Assembly (NCBI GenBank): GCA_046563655.1
Contig: CM102287.1
Coordinates: 3,596,001-3,660,000, forward strand
Reading direction: 5' to 3'
DNA from: Yuukianura sp. NJ FZ-2021
Taxonomy: Eukaryota
Length of the DNA: 64,000 nucleotides
Numbering within the stretch: position 1 is the stretch's first letter; every line of letters begins with the position of its first letter. Below are positions 1 through 64,000 of the stretch, one piece after another. The notes beneath the pieces are model-generated. The model was not told the origin of the DNA. It did not search any database and was given only the letters and a program-made list of their open reading frames with translations. The position numbers were made by a program, and so were the translations under genes.

Positions 1-486
1 CAGAATCTTCAGAATTGTTCCTTCTCAAGCTAAAACCTTCTCTAAAAAAATGAAACTACTTGATTCCTGAAGTTCCAATTTGATGGAGATGCCTCGAGGC
101 AATGCCTGAGCCATGCCACTGCTCTTTTTGGGTATTTTCTGGACCTTTTCTGGAAGGATGTTCGGATTTTAAAGGCTCCTTGGACCAGTTTCTAGTTTTT
201 TGTGAGCTCCTGAAGTGGATCTGGAGGAGATACATCGAATTAGCACATGGGATTAATGGGATAGAGTCAAATATTTTATATAGTAATAGAAATAGAAATA
301 TAATAGCATAATAGAAATTCATTCCAACCCTCTCAACTCCTCACGAAAGGCCACTTCAAAATAACTTTGTTGGAGAACAGGAACAATATGTTATTATATT
401 TTTACTAAAAACGGTTTTAGTTTTGTATAACTTGTAGAACATGTAATTTGGAATTGGAATTTTAAAGTTTTAAGCACTGCGACTAA

Positions 487-1353
487 AGGCCTGTTTATAC
501 CGGACCACTGGATGGATTTTCCTTCCACTGGACGTCCAGTCCAGTGGAAAAAATTTGTCTCGTTCATACCAGATTTTGGGGAAAGTGAGGGGTGGATTTT
601 TTTTCCATGGATGGATTTTCCTTCCACTGGAAAAAAAATCCAGGGACGCGGTATGAACGCTGTTTTCCACCCTGGATTTCAGAAAGGCGCCTGCCTTTCC
701 ATTCAAAGTTGAAATGTGTCAACAAAGACCTAATTGCTGTTTTCAACAGCTGACAACATCAAAATAATTAATTATTTGTTAACAATGAAAGACTCAGGAG
801 ATATTGAAGATTCAGAGAACGTAGGAATTATACCAGAACATTTTTTCAGTATACATACAAGGACTGGCAATACCTGCACATGACAGATTAATTGTTAATT
901 TCAGGTTAGCGCTAACCTCGTATTAGTAGGTTGAGTTAAATGTTAACACGTTGTTAGGCGTAATCCAACCTATTTACTTTGATTAATTAGTTGAAAAAGT
1001 AATTAACATTCCAAAAACTGTACTTTGGAGATTAGTTTTGTCATTCGAGCTTATTGTCTCAAGCTCCCATGTGATACAGCAAAGATGATCAATCCAGACC
1101 AAAAGTTGAACTGAGTGAACTTTTGGTCTGGATCGTTTCTCCCATCTCTCAACATTACAAGAAAATCCAGTGGAAAAAATTTCCATCCATGGACTTTTTC
1201 GGTATGAACGTACCAAAATCCAGTCCAGTGGATAAAAAATCCACCCAAACTTTCTCTGGATGATCCATCCAGAGAAAGTAAATCTGGTATGAACGTCTGG
1301 ATTGCCGTCCACTGGAAGGAAAATCCATCCAGAGGTCCGGTATAAACAGGCCT
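487..1353. mobile_element. Non-autonomous PIF/Harbinger-type MITE (867 bp)
   Basis: TIRs AGGCCTGTTTATACCGGACC... and ...GGTCCGGTATAAACAGGCCT; TAA on both flanks (484-486, 1354-1356); internal repeats of GGATGGATTTTCCTTCCACTGGA; no transposase. Confidence 0.85.
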
Positions 1354-3507
1354 TAAAAGGTCCGTTTAGCTTTTTCGGTTTTTCGGACAGTTTGTGACGA
1401 AAGTTGAAAACGTGTAATTAATTAATTACTATTTGTGAGCGACTCAATTAGACTTTTATAGACTGCGTACTTTGAATCAATTTTGGAAGGTGTGGTTGAA
1501 TATGGAGAAGAATTTCCATTGTAACTAATAATACAGTAGAGGACGACAGTTTTTTTCTTCAAAATTTTAAAATCAGTGAGAGTGAATCATGGAAGTGAAA
1601 TTGGAGCATGATTCAACAGAGATGCAAGAGACAAATTACTGTGTAAGATTATAATGGATTGGCGTGTGAGTCACTTTTTCCAAGAAAAGCAAGCCGAAGA
1701 CATAGAATGTGCAAATTAAACTTGAACAAGAAAATTTAGGAGAGAATTTGCCAAGAAAAAGTGTCACAGAAATTAGCACTTCATTGTTATGAAAAAAGAG
1801 TCAAGAAAAAAGGATTCTGAAAAATCTAAATTCAAAATAAGCCAGAAACTTGAAATTCTGATCCGTTGAGTTGGAACATTTCAGAAAAATGTTATGCGGA
1901 AAAGAATTTGAGAACAAAATGTTGACTGTGCGTGTTTTTTATTTTTCCTTTCACTCAAGCCTTAAATGTCCCAGAATTTTATTTCTTTTCACATTTTTCA
2001 GTTTAGTTTATTTTTTTCTTCAGTTTTGTGATGAAATTTTTTCCGTATTTTGTGAGACCGTGGTCTCTTTTCTTGTTTTGATTTTGATGAAGCTGTGTAT
2101 TTGAAGTTCGTTTAGTTTCGTCTCTGCTTGATTGTCTTTGTTTGTTCAGAGGAGAGAGAGAGAAAGTCTTTTCTCTAAACATTTGTTGACTTTGGAGACG
2201 ACTTGATTGTGTTTTTGTGTTGTTCTTTTGTTTCATTTCTTTCCGTGGGACTTCGTTTGGTGGGCTGAATGAGGATGAGTCTTAGGTTAGGTTTGATTTG
2301 ATTCTCGTGTCCCGTGTCACATTGTCTCGCTTTTTCTCGGTCCAGGGGCCAAAGAGGTCAATGACCTCCAGCAGTTTTCATTTTCTTGGTTCGAGAACTG
2401 CGGAGTCTCGGCCTGGAAAAATCAATCATCTTCTGGGACGTGGAGAAAGTGAGCTTTCTCTGCAGAGATGTCGACTAACCTAGCTTAACCCAGAGATGTG
2501 GAGTTTCTGTATCTCAAATGAATCTGCACTTTCTGGGCTAATCGTTTTACAACTCTCGCCACTTTCACGGCGTCTAACAGTCGATTACGTTTTTTTGTCA
2601 TTTTCTAGAAATTTTTCCCTTTCCTTGATAGCTAGAAATCCCTACGACTCACTTTCTGCCGAAGTGAGTCGTAGGGAGTGGAATGAAGTTTTAGTGTGAT
2701 GAAACGACTTAAAGTAGAAGTCGAACCCACTTCTACGAACTTCTCTTGGAGAATAAAATCATAAAGGAACAAAACAATAAAAAACAAAGTCTGCAGAGGA
2801 AATCATTTATGAGGGGAATGAAAACGCTGCTCCTCAACATTTTAATTGAATTTCAACCAATGTCCAAACAAAGGAGGCGGGCTAAGCCCCCTTCGTTTTC
2901 CACCTAAAGTCACAACCTCCACAATTTGCAAACATTCCATTTTGCCAACTCGAGTTTGCACAATGTGGTTCATTTTCGCATTCAAATTGACCTGCTCAGT
3001 TTATGACTTTATGGCACCAAGGTACTTGTCACTTTTCAAAAGTTGGAATCTGGTGGGTAGGTTGAACTTTTGCAAAACAGAGTTGAATTTTGGTGAATAT
3101 TTCAAGGAAAATCAAAAATTAAAATTTAACGTACTTGTTTTTGAAATTTTTAAAAGTTTTAGTTTTTGCGAGAGGTCAAGGGTGGTGTATTTTGAGTCTT
3201 GTTTCTTTGTAATTATGTGTACAGTAATTGGACTGTAGAAGGTGGAGATGAGTGTACGTGTGAAGGCTGATTGTTGAAAGGAAGGACGGAAGAGAATTTG
3301 AGTCAATTACTGTGATTAACGCACAAGTAGCCAAAGGAAGGACTTTCTTCTTGGACTTCTTTTTAAAAACCGGTTTCTCTTCCAGGGAAATCAAATCCGA
3401 ATAAGAACAAAAAGTGTTTTTGGAACGGAGAGACTTTGGAATTGTGGCACTTAAGAGAACCGAATGCCAATTGCATTCCTCCTTCCTCCTTTGATGTGTC
3501 TTATTAC

Positions 3508-4009
3508 CAGGGCTGCAAAAAATATTTACTAAAAACCCCCAAAATATTTATTGAAATATTTACTAAAAACGGCACTATATTTAAGAAAATATTTGCTAAC
3601 CAAGTCAATATTTACAAAATTTAAACTTGAAATCACATAAATTCAGTTGGCATTTGTTAATTTATCAGCTGATACTTTTAGCGCAACCGGGATTTTGAGT
3701 GTTTCTGTACCTGTACTATGTTTTCCTGCTTGGCTTAAAAGTTAACAGGATATCGAATTTGTCCAAAGATGGCTTTGGTGTTTCTTTATCGGTTGAAGAA
3801 GAAAAAATTGTTAACCACGAACGAAAAAATCACCAATATACCAAAATTTTGGTTTGAAAAACACTGAGATGGCTAAATATTTACAAAGATATTGATTATT
3901 TTTCAAAAACAGCCAAAAAAGAAAAATATTTATATTTTTTAAAATGGCGGAATATTTTTATTAAATATAAAAATATTTAATATTTAAGAAAATATTGTTT
4001 GCAGCCCTG
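3508..4009. mobile_element. hAT-type MITE (502 bp)
   Basis: TIRs CAGGGCTGCAAA / TTTGCAGCCCTG; perfect 8-bp TSD CTTATTAC (3500-3507, 4010-4017). Confidence 0.9.
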
Positions 4010-4485
4010 CTTATTACACCTCTCAGCTCCCTTGTCTCTTTGCCTTGTTCACAAAGTTAACATCCTACTTGTTCCTCTACAATTTTTTAAAAGAGGAAAA
4101 ATTATTTCGAATTCGAGCCAAGAAAAAATATTAAATTTTTAAAACTCATGGGAAAATTTGCGATTCTCAGTGATAGAAGTTTTAGGAGAAAAAGTAATTA
4201 GGAGAGGACGATAAAATGCCCTGGGGGCACATTAAACCAAAACTACAAAACTAATCACTTCCACTTCACCCGAAACACCACTTTCTTACTTCCTAATTCC
4301 ATTCTAAATCAGAAACTTAACATTTGTATCTTCACTTTCCCAGGATTTTAAACTTTGCAGTATAATTTCATAGTATTTTAAACTCGAAAGTTTCTAAATT
4401 TACATATAATTTGTATATTTTTGCTTCCAAACTTCTACAATTTTGAGGAATTGAATTTTAACTTTAATATTTTTTCTGATTTCAG

Positions 4486-7400
4486 TGGATTGAGGAGAGT
4501 TTTACGAACTTTGACAAGGGGATAAACTGGAGGTCGTACGTTGTGTGCGACGTAGCTTATAACAATGTGAACAACTGGTTGTGGACTCCGTTAATTGACC
4601 GGGGCCCTGCAAATCGTCTTTACGTTGAAATCCAGTTTAGCATGCGAGACTGCAATTTGTTCCCTTGAACGGCACTCTCCTGCAAGGAAACTTTCAGCCT
4701 CCTCTACTACGAATTCGATGCTGCCACCAAGGAACCTCCGCCATGGGAACAGGAGAGCTATACACTCATCGACAGAATCGCGGCAGACGAAGGGCGATGT
4801 AAGGATTCTGATATTGTTGTTTGAAAATTCATAAAATTCGGTTTAAATAACTTAAATTTTTGAATACTTCTGGCAGTTACGCTGAATAATGAGGTGATCA
4901 TCAACACTGAAGTGCGGAGTATTCCAGTGACAAAGAAGGGCGTATACTTTGCATTTCGAGATCAAGGAGCCTGCATCTCCCTCCTCGCTATCAAAGTGTA
5001 TTACATTTCATGTCCAGAGGTCACCGCCAGTTTTGCATTGTTCCCACCCACTCCAACTGGAAGAGAACCACTTCCATCGAACAAGCAGAAGGTAAACTAA
5101 CATCGGATTATCGGATTCAACAGTCTTTCTCAAGAAAATCTGAAAATGTTGAGATTTTGGAAATCTGAATATTTGCTTCCTGTTTTAGGTTTTTGTGTAG
5201 CAAACTCAGTTGAACAGAGTCCACCAAGGCATCTCTGTAAGGGCGACGGAAAGTGGTACTTGCTGTCAGGCGGATGTCAGTGCAAGGCTGGTTATGAAGC
5301 TGATCACGCAAAACAAACTTGCAACGGTAGAGTGAAAACTTCAACAAAAAAAATTAGTACTTATTGATCTGGCATCTGAAATTATGATTGATAGTATTAC
5401 TTTTCTTTTTTAGTTTGTGCCCCGGGACGTTTCAAATCTGATATTGGGGATGGACGCTGCGCTAGTTGTCCAGAACACAGTACTGCTCCGTATACCGCTT
5501 CGGCTGAGTGTCGCTGCAACACGGGTTACTTCCGAAGCGACGAAGATCCCAAGGCTCTCCCATGTAGCAACCCCCCCCCCTCCCCAGTGCCCCCCAGAAC
5601 TTGACGCTCAACTTTGTTGACCAGTCAACAGTCATGCTCAGAGTTGGTTACCGCCGCGGTTCCTTGGTGGTCGGTCGGATACTGTGTACCGCTTAATTTA
5701 TTTACATATATTCCAGGCGTCGAACGGTTCAACGAAACCAAAATTACAATCAGCGGTCTCCTCTCTGTGTGCCAGTACACATTCAGAGTTTTCGCAGAGA
5801 ACGGAGTTTCTTCTAAAGCGGGAGAACCAGAATTTGTGGAATTAACTGTGACGACAGAGGCCTCTGTTCCGTCGAGTGTGACTAACGTAAGAGTAGTCAG
5901 TGCAACGGCGACAGAAGTCCTGCTTCAATGGGATCCACCTTACGACGTTCAGGAATTGGAGATGTACGAAGTACGCTACTTTGTGCGTGGACGTGAAGCG
6001 AATGCGACGATTACCCGAGCTAGACGCGTGTCGAACGAAGTATACATTTGAAAATTTAAAACAGAAGACAGACTATGGGTTTCAAGTGAGAGCCAAAACG
6101 ACTTCTGGGTGGGGAGAGTTCAGTGCAGTTTTGTACAAACGAACGGGTCAACTCCTTCCGTCGTTTGTTTCTGGTGATGAAGAAGCTTATTCACATCAAG
6201 GGTTTATGATTACCATCATTGCAGTGGCAGTAGCGCTCCTCTTTGTCTTCCTCATCATTACAGCAGCACTCTTCCTTCGAGGGTAATTTTTTTTAAATTA
6301 TAAGCATTTTACTTTTCTAAACTTCATGTTTCTGAATTTGATTTTGTGCTTTAGGAGAGGAAACGATGAATGCAATAAAAAGCAACCAAGTGACTGCGAC
6401 ACTCTCGAATATCGGAATGGCGAAGGTGAGCTTACTTTTTTCATTAGCCTAAGAGTTCTTAATTAATGTTTAATTAATTAATTTTAATAAATTATAATTA
6501 ATTTATTTATGCTTGACTAAAGGCCATGTGGTGACCTACAGTAAGTTCATTTGTTTTTGTTGTCTTTTTTTTATGTTGCTTGATTTTGTTGTTGGCTGTT
6601 GGATGAAAAAATTAGAGCTTTCACAAGGCGTAGATTCACCGTCGTCCATTATGCCTTTACACTCAAGAACCCAGTGTAAGAGCTTTTTCGAATTTTTGGT
6701 TGCAATTTATGTTTTTATGAAATCCAAAAGGTGAATTTTGAATTTCACAATTTCTTTTCTGTTTTGTAGTGACGACACCCCTCTTTAGTCACATGGGGAG
6801 CCGGACATACATTGACCCACACACTTACGAAGATCCGAATCAAGCCATTCGAGAATTCGCCAGAGAAATTGACGCTTCATGTATCAGTATTGAAGCGATC
6901 ATTGGAGGTGGGGAGTTTGGAGACGTTTGCAAAGGAAAGTTACGATTGGTGGGCAGAACAGAAATTGACGTAGCAATCAAAACTCTCAAACCTGGAAGTT
7001 CAGAGAAATTCAAGGTTGATTTCCTAACGGAAGCGAGTATAATGTAAATAAATACATCCAAAATGATCGACGAACATTCCATTTTTGGCGAGTTGAATTT
7101 GACGTTTTTTGAAAATGTGTTTTATAGGGGTCAGTTTGAGCATCCGAATATGATATTTCTGCAAGGCGTAGTGACCAAGTCAAATCCAGTGATGATCATA
7201 ACAGAGTACATGGAGAATGGGAGTTTGGACACTTTCCTACGGGCCAACGACGCCAAGTTCCAAGTCATTCAGCTCGTGGGCATGCTCAGAGGCATTGCGG
7301 CAGGTATTACTTTTTACAAGGAATTTGTAAAAGTTCTGAACATGTTTTGAATTTGAAGTGTTAATTAGACGTTTATTGATTAATTAGGCATGCAGTACCT

Positions 7401-8599
7401 TTCTGAGATGAACTACGTCCACCGTGACTTGGCTGCGAGGAACGTTCTGGTCAACGCTCAACTTGTTTGCAAAATTGCAGACTTTGGGCTCTCAAGGGAA
7501 ATTGAATCTGCCATAGAAGGAGCTTATACAACCCGGGTACTTTTGAATATGCAGAGTAGATTAAAAATATGCAAGGCAGCACACACAGAATGTGAATTCG
7601 AACTGTGTTTGCTCGTTCCGTTTCAGGGTGGAAAAATCCCGGTTCGCTGGACCGCTCCAGAAGCGATAGCATTCCGGAAGTTTACGTCAGCCTCTGACGT
7701 CTGGAGCTTCGGCATCGCTTGCTGGGAAGTGATGTCGTACGGAGAGCGGCCATATTGGCACTGGAGTAACCAAGATGTGATCAAGTCAATTGACAAGGGC
7801 TATCGCCTCCCCCCTCCCATGGACTGTCCAGAGTCTATATATCAGCTTATGCTTGACTGCTGGCACAAGGAGAGAGGCCATCGACCCACGTTTTCCCAAA
7901 CAGTCGCAGCTCTCGATCAACTCATTCGTCTTCCCGACATGCTCGCAAAAGTGGCTCCCCACAGGTACACGTCTCGTCAACTGGAAATTGTTTTAATAAT
8001 GTGATTGATGCACTTAACCAATTGCACGCAGAGCTAGTTGTTGGATGAGTGTTGATGGGTGTTGGTTTTTGTTTTGGAATTTAGCACATGGGTGGATTCT
8101 TCTTTTCCCTCTCAGAACCCCTACTACTAACTCCCTCTTCCGGCAGGGCGACTGGCACCCTCCCCACCACTGGAATGTCTGAATCCAAACGTAGATGCTT
8201 AACCAATCACAAGCTTAACCAAGGTGACCTAATCCTCAAACACTGTCCTTTAGCATTAATTTAACTAATTCACGCTAACTCTAAAAAAAAAGTGTAAAAA
8301 TGATTTCTGAAATAATTTCTCTCAGTTTGAAGATTTTTTTTTACAGTTTTGTTTGTTTCTTTAGGACGAGCGAGGAAGTGGTGCTGTTCGAATCGGTGGA
8401 AGACTGGCTGAGTTCAATTAAAATGGGTCGCTACTCGGAGATGTTCAGAAGTGCAGGGGTCGTAACCCTGGACTCAATTCTACGACTCACTATCCAAGAC
8501 TTGGCGGCCATAGGAGTGACACTGATTGGTCACCAGCGTAAAATTATCAATTCCATCACTGCCATAAGGAGACATTTGGGAGAAGGCTTCCTCGGCTAG
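4486..8599 (+). pseudogene. Eph: Eph receptor tyrosine kinase gene, multi-exon, disrupted in the ectodomain (first exons not identified)
   Basis: Exons give the ligand-binding domain (WRSYVVCDVAYNNVNNWLWTP, GVYFAFRDQGAC), Cys-rich and FN3 regions, TM, juxtamembrane [11 protein letters not shown], kinase ([28 protein letters not shown]) and SAM domain. In-frame TGA at 4666-4668 and frameshifts near 5068, 5575, 5640, 5700 and 6030. Confidence 0.88.
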
Positions 8600-9036
8600 C
8601 TAACCTAAAGTTAACACATACATCAGAGACACTGTACAATTTACTGTATTTTCATGATCTCACAGCCCCTTTGACCGTTGACCCTTGCCCCCACTATGTT
8701 CAAACAAACTACTGTTCTTCTTTCAAAATTGCAAACGTTTTTCAAAATTATGAAAAAAAAAATGATTAAAAGAAAAACATCAAAGACCCCCTTGGGAACT
8801 CTGCGGTTGCACCCGTGTGTGAACCTATAAGTTAAAAATTAAAAATCGTCTTAGCAACAGATGCAGTCAGCTGATAGAAGTCAGCCAGCTCAAACAGTAT
8901 GTTTTTTTTTAAAACGCCCACCCCGGACCAGTCATAAATAACCGTATCCTCCACTAAACCTGATTTTTTAAATACTTATTTTTCCTTTGATCTGATCGTA
9001 GAGCTTCAGCATCCTCCAAACAGAAACCCAAGCAAA

Positions 9037-9630
9037 ATGGGGTTACTATTGCGAAGTGACCTAGCACTCGTCACCGTCCTTGCAGCAGCTCTTGTGCCTC
9101 ACGCATGTTGTGCAGCAGAACTCTACGCGTCGTGCAGCGATAACGACTGCGTCATAGACAGAAGCCTGACTAGCGATGAATTCTACAGAGTACTGGAGTC
9201 GAAATGGATCGTGTTTGGATGTAGACCAAACCAAACTTTGGCTGCAAGAGAATCTGGTCTTCAGCACCAAAAGGTATACTTTGAAACAATCGCCACCGGA
9301 AACAGTTACATGCTCGACTTGCCATTGGACGTTTATCCCTATCTCCACGTGGTCTTCGTTGAACTCTATGAGGTGTGCTGTCTGGGGTCGCGATACGGCG
9401 ATGAAATACTTGGTTGCGACGAGAAATATCGAAAGCACAGAGCTGAAGTGCGACTTAAACAATTGCGACCATCGGCCTTCTTCACAACCACGACTACTCC
9501 CAAGCCAGTTGGTTTCAATAATTCCACCAACAGTGTTGGACTGTGCACGTCTTGTCCAATCGCGACGCAAGTTGGTCTTCTGTTACTCGTTTGGGCAATG
9601 ACCGTTGAAAATCATGGATTGAAAACTTAA
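9037..9630 (+). CDS. 197-aa Cys-containing secreted, possibly GPI-anchored protein of unknown function
   Basis: Intact ATG ORF with hydrophobic N-terminal signal, several Cys, Thr-rich stalk (TTTTTP) and hydrophobic C-terminus (VGLLLLVWAM). Confidence 0.6.
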   Translation: MGLLLRSDLALVTVLAAALVPHACCAAELYASCSDNDCVIDRSLTSDEFYRVLESKWIVFGCRPNQTLAARESGLQHQKVYFETIATGNSYMLDLPLDVYPYLHVVFVELYEVCCLGSRYGDEILGCDEKYRKHRAEVRLKQLRPSAFFTTTTTPKPVGFNNSTNSVGLCTSCPIATQVGLLLLVWAMTVENHGLKT

Positions 9631-9665
9631 ATTATTCCTAAATTACATTTCCAGAAACCAAAAAC

Positions 9666-9725
9666 TAATAACAAGAATAATAATAATAATAATAAAAAAA
9701 AAATAATAATCATAATCATAATAAC

Positions 9726-9763
<38 letters not shown>

Positions 9764-9768
9764 TAATA
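9666..9768. repeat. Imperfect (AAT)n microsatellite
   Basis: Directly visible; a second tract lies at about 10793-10856. Confidence 0.85.
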
Positions 9769-9772
9769 GCAA

Positions 9773-10788
9773 GGTATGGAAGGGCGTACTGTGGTACTGT
9801 ATTACTGTGGTTCTGACTGGTCCCACCACACCGTCAGAAATGAGAGTAAATTCCTCTATTTTTCAAACACGTCTCTAGTTTTTACTATACTGTAGGATAA
9901 GCATAAAAAGGGGGCGACGTGAGACTCTTTGGCGCCAGAACACTTATTTGACTTTTTTTTAAACTTAAATTACTCAGATGTTTGAAAGTACGATATGTAC
10001 ACGTCGGCCCTTGACAAAATGTCACCCCTGGTGACATTAATGTCGCCAATGCCATCTTGAAAATTATCTTTCATGTTTTCGACACGTTTTCTCAATTGCA
10101 TCCAGTTCCCTTGCATCTGGATGAAAGCCATGTTTGTTGTTTGTTGACGACATCCGACGGTCACCGCCGTCATCTTCAAAATTCATCCAGCCATTTTTTT
10201 CGCCGTTTTCATGGGAATTGTATGCAGATCCGTATAACTTGCCCAAAATACATAGGTTTGTTGCTGGCGACAACTGACGGTCGCCGCCGCCATCTTGAAA
10301 TTTTGTGAAAACTGATTTCCCACGCTTTTATGGCATTTTTATAACAATATTTTCAAGCAGGTGACCATATGATGGATGACACGCCTATATAGCGACAAAT
10401 TATTGTCAACCGACGGTCGCCGCCAACATATTGGATGTCGCTCAGAACGCCATTTTAACAACTCTTCCGAGAGTTGTTTCAAATACCCTACATAAATACC
10501 TTAAACGATTACGTTGCGACGACAATTTACAAGTGGATGTACGATTCAAAATGGGGGCGGCGACCGTCGACCTTAGGTGTTCGTCGGCAGTCGGGGAACA
10601 ATTTTCATTTTCTTGGAGTTTGTGCTTTTTTTTCACACTGCACTTTAAAATCAACTCGTGCAAAGAATTACCGTCTTACTAGTACTTTGGTGAGTAAAAT
10701 CCCTAACTCACGTACTTACAATCAAGTATACTGTAAGAATTTGGTGTGCCACCGTCACAGTCAAGTTTACAGTACGCCCGTCCCTACC
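9773..10788. mobile_element. Non-autonomous TIR element (~1 kb) between two (AAT)n tracts
   Basis: Imperfect 20-bp TIRs GGTATGGAAGGGCGTACTGT / ACAGTACGCCCGTCCCTACC; internal repeats of GACGGTCRCCGCC. Confidence 0.6.
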
Positions 10789-10820
10789 TACCTAATAATA
10801 ATGGTAATAATAATAATAAC

Positions 10821-10857
<37 letters not shown>

Positions 10858-11541
10858 GTTAGGTTATATTTCATTTCTTTATTTATTTTATTTATTTAAT
10901 TTTATATTTTATGCACGTTCTAAATCTAAAGCTGAAAGACATAATTCAAATAAACTCTCACATAATTCAAAACAGTAAAAAAGTTGTTGAAGGGAATAAA
11001 TAGTTGTATACAGTGAGCGCCAGCTAAAACCATACACTCCTATTTTATTTCCGATAAGAACAAAATTAATAATGTACGATATAAGTTTACGAATGCAAAA
11101 CCTTTCAACAGTAGACATTTTTGTTAGTGAAGTCTTTCTTTTTATTTGTGAAAATTATTTTTTCGGCGGGGCACCTGCATGCCGCGCATTTCCAAATTCA
11201 CCGTTTTTCTAGTGTCAAAAAAGAAGCTCCCTCTTTTTTCAGGGAAGGAAGGAGGGAATGGACAGCTTATTTTCTCTTATTGAGAAATAGCACATGTCGA
11301 TGAAAGGTTTTAGGCTTTTGGAAGTTTAAGTTTTGATCAGAACAGTACGTAGGATAAAATAGTTGAGTCAAAACTACTCCTGCTCACTATTTCCATCATG
11401 TCTGATATATGGGGTGGACATTTTTTCCCAAAGCCCTGTTTCTACCATTTCCATGCAGATTTTTTCGAAATTTTGAAAATTGAATATTTGAATTTGCTGT
11501 TGAATCCTTGGCTAGATATTTTTCTCACAGTAATACTTTTA

Positions 11542-12570
11542 TGCCCAGCTCGTCCATTGCAGGTTAAAATTGCACTAAACTGAGTTTAACTAAACTCAGT
11601 TTAGTTTTTTAACCGACGGTTAACTTTTGTTGGTTCAGCCAACCAACTTTTTGAAAAACTAAACTCCGTTTAGTTAAACTCCGGTTAACTTGGGAATAGC
11701 TGGCAACGTTGCACAAATCCAATTGTGCAAGTGATCTGATTGGCTGAAACACGAGCACCGCGAAAATTGAACAGTTTGTTTACAAATTTCAAACTAAAAT
11801 TAGATTGCAAACTGAACGAAACTTGTCATCACCTTAACCAAATTGCATATGCAGTTTCTAACTAACTAACCATTCTAGTTTCCGATTGATTAGTAATCAA
11901 TCGAGTTTCAGAAACGAAAGAGAGGGCATAACTTTTTATCTAAAGACAGGGAGATCTTAATAATTAAGATCTCTAATTATAAATAAGCTAATTAAGATGT
12001 CAATTATTGACATCTTAATTGAAGTTAGTGTGAAGCTATGAAAGTGCATTAGTGAAATAGTGAAAAGTGATCTCAGATGACCTCAAAAATGACCCTTCGA
12101 ACATTACTCAGGGTCATAAGGGGAATATTTTTTGTCCTACGAACCATGCCCCTGTGACCCTTCCCTGAGGTCGCGGGTCACTCTGAAGAAGCTTTCTCCG
12201 CCCTGTTCAAAGAGATTGGTAATAGTTATAGCAATATAATTAGAATTTTTTTTTGTAGTGACATGACCCCTGGTAACCCAAAAAATGACCTCTATAAAAG
12301 TTGTTCAGAGTAATGTGTAGATCATTTTTTGTCCTCTGACCTATGACCCTGTAACCACCCCCTGATTAGTTATTTTCAGTTTATTCTTTTTTAAACTCCG
12401 GTTAAGTCGTTAACCGAGGAAATTCGGCCGGTTAAATTTAAACTAAGTTTAAGAAAATTAAACTCCGTTTAACTTTTAACCGGCGTTGGCTGAACCCAAA
12501 AAATTTAACCGGAGTTTAAATTCGAGTTTAAACTCAGTTTAAATTTAACCTGCAATGGACGAACCGGGCA
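11542..12570. mobile_element. Harbinger-type non-autonomous TIR element, copy 1 (1029 bp)
   Basis: TIRs TGCCCAGCTCGTCCATTGCAGGTTAAA / TTTAACCTGCAATGGACGAACCGGGCA; TTA TSD. Confidence 0.85.
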
Positions 12571-13464
12571 TTAACGTTTTATGCCCAGTTCGTCCATTGC
12601 AGGTTAAAATTGCGCTAATCTGAGTTTAGTTAAACTCAGTTTAGTTTTTTAACCGACGGTTAACTTTTGTTGGTTCAGCCAACCAACTTTTCGAAAAGTT
12701 AAACTCCGTTTAGTTAAACTCCGGTTAACTCGGGAGTAGCCGGCAACGTTGCACAAATCCAGCTGTGCAAGTGATCTGATTGGCTGAAACACGAGCACCG
12801 CGAAAATTGAACAGTTTGTTTACAAATTTCAAGCTAAAATTAGATTCCAAACTGAACGAAACTTGTCATCACATCTAACCAAATTGCATGGGCAGTTTCT
12901 AACTAACTAACCTTTCTAGTTTCTGAATGATTAGTAATCAATGGAGTTTCAGAAACGAAAGAGTGGGCCTAACTTTTCATTTAAAGACAGGGAGATCTTA
13001 ATTGACATATTAATTGAAGTTGTGTCATAGTAGATAGGGGCAAGTCGACAAGTGTGAAGCAGTGAAAGTGCTTTATTGAAAAGTGATATCAGATGACCTC
13101 AAAAAATGACCCCTTGAACATTGCTCAGGGTCATAAAGGGAATATTTTTTGTCCTACGAACCATGCCCCTGTGACCCTTCCCTGGGGTCACGGGTCAGTC
13201 TGGAGAAGCCCTGTTCAAACGTATTTGTTATTAATAGGGTGATAGTAAACATAAGGAGTCCAGTTTACTTAGAAATTTTTTGGGATGTGCATGACCTCTG
13301 ACAACATAAAAAATGACCTCAATGAAAGTTGTTCAGATTAATGTGTAGATCATTTTTTGTCCTCTGGCCTATGACCGTGTGACCACTCCCTGATTAGTTA
13401 TTTTCAGTTTACTCTTTTTTAAACTCCGGTTAAGTCACTAACCGAGGAAATTCGGCCGGTTAAA

Positions 13465-16400
13465 GGACCTGTCCGCATAAGCTTAAGAAATAGATGGGAG
13501 CTGGGCCCAATGGAGATTTTACACGAGAAAAAGAAAGAGGGAATTGCGCGCAAAAGGGGTCCGTGGGAGGCGATGGAAGGGACAGTCTGTGCCAACAGGA
13601 CTAACTTTGTTAGTAAAACATGACCGCACAAACCTTACAGAATCCCTTTGAAACTAAACAAAATAATGCTTCTCACTAGTTTTAACCTTAAAATTAAGTA
13701 TTAATAATTGGAGTTCTTTATTAAAGTTAAAAGTTTTAATATAATAATAATATAACAATACTCTATTAATTAACAATAGTAATAATGTAATATTAGCTTT
13801 TAGTACTAAATAATTAACCCTTTAACGCTTAAACAGTTCCTTAGTAACCATTTCTGAATTGTCAAAGTACCAAGTGCGTCTCGAATAATTTCGAACCATT
13901 GCGACGGTTTCTGACTGCTATAGTCTCATCAGTACCGAGCTTCACGGTAGACCGTTGTGCAATGGTCCCTTTCTTTCCGGGGTGAGGTCCCCGCTCCGCA
14001 ATAGACTGGAGTTACTGCTCAAAGGGAAAACCTAGAACAAAACAAAATAATTAATAATAGAACAAAACAAAATAATTAATGAGGAAATACATTAATTCAT
14101 ACCTTTTGAGGCGTCTAGGACATGTTGCCCAATGTCCCTTGCCGGTATTCTCAGCCTTGGCTCATCCCTTGCGTACCCTAAGTACCAAGCTACAGTGGCG
14201 ACGTGGGAACAACAGCCAACTATCCTGGCACCGGCCTTGCATGTACAGTACCAACCCAGGAGAGCGTCAAAACCTTGTCTTCCACCCGTAGGATCGTAGT
14301 TTATGAAGGTTTTGTGGGATTTCCCAGCCACAAATCTACTGCTAAACCTGAACTTAAGGAGGCCGGGTTCAGTTCGGTGCCGAAATACTCCCTCTGCTGG
14401 ATCATCATCTACAAACACAAATACTTTAACGCAACAGCACTAACGGTAATGATTTACTGCCTACCTTCAGGTAGAACACAAGAAATGTACTCCGCTGCCC
14501 TCTTAAGTTGGTACACTCCCACCGTCAACTTCTTCAAGTCCGCTATGTCCAACACAGGAAAATCTCTTAGTTCCTGGTTCAGATCCTCAACACTTTCCCA
14601 GTCAATCCGACTAGTCAGGAAGCCACGATCTTTTAGGCGTTTTTGCAGGAGGTTCTCCATTTCCCGTCTATCCAGGATGAACTGGGCCCACTCTTCATCT
14701 TCAGGTTTATCGGAGTTCAGCACAGGATGAAAAGCGTTGAGAAGTGCACAGGCTATACGTAGCAGGCTCTTTATCTTATCATTCTGGACGTACTGGTTGG
14801 GAATGACGTTACGGAACAGATGATATACATTCTTGAGTCTGCCGTTAACACTCTCAACAACCCAACGGATCTTCGTGACAACCCTCGACTCGTTGGAATC
14901 GATGTCGGTTAGCTGACTGCCTCTGTTTAGAAACTTCGGGGTGACGATCTCATTTCCAAACCCCTCTCCGACGTCGATGCTGTCACGAAAGCCTCGGTCA
15001 CAGACGATGATGTCTCCTTCTTCCAGAAGGGATGGAATGCCCTCTTCAGAATCATACAAAGAGTTGAGGATGGATGCGTCGTTGTTTTTACCATCAGCCA
15101 AGTACATTCCAAACGCTTCAACGATGTAGCCATCCGGCATCACTACCATCATCGCCTTGAGCAAGTTTCGATGTTTCTGTTGGGAGAATGTCCGGCGTTG
15201 GAACTCATGATTTTGGGACGCTTGGATGTAAAAATAAGTCCCGTCCATCACAACCACCAGCTTCTGTTCATCTTCTTGTGCAAGGAGCATACGAGACATT
15301 GTTGTTCCATGTCGATCCATAAGCTCCTGCTTCGTAAGGTGTTGAAATCCCAGATGTTTTGGGACAAACTCTGACTCAAGATGAGCTATGACGGAAGTGA
15401 TGGTGACAGACACACGCTGCTTACACGACATCCCAAACAAGACGGCAAGAAGTTCCAGAGATAACCCGGTTCGAAGGAAACAGAGAAACAATGCCATGGC
15501 ATTCCCCTTGCTCCTGACACTGGTGTTACGCATGTTGGCAAGATACGCCACCAACTCTTGAAACTGGATCTTCGTAACTCCAAGCAGTGTGGTAAACGCG
15601 GTTTCAGACATCCCGGGGTGCTCAAAATCCAAATGCGGTGGCAGATCGGGAACCTTCGGAGGGGATCGTGTTGGAGAGCGAAGAGTTGTTCCTTTGAGCA
15701 AAGACGACGTGAACTCGAACATCTCTTCGATGGTGAGGGAGTGGTTGAGCCACGACGTCTTCAACTCCTGCACTGCCGCCGTGTTGAACTTGGAGCGTTC
15801 GAGATGAGCTACACAAGCCCTGTTGTCGAATGGAACGACCAACTTCTCTTGCAGCCATACATCCACAATTGCTTCTTTCGGAATCCTGACCCTGCAGTCC
15901 ACCCGACAAACACAGCACTTCTTCTGGCTACCTGGCACCTTATGACACGCGAAAGCCATCACGACACAAAAGTTTATGAAATCGCTTAAAAAACTAAGAA
16001 ATTCAGGCATATTAGCATGTCCTCTTGCCAAAGAAAATGCGTGCTTTAAAACTTGTCAGCGTTTCCCGTCGACTGTCGCAGGTTACCATTTTCCTTACGT
16101 TAAACTTCAGTATTTAATTAAAACGGTATATAAAACTTTATTTATTTAAAACATAATGTACGTAAAACTGAATTTAATACGTTGTTTCTTCCGTTATATC
16201 GTTTTATATTTTAAGTCTTAGTTAATTAAAACTTACTTTGAATCGTTATGTGTATATTTTTTTAAAAAACTTTATATCCTATTATTTATATTTTTCATTT
16301 CGTTGTATATTTTATTTATATTAAACTTTATACAGTTACATCGTTATGTTTTCTGCAATGTATGTATATTTCAAACGTTACATATGAATACTTTATATAT

Positions 16401-16931
16401 TGGAAACAAGATACACTTTAACCCTACTTCAACCATGTTAACATCTACCTATCTACTCTCATAATAAGAGCTTCCTTGGGTTGCAGGACGGTTGTCCCGG
16501 AGTGTATTCGCGTAACCAGCTAGGTCGGGTATTTTGACGTCATGCGCGACGACCCGGTGGCTAATCCTAGGTTAGCGTTGCAACCACTCTACCCAAGGGT
16601 TCTAGGTTAATAAAGCGGAAAGCGTAAGCATAAGCAGCATTTTATTTGGCAAGAGCGACATGTTACCCGTTCAAGAGCAAAACTCATAATGAACTAATTT
16701 TTGTAAGAAAAAGAACAAAAAGTCTATCTTCATTCATTGATTGATTTAGTTGCATTCTTTGATAACAGCCATTCATTCATTGAGTGAAATTCCAGAGACC
16801 CACGCGGCGCGCACCTGGCACAAACTGTCCGTTGGGCGGGAGGTTTCTCCGCACCCGTCCACTCTTTCCCTCCAAAAAAACTCTATGTGTTTTTTCCATT
16901 GGGCCCAGAAAGGCCTTATGCGGACAGGTCC
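13465..16931 (-). mobile_element. Autonomous-type DNA transposon of the PIF/Harbinger-ISL2EU-Spy group
   Basis: Perfect 17-bp TIR GGACCTGTCCGCATAAG plus subterminal CTGGGCCCAATGGA inverted repeat; internal DDE transposase; flanks AAA|TTT. Confidence 0.88.
14092..16010 (-). CDS. DDE_Tnp_4-type transposase with N-terminal Cys/His motif, HTH and C-terminal SWIM zinc finger (56-nt intron 14409-14464)
   Basis: VMDGTYF, DASIL, IVCDRGF, RWVVESVNGRLK; exon 2 has WYCTCKAGARIVGCCSH; GT-AG intron joins the two ORFs in frame; start codon uncertain (16010 or 15959). Confidence 0.85.
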
Positions 16932-17065
16932 TTTAAACTCAGTTTAAGGAACTTAAACGGAGTTTAACTTTTAACCGGCGTTGGCTGAACCCAAAAAACT
17001 TAACCGGAGTTTAAATTCCAGTTTAAACTCAGTTTAAATTTAACCTGCAATGGACGAACCGGGCA

Positions 17066-18140
17066 TTAGTCTTCTGGAGGTGCATATCTACGACATGTTG
17101 AAGAAGACTATTGATACGACTTTGTCTGTCAGTCTGTCCGTCCGTCCGTCCGTCCGTAACGTTTTTTAGAACCCTTTGCGCTGGAACATAAGCCCCATCG
17201 CAGTCGGGGGGTTATCTATGGCTCAAATGTTTTAGTGTGTCTACATTGCACTGAAAGTCGTACATTAGCATAGCAGTGGGCGGCTACTTTACGTACCCGC
17301 AGTATCGTGCCTCCGCACAACTGTTCTGGTTTCGATTGCTCTCAAAGTATTTATAAACAACGGAATTTTGATCTGGTCATTTTCTGGCAGTATGTTTTGT
17401 TACGTTGTTAAATTAGTAAGACTGATTGGGTGGAAAATCCGGCTTAAATTCGTAACATGTAAACACTGAATGACAGGGTTCAAATTTCTCTTTCCAAGAA
17501 ATTTTTAACTTTGATTTTACACAAGTGATATTCGACTCTATTACTTATGCACTTGAGTTAACACATGTATGTATTTGAACTGATTTTGATTTTAAAGAAG
17601 CTATATTCGACCGCTGCCTCTCAACTTTCAATTTTGTGCACACTTATAAGTAGATTCACAGAAATGTCGAATTGCGCAGTTATTTTGACGCTGGGTAATG
17701 AACGTTGTTATTTCAAAATTTGTGCATACTGGAGAACAACTGTACAGACATCTTTTAGAATGGTGATTACATCCGAATAATTGTACATTTACATGAACAA
17801 ATTTATGGGGCTGTGGCTGTGGCTGTGGTTGATTACACCCACAACCAGAAATCAACCACGTTCCTTTTACGACAAATCAGCCTAGCCATTCAACGTGGTA
17901 ATTCAGCCTCAATTCTTGGTACTCTACCTCCAGGAAAAAAATCTAGACGATATATTCCACTGTTAATTGCTCAAATTTATGTTTTCAACCTGCCATTGGC
18001 AGGTGCATGTTTATAATTAAATAAAAAAGCACTTTTGTGGAGAAAAAAGAATTTAAGGGCATTCTAATTTTGTGCATACTTGAGAACAATTTAATGCAAA
18101 AATGTTGTGCATGATAAAATTTGAACAGAGTGAAAACCCG
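17066..18140 (+). mobile_element. Helentron/DINE-1-like non-autonomous repeat (homologous to 62868-63860)
   Basis: Begins TTAGTCTTCTGGAG...GAAGAAGACTA (short inverted repeat) followed by a (GTCY)n microsatellite; about 700 bp colinear with the second copy; family call is by architecture only. Confidence 0.55.
17813..18030 (+). mobile_element. 5'-truncated RLE-type (CRE-like) non-LTR retrotransposon fragment
   Basis: FLLRQISLAIQRGNSASILGTLP resembles the conserved C-terminus of these elements; followed by AATAAAAAA. Confidence 0.65.
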
Positions 18141-19358
18141 TCATTCTCTTACCTTGTTCCATGTTTGCTATGATATTTATTAAATTAGTATTTCAATTTT
18201 TTAAATTTTCAGGTTAACCAAATATACAGAGACCCAGCTAAAAAAGTACACCCGTATTTTTCCCCCATAGAAACGAGTTAAAACGTAGGTAAACACGAAG
18301 GGAAAACTAACTCAAATTTTGAAATTTTAGTTAACCATTATGATGGCAACTTCGCACATCACGTTATTTCCCTCGTTTTCCCTCGATAGTTGCGAAATCA
18401 AACAAATTACTGATTTTCGGATGTACTCTGTTAGCTGGGCCTCATATAGGTACCCTGGTAACTGGGTAATATTGCAGTTGCCATAACTTTTTTATAACTT
18501 TTCTTAGTGTTCAAACGTGTGCTGTGGGTGAATAAATATTTTTATAATAGTGCCGGTCGTGTTTCATTAGTCGAAATAGAATTCACACTTCTTGGCCACA
18601 CGAACTGCGGTCTGACAGCGAAGGATCCTGTTGGCATGTCTCGTACGCCTAAATATATTTCCGAATTCTTTGTTAACTCGATCATTTGTTACAGTAAATG
18701 TAAAAATTGCGTATCAAGTATATTTCGAATGGGAAATGTTTTGCGCATGTGGGTAGTGCATTTCCCAACCAGTAGTACCGGTATAATATCTCGCGTTACT
18801 ACCAATTCTTTCTTTAATCGGAGAAATAATTATTTGTTGCAAATAAAGATTATTAAAAAACACTGTGTTATCTTTGTGTTACTAAAATAACCTAACCTTC
18901 TGTTGTACGCTTAAATGGACTTGCTCAATGTTTGATATTTGTTCCTATTCCGTTTATGCTAGGTTAGCTTTTTCTATTCTAAGTCTTTGCCATAAAACAC
19001 AACGCTTTTGAGATGAATAGTTATTCATATACCGCTGCTTCAAATTTTGAATTTAAAAAGAGCCGACTAGAATTTTTTGAACTAGTAATATTTTGAACAA
19101 TTAGAGCAATTAGAATATATGAAACGTTTGAAATATTGTCAAAAGTTGCATTAAATGCTTCAAATGCAATTTTTTTAGATGGGACTTCTCACATTCCAAA
19201 TTTTTGTCTTGTGCTGGTCTGGACACATGAAAATTAAGCTTAGGGTCAGACTAAGACGCGTTAGCGGAGCCTCAGAAATTAGCGCTTTGCGTTAAGCTTG
19301 TAAATACAAGGATTTAGGTTCCGTCTTATATGTACTATTTTTATCCTTTTGTTAGATA

Positions 19359-19463
19359 TTATTTTTTTACCTTATAAAGCGTCTCAAATTTCGCATCTTC
19401 ATAACTGCTGCTGAGGTATGAGGGAATATATTGCCCAATTCCGAACAACTCAAGGTTGATGTA
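19359..19463 (-). pseudogene. Separated 3' end (YINLELFGIGQY...KVKK*) of the host gene at 53719-57193
   Basis: Joins in frame through the TSD with the ORF beyond the 5' LTR (3401 + 100 nt = 1167 codons). Confidence 0.88.
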
Positions 19464-19945
19464 TGTCATCCTCCGACCCGGTCGGCTCCTGGAGAACCTC
19501 CTCGGATGGACAGATGGCAACAGACTCCATGGGTCGTCTACCTCGGTCCCAAGGCTCGGACAGGGACGGATCACTGAAGAGCGCAAGGGTCTCTCGAACC
19601 AACCAGAACTGACCCCAGCTAGGACTCAGACCTCATATGCCGAACTCCATAGACTACATACGACGCCCACAAAGAAAGACTGAGCAAAGACAAAGCGACA
19701 CGAGTTGGTCGAGACGTATAGGTTTATTGGACTCTGAACAGCCTACTCCAGTAACAGGGGCTTAGCCGTACTGATCGCGAGGACGAGAGCTCCAGAGCCG
19801 AAGCTCCGTCGCAGTCGACCTCCAGAACCCAACTCCCCCTCACTCTCCTCCGCGTTGTGCTAGATAAAGAGTGAGCGTGAGCTGGAGATGCCTCGAGGCT
19901 ATCTCCAGGTAGTGTGAGAACTATTGCCCGGCAATAGTGCTCACA
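19464..19945 (-). repeat. 3' LTR (482 bp)
   Basis: Direct repeat of 53237-53718, differing at 19638 T vs 53411 G; minus-strand AATAAA at 19723-19728. Confidence 0.97.
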
Positions 19946-19957
19946 TATACCCCCATC
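19946..19957 (-). promoter_or_regulatory. Short polypurine-tract-like site (GATGGGGGTATA)
   Basis: G-run immediately upstream of the 3' LTR on the element strand. Confidence 0.6.
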
Positions 19958-20638
19958 ACGGCTAAATTCCTGTCAAGGAATTTGAACAATTCTGAGTGAT
20001 AATTGAGAACGTGCTCATTTTCGATCATTTTGACTTTTTGTGTTGGATTTTTGTTCCTTAACCTAGTATCCTACGATTCATTCTGACTTTCAAATATGGA
20101 AATATGAGTACATCCTAATCTAATAAATTCCTAATTGGGAACTTAAGTAGTGTTAACAAAGCTAACATAAAATCGACAATTGCACCTCAAGCAAATAATA
20201 TGAGTTAACGCGAAATTTACACATTAATGTAAAAGAAAGAAGATGGAGAGAGAGAAAAAAAAATTGATTGTAAACACAAGAAACCTTGGTCGTGACGAAA
20301 ATTGAACTTAAGAAAATTAAATAATAAGTAATATGTATTAGAAATTATCACAAAGTTGTGTATGTAACATTAGTTCAAGTAAACTGCAGAGCAGTGTTGT
20401 ACCTGAATTTGTTGGTCCCGTGAAGTAAAGTTAATTAGAGGTACATTAAGACATGACAACTCATTAATAGTATTTGTTTTAGTTTTGTTGTTTGTATCTT
20501 TTTATGATTTTTGAGGAATTTTAACATTTTTGTGTTGGATTTTTGGGGTATTTGTGGTACTTATTTATGAGAAAACTAGGTAACCTAAAATGAATATACA
20601 AGAATGTTATCTATCTAAATGTGAATGTAATTAAGAAG

Positions 20639-21691
20639 TTATTCGGACGGATCACACATGTCGATCATGACACCAAGCAAAGTGGCTGTTGGTGTTGATG
20701 TAAAATAATCTACGTCGGCCAGTTTTTCAAATTCGGTTTCCAGCGGGATATAATCGGACTGTGTCAAAAGGTCAACGTCAGTTCGGTTCGTTGTGACTAG
20801 AAATCGGAAATAACCAATTTTTTGACCGCATGCGTACGGTTTGAACGCTGTGGTAATGGCAATGTCAAGGTGAGGGCATTTGATCAAGTCGGGGGCCATT
20901 AAACAGGATTGGTTGTGGTATGTGTAATGTATACAAGGTGGATCTTCTTGGTAAATTCTATAACGAGATCCCCAAACAATGACCGAAGTCGTTAGGTCAC
21001 AAAATTCTGTTGCGATGTCACAAGGTGCAACAGTTGTGCGATCTTGTATTGCGATGAGGCGTTTGTGATTGACAGTAAGATTGTGTATCCTGATATAATA
21101 GTTAGTCACAGTGTCATATGTTGTGATGGGCCATGAGTACCATGTTTTTGGTTTGTTGATAGTACCAAAAAATGTGTCATTTAGGCGAGTCAACGGTACA
21201 TGTGAAGGGTCTCTATAAGTGCTGGCTAATGTCTGACATTCTCTAACTGACATGGGAATCCACTTGACTTCATAATGGTGATATTGGGGACCAAAAAAGT
21301 AATATGTCTTAAACTCATCAGTTTCGGACTTTAAACATTCAAAGGCTAAATATTGTTTGCCTAATTCAATAGAACTATGTAAATCAGTTTGAATTACAGC
21401 TTGTCGTCCGGCCGCCGAATCGCACTCCACACTGCGATGAAGATTTTTGTAAAGTACTCCGAGAGTCCAGTGTGTAAGTTGATGGGTGTTATTGATGGGA
21501 TATTTTTCGAAGGACAATTGTTCAGATGCGACTGGAGTGTTGGGAAACGTTGTGATGATCCCGTGTAATTTGGCCTCGGTAGTATTAAGGATCGAGACGA
21601 GTTGTCTGTCATTGATCGAAATAATTTCCGGAGTGGTGGCTTGGATGTAGAAAATATAAAGTAAGCAGATAGTTCCAAGTAGAAAAGCCAT
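20639..21691 (-). CDS. Secreted truncated env paralog 3 (fusion-domain region, no TM)
   Basis: Signal peptide MAFLLGTICLLYIFYIQA; WTLG, AFECLK, YYFFG, MSVREC, WYSWP, VTNYY, CDIATEFC, VIVW align with the N-terminal half of env. Confidence 0.8.
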   Translation of the reverse strand: MAFLLGTICLLYIFYIQATTPEIISINDRQLVSILNTTEAKLHGIITTFPNTPVASEQLSFEKYPINNTHQLTHWTLGVLYKNLHRSVECDSAAGRQAVIQTDLHSSIELGKQYLAFECLKSETDEFKTYYFFGPQYHHYEVKWIPMSVRECQTLASTYRDPSHVPLTRLNDTFFGTINKPKTWYSWPITTYDTVTNYYIRIHNLTVNHKRLIAIQDRTTVAPCDIATEFCDLTTSVIVWGSRYRIYQEDPPCIHYTYHNQSCLMAPDLIKCPHLDIAITTAFKPYACGQKIGYFRFLVTTNRTDVDLLTQSDYIPLETEFEKLADVDYFTSTPTATLLGVMIDMCDPSE

Positions 21692-22042
21692 GGCTAAAAT
21701 TAAAGTTAAACACACAAAACAATTACACCATGTAAACTACCTTAACATATTATGATACCAACATTATTCAAGATTATAATGGACGTATTTTTCCTGTTTT
21801 AGTAAATGTTTTGAAAATTTTTATAGTTGAGTTTTAAGTTTGATTGTGAAGTGTATTTTTGTTGAGGTTTTGTTTTTGGTTTCTTTTTCTATCCTATTGC
21901 TGTATTCTATCCACCTAATCCTATCATGAACTAAGTCTTCTACAGATATGAATATTATAATAGCAGTATCTACATGAGTTAACCTATTATGTATCTATAT
22001 GGAATAAAGAAAGTGTATTTGTAAAACCCTTCGAGTGCTCCG

Positions 22043-23503
22043 TTACGGTGTACCGCGATAATCGTTGGGAATGTCCTGGTTCCAGGTAGAACTGCGAGAA
22101 TGGTCGTGGAGTATTTGTAAAAGGCGTAGTATGCGTTGTGCGTTAGTTACGTTTGACTTGGGAGTGGAAAAGAAGTTGTCGAGAGAACCGTTGGACGAAG
22201 ACTGTGGTAAAGACGAGGAAGATGAAGAGTTAATATTTGGATCTTCAATGTCATCCGTAGGGGGAGTGAAAATGAAAGTGGGAGGACGTCCGCCCGACCT
22301 AGTGGACACAAGGCCATCATCAATACCACTGCTTGGCGTACGTTCAAGAATACGGTAGGGATTAATGTTCCAGCGATTCAGTGTCAGACGTTCGGGTAAA
22401 GCAGATTGACCGGGGCTTGGTGAGTGGGGATGGTGTGAGTTAGGTTGAGAGGTGGGTACATACTCCCAATCTTGGTTTTGTTCGTCAGCGCTGTACTGTA
22501 CGGCGCTCGTTCCCTGACTGAGCTCACAAGAACTGATGTGGAGAATCTTAAGAAAGGATTGTTGACCCAATTTCACTGTTTCGTAAAGATGACGGAATCG
22601 CATTTCAATTTGAAATTTAGTCTTGAGATCGATCGTACTCTCATCGGACTCGTCCAAATTTTCATGATCTTCGACTAAACTTCTGGTGAGACCCAACTTG
22701 CTGCCACAATTATTAGATTGTAAGTCATAGTAATCGCTGACTGCTAATCCGAGTGCGGGACAAATCAAACTAGTTGGATTAATGTAACACTCGGAGGCAA
22801 TTCGACGTTTTAAAGTGCAATTGTTGGTTGGTTCTCCTGTGAGTCTCCAGATTATGACGCCGCGTGTGCTGAAACATAAGTTGGATTCGAATGGACAATT
22901 CCTTTGTAGGTCTGTTATATCGTGAGATCGCATATTTCCTGTATATGGATCAAATGATAGATTAACTTCGGACACAAAATAATTAACAATGCGATAACCC
23001 CACGCTTTGATGGCGCGAAATTGTGTATCGTTGGTAACCAGCAAGTTCTTAGTGCCTCGTGTTGTCAAGTTGAGTTGGTACATGGGCCAGCCTTGGGGGT
23101 CATGATTAGTGTTAATCATGTGTGCACATTCATGTGGTTCCACCTCACTGGGTTGAGCTGTAGTCGTAGTAAGGAAAGGGCGAATAGTGTTGGGGGTATG
23201 TATAACCTCTGTGACCTCTTTGATACAATGGAAGCCTTTCAAATCTCTAGAAGGATGTTGTGTGCTGTACCAAGCTGCCGAGACAAGGATGGAATGAGAT
23301 AAAGGAAAGGGACACGATTCTGGCCGAGACTTGAGTACACCTAAAGTCCACACTCTAGGGTTGGAGTCAGGATCCACTTCCAAATGTTCTGAAACGTGCA
23401 GCACATTATTTTCGGGATCAACTTGTAAAGACATGGACTTTCGTTGTGCTAGAGTAAGGGAGTGGAAAAGAGTAACAAACAATAGAGAGTAAAACAGTTC
23501 CAT
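22043..23503 (-). CDS. Secreted truncated env paralog 2 with Ser/Pro-rich tail, no TM
   Basis: Signal MELFYSLLFVTLFHSLTLA; WTLG, KGFHC, VEPHECAHM, IVNYF, CPFESNLC, GVIIW; RFRHLYETVK...SCEL resembles the env central helix. Confidence 0.8.
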   Translation of the reverse strand: MELFYSLLFVTLFHSLTLAQRKSMSLQVDPENNVLHVSEHLEVDPDSNPRVWTLGVLKSRPESCPFPLSHSILVSAAWYSTQHPSRDLKGFHCIKEVTEVIHTPNTIRPFLTTTTAQPSEVEPHECAHMINTNHDPQGWPMYQLNLTTRGTKNLLVTNDTQFRAIKAWGYRIVNYFVSEVNLSFDPYTGNMRSHDITDLQRNCPFESNLCFSTRGVIIWRLTGEPTNNCTLKRRIASECYINPTSLICPALGLAVSDYYDLQSNNCGSKLGLTRSLVEDHENLDESDESTIDLKTKFQIEMRFRHLYETVKLGQQSFLKILHISSCELSQGTSAVQYSADEQNQDWEYVPTSQPNSHHPHSPSPGQSALPERLTLNRWNINPYRILERTPSSGIDDGLVSTRSGGRPPTFIFTPPTDDIEDPNINSSSSSSLPQSSSNGSLDNFFSTPKSNVTNAQRILRLLQILHDHSRSSTWNQDIPNDYRGTP

Positions 23504-23567
23504 GGTTGATGTTTGTTGTTTGACGGTGAAACTAAAACTGGAATGTCGTAGGAAAGTACTGAAGGTT

Positions 23568-24578
23568 TTATCCTTGGCAAAGACCAAGTTGGACTATATG
23601 AAGTTGTACATCGGGGTTGTGGATTAATTGCGTCGTCAATGTGGAAAAGTTTGTGAGTAACGACATGTTCCGGTGGGGATGAGGAGGTAGTGACTCTGTT
23701 TGAGTGGTAATTTTAACAAACTTAGTAGGTTGGTAATCGTCCGGGACGTAGATAGACTGAACAATGTATTGAGATTGTGGGCAATAAATCAAGGTAGAAT
23801 TCACATAACAGAAATTGTCAGTTTTAGGTGAAAAGTTACAGCAGTTAGAAGTTTCGGTATCTACATTGAGAGCCAAATTTTGAAATAAAACTCCTTCTTG
23901 TAACAAACAAGTTGGTTGTCCACGAAAACATTGATGAGATGGATGAGAATGTAAGTGTGGATTAATAATTTGGTTGGTTACCGGGTCGACTTTGAGTGTG
24001 AGTCGCTGTAAATGATAGTTCACAAAAGTGTTTGAATAGGAATTGTCATCCACGGCTTGGAAATGTAATGTGTGAAGTTGGTCGGCAATTTGTAGAAGTT
24101 TAGTTGTTGGGGGTTGAAATGTGGTAAAAATTGGAGATTTAAACGAAAAGTTGGGAATGAATTGAAGATAAATTGGATCCCATTGAAGATATGTTAACGG
24201 GTGGTGAAAACTATCTTTCAAATTGCGAATAACACTAAGGCATGTGTGAGGTGACGTTGTGGAATGGGCATAGGCTGGTAGTTTAGGTGTCGTTAAAGTT
24301 AGGAGTGTGTTGTTTTGCTGCCACGTGATGGTAGACGACGTACAAATATAATCTGCTGTAGGTCGTAACTGTGGTATAGATGACAGTGTTTGTACAGAGA
24401 TAAGTCGAGTGTTGTATGTTTCGATAGAAATGGGATGGGAAAGTTTAACTAATTTACCCAAGGTCCAAGTATTAGCGTCACCGTGATTAGTGGAAGAAAC
24501 TAAAACAAGATTGTGTAGTTCACTAAACCGCAAAAAGAATAAAAGGAAATGTTGGTAAGAAAAAACACTAGAACCCAT
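23568..24578 (-). CDS. Diverged truncated env paralog 1
   Basis: Hydrophobic N-terminus; WTLG, DYIC, SPHTC, FVNYH, VDPVT, CFRGQPTC, CYVNSTLIYCP in the same order as in the other paralogs. Confidence 0.65.
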   Translation of the reverse strand: MGSSVFSYQHFLLFFLRFSELHNLVLVSSTNHGDANTWTLGKLVKLSHPISIETYNTRLISVQTLSSIPQLRPTADYICTSSTITWQQNNTLLTLTTPKLPAYAHSTTSPHTCLSVIRNLKDSFHHPLTYLQWDPIYLQFIPNFSFKSPIFTTFQPPTTKLLQIADQLHTLHFQAVDDNSYSNTFVNYHLQRLTLKVDPVTNQIINPHLHSHPSHQCFRGQPTCLLQEGVLFQNLALNVDTETSNCCNFSPKTDNFCYVNSTLIYCPQSQYIVQSIYVPDDYQPTKFVKITTQTESLPPHPHRNMSLLTNFSTLTTQLIHNPDVQLHIVQLGLCQG

Positions 24579-24670
24579 GTTGAAGTAAAGTCAAAACAGT
24601 AGAATTGTAGAGAGTGAGAGGTGAAAATGATGAAAAAGTGAAGAGAAATATGTAGTTGTTGTGTCGACAA

Positions 24671-27450
24671 TTATTTACGAGGGTTACCCATCCAGAGATA
24701 ACCACCTACTGCCGTTGGATCCGTTTCTGTAACTGGCTGATATACCTGACCTCCAAAAATGCCAGATAGAGTGGGGTATGGTGGGTTGATACCTCTACCC
24801 GTGACTAGAACTGGTTGATAAGAAGGGGGCGGCGATTCAGTTTGCGTTTGAGTCTCTTGGGTTTCTTCAATTTCAGGAGCAGGTGGGTTGATATGTTGCA
24901 TTTCAACCGCCATTACCGCTTCTCCTCGACGATGTCGACTTGCACGCCGCTGTCTACTCCAGTTACCGGAAATAAAGCTATAAAGATTTCGTCGGTAGTA
25001 GACAGTAAGAGCAACTATGACTGCTACGAATACAACGAGAACGACAGCAGAAACTACTTTGATGGCAAATTGGCGAAGTGGATCAATTGTCCAACTCTTG
25101 ACTGTGTCAGCAATCAGTTGTTGAGGTTCGGATAATCGTTGACCTCCCATCTTTGTTTTCAGAATGTTGTCAAAACTATGGGGAGTCCGAATTTGACGTA
25201 GCATTGACAGCAAGGATTCTGATCCACCTGTTTGTCGTACAGAAATTGTTCCGGGACTGTTGAAGCTGATTTCAGAAATGGGTTGATCTGCAACTTTGTT
25301 GGCAAAAGGTAGTGGTAAAGTTGGCATCTGAACAGCAGTTGTAGTGGCGTTATTAAGTAGCAACATTTTAGATCCAATGTTGAAGAAGAATGGGACTTTC
25401 TCACTGCAGTCAATGTAATCTGGTTCTAAAGTGATATGACGACTCAATTCTGACAAATACCCTGTTCTTTTTTCATGATTGTACAAGAACGTGATTGGCA
25501 TGTTCCGTGTACAATTTCCATCGGATTCTTGTGGAGAAAAATGATAAGAGTCAATTACTTGACATCGCGTTAACGCAATGGCATCTCCATTCAATTTGGA
25601 TAGGTATCGTTGGTCTCGTAACAATAATCGAGCAATAACATTGGGGTCTCGCTGTTCAGTTAAATAGGTTGCAATACTAAGAATAGAATTCATGTTAATG
25701 CAAGTTTGGAAAATAATATTCTGTAATGCATATGAAACATTCTGTCGGATCATTTCATGTAAGTATTGAAGTCGTCCATTGACATGTGAAGCAACCATTA
25801 GACTATCTTCTGGAACGTGTGATTTTGGTTTACGGGTGGTTGACGAAATCATTCGGAGAATGTCTTCCTCAGTTCCATGAAGAACGTTCCGACTTAAGGG
25901 TCCTGATTCGATGGATTCGGTATGGATGGATGACGAGTAGGATGTTGGTGCAGCCGCGTTTGCATATGCTGTTTATAGACTCTGTGTTGAGTACGAAAAT
26001 CGTTGACGTATTGTTTTTTAGGAGTGATGGGGCGTCGAGTTGTGGAAGTTGAAGTGGTGGGGCTAGTGGATGATATAGTATTGTCCAACGACTCGGAATC
26101 AATCCATTCAATGTTGTCATCGTCTGATTCAGATAATTCGGTGAACTTGTTTGTATCTTGAACTGTTTCTGGGGTAGATTCAATGGGAGACATACGGAGA
26201 GGCAAATGCGTATGAAAATTGTGATTTTGCATTGGAATAGGGACTTCCGAAGTTTGATTAGCATCCGCTGCTGTGGTTTCGGTAGTAGGTGGCGGGGTTA
26301 AAGGTGGGTCAAAAGTGGGTGGGATGACTGTTGTAGATTGAAGGGAAGTAGTGTGGAGATGTTGGTTAGGTTTGGGGCCTGGACCCATTCGGTTACTTAA
26401 ATCAAAAAAGACTGCTTCGTTGTTATCACTCTGTGTGACAGTGGTTTTCGTAGGAGGGGCTTTGGCGCCTGGACCAACTCGGGTTTCCGATAGGATAGTG
26501 AAATCATCAGCTTGAACGAGTTCACGTCGGATACGTGCGTACCTGCTGGACTTTTGTATACGTGTTGCCCGCTCAAAGTCAGCTGTACTGGACACGGTAA
26601 TGGGAAGGTCGTCGGAATTACGTGGAGTGTAAAGTATTCCACCTGCGCCTGTACCCATATGAAGGGCACAATAGGGAATGGAGCGAATGTTAGGGATACT
26701 AAGAGTAACATCAGGACAACTCAGATGCTTTTCGTTCGAAAGAAGACATTCGGTACTGAAGGATTTTTGAATACGACAGGTTTTGAAAAGGTGTTGAGAC
26801 CAAACAAGGATGGAACCATCGACGCCTGGACAGGATTCATCTGCATATGAACATGTAGATAGCAGTGGAACTGGTGCCTGAACGGTGTCATCATAGTTAC
26901 TGGACGTGATAGTAACAGCTGAATAATAATAGTTGATGACGCTTTTGGTTTGAGTAGTTGGCCAAACATAGTGAATATCGACCTCCCGATCTGTGCCCCA
27001 AATTCCTTCACCGAGTGTTTTCATTTGGGTACCGTCGGGAGCTTTACCGGAGTTAACCATTTCAGTACATTGCCTCGCACTGACTATTCGATTTTCTTCC
27101 CACGTATCTCTGGAGTGACTGAGAAAAAAGAAGTAACTGCGAGTTTCTGTTTTGACGGAAGCTTTACACAACCAGCCTTTGACTGAATTACTGTTGGGAT
27201 CATCCAGCCAAATGTCTATCGCAACCATTCGTGTAGGAGTAATCAATTCGGTGAGTTCACACGTAGGCATTTCCGGAATCCGGTACCGTAGAGCTCCAAC
27301 ATTGGGATCGCAAAAATACAGTTGAGGGTGTTTTGGCGCAAGGGACCCAAAATAGAGACGGTGAAGATTCTCATCTTCTGGAGTTGGTAACGACGTGGAT
27401 ATTGAGATGAGGGGAACAAGTAACGTCAGGAGCACCGCTAGGGTTGACAT
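24671..27450 (-). CDS. env: Class III viral fusion glycoprotein (about 926 aa if joined; one frame break at 25894-25972)
   Basis: Signal peptide; GWLCKAS...YFFFL...SARQC...YVWP resembles rhabdovirus G fusion domain; furin-like RIRR; mucin-like linker; RLQYLHE...TC...DPNVIAR...LNGDAIALTRC...CTRNMPITF resembles herpes gB/chuvirus G; TM and cytoplasmic tail. Confidence 0.82.
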
Positions 27451-27607
27451 GTTGTTACAATTTGGAAAAAACCTTGAAATCATTAAATTTATAACTAAGT
27501 TAATCCTAGTGTAATATGTCTTATGTTGATTATCGTTGAGATTAACTATATCTAACATAGAAATTCATTTGCTCTCACAAGCATACATAGCGCAGCAAGA
27601 ATAGTTA

Positions 27608-30600
27608 TTATCGGAAATCATCGTATTTTAGCCAAGACGGAGGTTTACGATTCCGTATTGGTCGCTTAGACTCAACTAGTGGAAGTGTGTCTGTGCGGTC
27701 AGATGTTTTAGTAACGGAAGGATGGTTGGGGGCTAATGCATCAGTGTGCGTTATGTTACCAGCGGAGGCAGGGTTCGGTGCTGTCTCAACAGTGACTGGT
27801 ACATTAGGCGCGGAGACAGGGTGAGGTGTTGTCTCACTAGTGACTGGTACTTTAGCCGCGGAACCAGGGTCGCGTGCTGTCTCTTCGGCTAATGGAATAT
27901 TAGAACCTGTTACTGCCTGTTTGTGATTAATAGGGGACGACGTGTCTGCCTGTTCCCATTTAGACATAATGCCAGTAAGAGCGGCCTCTTGTTGAAAGAT
28001 TTTGTTTTCTGTTTTTAAAAATGATAAAATGCGCGTTTTGTGTTTAGATTGTGTCAAGACGTGCATGATCGTGCCGTAAATGGACGCATGCATCATCAAC
28101 TGAATGGATGACAAAATTGCCAGTGAGATAAAGCACTCTTCCCAACCATCGCCAATTATTAACACTTTCATGGAAAGTAAATTTTCTTTCAGTTTGATAT
28201 ATTTTTTCAACGTTAAGGGATTGTGTATTTGATGGATAAAAATACCCTCCGGATCCGTTACTAGAATTTGATTATTATTGGATTTATGGAATTTAAATAT
28301 TGGTGTTTTGACCGGGTTTAAAAGTATTACGTCATAAATTTGATGTTGTAAACAAATTTCAAGAATATTTGCATCCGAGAGATGTTCTTCCGTTACCCGC
28401 GCTTTGAGAACATAAAATTCGACTGGCAATGTACTCTGAGGAAGTATTGTAGCGTGTGAACCCCATTCTTTGATATCATATATGTAATCAATAATTTGGT
28501 CCAGAAAATGTAAATCGTCAGCAAAATGATCCGGTTCAACCATCATCTCAAACGACTCAATGTCTTCGTCCTCAGTTTCACGTATCAGTCGCATGCGACG
28601 AACATGTGTTTTGAATGTCCTTCCCATCGTTAAGCATTCCAATTTGTAGATATCAGGACCAATCTTCTCGATGACCTTGTAACATCCAAAATAATAAGCA
28701 ATCCACTTTGTCGTATGACCGCGTTCCCCTGTTCGTGGGTAAGTAAGACGAACGAGGTCGCCTATGGAATACTCCACATGCATTCGGTGCTTGTTAGCTT
28801 TTTCCTTGGTCTTCAATTGTTGTTTAGCAATGGCCGACCGTGTTTGAGACCAAAGCTCTTGAAACGTCTGTTTTTTCTGTTGCAGTAGTTCGTTGGGTAT
28901 TTCTACTTGAAAAGCATAAGGAAAATTAGGTTGTCTGTGAAAAAGTAACGAATATGGACAATGATGATTTAATATTTTGAGCGGAGTCGAATTAATACAA
29001 AAATTCATCATACGGACATATTTAGACCAATTATTATGTTTCTCGTTGACGTAGTTGCGAATGATAGAGTGACACATCGAATGTATGCGTTCTGAGATGG
29101 AATTTCCAGTTTTACAATAAAATGTTACGTGACGAATGCGTGTATTAAACATTGCGGTGAAAGATTTCAAAAACTTGGACGCGTAATTACTTCCGTTATC
29201 GGTGTAGATAATTTTTGGAGCGGAGTATATCAAAAATACTTCTTCCTCCCAAAATTTACTAATATCTTCGGATGTTATAGTTTTGAGTGGGGCAAGAACC
29301 ACATACCGCGTCAGCAGACAAACAACATTAATTATATATTTATAACCATTACTGGCGACAAATGGTCCTGTGATATCACTTGCACATATTTCCATCGGAT
29401 AGTTTCCTACAGGGATTTCACCCATCATTCCCGGCACTTTACCATAATGTCGTTTGTTTTCATTACAACTATCACATTCCTGGATGTGATTTAGTAAATC
29501 TCGTTTTTGAGATGGCCAAGCGTAAAGCCGAGATAATCTAGCGTAAGATTTGGAAAATCCGCTATGCCCAGAAAGGAAAGAATCATGCACTTCCCTCAAA
29601 ATTACCTTACGATACAAGTCAGGGACGTAAATTCTCGAATGGCCTAACCGCATATCGTATAAAATACCGTCTTTAATGATGTAGCGAGCGCGAGTATGTA
29701 AATCGTTATTCGCCCAAGCCGCTTTAATTTGAGTACATTGTGCATCCGCCAATTGAATCGACTTCCAATCGTAAACGTTTTCTTGTTTAACCCATTCCCC
29801 TTTATCTTCTAGTTCCTCGGTGGTAAGGAAAATAAAACGTGTGGAGATATTCTCTTCTTCATTGGTGTCAACATCTGCGGGGTCTCTACTGAGAAGATCT
29901 GGTAATTCCATATTATGTCCACGACGAAATTTCCATTCGTAATCAAATCCCATCATGATAACTGACCATCGGGTAAAATCGTTATTCCATCTTTTAGAGG
30001 GTGACAAAGCATTTTTAGCTTGAACTAGTGCTAATGAGTCTGTGATAATAGTGAAATGTATATCGCTTAAATATGTATGAAATACTGTACAACTGGTAAC
30101 GACAGCCAGAAGTTCCTTCATAAACACAGGAAATTGGAGTTGTCTGCCCTTTAACAATGAGGAATGATATGCAACTGGAACTTCTAAATTATCAGCCGTA
30201 ACTTGTAAAAGAGCTCCACCTACTCCGAAAGCACTAGCATCAGTGTATAATCTAGTTTCTCGCGTTCTGTCGAACCAATGAAGTAGGGGAGGAGAAGAGA
30301 GAATGGTCTTAATTTCATCGATTTTTTGTTTGTGAAAATCAGTTAGTTTAAAAACAGTATCCTTGCGTAACAATTGATATAATGGTTGAGTGATTGTGGA
30401 GAAATTTGGAACACTTCTACGAAACCAGTTAAAGGACCCTAATAGGCGTTGCAGCTTTTTGGCGGTGGTTGGATACGGAATCTGCTGAATCGCTTGTAAT
30501 TTTTCTGGGTTTTGTTTAATGCCTTCTCGGTTGACTAACATACCTAACAAAGGAATCTCAAAATAGCCAAAGTAGCACTTATGAATAGAGAGTTTAATTC

Positions 30601-32611
30601 CAGATTCACGAATTTTCTCAAATGTTTTACGTAAGTCTATTAAATGATCAGCCCAAATATTACTCCCTACGACAAGATCATCAACGTAAATAATGTTATT
30701 GACGAGAAATGTGTCGCCAAGCGAATTCACGACACTTCGCGTAAATGAGCTAGGAGCTGTGGAGATACCGAACGGTAAGTATCGGAAGGCAAACGTGCCC
30801 TTCTGTGTCACAAACGTAAGGTAATGGATACTATCTTCACTAACTGGAACTGTCCAAAACCCTTTCGAAATGTCCATCAAGGAATAAAATCCGTGGCGCT
30901 GTTGTAACCAATCTAAAACAGCATCTACCGACAAAAGTGTGTACTGGATAGGCGCGATCATCGAATTTAGTTCTGAGAAATTAACGCAAAACCGATAACT
31001 TTTCTTTCCATCCGGTCCGACGTGGCCAGGAACTAAAACTGTTGGAGATACGTAATTACTGTTACAGGGTTGAATGCGCCTAAGTTTCAAAAGTTCGTCC
31101 ACTGTCTTATTCTCAAAATCCTGCATTTCTTGTGTCCGACGTGTTGGTTGGGCTCTAAATGTATGTGAGTTTGCTCGTAATACGACATGATGGACGTATG
31201 ATTTCATTTGACCAATTTCTTTTCTGAACGAGAATACATCGGGAAACTCCTTTAAAAGTTCTTTTAACTCCTGTTGTTGTTGTAAACTTAACTCGGGATT
31301 AATACGCGCCAATATTTTATCAACGTGTTCTTTCATCAAATGTGGTGGTAAATCGGAGGTTTTAAATGTAGGTAATGTTTCATCGATCTCAAACGTTTCT
31401 GATTCGTTACATCTCTCAAGATGTGGATCATTAATATGTATTAAGTTAGGTTGTTGTGTCTCGTTTTCGTCACTGGAAAGGAAGACGTCTTTCCAGCACT
31501 CGTCTGAACGAAGGCCTTTCGTGTCAGAAAAGGTTCCATCACTGTGACCAAAGTGATCTTCCCGGGGAACCAATGTCTCTAATATTGATGCTCTGTCTAC
31601 TGATGTGTTAATTGATGTGTTCATGTCAACCTTTTGATTTACTTCCTCAGGCCTCTGAACCTGTATTATATTTTCTGATGGCTGATTCAAAAGAGGGACA
31701 GCTGCGATTGAATTTGAAACAACGTTAATAATTGAAACGTTATCCTCATTACTCGATAAGTCTGCCAAGCTGAGTTGGGCTTGAGAGTCAAATATGTCAT
31801 GGGGACAACAGTCGGTCTTGTTGAAGTCAAGATCCTGAATACGTAAATTCTTGGGAGTATTTACCCTCAACTCAGTCCCCGTCGAGACCAAATTAGAGTC
31901 CGGTGAACTTACATGTTCTGAAAGTACGTGCACGATTTCGTCCTCTTTTTGTTTAATGGGTTGGGACAGTGTATGATTAGTCTCGGAAGTCATGAGTGTA
32001 AAAATTTTACAACTCATTTGTAATTTCTCATCATCTATGGGTATCATCTGAATTTTAGTATTTCTCCAGTCAATGATATGTCTTTGAAAATCAATCACCA
32101 CACCTTGATTATGCAGAAAATCATTTCCTAATAATACTTGTAAAGAAAAATTCGCTACCACCACCATTTTGTGAACGATACGTTGATTTGCGATTTGAAT
32201 ATGGACCATGGACACTCCTAAGGATGGTGTTGCCGTATTCCCAATGCCTTTAAGTGTAATTTGCCTGTCAGGTTGTAAAATATTGTTTGGTTTTACGAAC
32301 TTGTCATGAATAACTGATGTTTCTGCACCCGTATCTAACAAAAAATCTGTTTTATGTTGATTTACGTAACCACTAACTTTTAAAAGTCCATTCATCCCAA
32401 TATTACAACTAATGAAATCCTCCCGAGTTAAATCTATGTTGAAAGCATTGATTGAAGGATGTAGATGTGGATTCGTATTGTGATTTATAAAGCAAATGCA
32501 GGATTCAGAGAGTTGACCAATGGATTGACCGGGGTCGCTTGGGTGGTAGGGCGCCCAACTGTCTGCGGAAGCTGAGGATTGGTCATGCCCCCCTTCCGCT
32601 GCTCGTTTTTT
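27608..32611 (-). CDS. pol: Pol polyprotein (PR-RT-RNaseH-IN plus C-terminal extension), Ty3/gypsy type
   Basis: LLDTGA; RFCVNF, LPFG, YVDD; TDAS...ELLAVV; HHCC zinc finger, DITGP / TDNG / SERIH; frame open from 32620. Confidence 0.96.
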   Translation of the reverse strand, partial: KKRAAEGGHDQSSASADSWAPYHPSDPGQSIGQLSESCICFINHNTNPHLHPSINAFNIDLTREDFISCNIGMNGLLKVSGYVNQHKTDFLLDTGAETSVIHDKFVKPNNILQPDRQITLKGIGNTATPSLGVSMVHIQIANQRIVHKMVVVANFSLQVLLGNDFLHNQGVVIDFQRHIIDWRNTKIQMIPIDDEKLQMSCKIFTLMTSETNHTLSQPIKQKEDEIVHVLSEHVSSPDSNLVSTGTELRVNTPKNLRIQDLDFNKTDCCPHDIFDSQAQLSLADLSSNEDNVSIINVVSNSIAAVPLLNQPSENIIQVQRPEEVNQKVDMNTSINTSVDRASILETLVPREDHFGHSDGTFSDTKGLRSDECWKDVFLSSDENETQQPNLIHINDPHLERCNESETFEIDETLPTFKTSDLPPHLMKEHVDKILARINPELSLQQQQELKELLKEFPDVFSFRKEIGQMKSYVHHVVLRANSHTFRAQPTRRTQEMQDFENKTVDELLKLRRIQPCNSNYVSPTVLVPGHVGPDGKKSYRFCVNFSELNSMIAPIQYTLLSVDAVLDWLQQRHGFYSLMDISKGFWTVPVSEDSIHYLTFVTQKGTFAFRYLPFGISTAPSSFTRSVVNSLGDTFLVNNIIYVDDLVVGSNIWADHLIDLRKTFEKIRESGIKLSIHKCYFGYFEIPLLGMLVNREGIKQNPEKLQAIQQIPYPTTAKKLQRLLGSFNWFRRSVPNFSTITQPLYQLLRKDTVFKLTDFHKQKIDEIKTILSSPPLLHWFDRTRETRLYTDASAFGVGGALLQVTADNLEVPVAYHSSLLKGRQLQFPVFMKELLAVVTSCTVFHTYLSDIHFTIITDSLALVQAKNALSPSKRWNNDFTRWSVIMMGFDYEWKFRRGHNMELPDLLSRDPADVDTNEEENISTRFIFLTTEELEDKGEWVKQENVYDWKSIQLADAQCTQIKAAWANNDLHTRARYIIKDGILYDMRLGHSRIYVPDLYRKVILREVHDSFLSGHSGFSKSYARLSRLYAWPSQKRDLLNHIQECDSCNENKRHYGKVPGMMGEIPVGNYPMEICASDITGPFVASNGYKYIINVVCLLTRYVVLAPLKTITSEDISKFWEEEVFLIYSAPKIIYTDNGSNYASKFLKSFTAMFNTRIRHVTFYCKTGNSISERIHSMCHSIIRNYVNEKHNNWSKYVRMMNFCINSTPLKILNHHCPYSLLFHRQPNFPYAFQVEIPNELLQQKKQTFQELWSQTRSAIAKQQLKTKEKANKHRMHVEYSIGDLVRLTYPRTGERGHTTKWIAYYFGCYKVIEKIGPDIYKLECLTMGRTFKTHVRRMRLIRETEDEDIESFEMMVEPDHFADDLHFLDQIIDYIYDIKEWGSHATILPQSTLPVEFYVLKARVTEEHLSDANILEICLQHQIYDVILLNPVKTPIFKFHKSNNNQILVTDPEGIFIHQIHNPLTLKKYIKLKENLLSMKVLIIGDGWEECFISLAILSSIQLMMHASIYGTIMHVLTQSKHKTRILSFLKTENKIFQQEAALTGIMSKWEQADTSSPINHKQAVTGSNIPLAEETARDPGSAAKVPVTSETTPHPVSAPNVPVTVETAPNPASAGNITHTDALAPNHPSVTKTSDRTDTLPLVESKRPIRNRKPPSWLKYDDFR

Positions 32612-34074
32612 TGTTGCAATCTACATGTACTATCGCTGTGACCGGTAGATCGGTGCAACGAACACCACTCGTTACTTTGTCGGACAGGCGGAGATGGTTG
32701 TTGGGGTTTTTGGCGAAAACACGTCGCGTCTGAATGCGTATTGGTATTATGGAAGGAGCAAAACTGTTGACGTGATTGGTTTGGGGTGACGCTGGGACAG
32801 TTTGCTGCGAAATGAGACTCTGAGTTACATCGAAAACAGCGGCGACCATTCGGACAAGCCGCAGCAATATGTTGGTCTGAGTTACAGAGAAAACAGTTAC
32901 CATTGTTCCGCTGGGATCTGGGTGGGCCAGAAAATCCACCTCGCTGCCCTCCCCTTGCGCGCATTGGTTTACTATATCCTCCAACTCGTGTGTTCACACC
33001 AAAATGTTCAGCGGTTGTATAATCGGGCAGAATGCGTTCCATTTTGGGTTGTTTAGGTACAGATTCGGTAGTTTGTTGAGTAAGATACGTTTGCATTTGT
33101 TCCATGACCTTATTACAACGTTCCATATTCTCTGCCTGATCGGCCAAGATGGAAGTGGCTTGTGTCATTAAATTTACCTCCTTCTGATGTAAAAGTATCT
33201 CGTTAGTTTCTTCAATGGAACGAACTGCTTTAAGAAAATCAGCGATCGTTTCAGGCTTTTGAACCCCTAGCGCTGTTAAATTAGACGGGCGGAGATTACG
33301 TATCAACCACCGAACCTGTTTTCCCTCACTCATTCCGGGTTCCATTAATCGTAACAAATTCGTAAGTTCATACGTATATTGTGTCGCTGACTCGTTAAGC
33401 AACTGTTTGCGATTAATTACTTTTTGTTCGGCTGTAATAGTGTTGGTTTCACCAAAAGCTTTGATTAACTCCTCTTTCAAATTACCATATTGAACCAAAA
33501 AGGGTTCTTCTGCTGGTAGTAATTCTTTCATAGAATCCAAATATGACAAAAGCCAAGCCTCCGCAGTGTCCGTTAAATTGTTACTCAAAATAACCGCGTA
33601 GCTTTGTTCACTAATGCCGTTAGCCGCTGCAGCCATTTCAAATTTAGTCAAAAAGCGTTCAACATCTTCGGATTTTTTTCCGGCAAAAGTTGGAATTTTA
33701 ACTTTATAGTAATTTTTAGCTGTGTGAGTTCCCTGAATCGGAATAAATCCTGTGTTTGAAGCTTGAGTACGCTTAGTTACTTGCGTATTTACTGTAGGGT
33801 AGTAGGGAGTATACATGATCCCGTCGTCGTCAGAATCTGATGCGTTCAAGGGAATCTGAGGTTTGGTTGGGGGTAAGTTTCCGGAGGCGCCTGGAATTGC
33901 CTTCGGATTGGAGTATGGCGGAGGGATGTTGGGTTTGGGGTATCGAACTGGATTTTTAGGCATGGGTGTAGGAAGGCGGGTGACGGGTAGTGGTGGGGCT
34001 TGAGGAATAGTGGGAGTTGGTAAATTGGTTTTATCTAGTAACTTATCTTGCTGGCTTGTATTGAGTTTGTCCAT
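32485..34074 (-). CDS. gag: Gag (529 aa) with Pro-rich N-terminus, capsid domain and four zinc knuckles
   Basis: IPTFAG...VERFL...AEAWL...RKQ..NES; two CX2CX4HX4C and two CX2HX4HX4C motifs. Confidence 0.93.
   Translation of the reverse strand: MDKLNTSQQDKLLDKTNLPTPTIPQAPPLPVTRLPTPMPKNPVRYPKPNIPPPYSNPKAIPGASGNLPPTKPQIPLNASDSDDDGIMYTPYYPTVNTQVTKRTQASNTGFIPIQGTHTAKNYYKVKIPTFAGKKSEDVERFLTKFEMAAAANGISEQSYAVILSNNLTDTAEAWLLSYLDSMKELLPAEEPFLVQYGNLKEELIKAFGETNTITAEQKVINRKQLLNESATQYTYELTNLLRLMEPGMSEGKQVRWLIRNLRPSNLTALGVQKPETIADFLKAVRSIEETNEILLHQKEVNLMTQATSILADQAENMERCNKVMEQMQTYLTQQTTESVPKQPKMERILPDYTTAEHFGVNTRVGGYSKPMRARGGQRGGFSGPPRSQRNNGNCFLCNSDQHIAAACPNGRRCFRCNSESHFAANCPSVTPNQSRQQFCSFHNTNTHSDATCFRQKPQQPSPPVRQSNEWCSLHRSTGHSDSTCRLQQKNEQRKGGMTNPQLPQTVGRPTTQATPVNPLVNSLNPAFAL
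32565..32611 (-). promoter_or_regulatory. -1 programmed ribosomal frameshift signal (gag-pol)
   Basis: A_AAA_AAC in the gag frame at 32611-32605, 5-nt spacer, stem GCGGAAG/CTTCCGC; pol lies in the -1 frame and opens 9 nt upstream. Confidence 0.85.
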
Positions 34075-35043
34075 TGCAATGTAGAGGCATTAGGAATAAT
34101 AATATAAAGTAAAATTGTATTACCAATTCCGTAATAACAAAGAAAAGAGGCTTTGGTTTCACCACAAAGACGTTGTACTTAGTTATTCACAAAGGATTAG
34201 TGATGGTGGATTGTTACGAACCACTAGCACTAATGCTGTTGAATTTATTGAGAACGACTGTTAACGAAAGAGTTCTGGAACGCTTCACAAGTTAAGCTAA
34301 AACAAATTTAGTGATACTAAAATTGGTGTGAAGGATTAGGGATGAGGAGAAGTGATGATGTCTGGTGAGAAGCCAAAATATGACTGAGGAGGTAGAAGTG
34401 GTGGTTACAGATAGTTATTACTTTAATTATGATGAGAATTTCCTTGGGGTATATCCTCAGCCAAGGAAATTAATAAAACTATGGGGGTGTTCATGAGATG
34501 TATGAGTGGTGACCTTGGGAGGCTCAAAACTCCCATAGAACTATGGCTGTAAATAAAAGCTGAATCCCGGATGTGATGTGTTTTACTTTGAAAGTGACCA
34601 CAGCGGAAAACCCCACTCAACCGTGCATTAAGATTGTTTGCTGTTTTTAATTAAGAGTCATAAATCTATCATATCCACTTTGTACCTACTTACAAACATA
34701 ATTACCAGAAGTACATAAGCAAATTGTAACATAATAATAACGTAGAGAAAAAGAAAAATCGATGTAAATTATCTTATTACAATAGTATATAGAGACATCA
34801 AAGTACGTAAATTGCTTAAAAGTAGAGTAATGTTAATCTCCACATTTACTGAATAAAATAACTAAAATATGCAAGAACATTGTCGAAAAGAGCTGTTGTT
34901 GACGTAACCGAAGCAAAGACTTACTACTCAGTGTACCAAACTGTTTGACAAAAACGAAATACCTATGCCAATCTAAAGTAGCGACTTTGCTGCCCTAAGC
35001 TGAATCTAAATGCGATGTGAAACTATCCTGATTCGCATGGATG

Positions 35044-36408
35044 TTATAATTTGTATGTGATGAACTTCCGTGGTTGGGTACCAAGGAATCGGTTTTTGAG
35101 GGTAAGATTTGGTTTATTGGAGGAATCCGTGTTACTGATATGCTCGACTCCACCAATATAAATTGATTCAGTAATACTGTTCAAATTTTGACGTGGTCTA
35201 CGGGACGAAGGATGTTTATATGGGTGATACCCATGTGATTGCAGAAAAGAGAAGTCCGATAACCTGCCATGAGCCTCTGAGTAGTTAATGGCTGATCGAA
35301 CTTGGTCAGGATTAATAGCAATGGATGAGATGCTATTCGACCATACCCCTCCTTTAATCAAGATACCTGTCTGATGAGTGTTGTGTACTTGATCATGAGC
35401 ATGGGAACACAAAGCATTCCCATCTTCTATAAATTTGCCAAGAGTTGTTGTGGTGCAAATAAAATTGCAAGCATATGTCAAATCGGCAGTTTTGAACGCT
35501 GGATTCGTAATCACCGGAAAGGCATAGGAATGGTCGCCAGTGGAATGTTGCAGTGCTGTGCACCATCCCGTTTCGTCTGTGATAGAGTAGCCTAATTTCC
35601 TACCGTCCATGAAGTTTTTCACCACTGGAAAGTATGCTATCAATTCGTGCCAGTCCTCTAGTTGATGTAATGGAAGCCGGAAGGCAATGTGTTTTCTTAT
35701 CTCAAGATCAGAAAAGTATTCCTTGATGTGATCAAACTGTATCCGATAAAAAGCTTTAAATGCTAAGGACGTGCTCTTTACTGTGTTCATTGATGTTTGT
35801 GTCCATCCGAGCTTGGTGTAAAAATACATGCAATCAAGAAATGGATTATACCAAAAAGTATCGCAGTGCATCGAAGCAAACGAACAACCGCAATTGTTCC
35901 TGAGGTCAAACCAAACCTGGCTAACGTCATCGAATTTTTCTGTATCAATTAATGCTGTAAATGCGATATGAGTCGAAGTGATAAAGATAGCAACAACCAC
36001 GTCCTCCCGGTGTTGCATGCCCACGTATGCTATGTTTTGATTGGCAACAACAGTGAGTTGTTCCTGAAGTGTGGATGACAGAGGACAAATACGGTTGGGT
36101 TGAAACGTGGGTTCAGTTTCGGATTTATAAAAATGATTGCGTAACTGTAAGGATGCCAGTAATTCCGGTAGAGCTATGAGTTGCTGGTGCTGGAAAAACC
36201 AACTGTAGAAATCCTTTTCCATGAATTGTTGAAAGTTCAATTGTGTGTTGAGTTTGAATTGTAGCGGGATGTGTTTATCATAGACGTCGGCTGGTGGCAT
36301 GATCGATGGAAATTTAATTGCCGATTCTCGTATTCTCGTGGTTCCTTCTTGCCACATAGGGCTCCCCCATCCGTCCGATATCTCCACGAGTTCAATGGTT
36401 TCTGCCAT
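35044..36408 (-). CDS. Unknown accessory protein A1 (about 454 aa), paralog of A2
   Basis: Long intact ORF sharing LASLQLRNHF, FWYNPF, SLAFKAFY, TGWCT..Q...GDH.YAFPV and ICTTT with 37167-38498. Confidence 0.85.
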   Translation of the reverse strand: MAETIELVEISDGWGSPMWQEGTTRIRESAIKFPSIMPPADVYDKHIPLQFKLNTQLNFQQFMEKDFYSWFFQHQQLIALPELLASLQLRNHFYKSETEPTFQPNRICPLSSTLQEQLTVVANQNIAYVGMQHREDVVVAIFITSTHIAFTALIDTEKFDDVSQVWFDLRNNCGCSFASMHCDTFWYNPFLDCMYFYTKLGWTQTSMNTVKSTSLAFKAFYRIQFDHIKEYFSDLEIRKHIAFRLPLHQLEDWHELIAYFPVVKNFMDGRKLGYSITDETGWCTALQHSTGDHSYAFPVITNPAFKTADLTYACNFICTTTTLGKFIEDGNALCSHAHDQVHNTHQTGILIKGGVWSNSISSIAINPDQVRSAINYSEAHGRLSDFSFLQSHGYHPYKHPSSRRPRQNLNSITESIYIGGVEHISNTDSSNKPNLTLKNRFLGTQPRKFITYKL

Positions 36409-37166
36409 TCTGGAGGAAGCAAAAACAATCAATAGTCGAAAATCGACAATTCCGATGAAAAAATGTTGAAGTAATGATGGAGAAGGTGAATGACATCAAG
36501 AAGGAACAGAAGGATGTAGGAAGGAGCGGAAGTACTCATGTGCCTGGTGCCAATGCTAACCTTGCTGGTTGTATGTTTGAATTTGTGTCCTACGATTTAT
36601 GGAATAATTTATAAGCCAAAGTGTGTATGGATACTACAAGTGGCATGTCGGGAGTTGCGAAACGAGAATGGAAAATTCCCGCTGTGATTCCGAATTTGTG
36701 ACCAAGAGAAAATGGTGATCACAGAGGAAGAGAGCTGCCGTTCATGTTACGAAAAACATGTCAGTCAAAAACCCAAAAAAAATGAATAAAGCGGAGGTGG
36801 AGTCCCAAAAACAAAACAAAATCGTTCCACATTTCTTGAATAGCAACCTTATGGTATTCAGCACACCGGATGCCTAACGGTGTGAGTAACTTAAAGTACA
36901 TAAGTTTATTCAAAAGGTGAATCTAGTTGTCAGAATTATGATGGCAATTTGAAACGAATTTACTCAACATGTGACGTGATAAGTCATAACAGCTAACGTA
37001 AACTATAAAGAAACAATTGGATGAGAAACGCAAGGTCCAAAAATTATATTCACTATCCGATGACCGAAGGCACAATTTGTCTACTTAAAGTTTTGGGTAT
37101 AGTTACAAAGATATCTACAGTAGAACATAAAAGTGACAAACAACGCTCCAGCGATCGATCGAACCG

Positions 37167-38498
37167 TTACTGAAACAAATAGCGACGTTTAATTATAGAT
37201 TTATGATCTCCGCGCCTTTCGGTGCGGAGATTATGACTGGAACCTTCGAAATACAGTGTTTCAATACGTTCATGTAACCGATGTCTAGGTCGTTTAAATA
37301 ACGGTTGAATAGGAAGTTCCCAGCCGTCCTTAGCTAATTTCGACAATTCCATCACCCCACAAGTATAGTCAGACCAAGATTGAATAGCCTGAAGTTGTTC
37401 ATAATTAATTCGTAGCTGACATATGCGATTAAGTGCACGATTGGGGGTAAATATCCCTATGTGATCTAAATTGTGTACGACTCCATGAGCTTGCGAGCAC
37501 CCTGCCCCGTGTTCCTCAATATATTTGCCAAACCGTGTTGTAGTGCAGATCGGATGACAAGTATAGAAGCGATCAGCTGTGGCGAACATAGGATTTGTTG
37601 GAACAGGAAACGCGTATGTGTGATCCCCTGCATGTCCTTGAAGTGGTGTACACCAACCCGTATAATCATCGAATGCTGTAGGTTTGTTTTTGAGTTGCCT
37701 ATACTCGCGAATAAGTGGATGATAAGCTATAATTTCGTGGCAAAACCTCAATTTTTGAACAGGTAAAATGAATGCAAACTGCTTGGTATGTTCGAGGAGA
37801 TAGAAATATTCATAAATGTCTTTAAATTGTTGAGTGTAGAACGCTTTAAATGCTAAACTGTCCGGCCTAACATTTCGCATATTGAGTTGAAGAGGCTGCC
37901 CTCCCTCCTGTTGGGCATACATGGTATCCGTAAATGGGTTATACCAGAAAAAACGAGTAGGTAGTGAAAGAAAAGAGCATCCAACCTGTGCTTTCAGATC
38001 AATCCAAACCTGGTTAACCCGTTCGGGTAGCGCGATACGTGAGCAGCTAACTCTAGCCATCTGATTGTGTGTAATTACAAGAGCTGATTGGTAACCAGTA
38101 AATTTCTTAAAGCCAATGTATAACAAATCTGGATTGTCGATTAGTGATTGGAGTTGGGAGAGTAGAGTAGGTGGAATGGCAATTAGTCTCCCAAGTTTAA
38201 ATGTAGACTGGTTGAGTTCTTCCATAAAGTGATTACGCAGTTGAAGACTCGCCAAAACTTCTCCAAGAACTAGTACGGTCGAATTATGGAGAAACCATGT
38301 GAAAAATTCCATAAGTTTGAGTGGCTGCAGAGTTATCGTAGAGCTCAACCGGACCGTTGTTGGGCATCGTTGGTCGATAGGACGATATCCGACACGTCCA
38401 GCTCCAACGGCTTCTAAGACATCTGTCACATCCCTTGATCGATCCCATTGGTTATGTGGAATGTCAGACGTCCAAAGAACTGAAAACTGTTCCGCCAT
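37167..38498 (-). CDS. Unknown accessory protein A2 (443 aa), paralog of A1
   Basis: Intact ORF, colinear with A1 along most of its length. Confidence 0.85.
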   Translation of the reverse strand: MAEQFSVLWTSDIPHNQWDRSRDVTDVLEAVGAGRVGYRPIDQRCPTTVRLSSTITLQPLKLMEFFTWFLHNSTVLVLGEVLASLQLRNHFMEELNQSTFKLGRLIAIPPTLLSQLQSLIDNPDLLYIGFKKFTGYQSALVITHNQMARVSCSRIALPERVNQVWIDLKAQVGCSFLSLPTRFFWYNPFTDTMYAQQEGGQPLQLNMRNVRPDSLAFKAFYTQQFKDIYEYFYLLEHTKQFAFILPVQKLRFCHEIIAYHPLIREYRQLKNKPTAFDDYTGWCTPLQGHAGDHTYAFPVPTNPMFATADRFYTCHPICTTTRFGKYIEEHGAGCSQAHGVVHNLDHIGIFTPNRALNRICQLRINYEQLQAIQSWSDYTCGVMELSKLAKDGWELPIQPLFKRPRHRLHERIETLYFEGSSHNLRTERRGDHKSIIKRRYLFQ

Positions 38499-39049
38499 GT
38501 CCTATTTGAATTACGATTGCCGTTAATTAAACTCGGGCTGTGTATTAAGTGATATCGTGAGGAAAGTCGGACTGTAGGTTGTCTAACACATTCAAGATGG
38601 AATGAAGGTTTGTTAGGTAGAGAAGGTGAAATGGATGACTCCATCACACCATTAGGTATTAGCATCTAAAGTTTATGATGACCTAAACCTGAACCGATGG
38701 AAAGAGGTTGTCTCCTGGGCGACATAGGAAAAATGTACCCCAATTGGAGGAAATCACAGATGACTGAAACGAGTCGTGTAAGTAATATTTTCGTGAGATA
38801 AGAGACTCGGCTGGATTCACGAGTGATGACTTTATTCCATGCTATTTAAACCTGAGACGCACTAAATTGTGATGTTGAAGCTTGTCACGTTCATTAGACG
38901 TCTGGTGAACGACATGTGAACTGAGGATGAAAACAATCGTTATCCAATCTAATCTCCTCCAGAATCCTCCGACCAACACATAAAAATCGAATTGGAAACT
39001 GACCAGAAATTATATTAGTTGAGAGCAAAAATAAAATATTGTCGCTGGT

Positions 39050-40220
39050 TGCAACTTGTCACCGAGTAAAAGTGGATAACCGCCATGGCCCGCCGAGTGT
39101 GCGACAGAAAGTTAAGCGACATCCATTATTTATAGAAACCAATTTGAGAAGTATATTTTCCATTACTCCGAACTGTGAGAAACGAAAAACCAGAGACAAG
39201 AGTATCTCCCCCAAAAGAAAGAATATGGCTGCAACAGAGGAGGTTCTGTTTATATTCAGTTCCACCCTAACGTTATAACTTGGTAATTATAAGAAAAATT
39301 GGCCAATATCCCTCCAGATCAGGTAAGGTTCCAAGTGGTGGTTTTGGATATAAGTAGTGAGATAATAATAACAATAGTATTACACAGTATTTGAGGATGG
39401 GTTTGTAAGTGTGATTTGAATAGAGAGAGAGAAAAAAAAACACCAGTGCTGTTTTCCCGCCAAAAAAAAAAATAAAAGTGTCTTGTGTGCTGCTAATAAT
39501 CAGATATGTCAGAGACGCCAAATAGGCGAAACGAGTTGTGTAAAAATTAGAATATCTCGGGAACGCCACCGTACAGATTCTCCAAATTTCAATTGTAGAA
39601 ACCTAACTGGATTGGAAGTACGGTGGTAAAGTGTTTATAATACCTTACTACGATTTGTAGAGTTGTTTACTGAAAAAGTCTGCAGCACCAACGGAATAAG
39701 TACCACAGTTAGTAGTCTGGCCAATATATACAGTCCCCTCCTGTTTGCAATTGGCTGTTTATGAAATAATAATTACCGAAGAAATGTCCACATGAGTACA
39801 ATAACAGTTAAAAAGTGATCAGATCAACGTTTCGTTGTGAATAAAATGTTTTGAGTATAATGTAGAGCTAATATCAACAAAAGAATGAATCGCCCATACT
39901 TGTGGGAATTGAAATTAGAAATGACGGATGTTATTGGATGTGGTATTCGATGTAATATGAGTAACAATTTTCAGATGATGTTCCTTACTATTAATGAGGA
40001 ATATGCTACCGACGCTAACCGCCAAAACTTAAGCACCCGTGAGGGAAGAGTGTGCCTAATAGTCGGAGAAGTGAGATGTGTAAGCTTGATGGCAATATGA
40101 CGTTAAAAGTCGAATATTTCAAAAACTAAGCCGTACAACCGGTTGAAAATTTACCAGAGGCTAGTTAAATATGTAACTGTTGAAGGTATGAAAAAATATT
40201 ACCCTATTTCCACGATAGCC
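39050..40220 (-). pseudogene. Possible decayed F-box/LRR paralog
   Basis: Fragments (TSPTIRHTL; FAYLASLTYLIISSTQDTF) weakly echo the 611-aa protein; 39810-40215 is a diverged copy of 43330-43705. Confidence 0.3.
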
Positions 40221-40828
40221 ATATGTAATCCCGAGCCGAGTGCCGTTGGCTTCGACTCTGTTGATCCCGCGAGAGGTATGGAAAACATAGCCAACTTCTC
40301 GCCCAGTGAAACGGTAGAGCAAAGAATCCTTATACTATTCTATGCAGTCATTGGTGAAAAAGGAGAGAACCGCTGAAGGTTCAATGGAAATTAAAACCAT
40401 CATCCACCTAACCATTTGGTAATCGCTTTTTGTTCGAAGCCGGAGAGTACCACCTCCTCTCCTCCAGTGTAGTAGTACTGATGAAGGACCCTCAAACCAC
40501 GTGAACATGTTTCAAAAGAGAAATTGACACCTTCATGCAAAGTAAAACTTCGAGGCTGTTATGCGATATTAGGCCTGGAGGAGAGAAATGATTTACTTAT
40601 TACTCAAAATGATTTTGTATGTGTTAATGTAGAAAAACATAATTTTTGTAAAACGTCCTGTAATGTGTTTTCGAAATATAACCGTAAGTTTTAGGTGAGG
40701 AATAACCTACAAATATAATTGATGCTAAACTATATTGACATACAAGTCGTGTTATTCTAATACTTAATCATCAACGGGCTATGCAGAAGTACTGGAATGC
40801 ATAACTGGAGAATGCTAATGGATCCTAT

Positions 40829-42664
40829 TTAATCTAAGACACACAATCTTTTATTAGCTATTTCATAAAAATCATAGGAAGTTTGGATAGGACGCTTTAA
40901 TGGTTTAGTTTTAGTCTGTAGCATGGCCAGGCGATAAATGTCCAGAGTACTCAAAGCAGGAGGTAAGTGATTCAATTCTACAGTTGCGAAAGGGAGTTGT
41001 TTCTGGATAGCGCGAGCTGTGCTTAGTGTAAGTTGACCGCAAAAGTTAGTTTTGAAAAAAGAAAGTTTTAATTTTTGGGTGAGGTGGTAAAGTGCGCGAT
41101 CAGAAAATCCATAGCCGGTAAGGGTTAAACTAGTTAGGCTACGACAAGCGACCACCCCCCACATAATGCTGGCGTCAGTTAAGAACTTGGAACCCAAAGT
41201 AAGTTTGGATAACGATTTTAAATGTCCCAGAAATGGGGATGTACGAATAAGATCCGCCGGAAGGGTTGAATAAATTGCGTCAACTTTACGTACATGTGAC
41301 CACCAACCAGTAATAACTCCTGTAATTCCGTCATCCGTAAATTGTCCGTCCATCGCAACAAGTTCGGTTAAAGATGTCAAATTTTCAAAGATGGAGTACA
41401 TTGCTGGATTTGATAAAAACTTAATGTCGAATTTCTTCAATTGAGGGAAAAGAAAACTAATTTTCTCTATAACAGAATAATTGGCTGCGAAATCCGGGTC
41501 AAACTGGTCTATCGTGAAGGAGGATAATGGGGAATACGACATTCCACTTTCCATATCTACATCCTTAAACATGGGTTCTAAGTCTCCAGTTTTAAGGAGG
41601 GTAAGAGTATGGAGTCGCGGTAATTGTAAGACAAAAGTCAGTGATTCCTTAAAGGAAGTGAGGGTTAAAGAGGTCAGGTGTATTAGTTGTGAGAAAACTT
41701 GGAAGCGGGAGCAGGGTGGAAGTGAATAATTCTGGAAGAAATGGTCGGCGAATGTGAAATCGAGTGACAGAATTTTTAGTGTGTTCGTAACTTGTAATAT
41801 AAAGTCTTGCAATTCCCGAGGATGTTGATGCAAACCGATGGTCCATGTGAAGCGTTCAAGCGGGTACCCTTTAGAGGTTAAATCTGCCAGATTTGTCCAT
41901 TGCTCGAGTGGGAAATCCAAATTTTTGAGATGAGGAAGTGAAGGACTGTTTTCACCAGTAAGAATATAAATAAGAGGTTGGAGATTGCATGGCCGTTTGT
42001 TTTCATAGTCCATGGTGTAGTTGATAGATTCGGACGAATTGAGTTGATATGGCGTACACGAGATGGTGTGTAGATTCGGTGTAGCCGCCAGGAGGTACCG
42101 GAAGAAGGCGTCTGTTCGTTGTTGTGATTCGTCGGAGCAATATGAGGTGTAAGCAATGTGTAACCGTAGGGTCTCCAAGTTAGGTAGAAAATTCCGATGA
42201 TACGCCGCATTGGTTTCTGTCCAGTTTGGGGGGTTGGTAAAAGTTGATTCGAGTTGTGCTATATGTAACACAAGTCGTCGCAGATGAGGAGTTGAACGGG
42301 ACAAAAAATGTCGTATCGTAGCCGAAGCGGTCCAGGAAGAGTGCACCAATTCAAGAGAAACGATAGAGTTGCCGTAAATTTCAAAGAAGTACAGTATCAG
42401 TGGATTATTCCTTTTTAAAGATTCGCCCAGTTTGATGTGTACGGGTTGCGTCGGTGAATGTGTCTTCATGAATAAACGAACCGCTTTCGTATTCTTCAAA
42501 AATTGGATGTACTGTCGTTGGTGAAACGTGGAAGTGACTTCCTCATTCCAGACGCCATGCACCAATCGGCAAATTTGGAGCGTAGAAATTGTCAGAAACG
42601 AAAATACGTGTTCCATTACATGAGACTGGAGCAAGGGATGATGCTTACGGCTCGGAACTTCCAT
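40829..42664 (-). CDS. F-box / leucine-rich-repeat protein (611 aa)
   Basis: N-terminal PLLQSHVMEHVFSFL...LQICRLVHGVWN F-box; repeated LxxLxL units; FTDDGITG, LTDASI. Confidence 0.85.
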   Translation of the reverse strand: MEVPSRKHHPLLQSHVMEHVFSFLTISTLQICRLVHGVWNEEVTSTFHQRQYIQFLKNTKAVRLFMKTHSPTQPVHIKLGESLKRNNPLILYFFEIYGNSIVSLELVHSSWTASATIRHFLSRSTPHLRRLVLHIAQLESTFTNPPNWTETNAAYHRNFLPNLETLRLHIAYTSYCSDESQQRTDAFFRYLLAATPNLHTISCTPYQLNSSESINYTMDYENKRPCNLQPLIYILTGENSPSLPHLKNLDFPLEQWTNLADLTSKGYPLERFTWTIGLHQHPRELQDFILQVTNTLKILSLDFTFADHFFQNYSLPPCSRFQVFSQLIHLTSLTLTSFKESLTFVLQLPRLHTLTLLKTGDLEPMFKDVDMESGMSYSPLSSFTIDQFDPDFAANYSVIEKISFLFPQLKKFDIKFLSNPAMYSIFENLTSLTELVAMDGQFTDDGITGVITGWWSHVRKVDAIYSTLPADLIRTSPFLGHLKSLSKLTLGSKFLTDASIMWGVVACRSLTSLTLTGYGFSDRALYHLTQKLKLSFFKTNFCGQLTLSTARAIQKQLPFATVELNHLPPALSTLDIYRLAMLQTKTKPLKRPIQTSYDFYEIANKRLCVLD

Positions 42665-43908
42665 ATTGATTTCACTGAAAAGGAGAGAGGAACCTAGTTC
42701 TTACTTGTTCTGTTTGGAAGTAGTGACAGTTGAAGAATCATGAAAGGAATCCCCAATGGCTTTGCTGAAAGTTTCCTTTCCGTAAAGTGGGAAATGAAGA
42801 TGGCAGTAGGTTTCAAGAATTCAGACTCGACAGAGGAAGGTTAAATAGTGACTTTGAAGTTAAAGTAAGTCGTATAATGCGGAAAAATAAAAAGTCGAGG
42901 ATAGGACTAAAGATGACGCTGTGCTGTGACAGATATGTCCAAGAAATAAAATGACGGCAGTTACTTGGATGAATTTTGATCGCAGTTTCCATATCAGATT
43001 AACCAAGGTTCAAGTTGGGAGAAAATAGAACTACGGTTGTTGATATAAGGATAATGATTGGGCAAGTCAAATCAGCGTGTCGTAAGAAATGATTTCCGAA
43101 AAAATTGGATAGTGAAGAGTTTCGATCATGCTGCCGTGATATTTCGGCCTGTTCTCATGAAGCGTCTGTGACTCGATGTCGCTTTGAGAATATACAAAAT
43201 CGGCCCGTGTGACCTATAAAGTATCTCCCCAGTGTGTAGTTCGTTGTTGTAGAAAGGATTTGTATGTAAATGTGAAGACGACAACCTAATTAACTATAGG
43301 AACCGCATCGCCCTAATGACACTAACAGTGAAAAAGTGATCAGGTCGGAACTGCGTTGTTGCAAAAATATTTTGAGTATAACGCAAGCAAAACACACGAA
43401 CATTGCAGACGCCTTCAGGGAATATATAATGTACTAAGATGTGAGGAGATAAATCAGTGCTAAATGAAGTTGGCTATTGTGAATGGATAAAATGCACTGA
43501 AATTAGCTGCCAAAATACTTATGCTGAAGTGTTAGGGTAGTCTGCCTAATGGTCAGATAAGTTCGGTTTCCGCCACTGGTGAATAGATTGTGTTAAAACT
43601 CAAATAACTCCAAAACTAAGCCGTACAGCTTGCTGTAATTTTACCCAAAGTTAGTTGAAAGTATAATAGTTAAGTTCATGAAAAAATATTGATACATTTC
43701 CGTGACCCCATACGTCATATGGACGTTCTGGTGATACGGCCCGAAGCTGAGAGGAGAGTGGTCCGTGATTCTGTGGTTTAGGTAGTCTTAAGGGACGCTG
43801 TCGTGCCGACGCAACAAAGGGAGGAAGACTGATTTTAATTGTGCTTGTGCGTTTGTGTATTTGAGTATAATTCTAGGGATAAATTCGTGTTAATAATTAT
43901 TTGGAAAT

Positions 43909-44781
43909 ATGACTGCTCGAAAGTCTTTTGTCGTAAGTTAAACATAATTCTATAAGGAATCTATAAGAATGATGGTGGATGATAATTGTATATGGTGTTA
44001 TGTAATAGGAACATGAATTGGGGTTCACTTACAAGCGAGAGGATCGTTTAGCAAAGCAACGCTTAACTGAATTATCGCAATCGGGATTTGTGGCTACAAA
44101 TGGGCTACACTACCGTGGTCAGATAATTAACTGGGGTCGTGCTGATGCTATTGATGCTACCTATTGCTACTTTGATCCTGATATCCATAGTCTTGGGCTA
44201 AAGGCACGACGTGAACTAGAAGAAGGGGAATTCCTATTTTTGTATGCTGGCGAGGTCATTGATTATGACCGAAAATCAAACTTGAGTCCTGGTCAGCTGG
44301 ATAGTCAATTTTCGAGCTAATTTTAGTGAATGCTGTTTATAATATGTACTTTGTGTTAATAGAGCAGTCGAGTTACGTGATGTCATTGGACAACCGAGTT
44401 CAAGAAGACCGAGACCGACTCTTTGTCGACGCCACCCATACTGGCAACATGTCTCGTTTCCTTAATCACTCATGTCATCCCGCCCATCAGAATGTAATTT
44501 TTATTAAGGGTACTAGAATGGGGAGATGTGTCGTCAAAGTAGAAACTACTAAGGACATAGCGAAAGGAGACACGCTGTTGGTCGCCTACTCCAGTCCGGA
44601 GGACTTGATGGCGGAGCGGTATAAGGGGATTATAAAATGTCGGTGTAGTGGGGTCATACATCATCTTGTTGGTGTAACGGCCTGTAATGATGTACGAGTC
44701 GTAAAGAGGGACGCTAAAGGTCGAATTTCTAACAAAACGCAGCGAGGCCCTAATGGTCAATTCATCCCTAATAAAAAGTGA
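43909..44781 (+). CDS. SET-domain lysine methyltransferase (241 aa; exons 43909-43932, 44009-44291, 44363-44781)
   Basis: GLKARRELEEGEFLFLYAGEVI, VDATHTGNMSRFLNHSCHP, DIAKGDTLLVAY, post-SET-like CRC...C; two phase-compatible GT-AG introns. Confidence 0.85.
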
Positions 44782-47709
44782 ATAATCGTAGTGATAACTA
44801 GCGACTGGGTTTAGCTATTGTAACTTAGTTGTAATTAGGTTATAAGAGTTAAGTTTGCATAAGGTGCAATATTGTAACCCCGTGTAGGGAAAATGCTAAC
44901 TATGTCAATGTAAAATGTAGTAATGTACAACTTGTTAACTGACTTTGTATTCTAAAAGGATGACTGACAATGACTAAAAAAAAAAAAACTGCATAAAATA
45001 TGTGTTCATAAGTGAAAGAAAATGAGAACTAGGGTATGAAGGTGTCAACCTTTAATAAATGTTAAGACGTTGCCGGAGGATCGGTTTTTGTGAGGCTAAG
45101 GGTCTAATGATGGATGAGGCTTGTTAAATATCCGGTAATGCTAATTCTTATTAGTAGTATAGTCCTCAACTTGTGAGTAGGAATATGAGGGGTTAAAAAT
45201 ATTGTAAAAGTAAAATTAAAAATAAACTTGTAATTCCCGCGTGTTCAGAGGAAGGTTACAAATGCTTGATAACTTCGTATGTATGTGTTGTAATTCGATG
45301 TGTTATATAGAGCGAGGTGCTGTCTGGTTGTTTTAATTTTCATTGTGTGTATTTCTATTATAACCTAAAAAAAAACTGAATTGAGTTGGAGAGAGTTAAG
45401 AGGGTATGAACTGTTACAATCACTTTTGACTGTATTAGAAAATAAAAGATGGAGGAAACTAAAATTGTTTTGGTGAAGATAGTGACATCGTACGTTATTC
45501 TATAAATTCGCCGTCATGAGTGACCTAGTTGCTAACCTAACCGATGCTAGCCGACCTTTTAATCCTATCCCACCGTACTTTCTAATCTGGTAAAGTTTCA
45601 GTGAATTTGTCAATCGTGAGAAAAGATGTTGTTGAATAAAAAATGGTGTAAGGTAGGAAGGCAATCAATTTATAATGACAGATTTTTAGAAGAAATCGTT
45701 TCCATAATAAAAGAGAAAAACCAATAAAGAGAAAAATGTAGGGATACAAGTGTATAAGGAAGGAACAGACTCAAGGATGAAACAATAAGAGTAGTTCTGT
45801 ACCGTGTTGGTATTTAACCAAAAGAGTTCGTAGTTGGCTGGAGAGTTATTGCGAATGGCGGTGTCCTAGGCCGTATTGGGATCTTCGGCTTTTCTGGTAG
45901 TAATGCTGATGCGTGTCTGGGTGTTGTGCTAAGTTGTAATTCTGATTTGTTTATGCGTTGGGGAAGGGAGATTGGGCATAGTTTTAATCGACTTCGAATG
46001 TATGTCAAAAGGTGCGTAAAAAAAAATACGAAAATGGTCGTGTGTTACATTAAAGGAAGGGAACAAATCTTACAGCCCCATTCTCCTTGTCCGCGTGACC
46101 TCGGAATTGAAGGAGAAACTGACCACCCTGTGGATCCCTATTAGCATTACTTCTTGTGATTGATGTGACCCACTTGGTGCGAAATTCTGCGTGTAGTGAT
46201 AAGAGTGTGGGCAAAAACCTGTTTCTTAAACAATGAGAGGGGGTGGGGGGGGGGTGAATGGGAACGAAAATCTCGTTCTGCGTGTAACCTCCAAGGCTTG
46301 GTGGGGAGATTTTATAGAAAGGGGAAGACCATTTTGAGTTGGCCAATTGTATTTGCAATTGTTTAAATTTGAATGGTAATGTTTGGATTTTTTATTTTTG
46401 CAAACAGCTAAAATGAAATTGGAAACTGAAAATGATTAAATAGCTTTTGTCTTGTGTTGGGATGGAAGGTTGGTTTGAAATGATTCGTGTTAGAACAAGA
46501 TGACCCACCCGAAAATGAAAGTTACCAATTTCCTTCATGTCCCAGAATTTACTAATGACCTCGATCGTCGCAGCTTAGCAACAAAACTTTCGCCTTGGGA
46601 TTGGTAGGAAATGAGAAACTGGTTATTGTAAAAAGGAGTGCGTGAGAAGGGAGGTGCAAAAAAAAATGAAAATGCAAAGCGCGTGGAGTGCCTCAGCCTA
46701 CTCTTTGGCCCACTCCAAGTCATTGTTGTGTCCTGTTGTTCCTTATTGCGAAAATTTCACTTTTCAGCTTTATGTTTGTTGAAGGACGGTGAGTTTTTTA
46801 TTGCGAAACTCGTTGAGGGTTAGTGGTACCTTGGGTTCTCGTTTCCATTGAACTCATGAAAGTATAAAAGCTACCTAAGGAAGATCACTTTCGCTGTTAC
46901 TGCTCTTGTCGCAAAGAATCAAACCAAGCAGGATTTAGTATTTGTACTAGATTCCAATTCCAAATCCAGCTCACACGCAGCGTTGCTAGACACTAGGAGT
47001 TGCCGACTCCCGAATTTTTACATTGTAAGATTAGTGGAGCGAAAATTGCCCCCACGGGTGAAACTTTAAGGAAGGAACGGTAATGTATATTGTATAGCTT
47101 GTCAAATTCATGTAAAGCATCATATTTAGCGTAAATTTGTTCTCGAGTGATAATTTAAAATAGGTCATGCACATAAAAAAAAACGAAAACAGGAAAGAAA
47201 AAGGTTAAGTTTAATGTCATGTAAATTTCTAGGTGTTGTCTGAGAATTGCTTGGCTGCGTTGCTGTGGTGCGTTATTGTGACCGGGGAATTCGTGTTGTT
47301 CCAATTGAAATTCCGCCATAATTGTCAAGGTAATTGGAATTTGGATATATCAACTAATTAAAATTAATTAATGACATCATAATAAAAAAAATATAAGTTC
47401 GTGCGAATGACGCCTATAGTCCGTTAGGAGTAGTAACTTGAAGTTAGAGTAATTGCGTCTGTTAATGATTGTGGTGGTTTGAAATTTGGGAGTTCGAATA
47501 ATCATTGAGACTCTAATTTATACATCTAACTTCCTCATTGCGCTTTTTGTGGAATTCTGTATAGGATGGCAAGCTAAAAACTTAAATGGGAAATCGCAAT
47601 TGGTCGCTTTCATAGTGTGGTTGGAAAATAGGGGTTGGTTGTGTTTAGTTTTTATCCAACGAGGTGGAGAACGAGTTTCATCTGCTTAAAATTTTGATAA
47701 TCCTAGAAT

Positions 47710-58914: not shown

Positions 58915-60924
58915 TCAATTTTCGCCGATAGTTAACGATAAAAAAGTGATAAGTTTCAATTTTTAGGTAAATATGATAATAGATGACGGAGTTATGTCAT
59001 TTTAACCGATTTTTCGGGGACAAGTTTGAGACGGTCTCCCGGGTTATCCAGGAGCCGGAGCGATGAAAGCATGGTAGCGTTGGAAAGCTATCATCCTTGG
59101 CTACAACTTATCTCTCATAAACTTTTCGATCGGAAGTCTGGAATTTGAGATTATGCGCTTTGAAATGTCGTTTCCGAAAATTCGGAGTTATGGGGGGGGG
59201 GGGAGGATGGGTAAAAAAAGCCTTTATTAAAAAGAAGCGAAAAAATGCATCCAAAAGCATGCAAATAATTCACATTTTATTTGTAAGTAGATTTTGCTAC
59301 AATAACAGATGTTTGGAACAATAACACTATCCAACACTCACTTTATGCTAAACATTAAAACATGCCTTCAAGATGCAACTTAGTACATCAAAGCGTGCAA
59401 CGAGGGACTAACTCCTAACCTCGATCTAAGGATTAAACATTGGGCACTGGTAGGCCCATAGAGTTGTCAAGACGATGATTTTCGTTTTTTCTTTTAACTA
59501 GAGTGGACATGAGGCATTTTTTCAACAAAATTTTTGAAGCAAATTAAAAGAGGTAAAAAAACCGATTTCACCTGAACTTTAAGCCCGGTTCTCACGACGA
59601 AATTCAAACGTTCTTTCAAACTTTCTAAAATTGTTAATAAAAAAAAGTTGAAGACAGTCAAATAATTTTTGAATTGCAAAGGGTGGATCCTTGGTTGGTG
59701 AATCGTGGAGCCAAATAAACTTCTTGGTAATTTAACTTTACTGCAAGTGAGATTTGTAGAGAACGGTTGTGGCAGTACTTTAGATACTTTAGAAGGATAT
59801 CCATAACTTCTGAGCTACAGCAGCTTGAAACCTCAATTGCAGTGAAACTAATTAGAAAGAAGTTAATTTGACTCCAGGGTTCACCAATTCAAGATCCACA
59901 CTTTGAAATTCAGAAACTATTTGACTGTTTGTGTCGCCTCAAACTCCAAACAAATCAGTGACACCCGTGTCAGGTCCATAGTTCCTAAATCACGGGAAAA
60001 TGACCTGGTGATTTCTACCATTGATAGATACTTAGTAAGTAGATAGTAACTTAGATGTAGGTGGTTTAGATGTAATTAACTTAAGTATCAGTAATTTAAT
60101 TAGAATTAGTAAATAGTAACTTCAATTTAACTTTTTGCGAAAGCAATTTCAGCAGCAGAAGCAATTGTTGGGTTGCTGCCGCTGCCACCTCTTCTTGGCA
60201 CACTACTATAGTCACCATTTGTATCATGACAGATATGCGCGGATATTTTGTCTAAAAAAAACCTGCTTTTCGCATTTTTATTCATAATTTTAGAAATTTT
60301 GAAAACTGAAAATCTAATTTTCGTCGTTTGTGTGAACCGGGCTTATAGTTCAGGTGAAATCGGTTTTTTACCTCTTTTAACCTCTTTTAATTTGCTTCAA
60401 AAATTTTGTTGAAAAAATGCCTCATGTCCACTCTAGTTAAAAGAAAAAAAATCGAATCGTCTTGGTTACTCTATGGGTAGGCCCATGGGGGAAGCTCCTA
60501 CGTGCGTTAACAAAGAAGGCTTAGTCTAATTCGCATTGAGGTGTTGCACTTACGAAACTTTTTAATGTTCCAAGTACCTGTTATTGTCGCAAAATCGACT
60601 TACGGATAAAATTTTTAATAAAGGCGTTCTGGACCCATCCTCCCCCCATAACTCCGAATTTTCGGAAACGACATTTCAAATCGCATTATCTCAAATTCCA
60701 GACTTCCGATCGAAAAGTTTATGAGAGATAAGTTGTAGCCAAGGATGATAGCTTTCCAACGCTACCATGCGTTCATCGCTCCGGCTCCTGGATAACCCGG
60801 GAGACCGTCTCAAACTTGTCCCCGAAAAATCGGTTAAAATGACATAACTCCATCATCTATTATCATATTAATCTGAAAATTGAAACTTAGCACTTTTTTA
60901 TCGTTAGCTATCGGTGAAAATTGA
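58915..60924. mobile_element. Foldback-like element with ~600-680-bp inverted arms
   Basis: 58915-~59600 is the reverse complement of ~60320-60924, near-identical over the outer ~270 bp. Confidence 0.75.
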
Positions 60925-61933
60925 TAAACCCGAAGAAAATTTGCTAGAAATCCGAAATATCCGAATTTCGGATTTTTCGGTTTTTTGGAGAAAAATCACC
61001 CGGGGTGAATTTTTTTCGCATTTTTAGTTCAAGATTATAGTTCAGCTCAAAACGATTGGTAGTTTGTTGACAGTTAAAATTCGAATTTTTGACGTGGAAA
61101 CACAGAAATTGCAGTGAACCTGCGTACGCCAGTTTGTACCCGTTGCAGCTTGCAATTGTGTCCAAACGCAAGCTGTTACTTTATCATTCGCTAATGTATT
61201 CCTCTAAAAAAAGAATCGTTAAATTCTTACGTCCTTTACGTTCGGATACGTAACCTATGCATAAGGGTGGTGAGAATGCTTAGATTTATACCATTTGACC
61301 CACATTAGTGTAATTGCTTCCGTATGAGAGGGCAGATAACACAGAAAAAAAATGTCAAAACTACAATCTATTAAAAATGTACAAACCGCATTTCCTTTAA
61401 ATAGCGAATGGAATGGAATTTATTTATTAATTAGTCAGGGACTATATTTGTTTTTTTTGTTTTAAACGAAATACCTCGAAACGTTCTTACAGAATTTTGA
61501 ACTTTCTATTGCCGAAATCTATAGATCAGTTTTATAATTTCTATGGTTTTCAAAAATACCATGCGACGGGTTTAAATGACGTCATTTGACGCTGTACGTT
61601 CCGTAAATTAATTTAATGAAGTATTGAATTCATGAATTTTACGACGCTACCGTAACTTGGCTTCATAACTTCTCTAAATACTGTAATTTCTACAACCACG
61701 GGATATGGAAAAGCCGTATTATTTATTATTATTTATACAATATTTGTGTGGTGCACAATTGTGTCGTTTGGGTTATGTCAACCATGGTGTTGCCTGGGAC
61801 AACTAACACAAATTCGAAATCAACAAACTGCCAATCGTTTTGAGCTGAACTATAGATGTAATCAATTGGATTCTTCAAAAAAATGCAATAAAAAAAAGTT
61901 GTCTAAAATTTCGGGAAAATTTTCCTCTGTGCG

Positions 61934-62540
61934 ATGGGAAGGTTGGTAACTGGCAAAAGAAAGTTTGAAACCATTTCACTTTCAGAGGAGATAACGGACT
62001 CTCTGAATTGGCTTTATCCGAAATTTTTGTATGAGTTCAAAGTCCTTTGTCTTACGTATAAGTTGGTAACTGAGAAACAAATTCAAGCATTGCAATCGTA
62101 TTATAAGCCAATTACAGACATGCATAGGTACCCAACGTCATCAGCAAAGAGTAAATTTGTTGTCACGAGTCAGGGAAAGTATGGCATCTCTACATTTCAC
62201 TCTAAATCACTTATGTTATGGAATAATTTAGATGATAACATTAAGAAAGCCGGTACTTACTCAAGTTTTAAAATAAAATTGAAGAAAGCACTACTACAAA
62301 AACAGTCACATGAATTAAGTTTAGGTTAAGTTTAGATGTAAGTTAAGTTAAGTGCTAATTTAAGTTAAGCAAGTTAAGTGCGCAATTTTAAATATATGAG
62401 AAATTTTAACACTAATATTAGATAAAATTAAGGACTAGGTTATTAAGATGTAAAACCATTAGTGGGGGTCTTAATAATAGGTAACTCAAAGGGGATCAAA
62501 GAATATAAATAAACGAATCAATCAATCAATCAATCAATCA
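61934..62540 (+). mobile_element. 5'-truncated LINE (CR1/L2/Crack-like) 3' end
   Basis: HRYPT...GISTFHSKSLMLWNNLDDNIK...FKIKLK resembles the ORF2 C-terminus; AATAAA then an (AATC)n tail. Confidence 0.7.
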
Positions 62541-62867
62541 AAAGTGTGTTAACGCTTTATTTCATACCTAGTTCTCATGGATTCAAGTGAATTTTTGGGA
62601 AGGACATGTAGGATTATGGTAGGTTTATATAGCGCATGCTTTTGACAGTTTTTCGGTAGGCAACGGACCGATTCTGTATCTGGGGTAGCCAAGCGTATGG
62701 GAATAAACGGGGGTGATTTAGTGATACAAATTGGCAAATTGGATTTAACAAAAGAAAATACAATTCACCATATGCAACTTTCCAGTTATGTTGTTATGTC
62801 TAATTTATGTATTCCTGAATTGTATATGTAGTCCACAGACAAAAATCGTAAAAACTTGGCTGTCCTT

Positions 62868-63860
62868 TTAGTCTTCTGGAGACGCACGTCTACGACGTGC
62901 TGAAGAAGACTATTGATACGACTTTGTCTGTCTGTCTGTCTGTCCGTTCGCTTTTTTAGTATCTTTTGCGCTGAAACATTAGCCCTATCGCAGTCGGGGG
63001 GTCATGTATGGCTCAAGTGTTTTCTCTACCTCTACATTGCACTCAAAGTGTTAAGTTAACAACGTCAAAGTATGCGGCTGCTTCGCGTTGCAGTTTCTTA
63101 AGTCCTCAAAATTTCTGTGTTAGGTCTGCATTGCACTCAAAATATATTTAAACAACGAAGTTTTGATCTTCTCATTTTCTGATATTATGTTTAGGTACGT
63201 TGTTAAATTAAGACTAATTAGAGGGTAGAAAATCCGGCTTAAATTCGTAACATGCAAACAGTGATTGGCAGGGTTCAAATTTGCTTTTGCAACAATTTTG
63301 ATTATAAACAAGGGATATTCGAGTTTATAACTTATGCACTTAATTTAACACATGGTGCATTTATTTGAACCGATTTTGATTTTATAGAAGCTATATTCGA
63401 TCCCTACTCCACAACGTTCAATTTTGTGCATGTTGAACACTTATTGCACGAATGTAAAATTGTACAGTTATTTTGACGCTGGGTAATGGGCGTTGTTATT
63501 TCAAAATTTGTGCACACTGGAGAACAATAATTGAATGGCTTCGCGGAAAAAGGGGCAAACTGCAAATTGCAATTTGAGTTTCTACGGGCAACGAGTTGCG
63601 TATTGGCTTTTCTGCTGAAATCGGGCAGAAAAAACCGCTAAATCGGTCTGAAAAACCGTTTTTTCGCATGATTTTGTTTGTTTGAAAGCTGAAACAGAAA
63701 ACGTCAAAACGACGATTTTCAGTTTGCCCCTTTTTCCGCGAAGCCATTCAATTGTTCCGCGAAGCCATTCAATTGTCCACCAAATAATTTTGCTAACAGT
63801 TTGATGCAGAAATGTTGTGAACCAAAATAATTTTCAGGAGAGTGAAAACGGTTCAGGGCT
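62868..63860 (+). mobile_element. Second copy of the Helentron/DINE-1-like repeat
   Basis: Colinear with 17066-18140; (GTCT)n tract at about 62926. Confidence 0.55.
63529..63753. mobile_element. Small MITE (~225 bp) nested in the previous repeat
   Basis: 34-bp TIR AATTGAATGGCTTCGCGGAAAAAGGGGCAAACTG; the right end is partly duplicated at 63754-63774. Confidence 0.7.
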
Positions 63861-64000
63861 AAAGCTGAACAACATTCTTATGCAAACGGTTTTTTCACAT
63901 TTTGGTGCAATTGTGCACAAAAAGGCCCCACATCTGCACTGAAAGTTATGAGCGACGTTTCGTTGCATAAATCCCGTGAAAACGGTTTCTTGACGTTTTT

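Follow-up and report, generated by a model that had tools for sequence, protein, structure and literature searches.

Structure of the SET-domain gene

The window, by which we mean the whole 64,000-nt stretch of DNA that was analysed, contains an intact three-exon SET-domain gene at positions 43909-44781 (+), as read from the sequence and its open reading frames. The gene is encoded within a 34,255-bp Ty3/gypsy-type LTR element that runs on the minus strand and has a 33.3-kb interior. The first-pass annotation had described a compact, retroelement-borne SET gene of three exons, and this description stands: the frame is intact from 43909 to 44781, and the gene lies between LTRs with a matching 5-bp target-site duplication. 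The features of the gene are the following.

43866..43873, plus strand: TATAAT-like box, ~40 nt 5' of the ATG with no ATG in between; putative promoter element
43909..43932, plus strand: exon 1, 8 codons, ATG ACT GCT CGA AAG TCT TTT GTC (MTARKSFV)
43933..44008, plus strand: intron 1, 76 nt, GTAAGT...TAATAG
44009..44291 (end alternatively 44285 or 44303), plus strand: exon 2, N-terminal flank and N-terminal half of the SET domain
44292..44362, plus strand: intron 2, phase 1, 71 nt if the preferred donor is used, otherwise 59 or 77 nt
44363..44781, plus strand: exon 3, C-terminal half of the SET domain, variant post-SET and basic C-terminal tail
44455..44475, plus strand: R-F-L-N-H-S-C, cofactor/active-site motif of SET enzymes
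44566..44589, plus strand: G-D-T-L-L-V-A-Y, with a Tyr at the catalytic position of E-L-x-F/Y-D-Y in an alignment with 11 SET proteins
44638..44685, plus strand: variant post-SET, C-x-C, an 8-residue insert with H-H, then G-x-x-x-C
44770..44775, plus strand: AATAAA overlapping the last codons of the gene; putative poly(A) signal

The ATG at 43909 is the first one 3' of the TATAAT-like box, has an A at -3, and opens a short frame that ends in a consensus donor (GTC/GTAAGT). The 3' end of intron 1 is TGTAATAG at 44008. Exon 2 is open for 103 codons from 44009 and contains H-S-L-G-L-K and L-Y-A-G-E-V-I. Because it lacks any Met and an in-frame TAG comes before it, the full SET domain cannot be translated without an upstream exon. 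When all frame-open ATG/GT/AG combinations were enumerated, 43909/43932 was the only one with a consensus donor, the others having weak GTG.., GTT.. or GTC.. donors or introns of 34-82 nt. The short ATG-bearing first exon proposed earlier (MTARKSFV), with its consensus GTAAGT, is therefore the best candidate for the upstream exon that the gene needs.

Exon 1 might nevertheless not be the start, if the acceptor at 44009 received a trans-spliced leader or a distant exon with an AUG; in that case M-E-H-E-L-G-F would be the start of the mature protein, which would lack the TARKS sequence discussed below. Exon 2 starts in phase 0, so that a spliced leader ending in AUG would be in frame, and spliced leaders of several animal phyla contain an AUG and can create ORFs, according to the accessible text of PMC9851317. 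Host introns are also short, with read-through of a ~90-nt intron visible in the kinase ORF. The intron 1 acceptor (TAATAG/G) is kept in two diverged copies from the same sample, one represented by an alignment that starts at 44001 (record 4) and the other by a loose end that reads ..GTAATAG/G.. (record 5), a conservation that is compatible with either model. Against a leader, a phase-0, 8-codon ATG frame ends in a perfect GTAAGT 76 nt upstream of the acceptor, an arrangement estimated to arise by chance in a few per cent of cases. The same pattern is also seen in the tentative model of a metagenome relative, L001 (ATG, 12 codons, GTAATG, then TTTCAG in phase 0). There were 0 Rfam matches to leader RNAs in the window, which carries little weight. 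On this evidence, we regard a start outside exon 1 as unlikely.

The second intron has its acceptor at 44362/44363 and an ambiguous donor: 44285, 44291 and 44303 are all weak GTC.. sites in phase 1, and they give proteins of 239, 241 or 245 aa. The gene model presented here adopts 44291 (G/GTCAGC). The stop codon occupies positions 44779-44781.

A giant and recent Ty3/gypsy-type element

The element that surrounds the SET gene is delimited and organized as follows.

53719..53723 and 19459..19463: 5-bp target-site duplication, ATGTA
53237..53718, minus strand: 5' LTR, 482 nt, TG..CA
53218..53233, minus strand: primer-binding site, TGGTGCCGAAAGACGG, 3 nt inside the 5' LTR, complementary to a tRNA 3' end (...CACCA)
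40829..42700, minus strand: F-box/LRR accessory gene, divergent from the SET gene
32485..34089, minus strand: gag, with Pfam Ty3_capsid and a zf-CCHC knuckle
27608..32620, minus strand: pol, with protease, RT, RNase H and integrase
24671..27564, minus strand: env region, two overlapping ORFs, the second with a class III viral fusion glycoprotein match
19946..19957, minus strand: short purine-rich tract (..GATGGGGGTATA) adjoining the 3' LTR, weak as a polypurine tract
19464..19945, minus strand: 3' LTR, 482 nt

The LTRs, target-site duplication, primer-binding site and gag-pol-env order identify a Ty3/gypsy element with an envelope gene. The two LTRs, with TG..CA ends, agree at 481 of 482 positions, and excision of the element in silico extended a minus-strand ORF to 1179 aa; the element is a very young, recent insertion in an animal genome. 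The primer-binding site begins TGGTGCC..., and the primer is putatively tRNA-Phe. In pol, the Pfam domains follow the order RVP (residues 86-175), RVT_1 (539-693), RNase H (760-892) and integrase (999-1163), and the nearest pol relatives are only ~30% identical. The second ORF of the env region matches Pfam Monjiviricetes_fusion (E 6.7e-11) and herpes gB (3.7e-4); three of the env-like ORFs had no Pfam match at E up to 10. A tRNA-Ile called by ARAGORN at 34195-34294 was taken as a false positive, with 0 Rfam matches.

Running antisense to the element, the SET gene is one of at least six genes, encoded on both strands, in a 19-kb cargo block flanked by the primer-binding site on one side and gag on the other. 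Its divergent neighbor is assigned to the F-box/LRR type by the ESM Atlas (features 0.97; 22 of 30 matches in the F-box/F-box-like family set of the best match), and Pfam F-box-like and LRR profiles matched it only at E 0.5-1. The block also includes two tandem pairs of orphan paralogs, each pair 38% identical and with open frames. None of four orphan cargo ORFs had a Pfam match at E up to 10, and the ORF at 47710-48639 had no usable match in the ESM Atlas.

Nucleotide composition ties the SET region to the element. GC skew is +0.149 over the 33.3-kb interior, compared with +0.001 and +0.003 in the flanks. Over the SET gene it is +0.17, and in the surrounding non-coding DNA it ranges from +0.24 to +0.26, whatever the gene orientation. 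The local skew is thus positive like that of the interior, which indicates that the SET region has the strand bias of the element. The antisense orientation also accounts for the presence of introns: they read GT..AG only on the antisense strand, so they are not removed from the sense genomic RNA and are copied in each round of retrotransposition. The introns of the SET gene thus survive retrotransposition because the gene is antisense to the element.

SET domain, conserved motifs and subfamily

Exon 3 matched the Pfam SET family (PF00856) over profile positions 38-104 with an E value of 3.6e-9 (37.4 bits, cut-off 22.4). Exon 2 gave a weak PDB match (E 0.3) to the N-terminal part of the SET domain of MLL1/NSD2. 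The NHSC motif, the Tyr at the catalytic position and the post-SET-like cysteines that had been pointed out in the initial reading were all found in exon 3, as RFLNHSC, LVAY and C-R-C. In a 17-sequence alignment, the N, H and C of NHSC and the catalytic-position Tyr are invariant. At the position of the G-x-G cofactor motif, the window protein has S-L-G (within H-S-L-G-L), with Ser in place of the first Gly, while L001 has Q-L-G and the full-length relative P0019 has G-L-G.

The flanks of the domain are distinctive. The C-R-C of the variant post-SET lies at 44638-44646 and a third Cys follows in G-V-T-A-C at 44671-44685. The C-x-C and one His are invariant in four family members (the window copy, P0001, P0002 and P0019), whereas the third Cys is present only in the window copy and absent from the other three. 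The canonical C-x-C-x4-C post-SET of the SUV39/G9a type was not encountered in the window protein. A Cys-rich pre-SET zinc cluster was also not found: the 60-residue N-terminal flank has one Cys, and it aligns to an equally Cys-poor flank in P0019. The C-terminal tail is basic, with 9 of the last 30 residues being K or R.

Comparison with solved structures does not single out a subfamily. Among the best 60 of 104 PDB matches, SET structures of all subfamilies were about equally weak (E 5e-5 to 7e-3), including LegAS4 (4.9e-5), SETD2 (7e-5), MLL1 (1.7e-4), SUV39H2 (2.5e-4), NSD2 (4e-4) and EHMT2 (2.7e-3). The best named representative is a plant ASHH-type protein. With no pre-SET, a non-canonical post-SET and equally weak subfamily matches, the predicted protein is, as far as its sequence tells, outside the G9a/GLP and SUV39 types, and H3K9 specificity is not indicated. 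The assignment of the gene as a putative SET-domain protein-lysine methyltransferase carried as cargo is well supported.

A rare family with diverged copies in the same sample

The SET protein belongs to a rare, stand-alone family with three relatives in 1.84 billion representatives, the best match being 42% identical over 103 residues. The three family members outside the sample are distant, and all are on short metagenome contigs with no genomic context visible. The full-length relative, P0019, matches Pfam SET over positions 1-104 (E 2.3e-14). The alignment score of the exon 2 N-terminal flank against the P0019 N-terminus was reached by 1 of 2000 shuffles, and once the conserved V-x-H...G-F-x-Y block is aligned, the P0019 start Met falls no more than 3 residues from the start of the window protein.

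Among 600 candidate stretches from metagenome contigs, 246 code for a SET relative. The best 80 of these were kept, and two of them, L001 and L002, were read individually; the remaining 78 show 27-60% identity over short segments. The L001 exon 2 ORF matches 44159-44275 by tblastn (48.7% over 39 aa, E 9.5e-10), and both L001 and L002 have a phase-1 intron at nearly the same place as intron 2. The 5'-open exon of L001 showed no significant likeness to the N-terminal flank of the window protein (shuffle fraction 0.78). The P0019 contig was not found among the best 80 of the 246 stretches. A word-indexed search with the 158-aa exon 3 ORF returned 5 candidates, of which 0 scored, and the same search with P0019 retrieved only P0019 among 162 candidates. 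Viral contigs gave 201 pattern matches and 0 relatives of the SET gene.

The stretch 43800-44950 was matched in three DNA contig runs of one sample and in no RNA run. A variant that departs from the window sequence at 43678 is also present. Two diverged contigs of this sample are collinear with the exons at ~80-87% identity. In a diverged copy, the gaps in the exons have the same length, and the intron 2 gap is 74 versus 66 letters. For one diverged copy, a partial list of differences, rather than the full paralog sequence, contains 16 within the gene, in 13 codons; eight of the codons change silently, and the other five carry conservative replacements (K>R, V>F, R>Q twice and F>Y).

These copies bear on the possibility that the SET gene is a mere passenger, a host gene that was captured or that lay in DNA joining the element, and that is of no service to it or is decaying. 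Introns point to a genomic origin over a retro-copy, LTR elements are known to capture genes (accessible text of PMC7264820), and the function of the gene within the element is itself our own proposal. However, the frame is intact over three exons with its catalytic motifs preserved, and at least two diverged copies keep the exon lengths, with mostly silent changes in the list available for one of them. Furthermore, the SET region carries the strand bias of the element, and there is no host-like close relative in the 1.84 billion representatives. A passenger gene is thus, in our judgment, very improbable. From sequence evidence, we consider it likely that the SET gene is genuine and probably serves as a functional accessory gene of the element, a giant (34.3 kb) and recent Ty3/gypsy-type insertion that bears an envelope gene.

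An H3-like motif at the predicted N-terminus

Residues 2-6 of the predicted protein, T-A-R-K-S, are identical to histone H3 residues 6-10; the H3K9 region is given as ARKS in the accessible text of PMC2175347. From its terminal position, the motif may be exposed in a flexible segment. Thr is a small residue, which after Met should permit Met removal and leave a free tail. The pattern ARK[ST] occurs 4 times in the 127,996 six-frame residues of the window, with TARKS found once, in exon 1 only, and it is present in 1 of 47 SET-related proteins (25,795 residues). We put the chance of finding the motif at ~1e-4 when the 8-residue exon alone is considered and at ~6e-3 across the whole protein.

This arrangement raises the possibility that TARKS is a working H3K9 mimic. 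Lys5 would be methylated by the enzyme itself or by a host H3K9 methyltransferase and would bind HP1-type chromodomains, and the methylated tail could tether the enzyme to heterochromatin or titrate HP1 off the element, opposing silencing. There is precedent in the accessible parts of three sources: G9a automethylates an ARKT motif to which HP1 then binds, and it methylates ARKT/S peptides from H3, GLP and mAM with equal efficiency (PMC2175347); SETDB1 is automethylated on H3K9-like motifs (10.1101/2025.10.22.683908); and an ARKS histone mimic occurs in a viral protein (10.1101/2021.11.10.468057). The location of TARKS at the extreme N-terminus and the rarity of ARK[ST] in the window and in SET-related proteins are in agreement with this view.

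Several observations speak against it. The first-pass annotation had named a lack of conservation in other copies as a refutation, and in the available relatives, all distant, the motif is indeed missing: TARKS is absent from P0019, the sole relative with a visible N-terminus (it starts MNIVVH), and from the tentative first exon of L001 (MAEKPK...). It is therefore kept in 0 of 2 relatives with N-terminal information, L002 being cut inside exon 2. The enzyme has neither the pre-SET nor the canonical post-SET of H3K9 enzymes, and it matches H3K36-, H3K4- and H3K9-type structures about equally. Moreover, the likeness spans five residues, was noticed after the fact, and depends on the predicted use of exon 1. 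An H3K9-mimic or HP1-decoy role is thus a hypothesis drawn from five residues, and we judge it rather unlikely.

Comparison with known systems

G9a and GLP (EHMT2/EHMT1) are the obvious reference for the motif, as G9a (accessible text of PMC2175347) and the window protein both have an H3K9-like A-R-K-S/T near the N-terminus. The window protein differs in being ~241 aa long, with no ankyrin repeats, no Cys-rich pre-SET and a non-canonical post-SET, and its motif lies at residues 2-6 of a predicted free tail, whereas that of G9a is internal. Among the PDB matches listed, those to EHMT2/EHMT1 (E 2.7e-3 to 8e-3) are also weaker than those to SETD2, MLL1 and LegAS4.

Small SET enzymes encoded by genetic parasites are a second reference. 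The chlorella virus vSET and Legionella LegAS4/RomA are thought to rewrite host chromatin, and vSET is a dimer without pre- and post-SET that acts on H3K27. Among the solved structures listed, LegAS4 (5czy) and its homologue 8sr6 match the window protein best (E ~5e-5), with identity to LegAS4 extending over just 67 residues; vSET does not appear in the best 60 of 104 PDB matches. The carrier also differs, being a DNA virus or a bacterium for vSET and LegAS4 and a retroelement for the window SET.

Among retroelements, the planarian Burro, a Ty3/gypsy-type element of >30 kb, combines a mononegavirus-like fusion env with ubiquitination and apoptosis-control domains (accessible text of PMC6431247). 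According to the same text, the extra domains of Burro reside in an ORF1 polyprotein of ~4,900 aa and its internal region reaches up to 25 kb. The window element has a 33.3-kb interior with separate gag and pol genes, followed by env. Unlike Burro as described, it carries its cargo as stand-alone genes, on both strands, ahead of gag. The term "SET domain" is not mentioned in the accessible text of the Burro review (PMC6431247).

Antisense genes with their own internal promoter are described for maize Grande (gene23), rice RIRE2, Silene Retand and HTLV-1 (HBZ), and the plant antisense ORFs, in which no domain is recognised, are situated between pol and the 3' LTR (both from the accessible text of PMC7264820). 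The window SET gene, in contrast, sits upstream of gag, is interrupted by two introns and codes for a recognisable enzyme. Spliced HTLV-1 HBZ has a very short first coding exon. The acquisition of an m6A RNA demethylase domain by orchid Ty3/gypsy elements provides a case of an LTR element with a mark-editing enzyme, there as an added domain of plant elements (accessible text of PMC9289625). The window SET differs from it as a separate, antisense and intron-bearing gene in an animal.

Proposed role of the SET gene

In the explanation that we favor, the SET gene would be transcribed from its own promoter, located in the 1.2-kb spacer shared with the divergent F-box/LRR gene, and its transcript would be spliced twice and polyadenylated at the AATAAA that overlaps its stop. 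The predicted product is a ~241-aa, stand-alone SET protein-lysine methyltransferase with NHSC and the catalytic-position Tyr intact; its variant post-SET (C-x-C-x5-6-H) would bind zinc, and its C-terminal tail is basic. This protein may enter the nucleus and methylate a histone tail or another chromatin protein to the benefit of the element, and the F-box adaptor could act alongside it by redirecting host ubiquitin ligases. Such a scheme would have parallels in the accessory genes that complex retroviruses carry and in the SET proteins that some viruses and intracellular bacteria encode. We infer expression and enzymatic activity from the features above; the substrate and the benefit to the element are pure conjecture.

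A more elaborate version would make the enzyme both writer and bait. Its H3 6-10-like tail, methylated by itself or by host H3K9 enzymes, would capture HP1-type readers and so draw the heterochromatin machinery away from the provirus or guide the element towards particular chromatin, forming an anti-silencing set together with the F-box adaptor. We consider this combination quite unlikely.

Significance

The analysis brings to light a rare SET family whose post-SET motif is a variant one, with the window member carried by an element whose 33.3-kb interior exceeds the "up to 25 kb" of the planarian Burro in the accessible text of PMC6431247. A simple rule also emerges, namely that antisense cargo genes can keep their introns, as the genomic RNA never presents them as introns. 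The gene offers an easily testable candidate, a 241-aa protein with an 8-residue tail. In the open-access papers and bioRxiv preprints searched, no transposable element with such a methyltransferase was found; to our knowledge, a few DNA viruses and intracellular bacteria are so far the known carriers of these enzymes. Retroelement silencing by hosts relies largely on H3K9 methylation and HP1. A histone-type methyltransferase borne by a retroelement would be a parasite-encoded counter-measure or a device for self-regulation.

Structure and boundaries of the host element

The SET gene lies inside a minus-strand Ty3/gypsy-type LTR retroelement of 34,255 bp (interior 33.3 kb), which is delimited by the following repeats:

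19464-19945 and 53237-53718, minus strand: LTRs of 482 nt each, differing at one position, with TG..CA ends

The same five bases, ATGTA, flank both LTR ends, and with the element removed in silico, a minus-strand ORF gains 34 codons and reaches 1179. The insertion falls 34 codons before the end of this ORF (53694-57158 plus 19361-19463, both minus strand), for which Pfam gives weak hints only; with the element present, the interrupted frame terminates after 9 LTR-derived codons. On the minus strand, TGGTGCCGAAAGACGG, complementary to a tRNA 3' end, is located 3 nt past the 5' LTR. A nested LTR pair was looked for inside the element and was not found.

The minus-strand core consists of gag, with a Ty3 capsid and a CCHC knuckle, and pol, in the order protease-RT-RNase H-integrase, whose closest protein matches share only ~30% identity with it. 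Five ORFs follow downstream of pol (20639-27564, minus strand). One minus-strand ORF matches class III viral fusion glycoproteins (E 6.7e-11) and shares 79 nt with the ORF before it, read in a different frame. An ectodomain containing W-T-L-G is common to three of the five post-pol ORFs (two ORF pairs compared directly, E 6e-11 and 8e-8), and on this basis the element seems to carry several paralogous glycoprotein genes.

Base composition ties the SET gene to this element. GC skew is +0.149 in the interior, all of which shows the bias, versus +0.001 and +0.003 in the flanks, and reaches +0.17 in the SET gene and +0.24 to +0.26 in the adjacent non-coding DNA. Because the gene shares the element's skew despite its opposite orientation, it is assigned to the element, with which it has probably been replicated for a long time.

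The remainder of the window contains two further coding features:

7384-8004, plus strand: tyrosine-kinase domain exon pair (PK_Tyr_Ser-Thr, E 9.1e-57), read through a ~90-nt intron
14454-16055, minus strand: intact-looking PIF/Harbinger-type DDE transposase ORF (DDE_Tnp_4, E 1.6e-19)

The kinase exon pair, read through its short intron, indicates an animal host with short introns. Also present are a ~1.03-kb unit in two tandem copies (11537-13464, 89-95% alike) and, to either side of the element, copies of a dispersed repeat that contains a (TGTC/CGTC)n run (17066-17504 and 62868-63299, 80-89% alike).

Cargo genes and the antisense position of the SET gene

The ~19 kb between the primer-binding site and gag hold six cargo genes on both strands, namely the SET gene and:

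35044-36495 and 37167-38501, minus strand (sense): tandem orphan paralog pair, 38% identical, frames fully open
40829-42700, minus strand (sense): F-box/LRR gene of 623 codons with an F-box-like start and leucine-rich repeats, divergent from the SET gene
47707-48642 and 48811-49698, plus strand (antisense): tandem orphan paralog pair, 38% identical, frames fully open

The orphan pairs are supported as paralogs at E 6e-65 (47707-49698, plus strand) and 9e-90 (35044-38501, minus strand); neither has a Pfam or Atlas match, and the minus-strand pair has many conserved Cys/His residues. The F-box/LRR ORF scores 0.97 in the ESM Atlas, where 22 of 30 hits carry the best hit's F-box/F-box-like family set, and its Pfam match is weak. 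These matches suggest that the element encodes an adaptor for SCF ubiquitin ligases of its host.

Among the cargo genes, introns are seen in the antisense SET gene only; the remaining five, like gag and pol, are single long open frames. LTR elements replicate via sense-strand RNA, so the introns of an antisense gene would be copied unchanged, being presented to the spliceosome only in the gene's own transcript. Plant LTR retrotransposons and retroviruses are known to have additional antisense ORFs under promoters of their own (PMC7264820).

Gene model

The SET gene is assembled from three frames:

43909-43932, plus strand: exon 1, ATG ACT GCT CGA AAG TCT TTT GTC (MTARKSFV), with GTAAGT directly 3'
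ending at 44008, plus strand: intron 1, 76 nt, 3' end TGTAATAG
opening at 44009, plus strand: exon 2 frame, 103 codons with zero methionine and an in-frame TAG just upstream
44305-44781, plus strand: third frame, C-terminal half of the SET domain, stop at 44781

The third frame matches Pfam PF00856 (E 3.6e-9, 37.4 bits, cut-off 22.4). Among all ATG/GT/AG combinations that leave a single frame uninterrupted as far as the 44781 stop, only the pair 43932/44009 gives intron 1 a consensus donor. Two alternative starts were rejected: an ATG at 43719, with weak donors, and ATGs at 43969-43992, whose introns would be 34-82 nt long. With an A at -3, the chosen ATG is the first one downstream of the TATAAT-like box that lies at 43866, and the last codons of the gene overlap an AATAAA. 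The intron 2 acceptor is 44362/44363, and its donor may be 44285, 44291 or 44303 (each GTC.., phase 1, yielding 239, 241 or 245 residues), of which 44291 is preferred. The first-pass annotation, a compact three-exon SET gene with a predicted 8-codon exon 1, is thus accurate as a description of the sequence, with the intron 2 donor ambiguous.

Diverged copies in the same sample

A search for sequencing runs that contain the stretch found three DNA contig runs from one sample and no RNA run. Copies were compared across these three at 80% likeness, and the window's own sequence is present among the contigs. A 2516-nt contig is collinear with four gene blocks (44001-44076, 44219-44285, 44352-44453 and 44692-44762), with 9-18 differences per block; its exon-internal gaps are of the same length but diverged, and the intron 2 gap is 74 letters versus 66. 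A 460-nt contig reads ..GTAATAG|G.. followed by a diverged exon 2 start of the same length (x-H-x-x-G-F-x). The collinear block and this reading show that the acceptor is retained in both contigs. In a partial list of 21 differences, 16 fall inside the gene and change 13 codons, 8 synonymously and 5 conservatively (the five at 43124-43628 were left out); this pattern points to purifying selection on the SET gene.

Up to 43678, a 9.2-kb contig agrees with the window at 99% identity; beyond that point its version of the SET region is diverged, indicating that element variants differ in their SET cassette. Sample contigs break at 43633-43678, and a 110-nt repeat (72% alike) occurs at 43592-43701 and 40102-40211, one copy on each side of the F-box gene. 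The region near 43678 looks like the boundary of a cassette exchange between element variants.

Relatives outside the sample

Searched against 1.84 billion representatives, exon 3 had just 43 protein matches at E <=1e-3, of which three reached E <=1e-10. Family-specific motifs are common to the window protein and the relatives P0001 and P0002; another candidate, P0003, proved to be a conventional SET protein of the plant ASHH type. A further protein, P0019 (E 2.5e-4), is a full-length relative encoded by a single unbroken ORF of 227 residues. All three family members originate from short metagenome contigs.

These relatives partly support the gene model. On the contigs of P0001 and P0002 (L001 and L002), the SET domain is interrupted, like that of the window gene, by a phase-1 intron placed a few codons upstream of the (Y/H)-V-M block, and the L001 upstream exon matches 44159-44275 (48.7% over 39 residues, E 9.5e-10). 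In L001, an ATG and 12 codons are followed by GTAATG and, after a 103-nt gap, by TTTCAG in phase 0, a pattern like exon 1 of the window; this first-exon model is tentative because its reading frame contains an internal Met and stays open as far as the end of the contig. P0019 residues 1-33 align with the window N-flank, including the Val of exon 1's last codon (1 of 2000 shuffles reached the score), and its start Met is <=3 residues from that of the window protein, which supports a predicted start about where exon 1 places it. Non-use of exon 1 is an unlikely alternative: in a host with trans-splicing, a leader ending in AUG could provide an in-frame start at 44009 (PMC9851317). In P0002, an insert of 40 residues (L002 360-480) partially repeats the motif preceding the catalytic Tyr; it could represent either an internal duplication or an intron left unspliced.

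Type of SET enzyme

The alignment of the spliced product comprised eight ordinary SET proteins besides P0019 and the L001 model. The L-Y-A-G-E-V-I block is present, and the previously noted R-F-L-N-H-S-C, catalytic-motif Tyr and post-SET-like cysteines are all visible. In the G-x-G motif, Ser takes the place of the first Gly, and a Cys-rich pre-SET or AWS region is absent from the window protein in this alignment. The post-SET region reads C-x-C, an 8-residue insert with H-H, then G-x-x-x-C. The C-x-C and one His are invariant in four of four family members, among which only the window copy has the third Cys; three Cys and one His may form a zinc site. Nine of the C-terminal 30 residues are basic, P0019 has a similar tail, and this tail could be nuclear or nucleic-acid-binding.

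Every subfamily of solved SET structures was matched about equally: LegAS4, the best among the matches listed, 4.9e-5; SETD2, 7e-5; MLL1, 1.7e-4; SUV39H2, 2.5e-4; NSD2, 4e-4; EHMT2, 2.7e-3. By the features tested, the protein is predicted to be a SET enzyme and not a member of the G9a/SUV39 group.

The H3-like N-terminus

The TARKS of exon 1 equals H3 residues 6-10, and ARKS is the core of the H3K9 region (PMC2175347). The six-frame translation of the window (127,996 residues) contains ARK[ST] 4 times and TARKS just once, in exon 1; among 47 SET-related proteins totalling 25,795 residues, one has ARK[ST]. The chance of the motif is ~1e-4 per 8-residue exon and ~6e-3 per whole protein, uncorrected for its having been noticed after reading. 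Beyond this rarity, precedents are described: G9a automethylates ARKT, creating an HP1 site (PMC2175347), SETDB1 automethylates at H3K9-like motifs (10.1101/2025.10.22.683908), and a virus has an ARKS histone mimic (10.1101/2021.11.10.468057). However, the enzyme's architecture is not H3K9-type, exon 1 is a predicted exon, and ARKS occurs neither in P0019 nor in the tentative L001 first exon, so the motif is not conserved in these relatives. A tail that would be methylated and then bound by HP1-type readers is an attractive hypothesis, and that TARKS works as such a mimic is unlikely. The first-pass interpretation holds in part: the gene is retroelement-borne, lying inside the LTR pair and sharing the element's skew, and the mimic or decoy role is hypothetical.

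Comparison with known systems

Among SET enzymes encoded by parasites, vSET is viral and LegAS4, the closest listed structure, is bacterial. Planarian giant gypsy-like elements carry ubiquitination-related extras (PMC6431247), and bdelloid LTR elements have captured other enzymes (PMC5408684). The words methyltransferase, accessory, antisense and F-box are absent from a survey that covers the env-bearing gypsy elements of animals (PMC13524379), and no transposable element carrying a SET gene was found in open-access papers and bioRxiv. Relative to these known kinds, the variant here is a parasite-encoded SET enzyme carried by an LTR retroelement, in which an antisense cargo gene with introns encodes it. 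The prediction of an element-borne methyltransferase gene is solid, and the SET gene is likely to be a functional accessory gene of the element.
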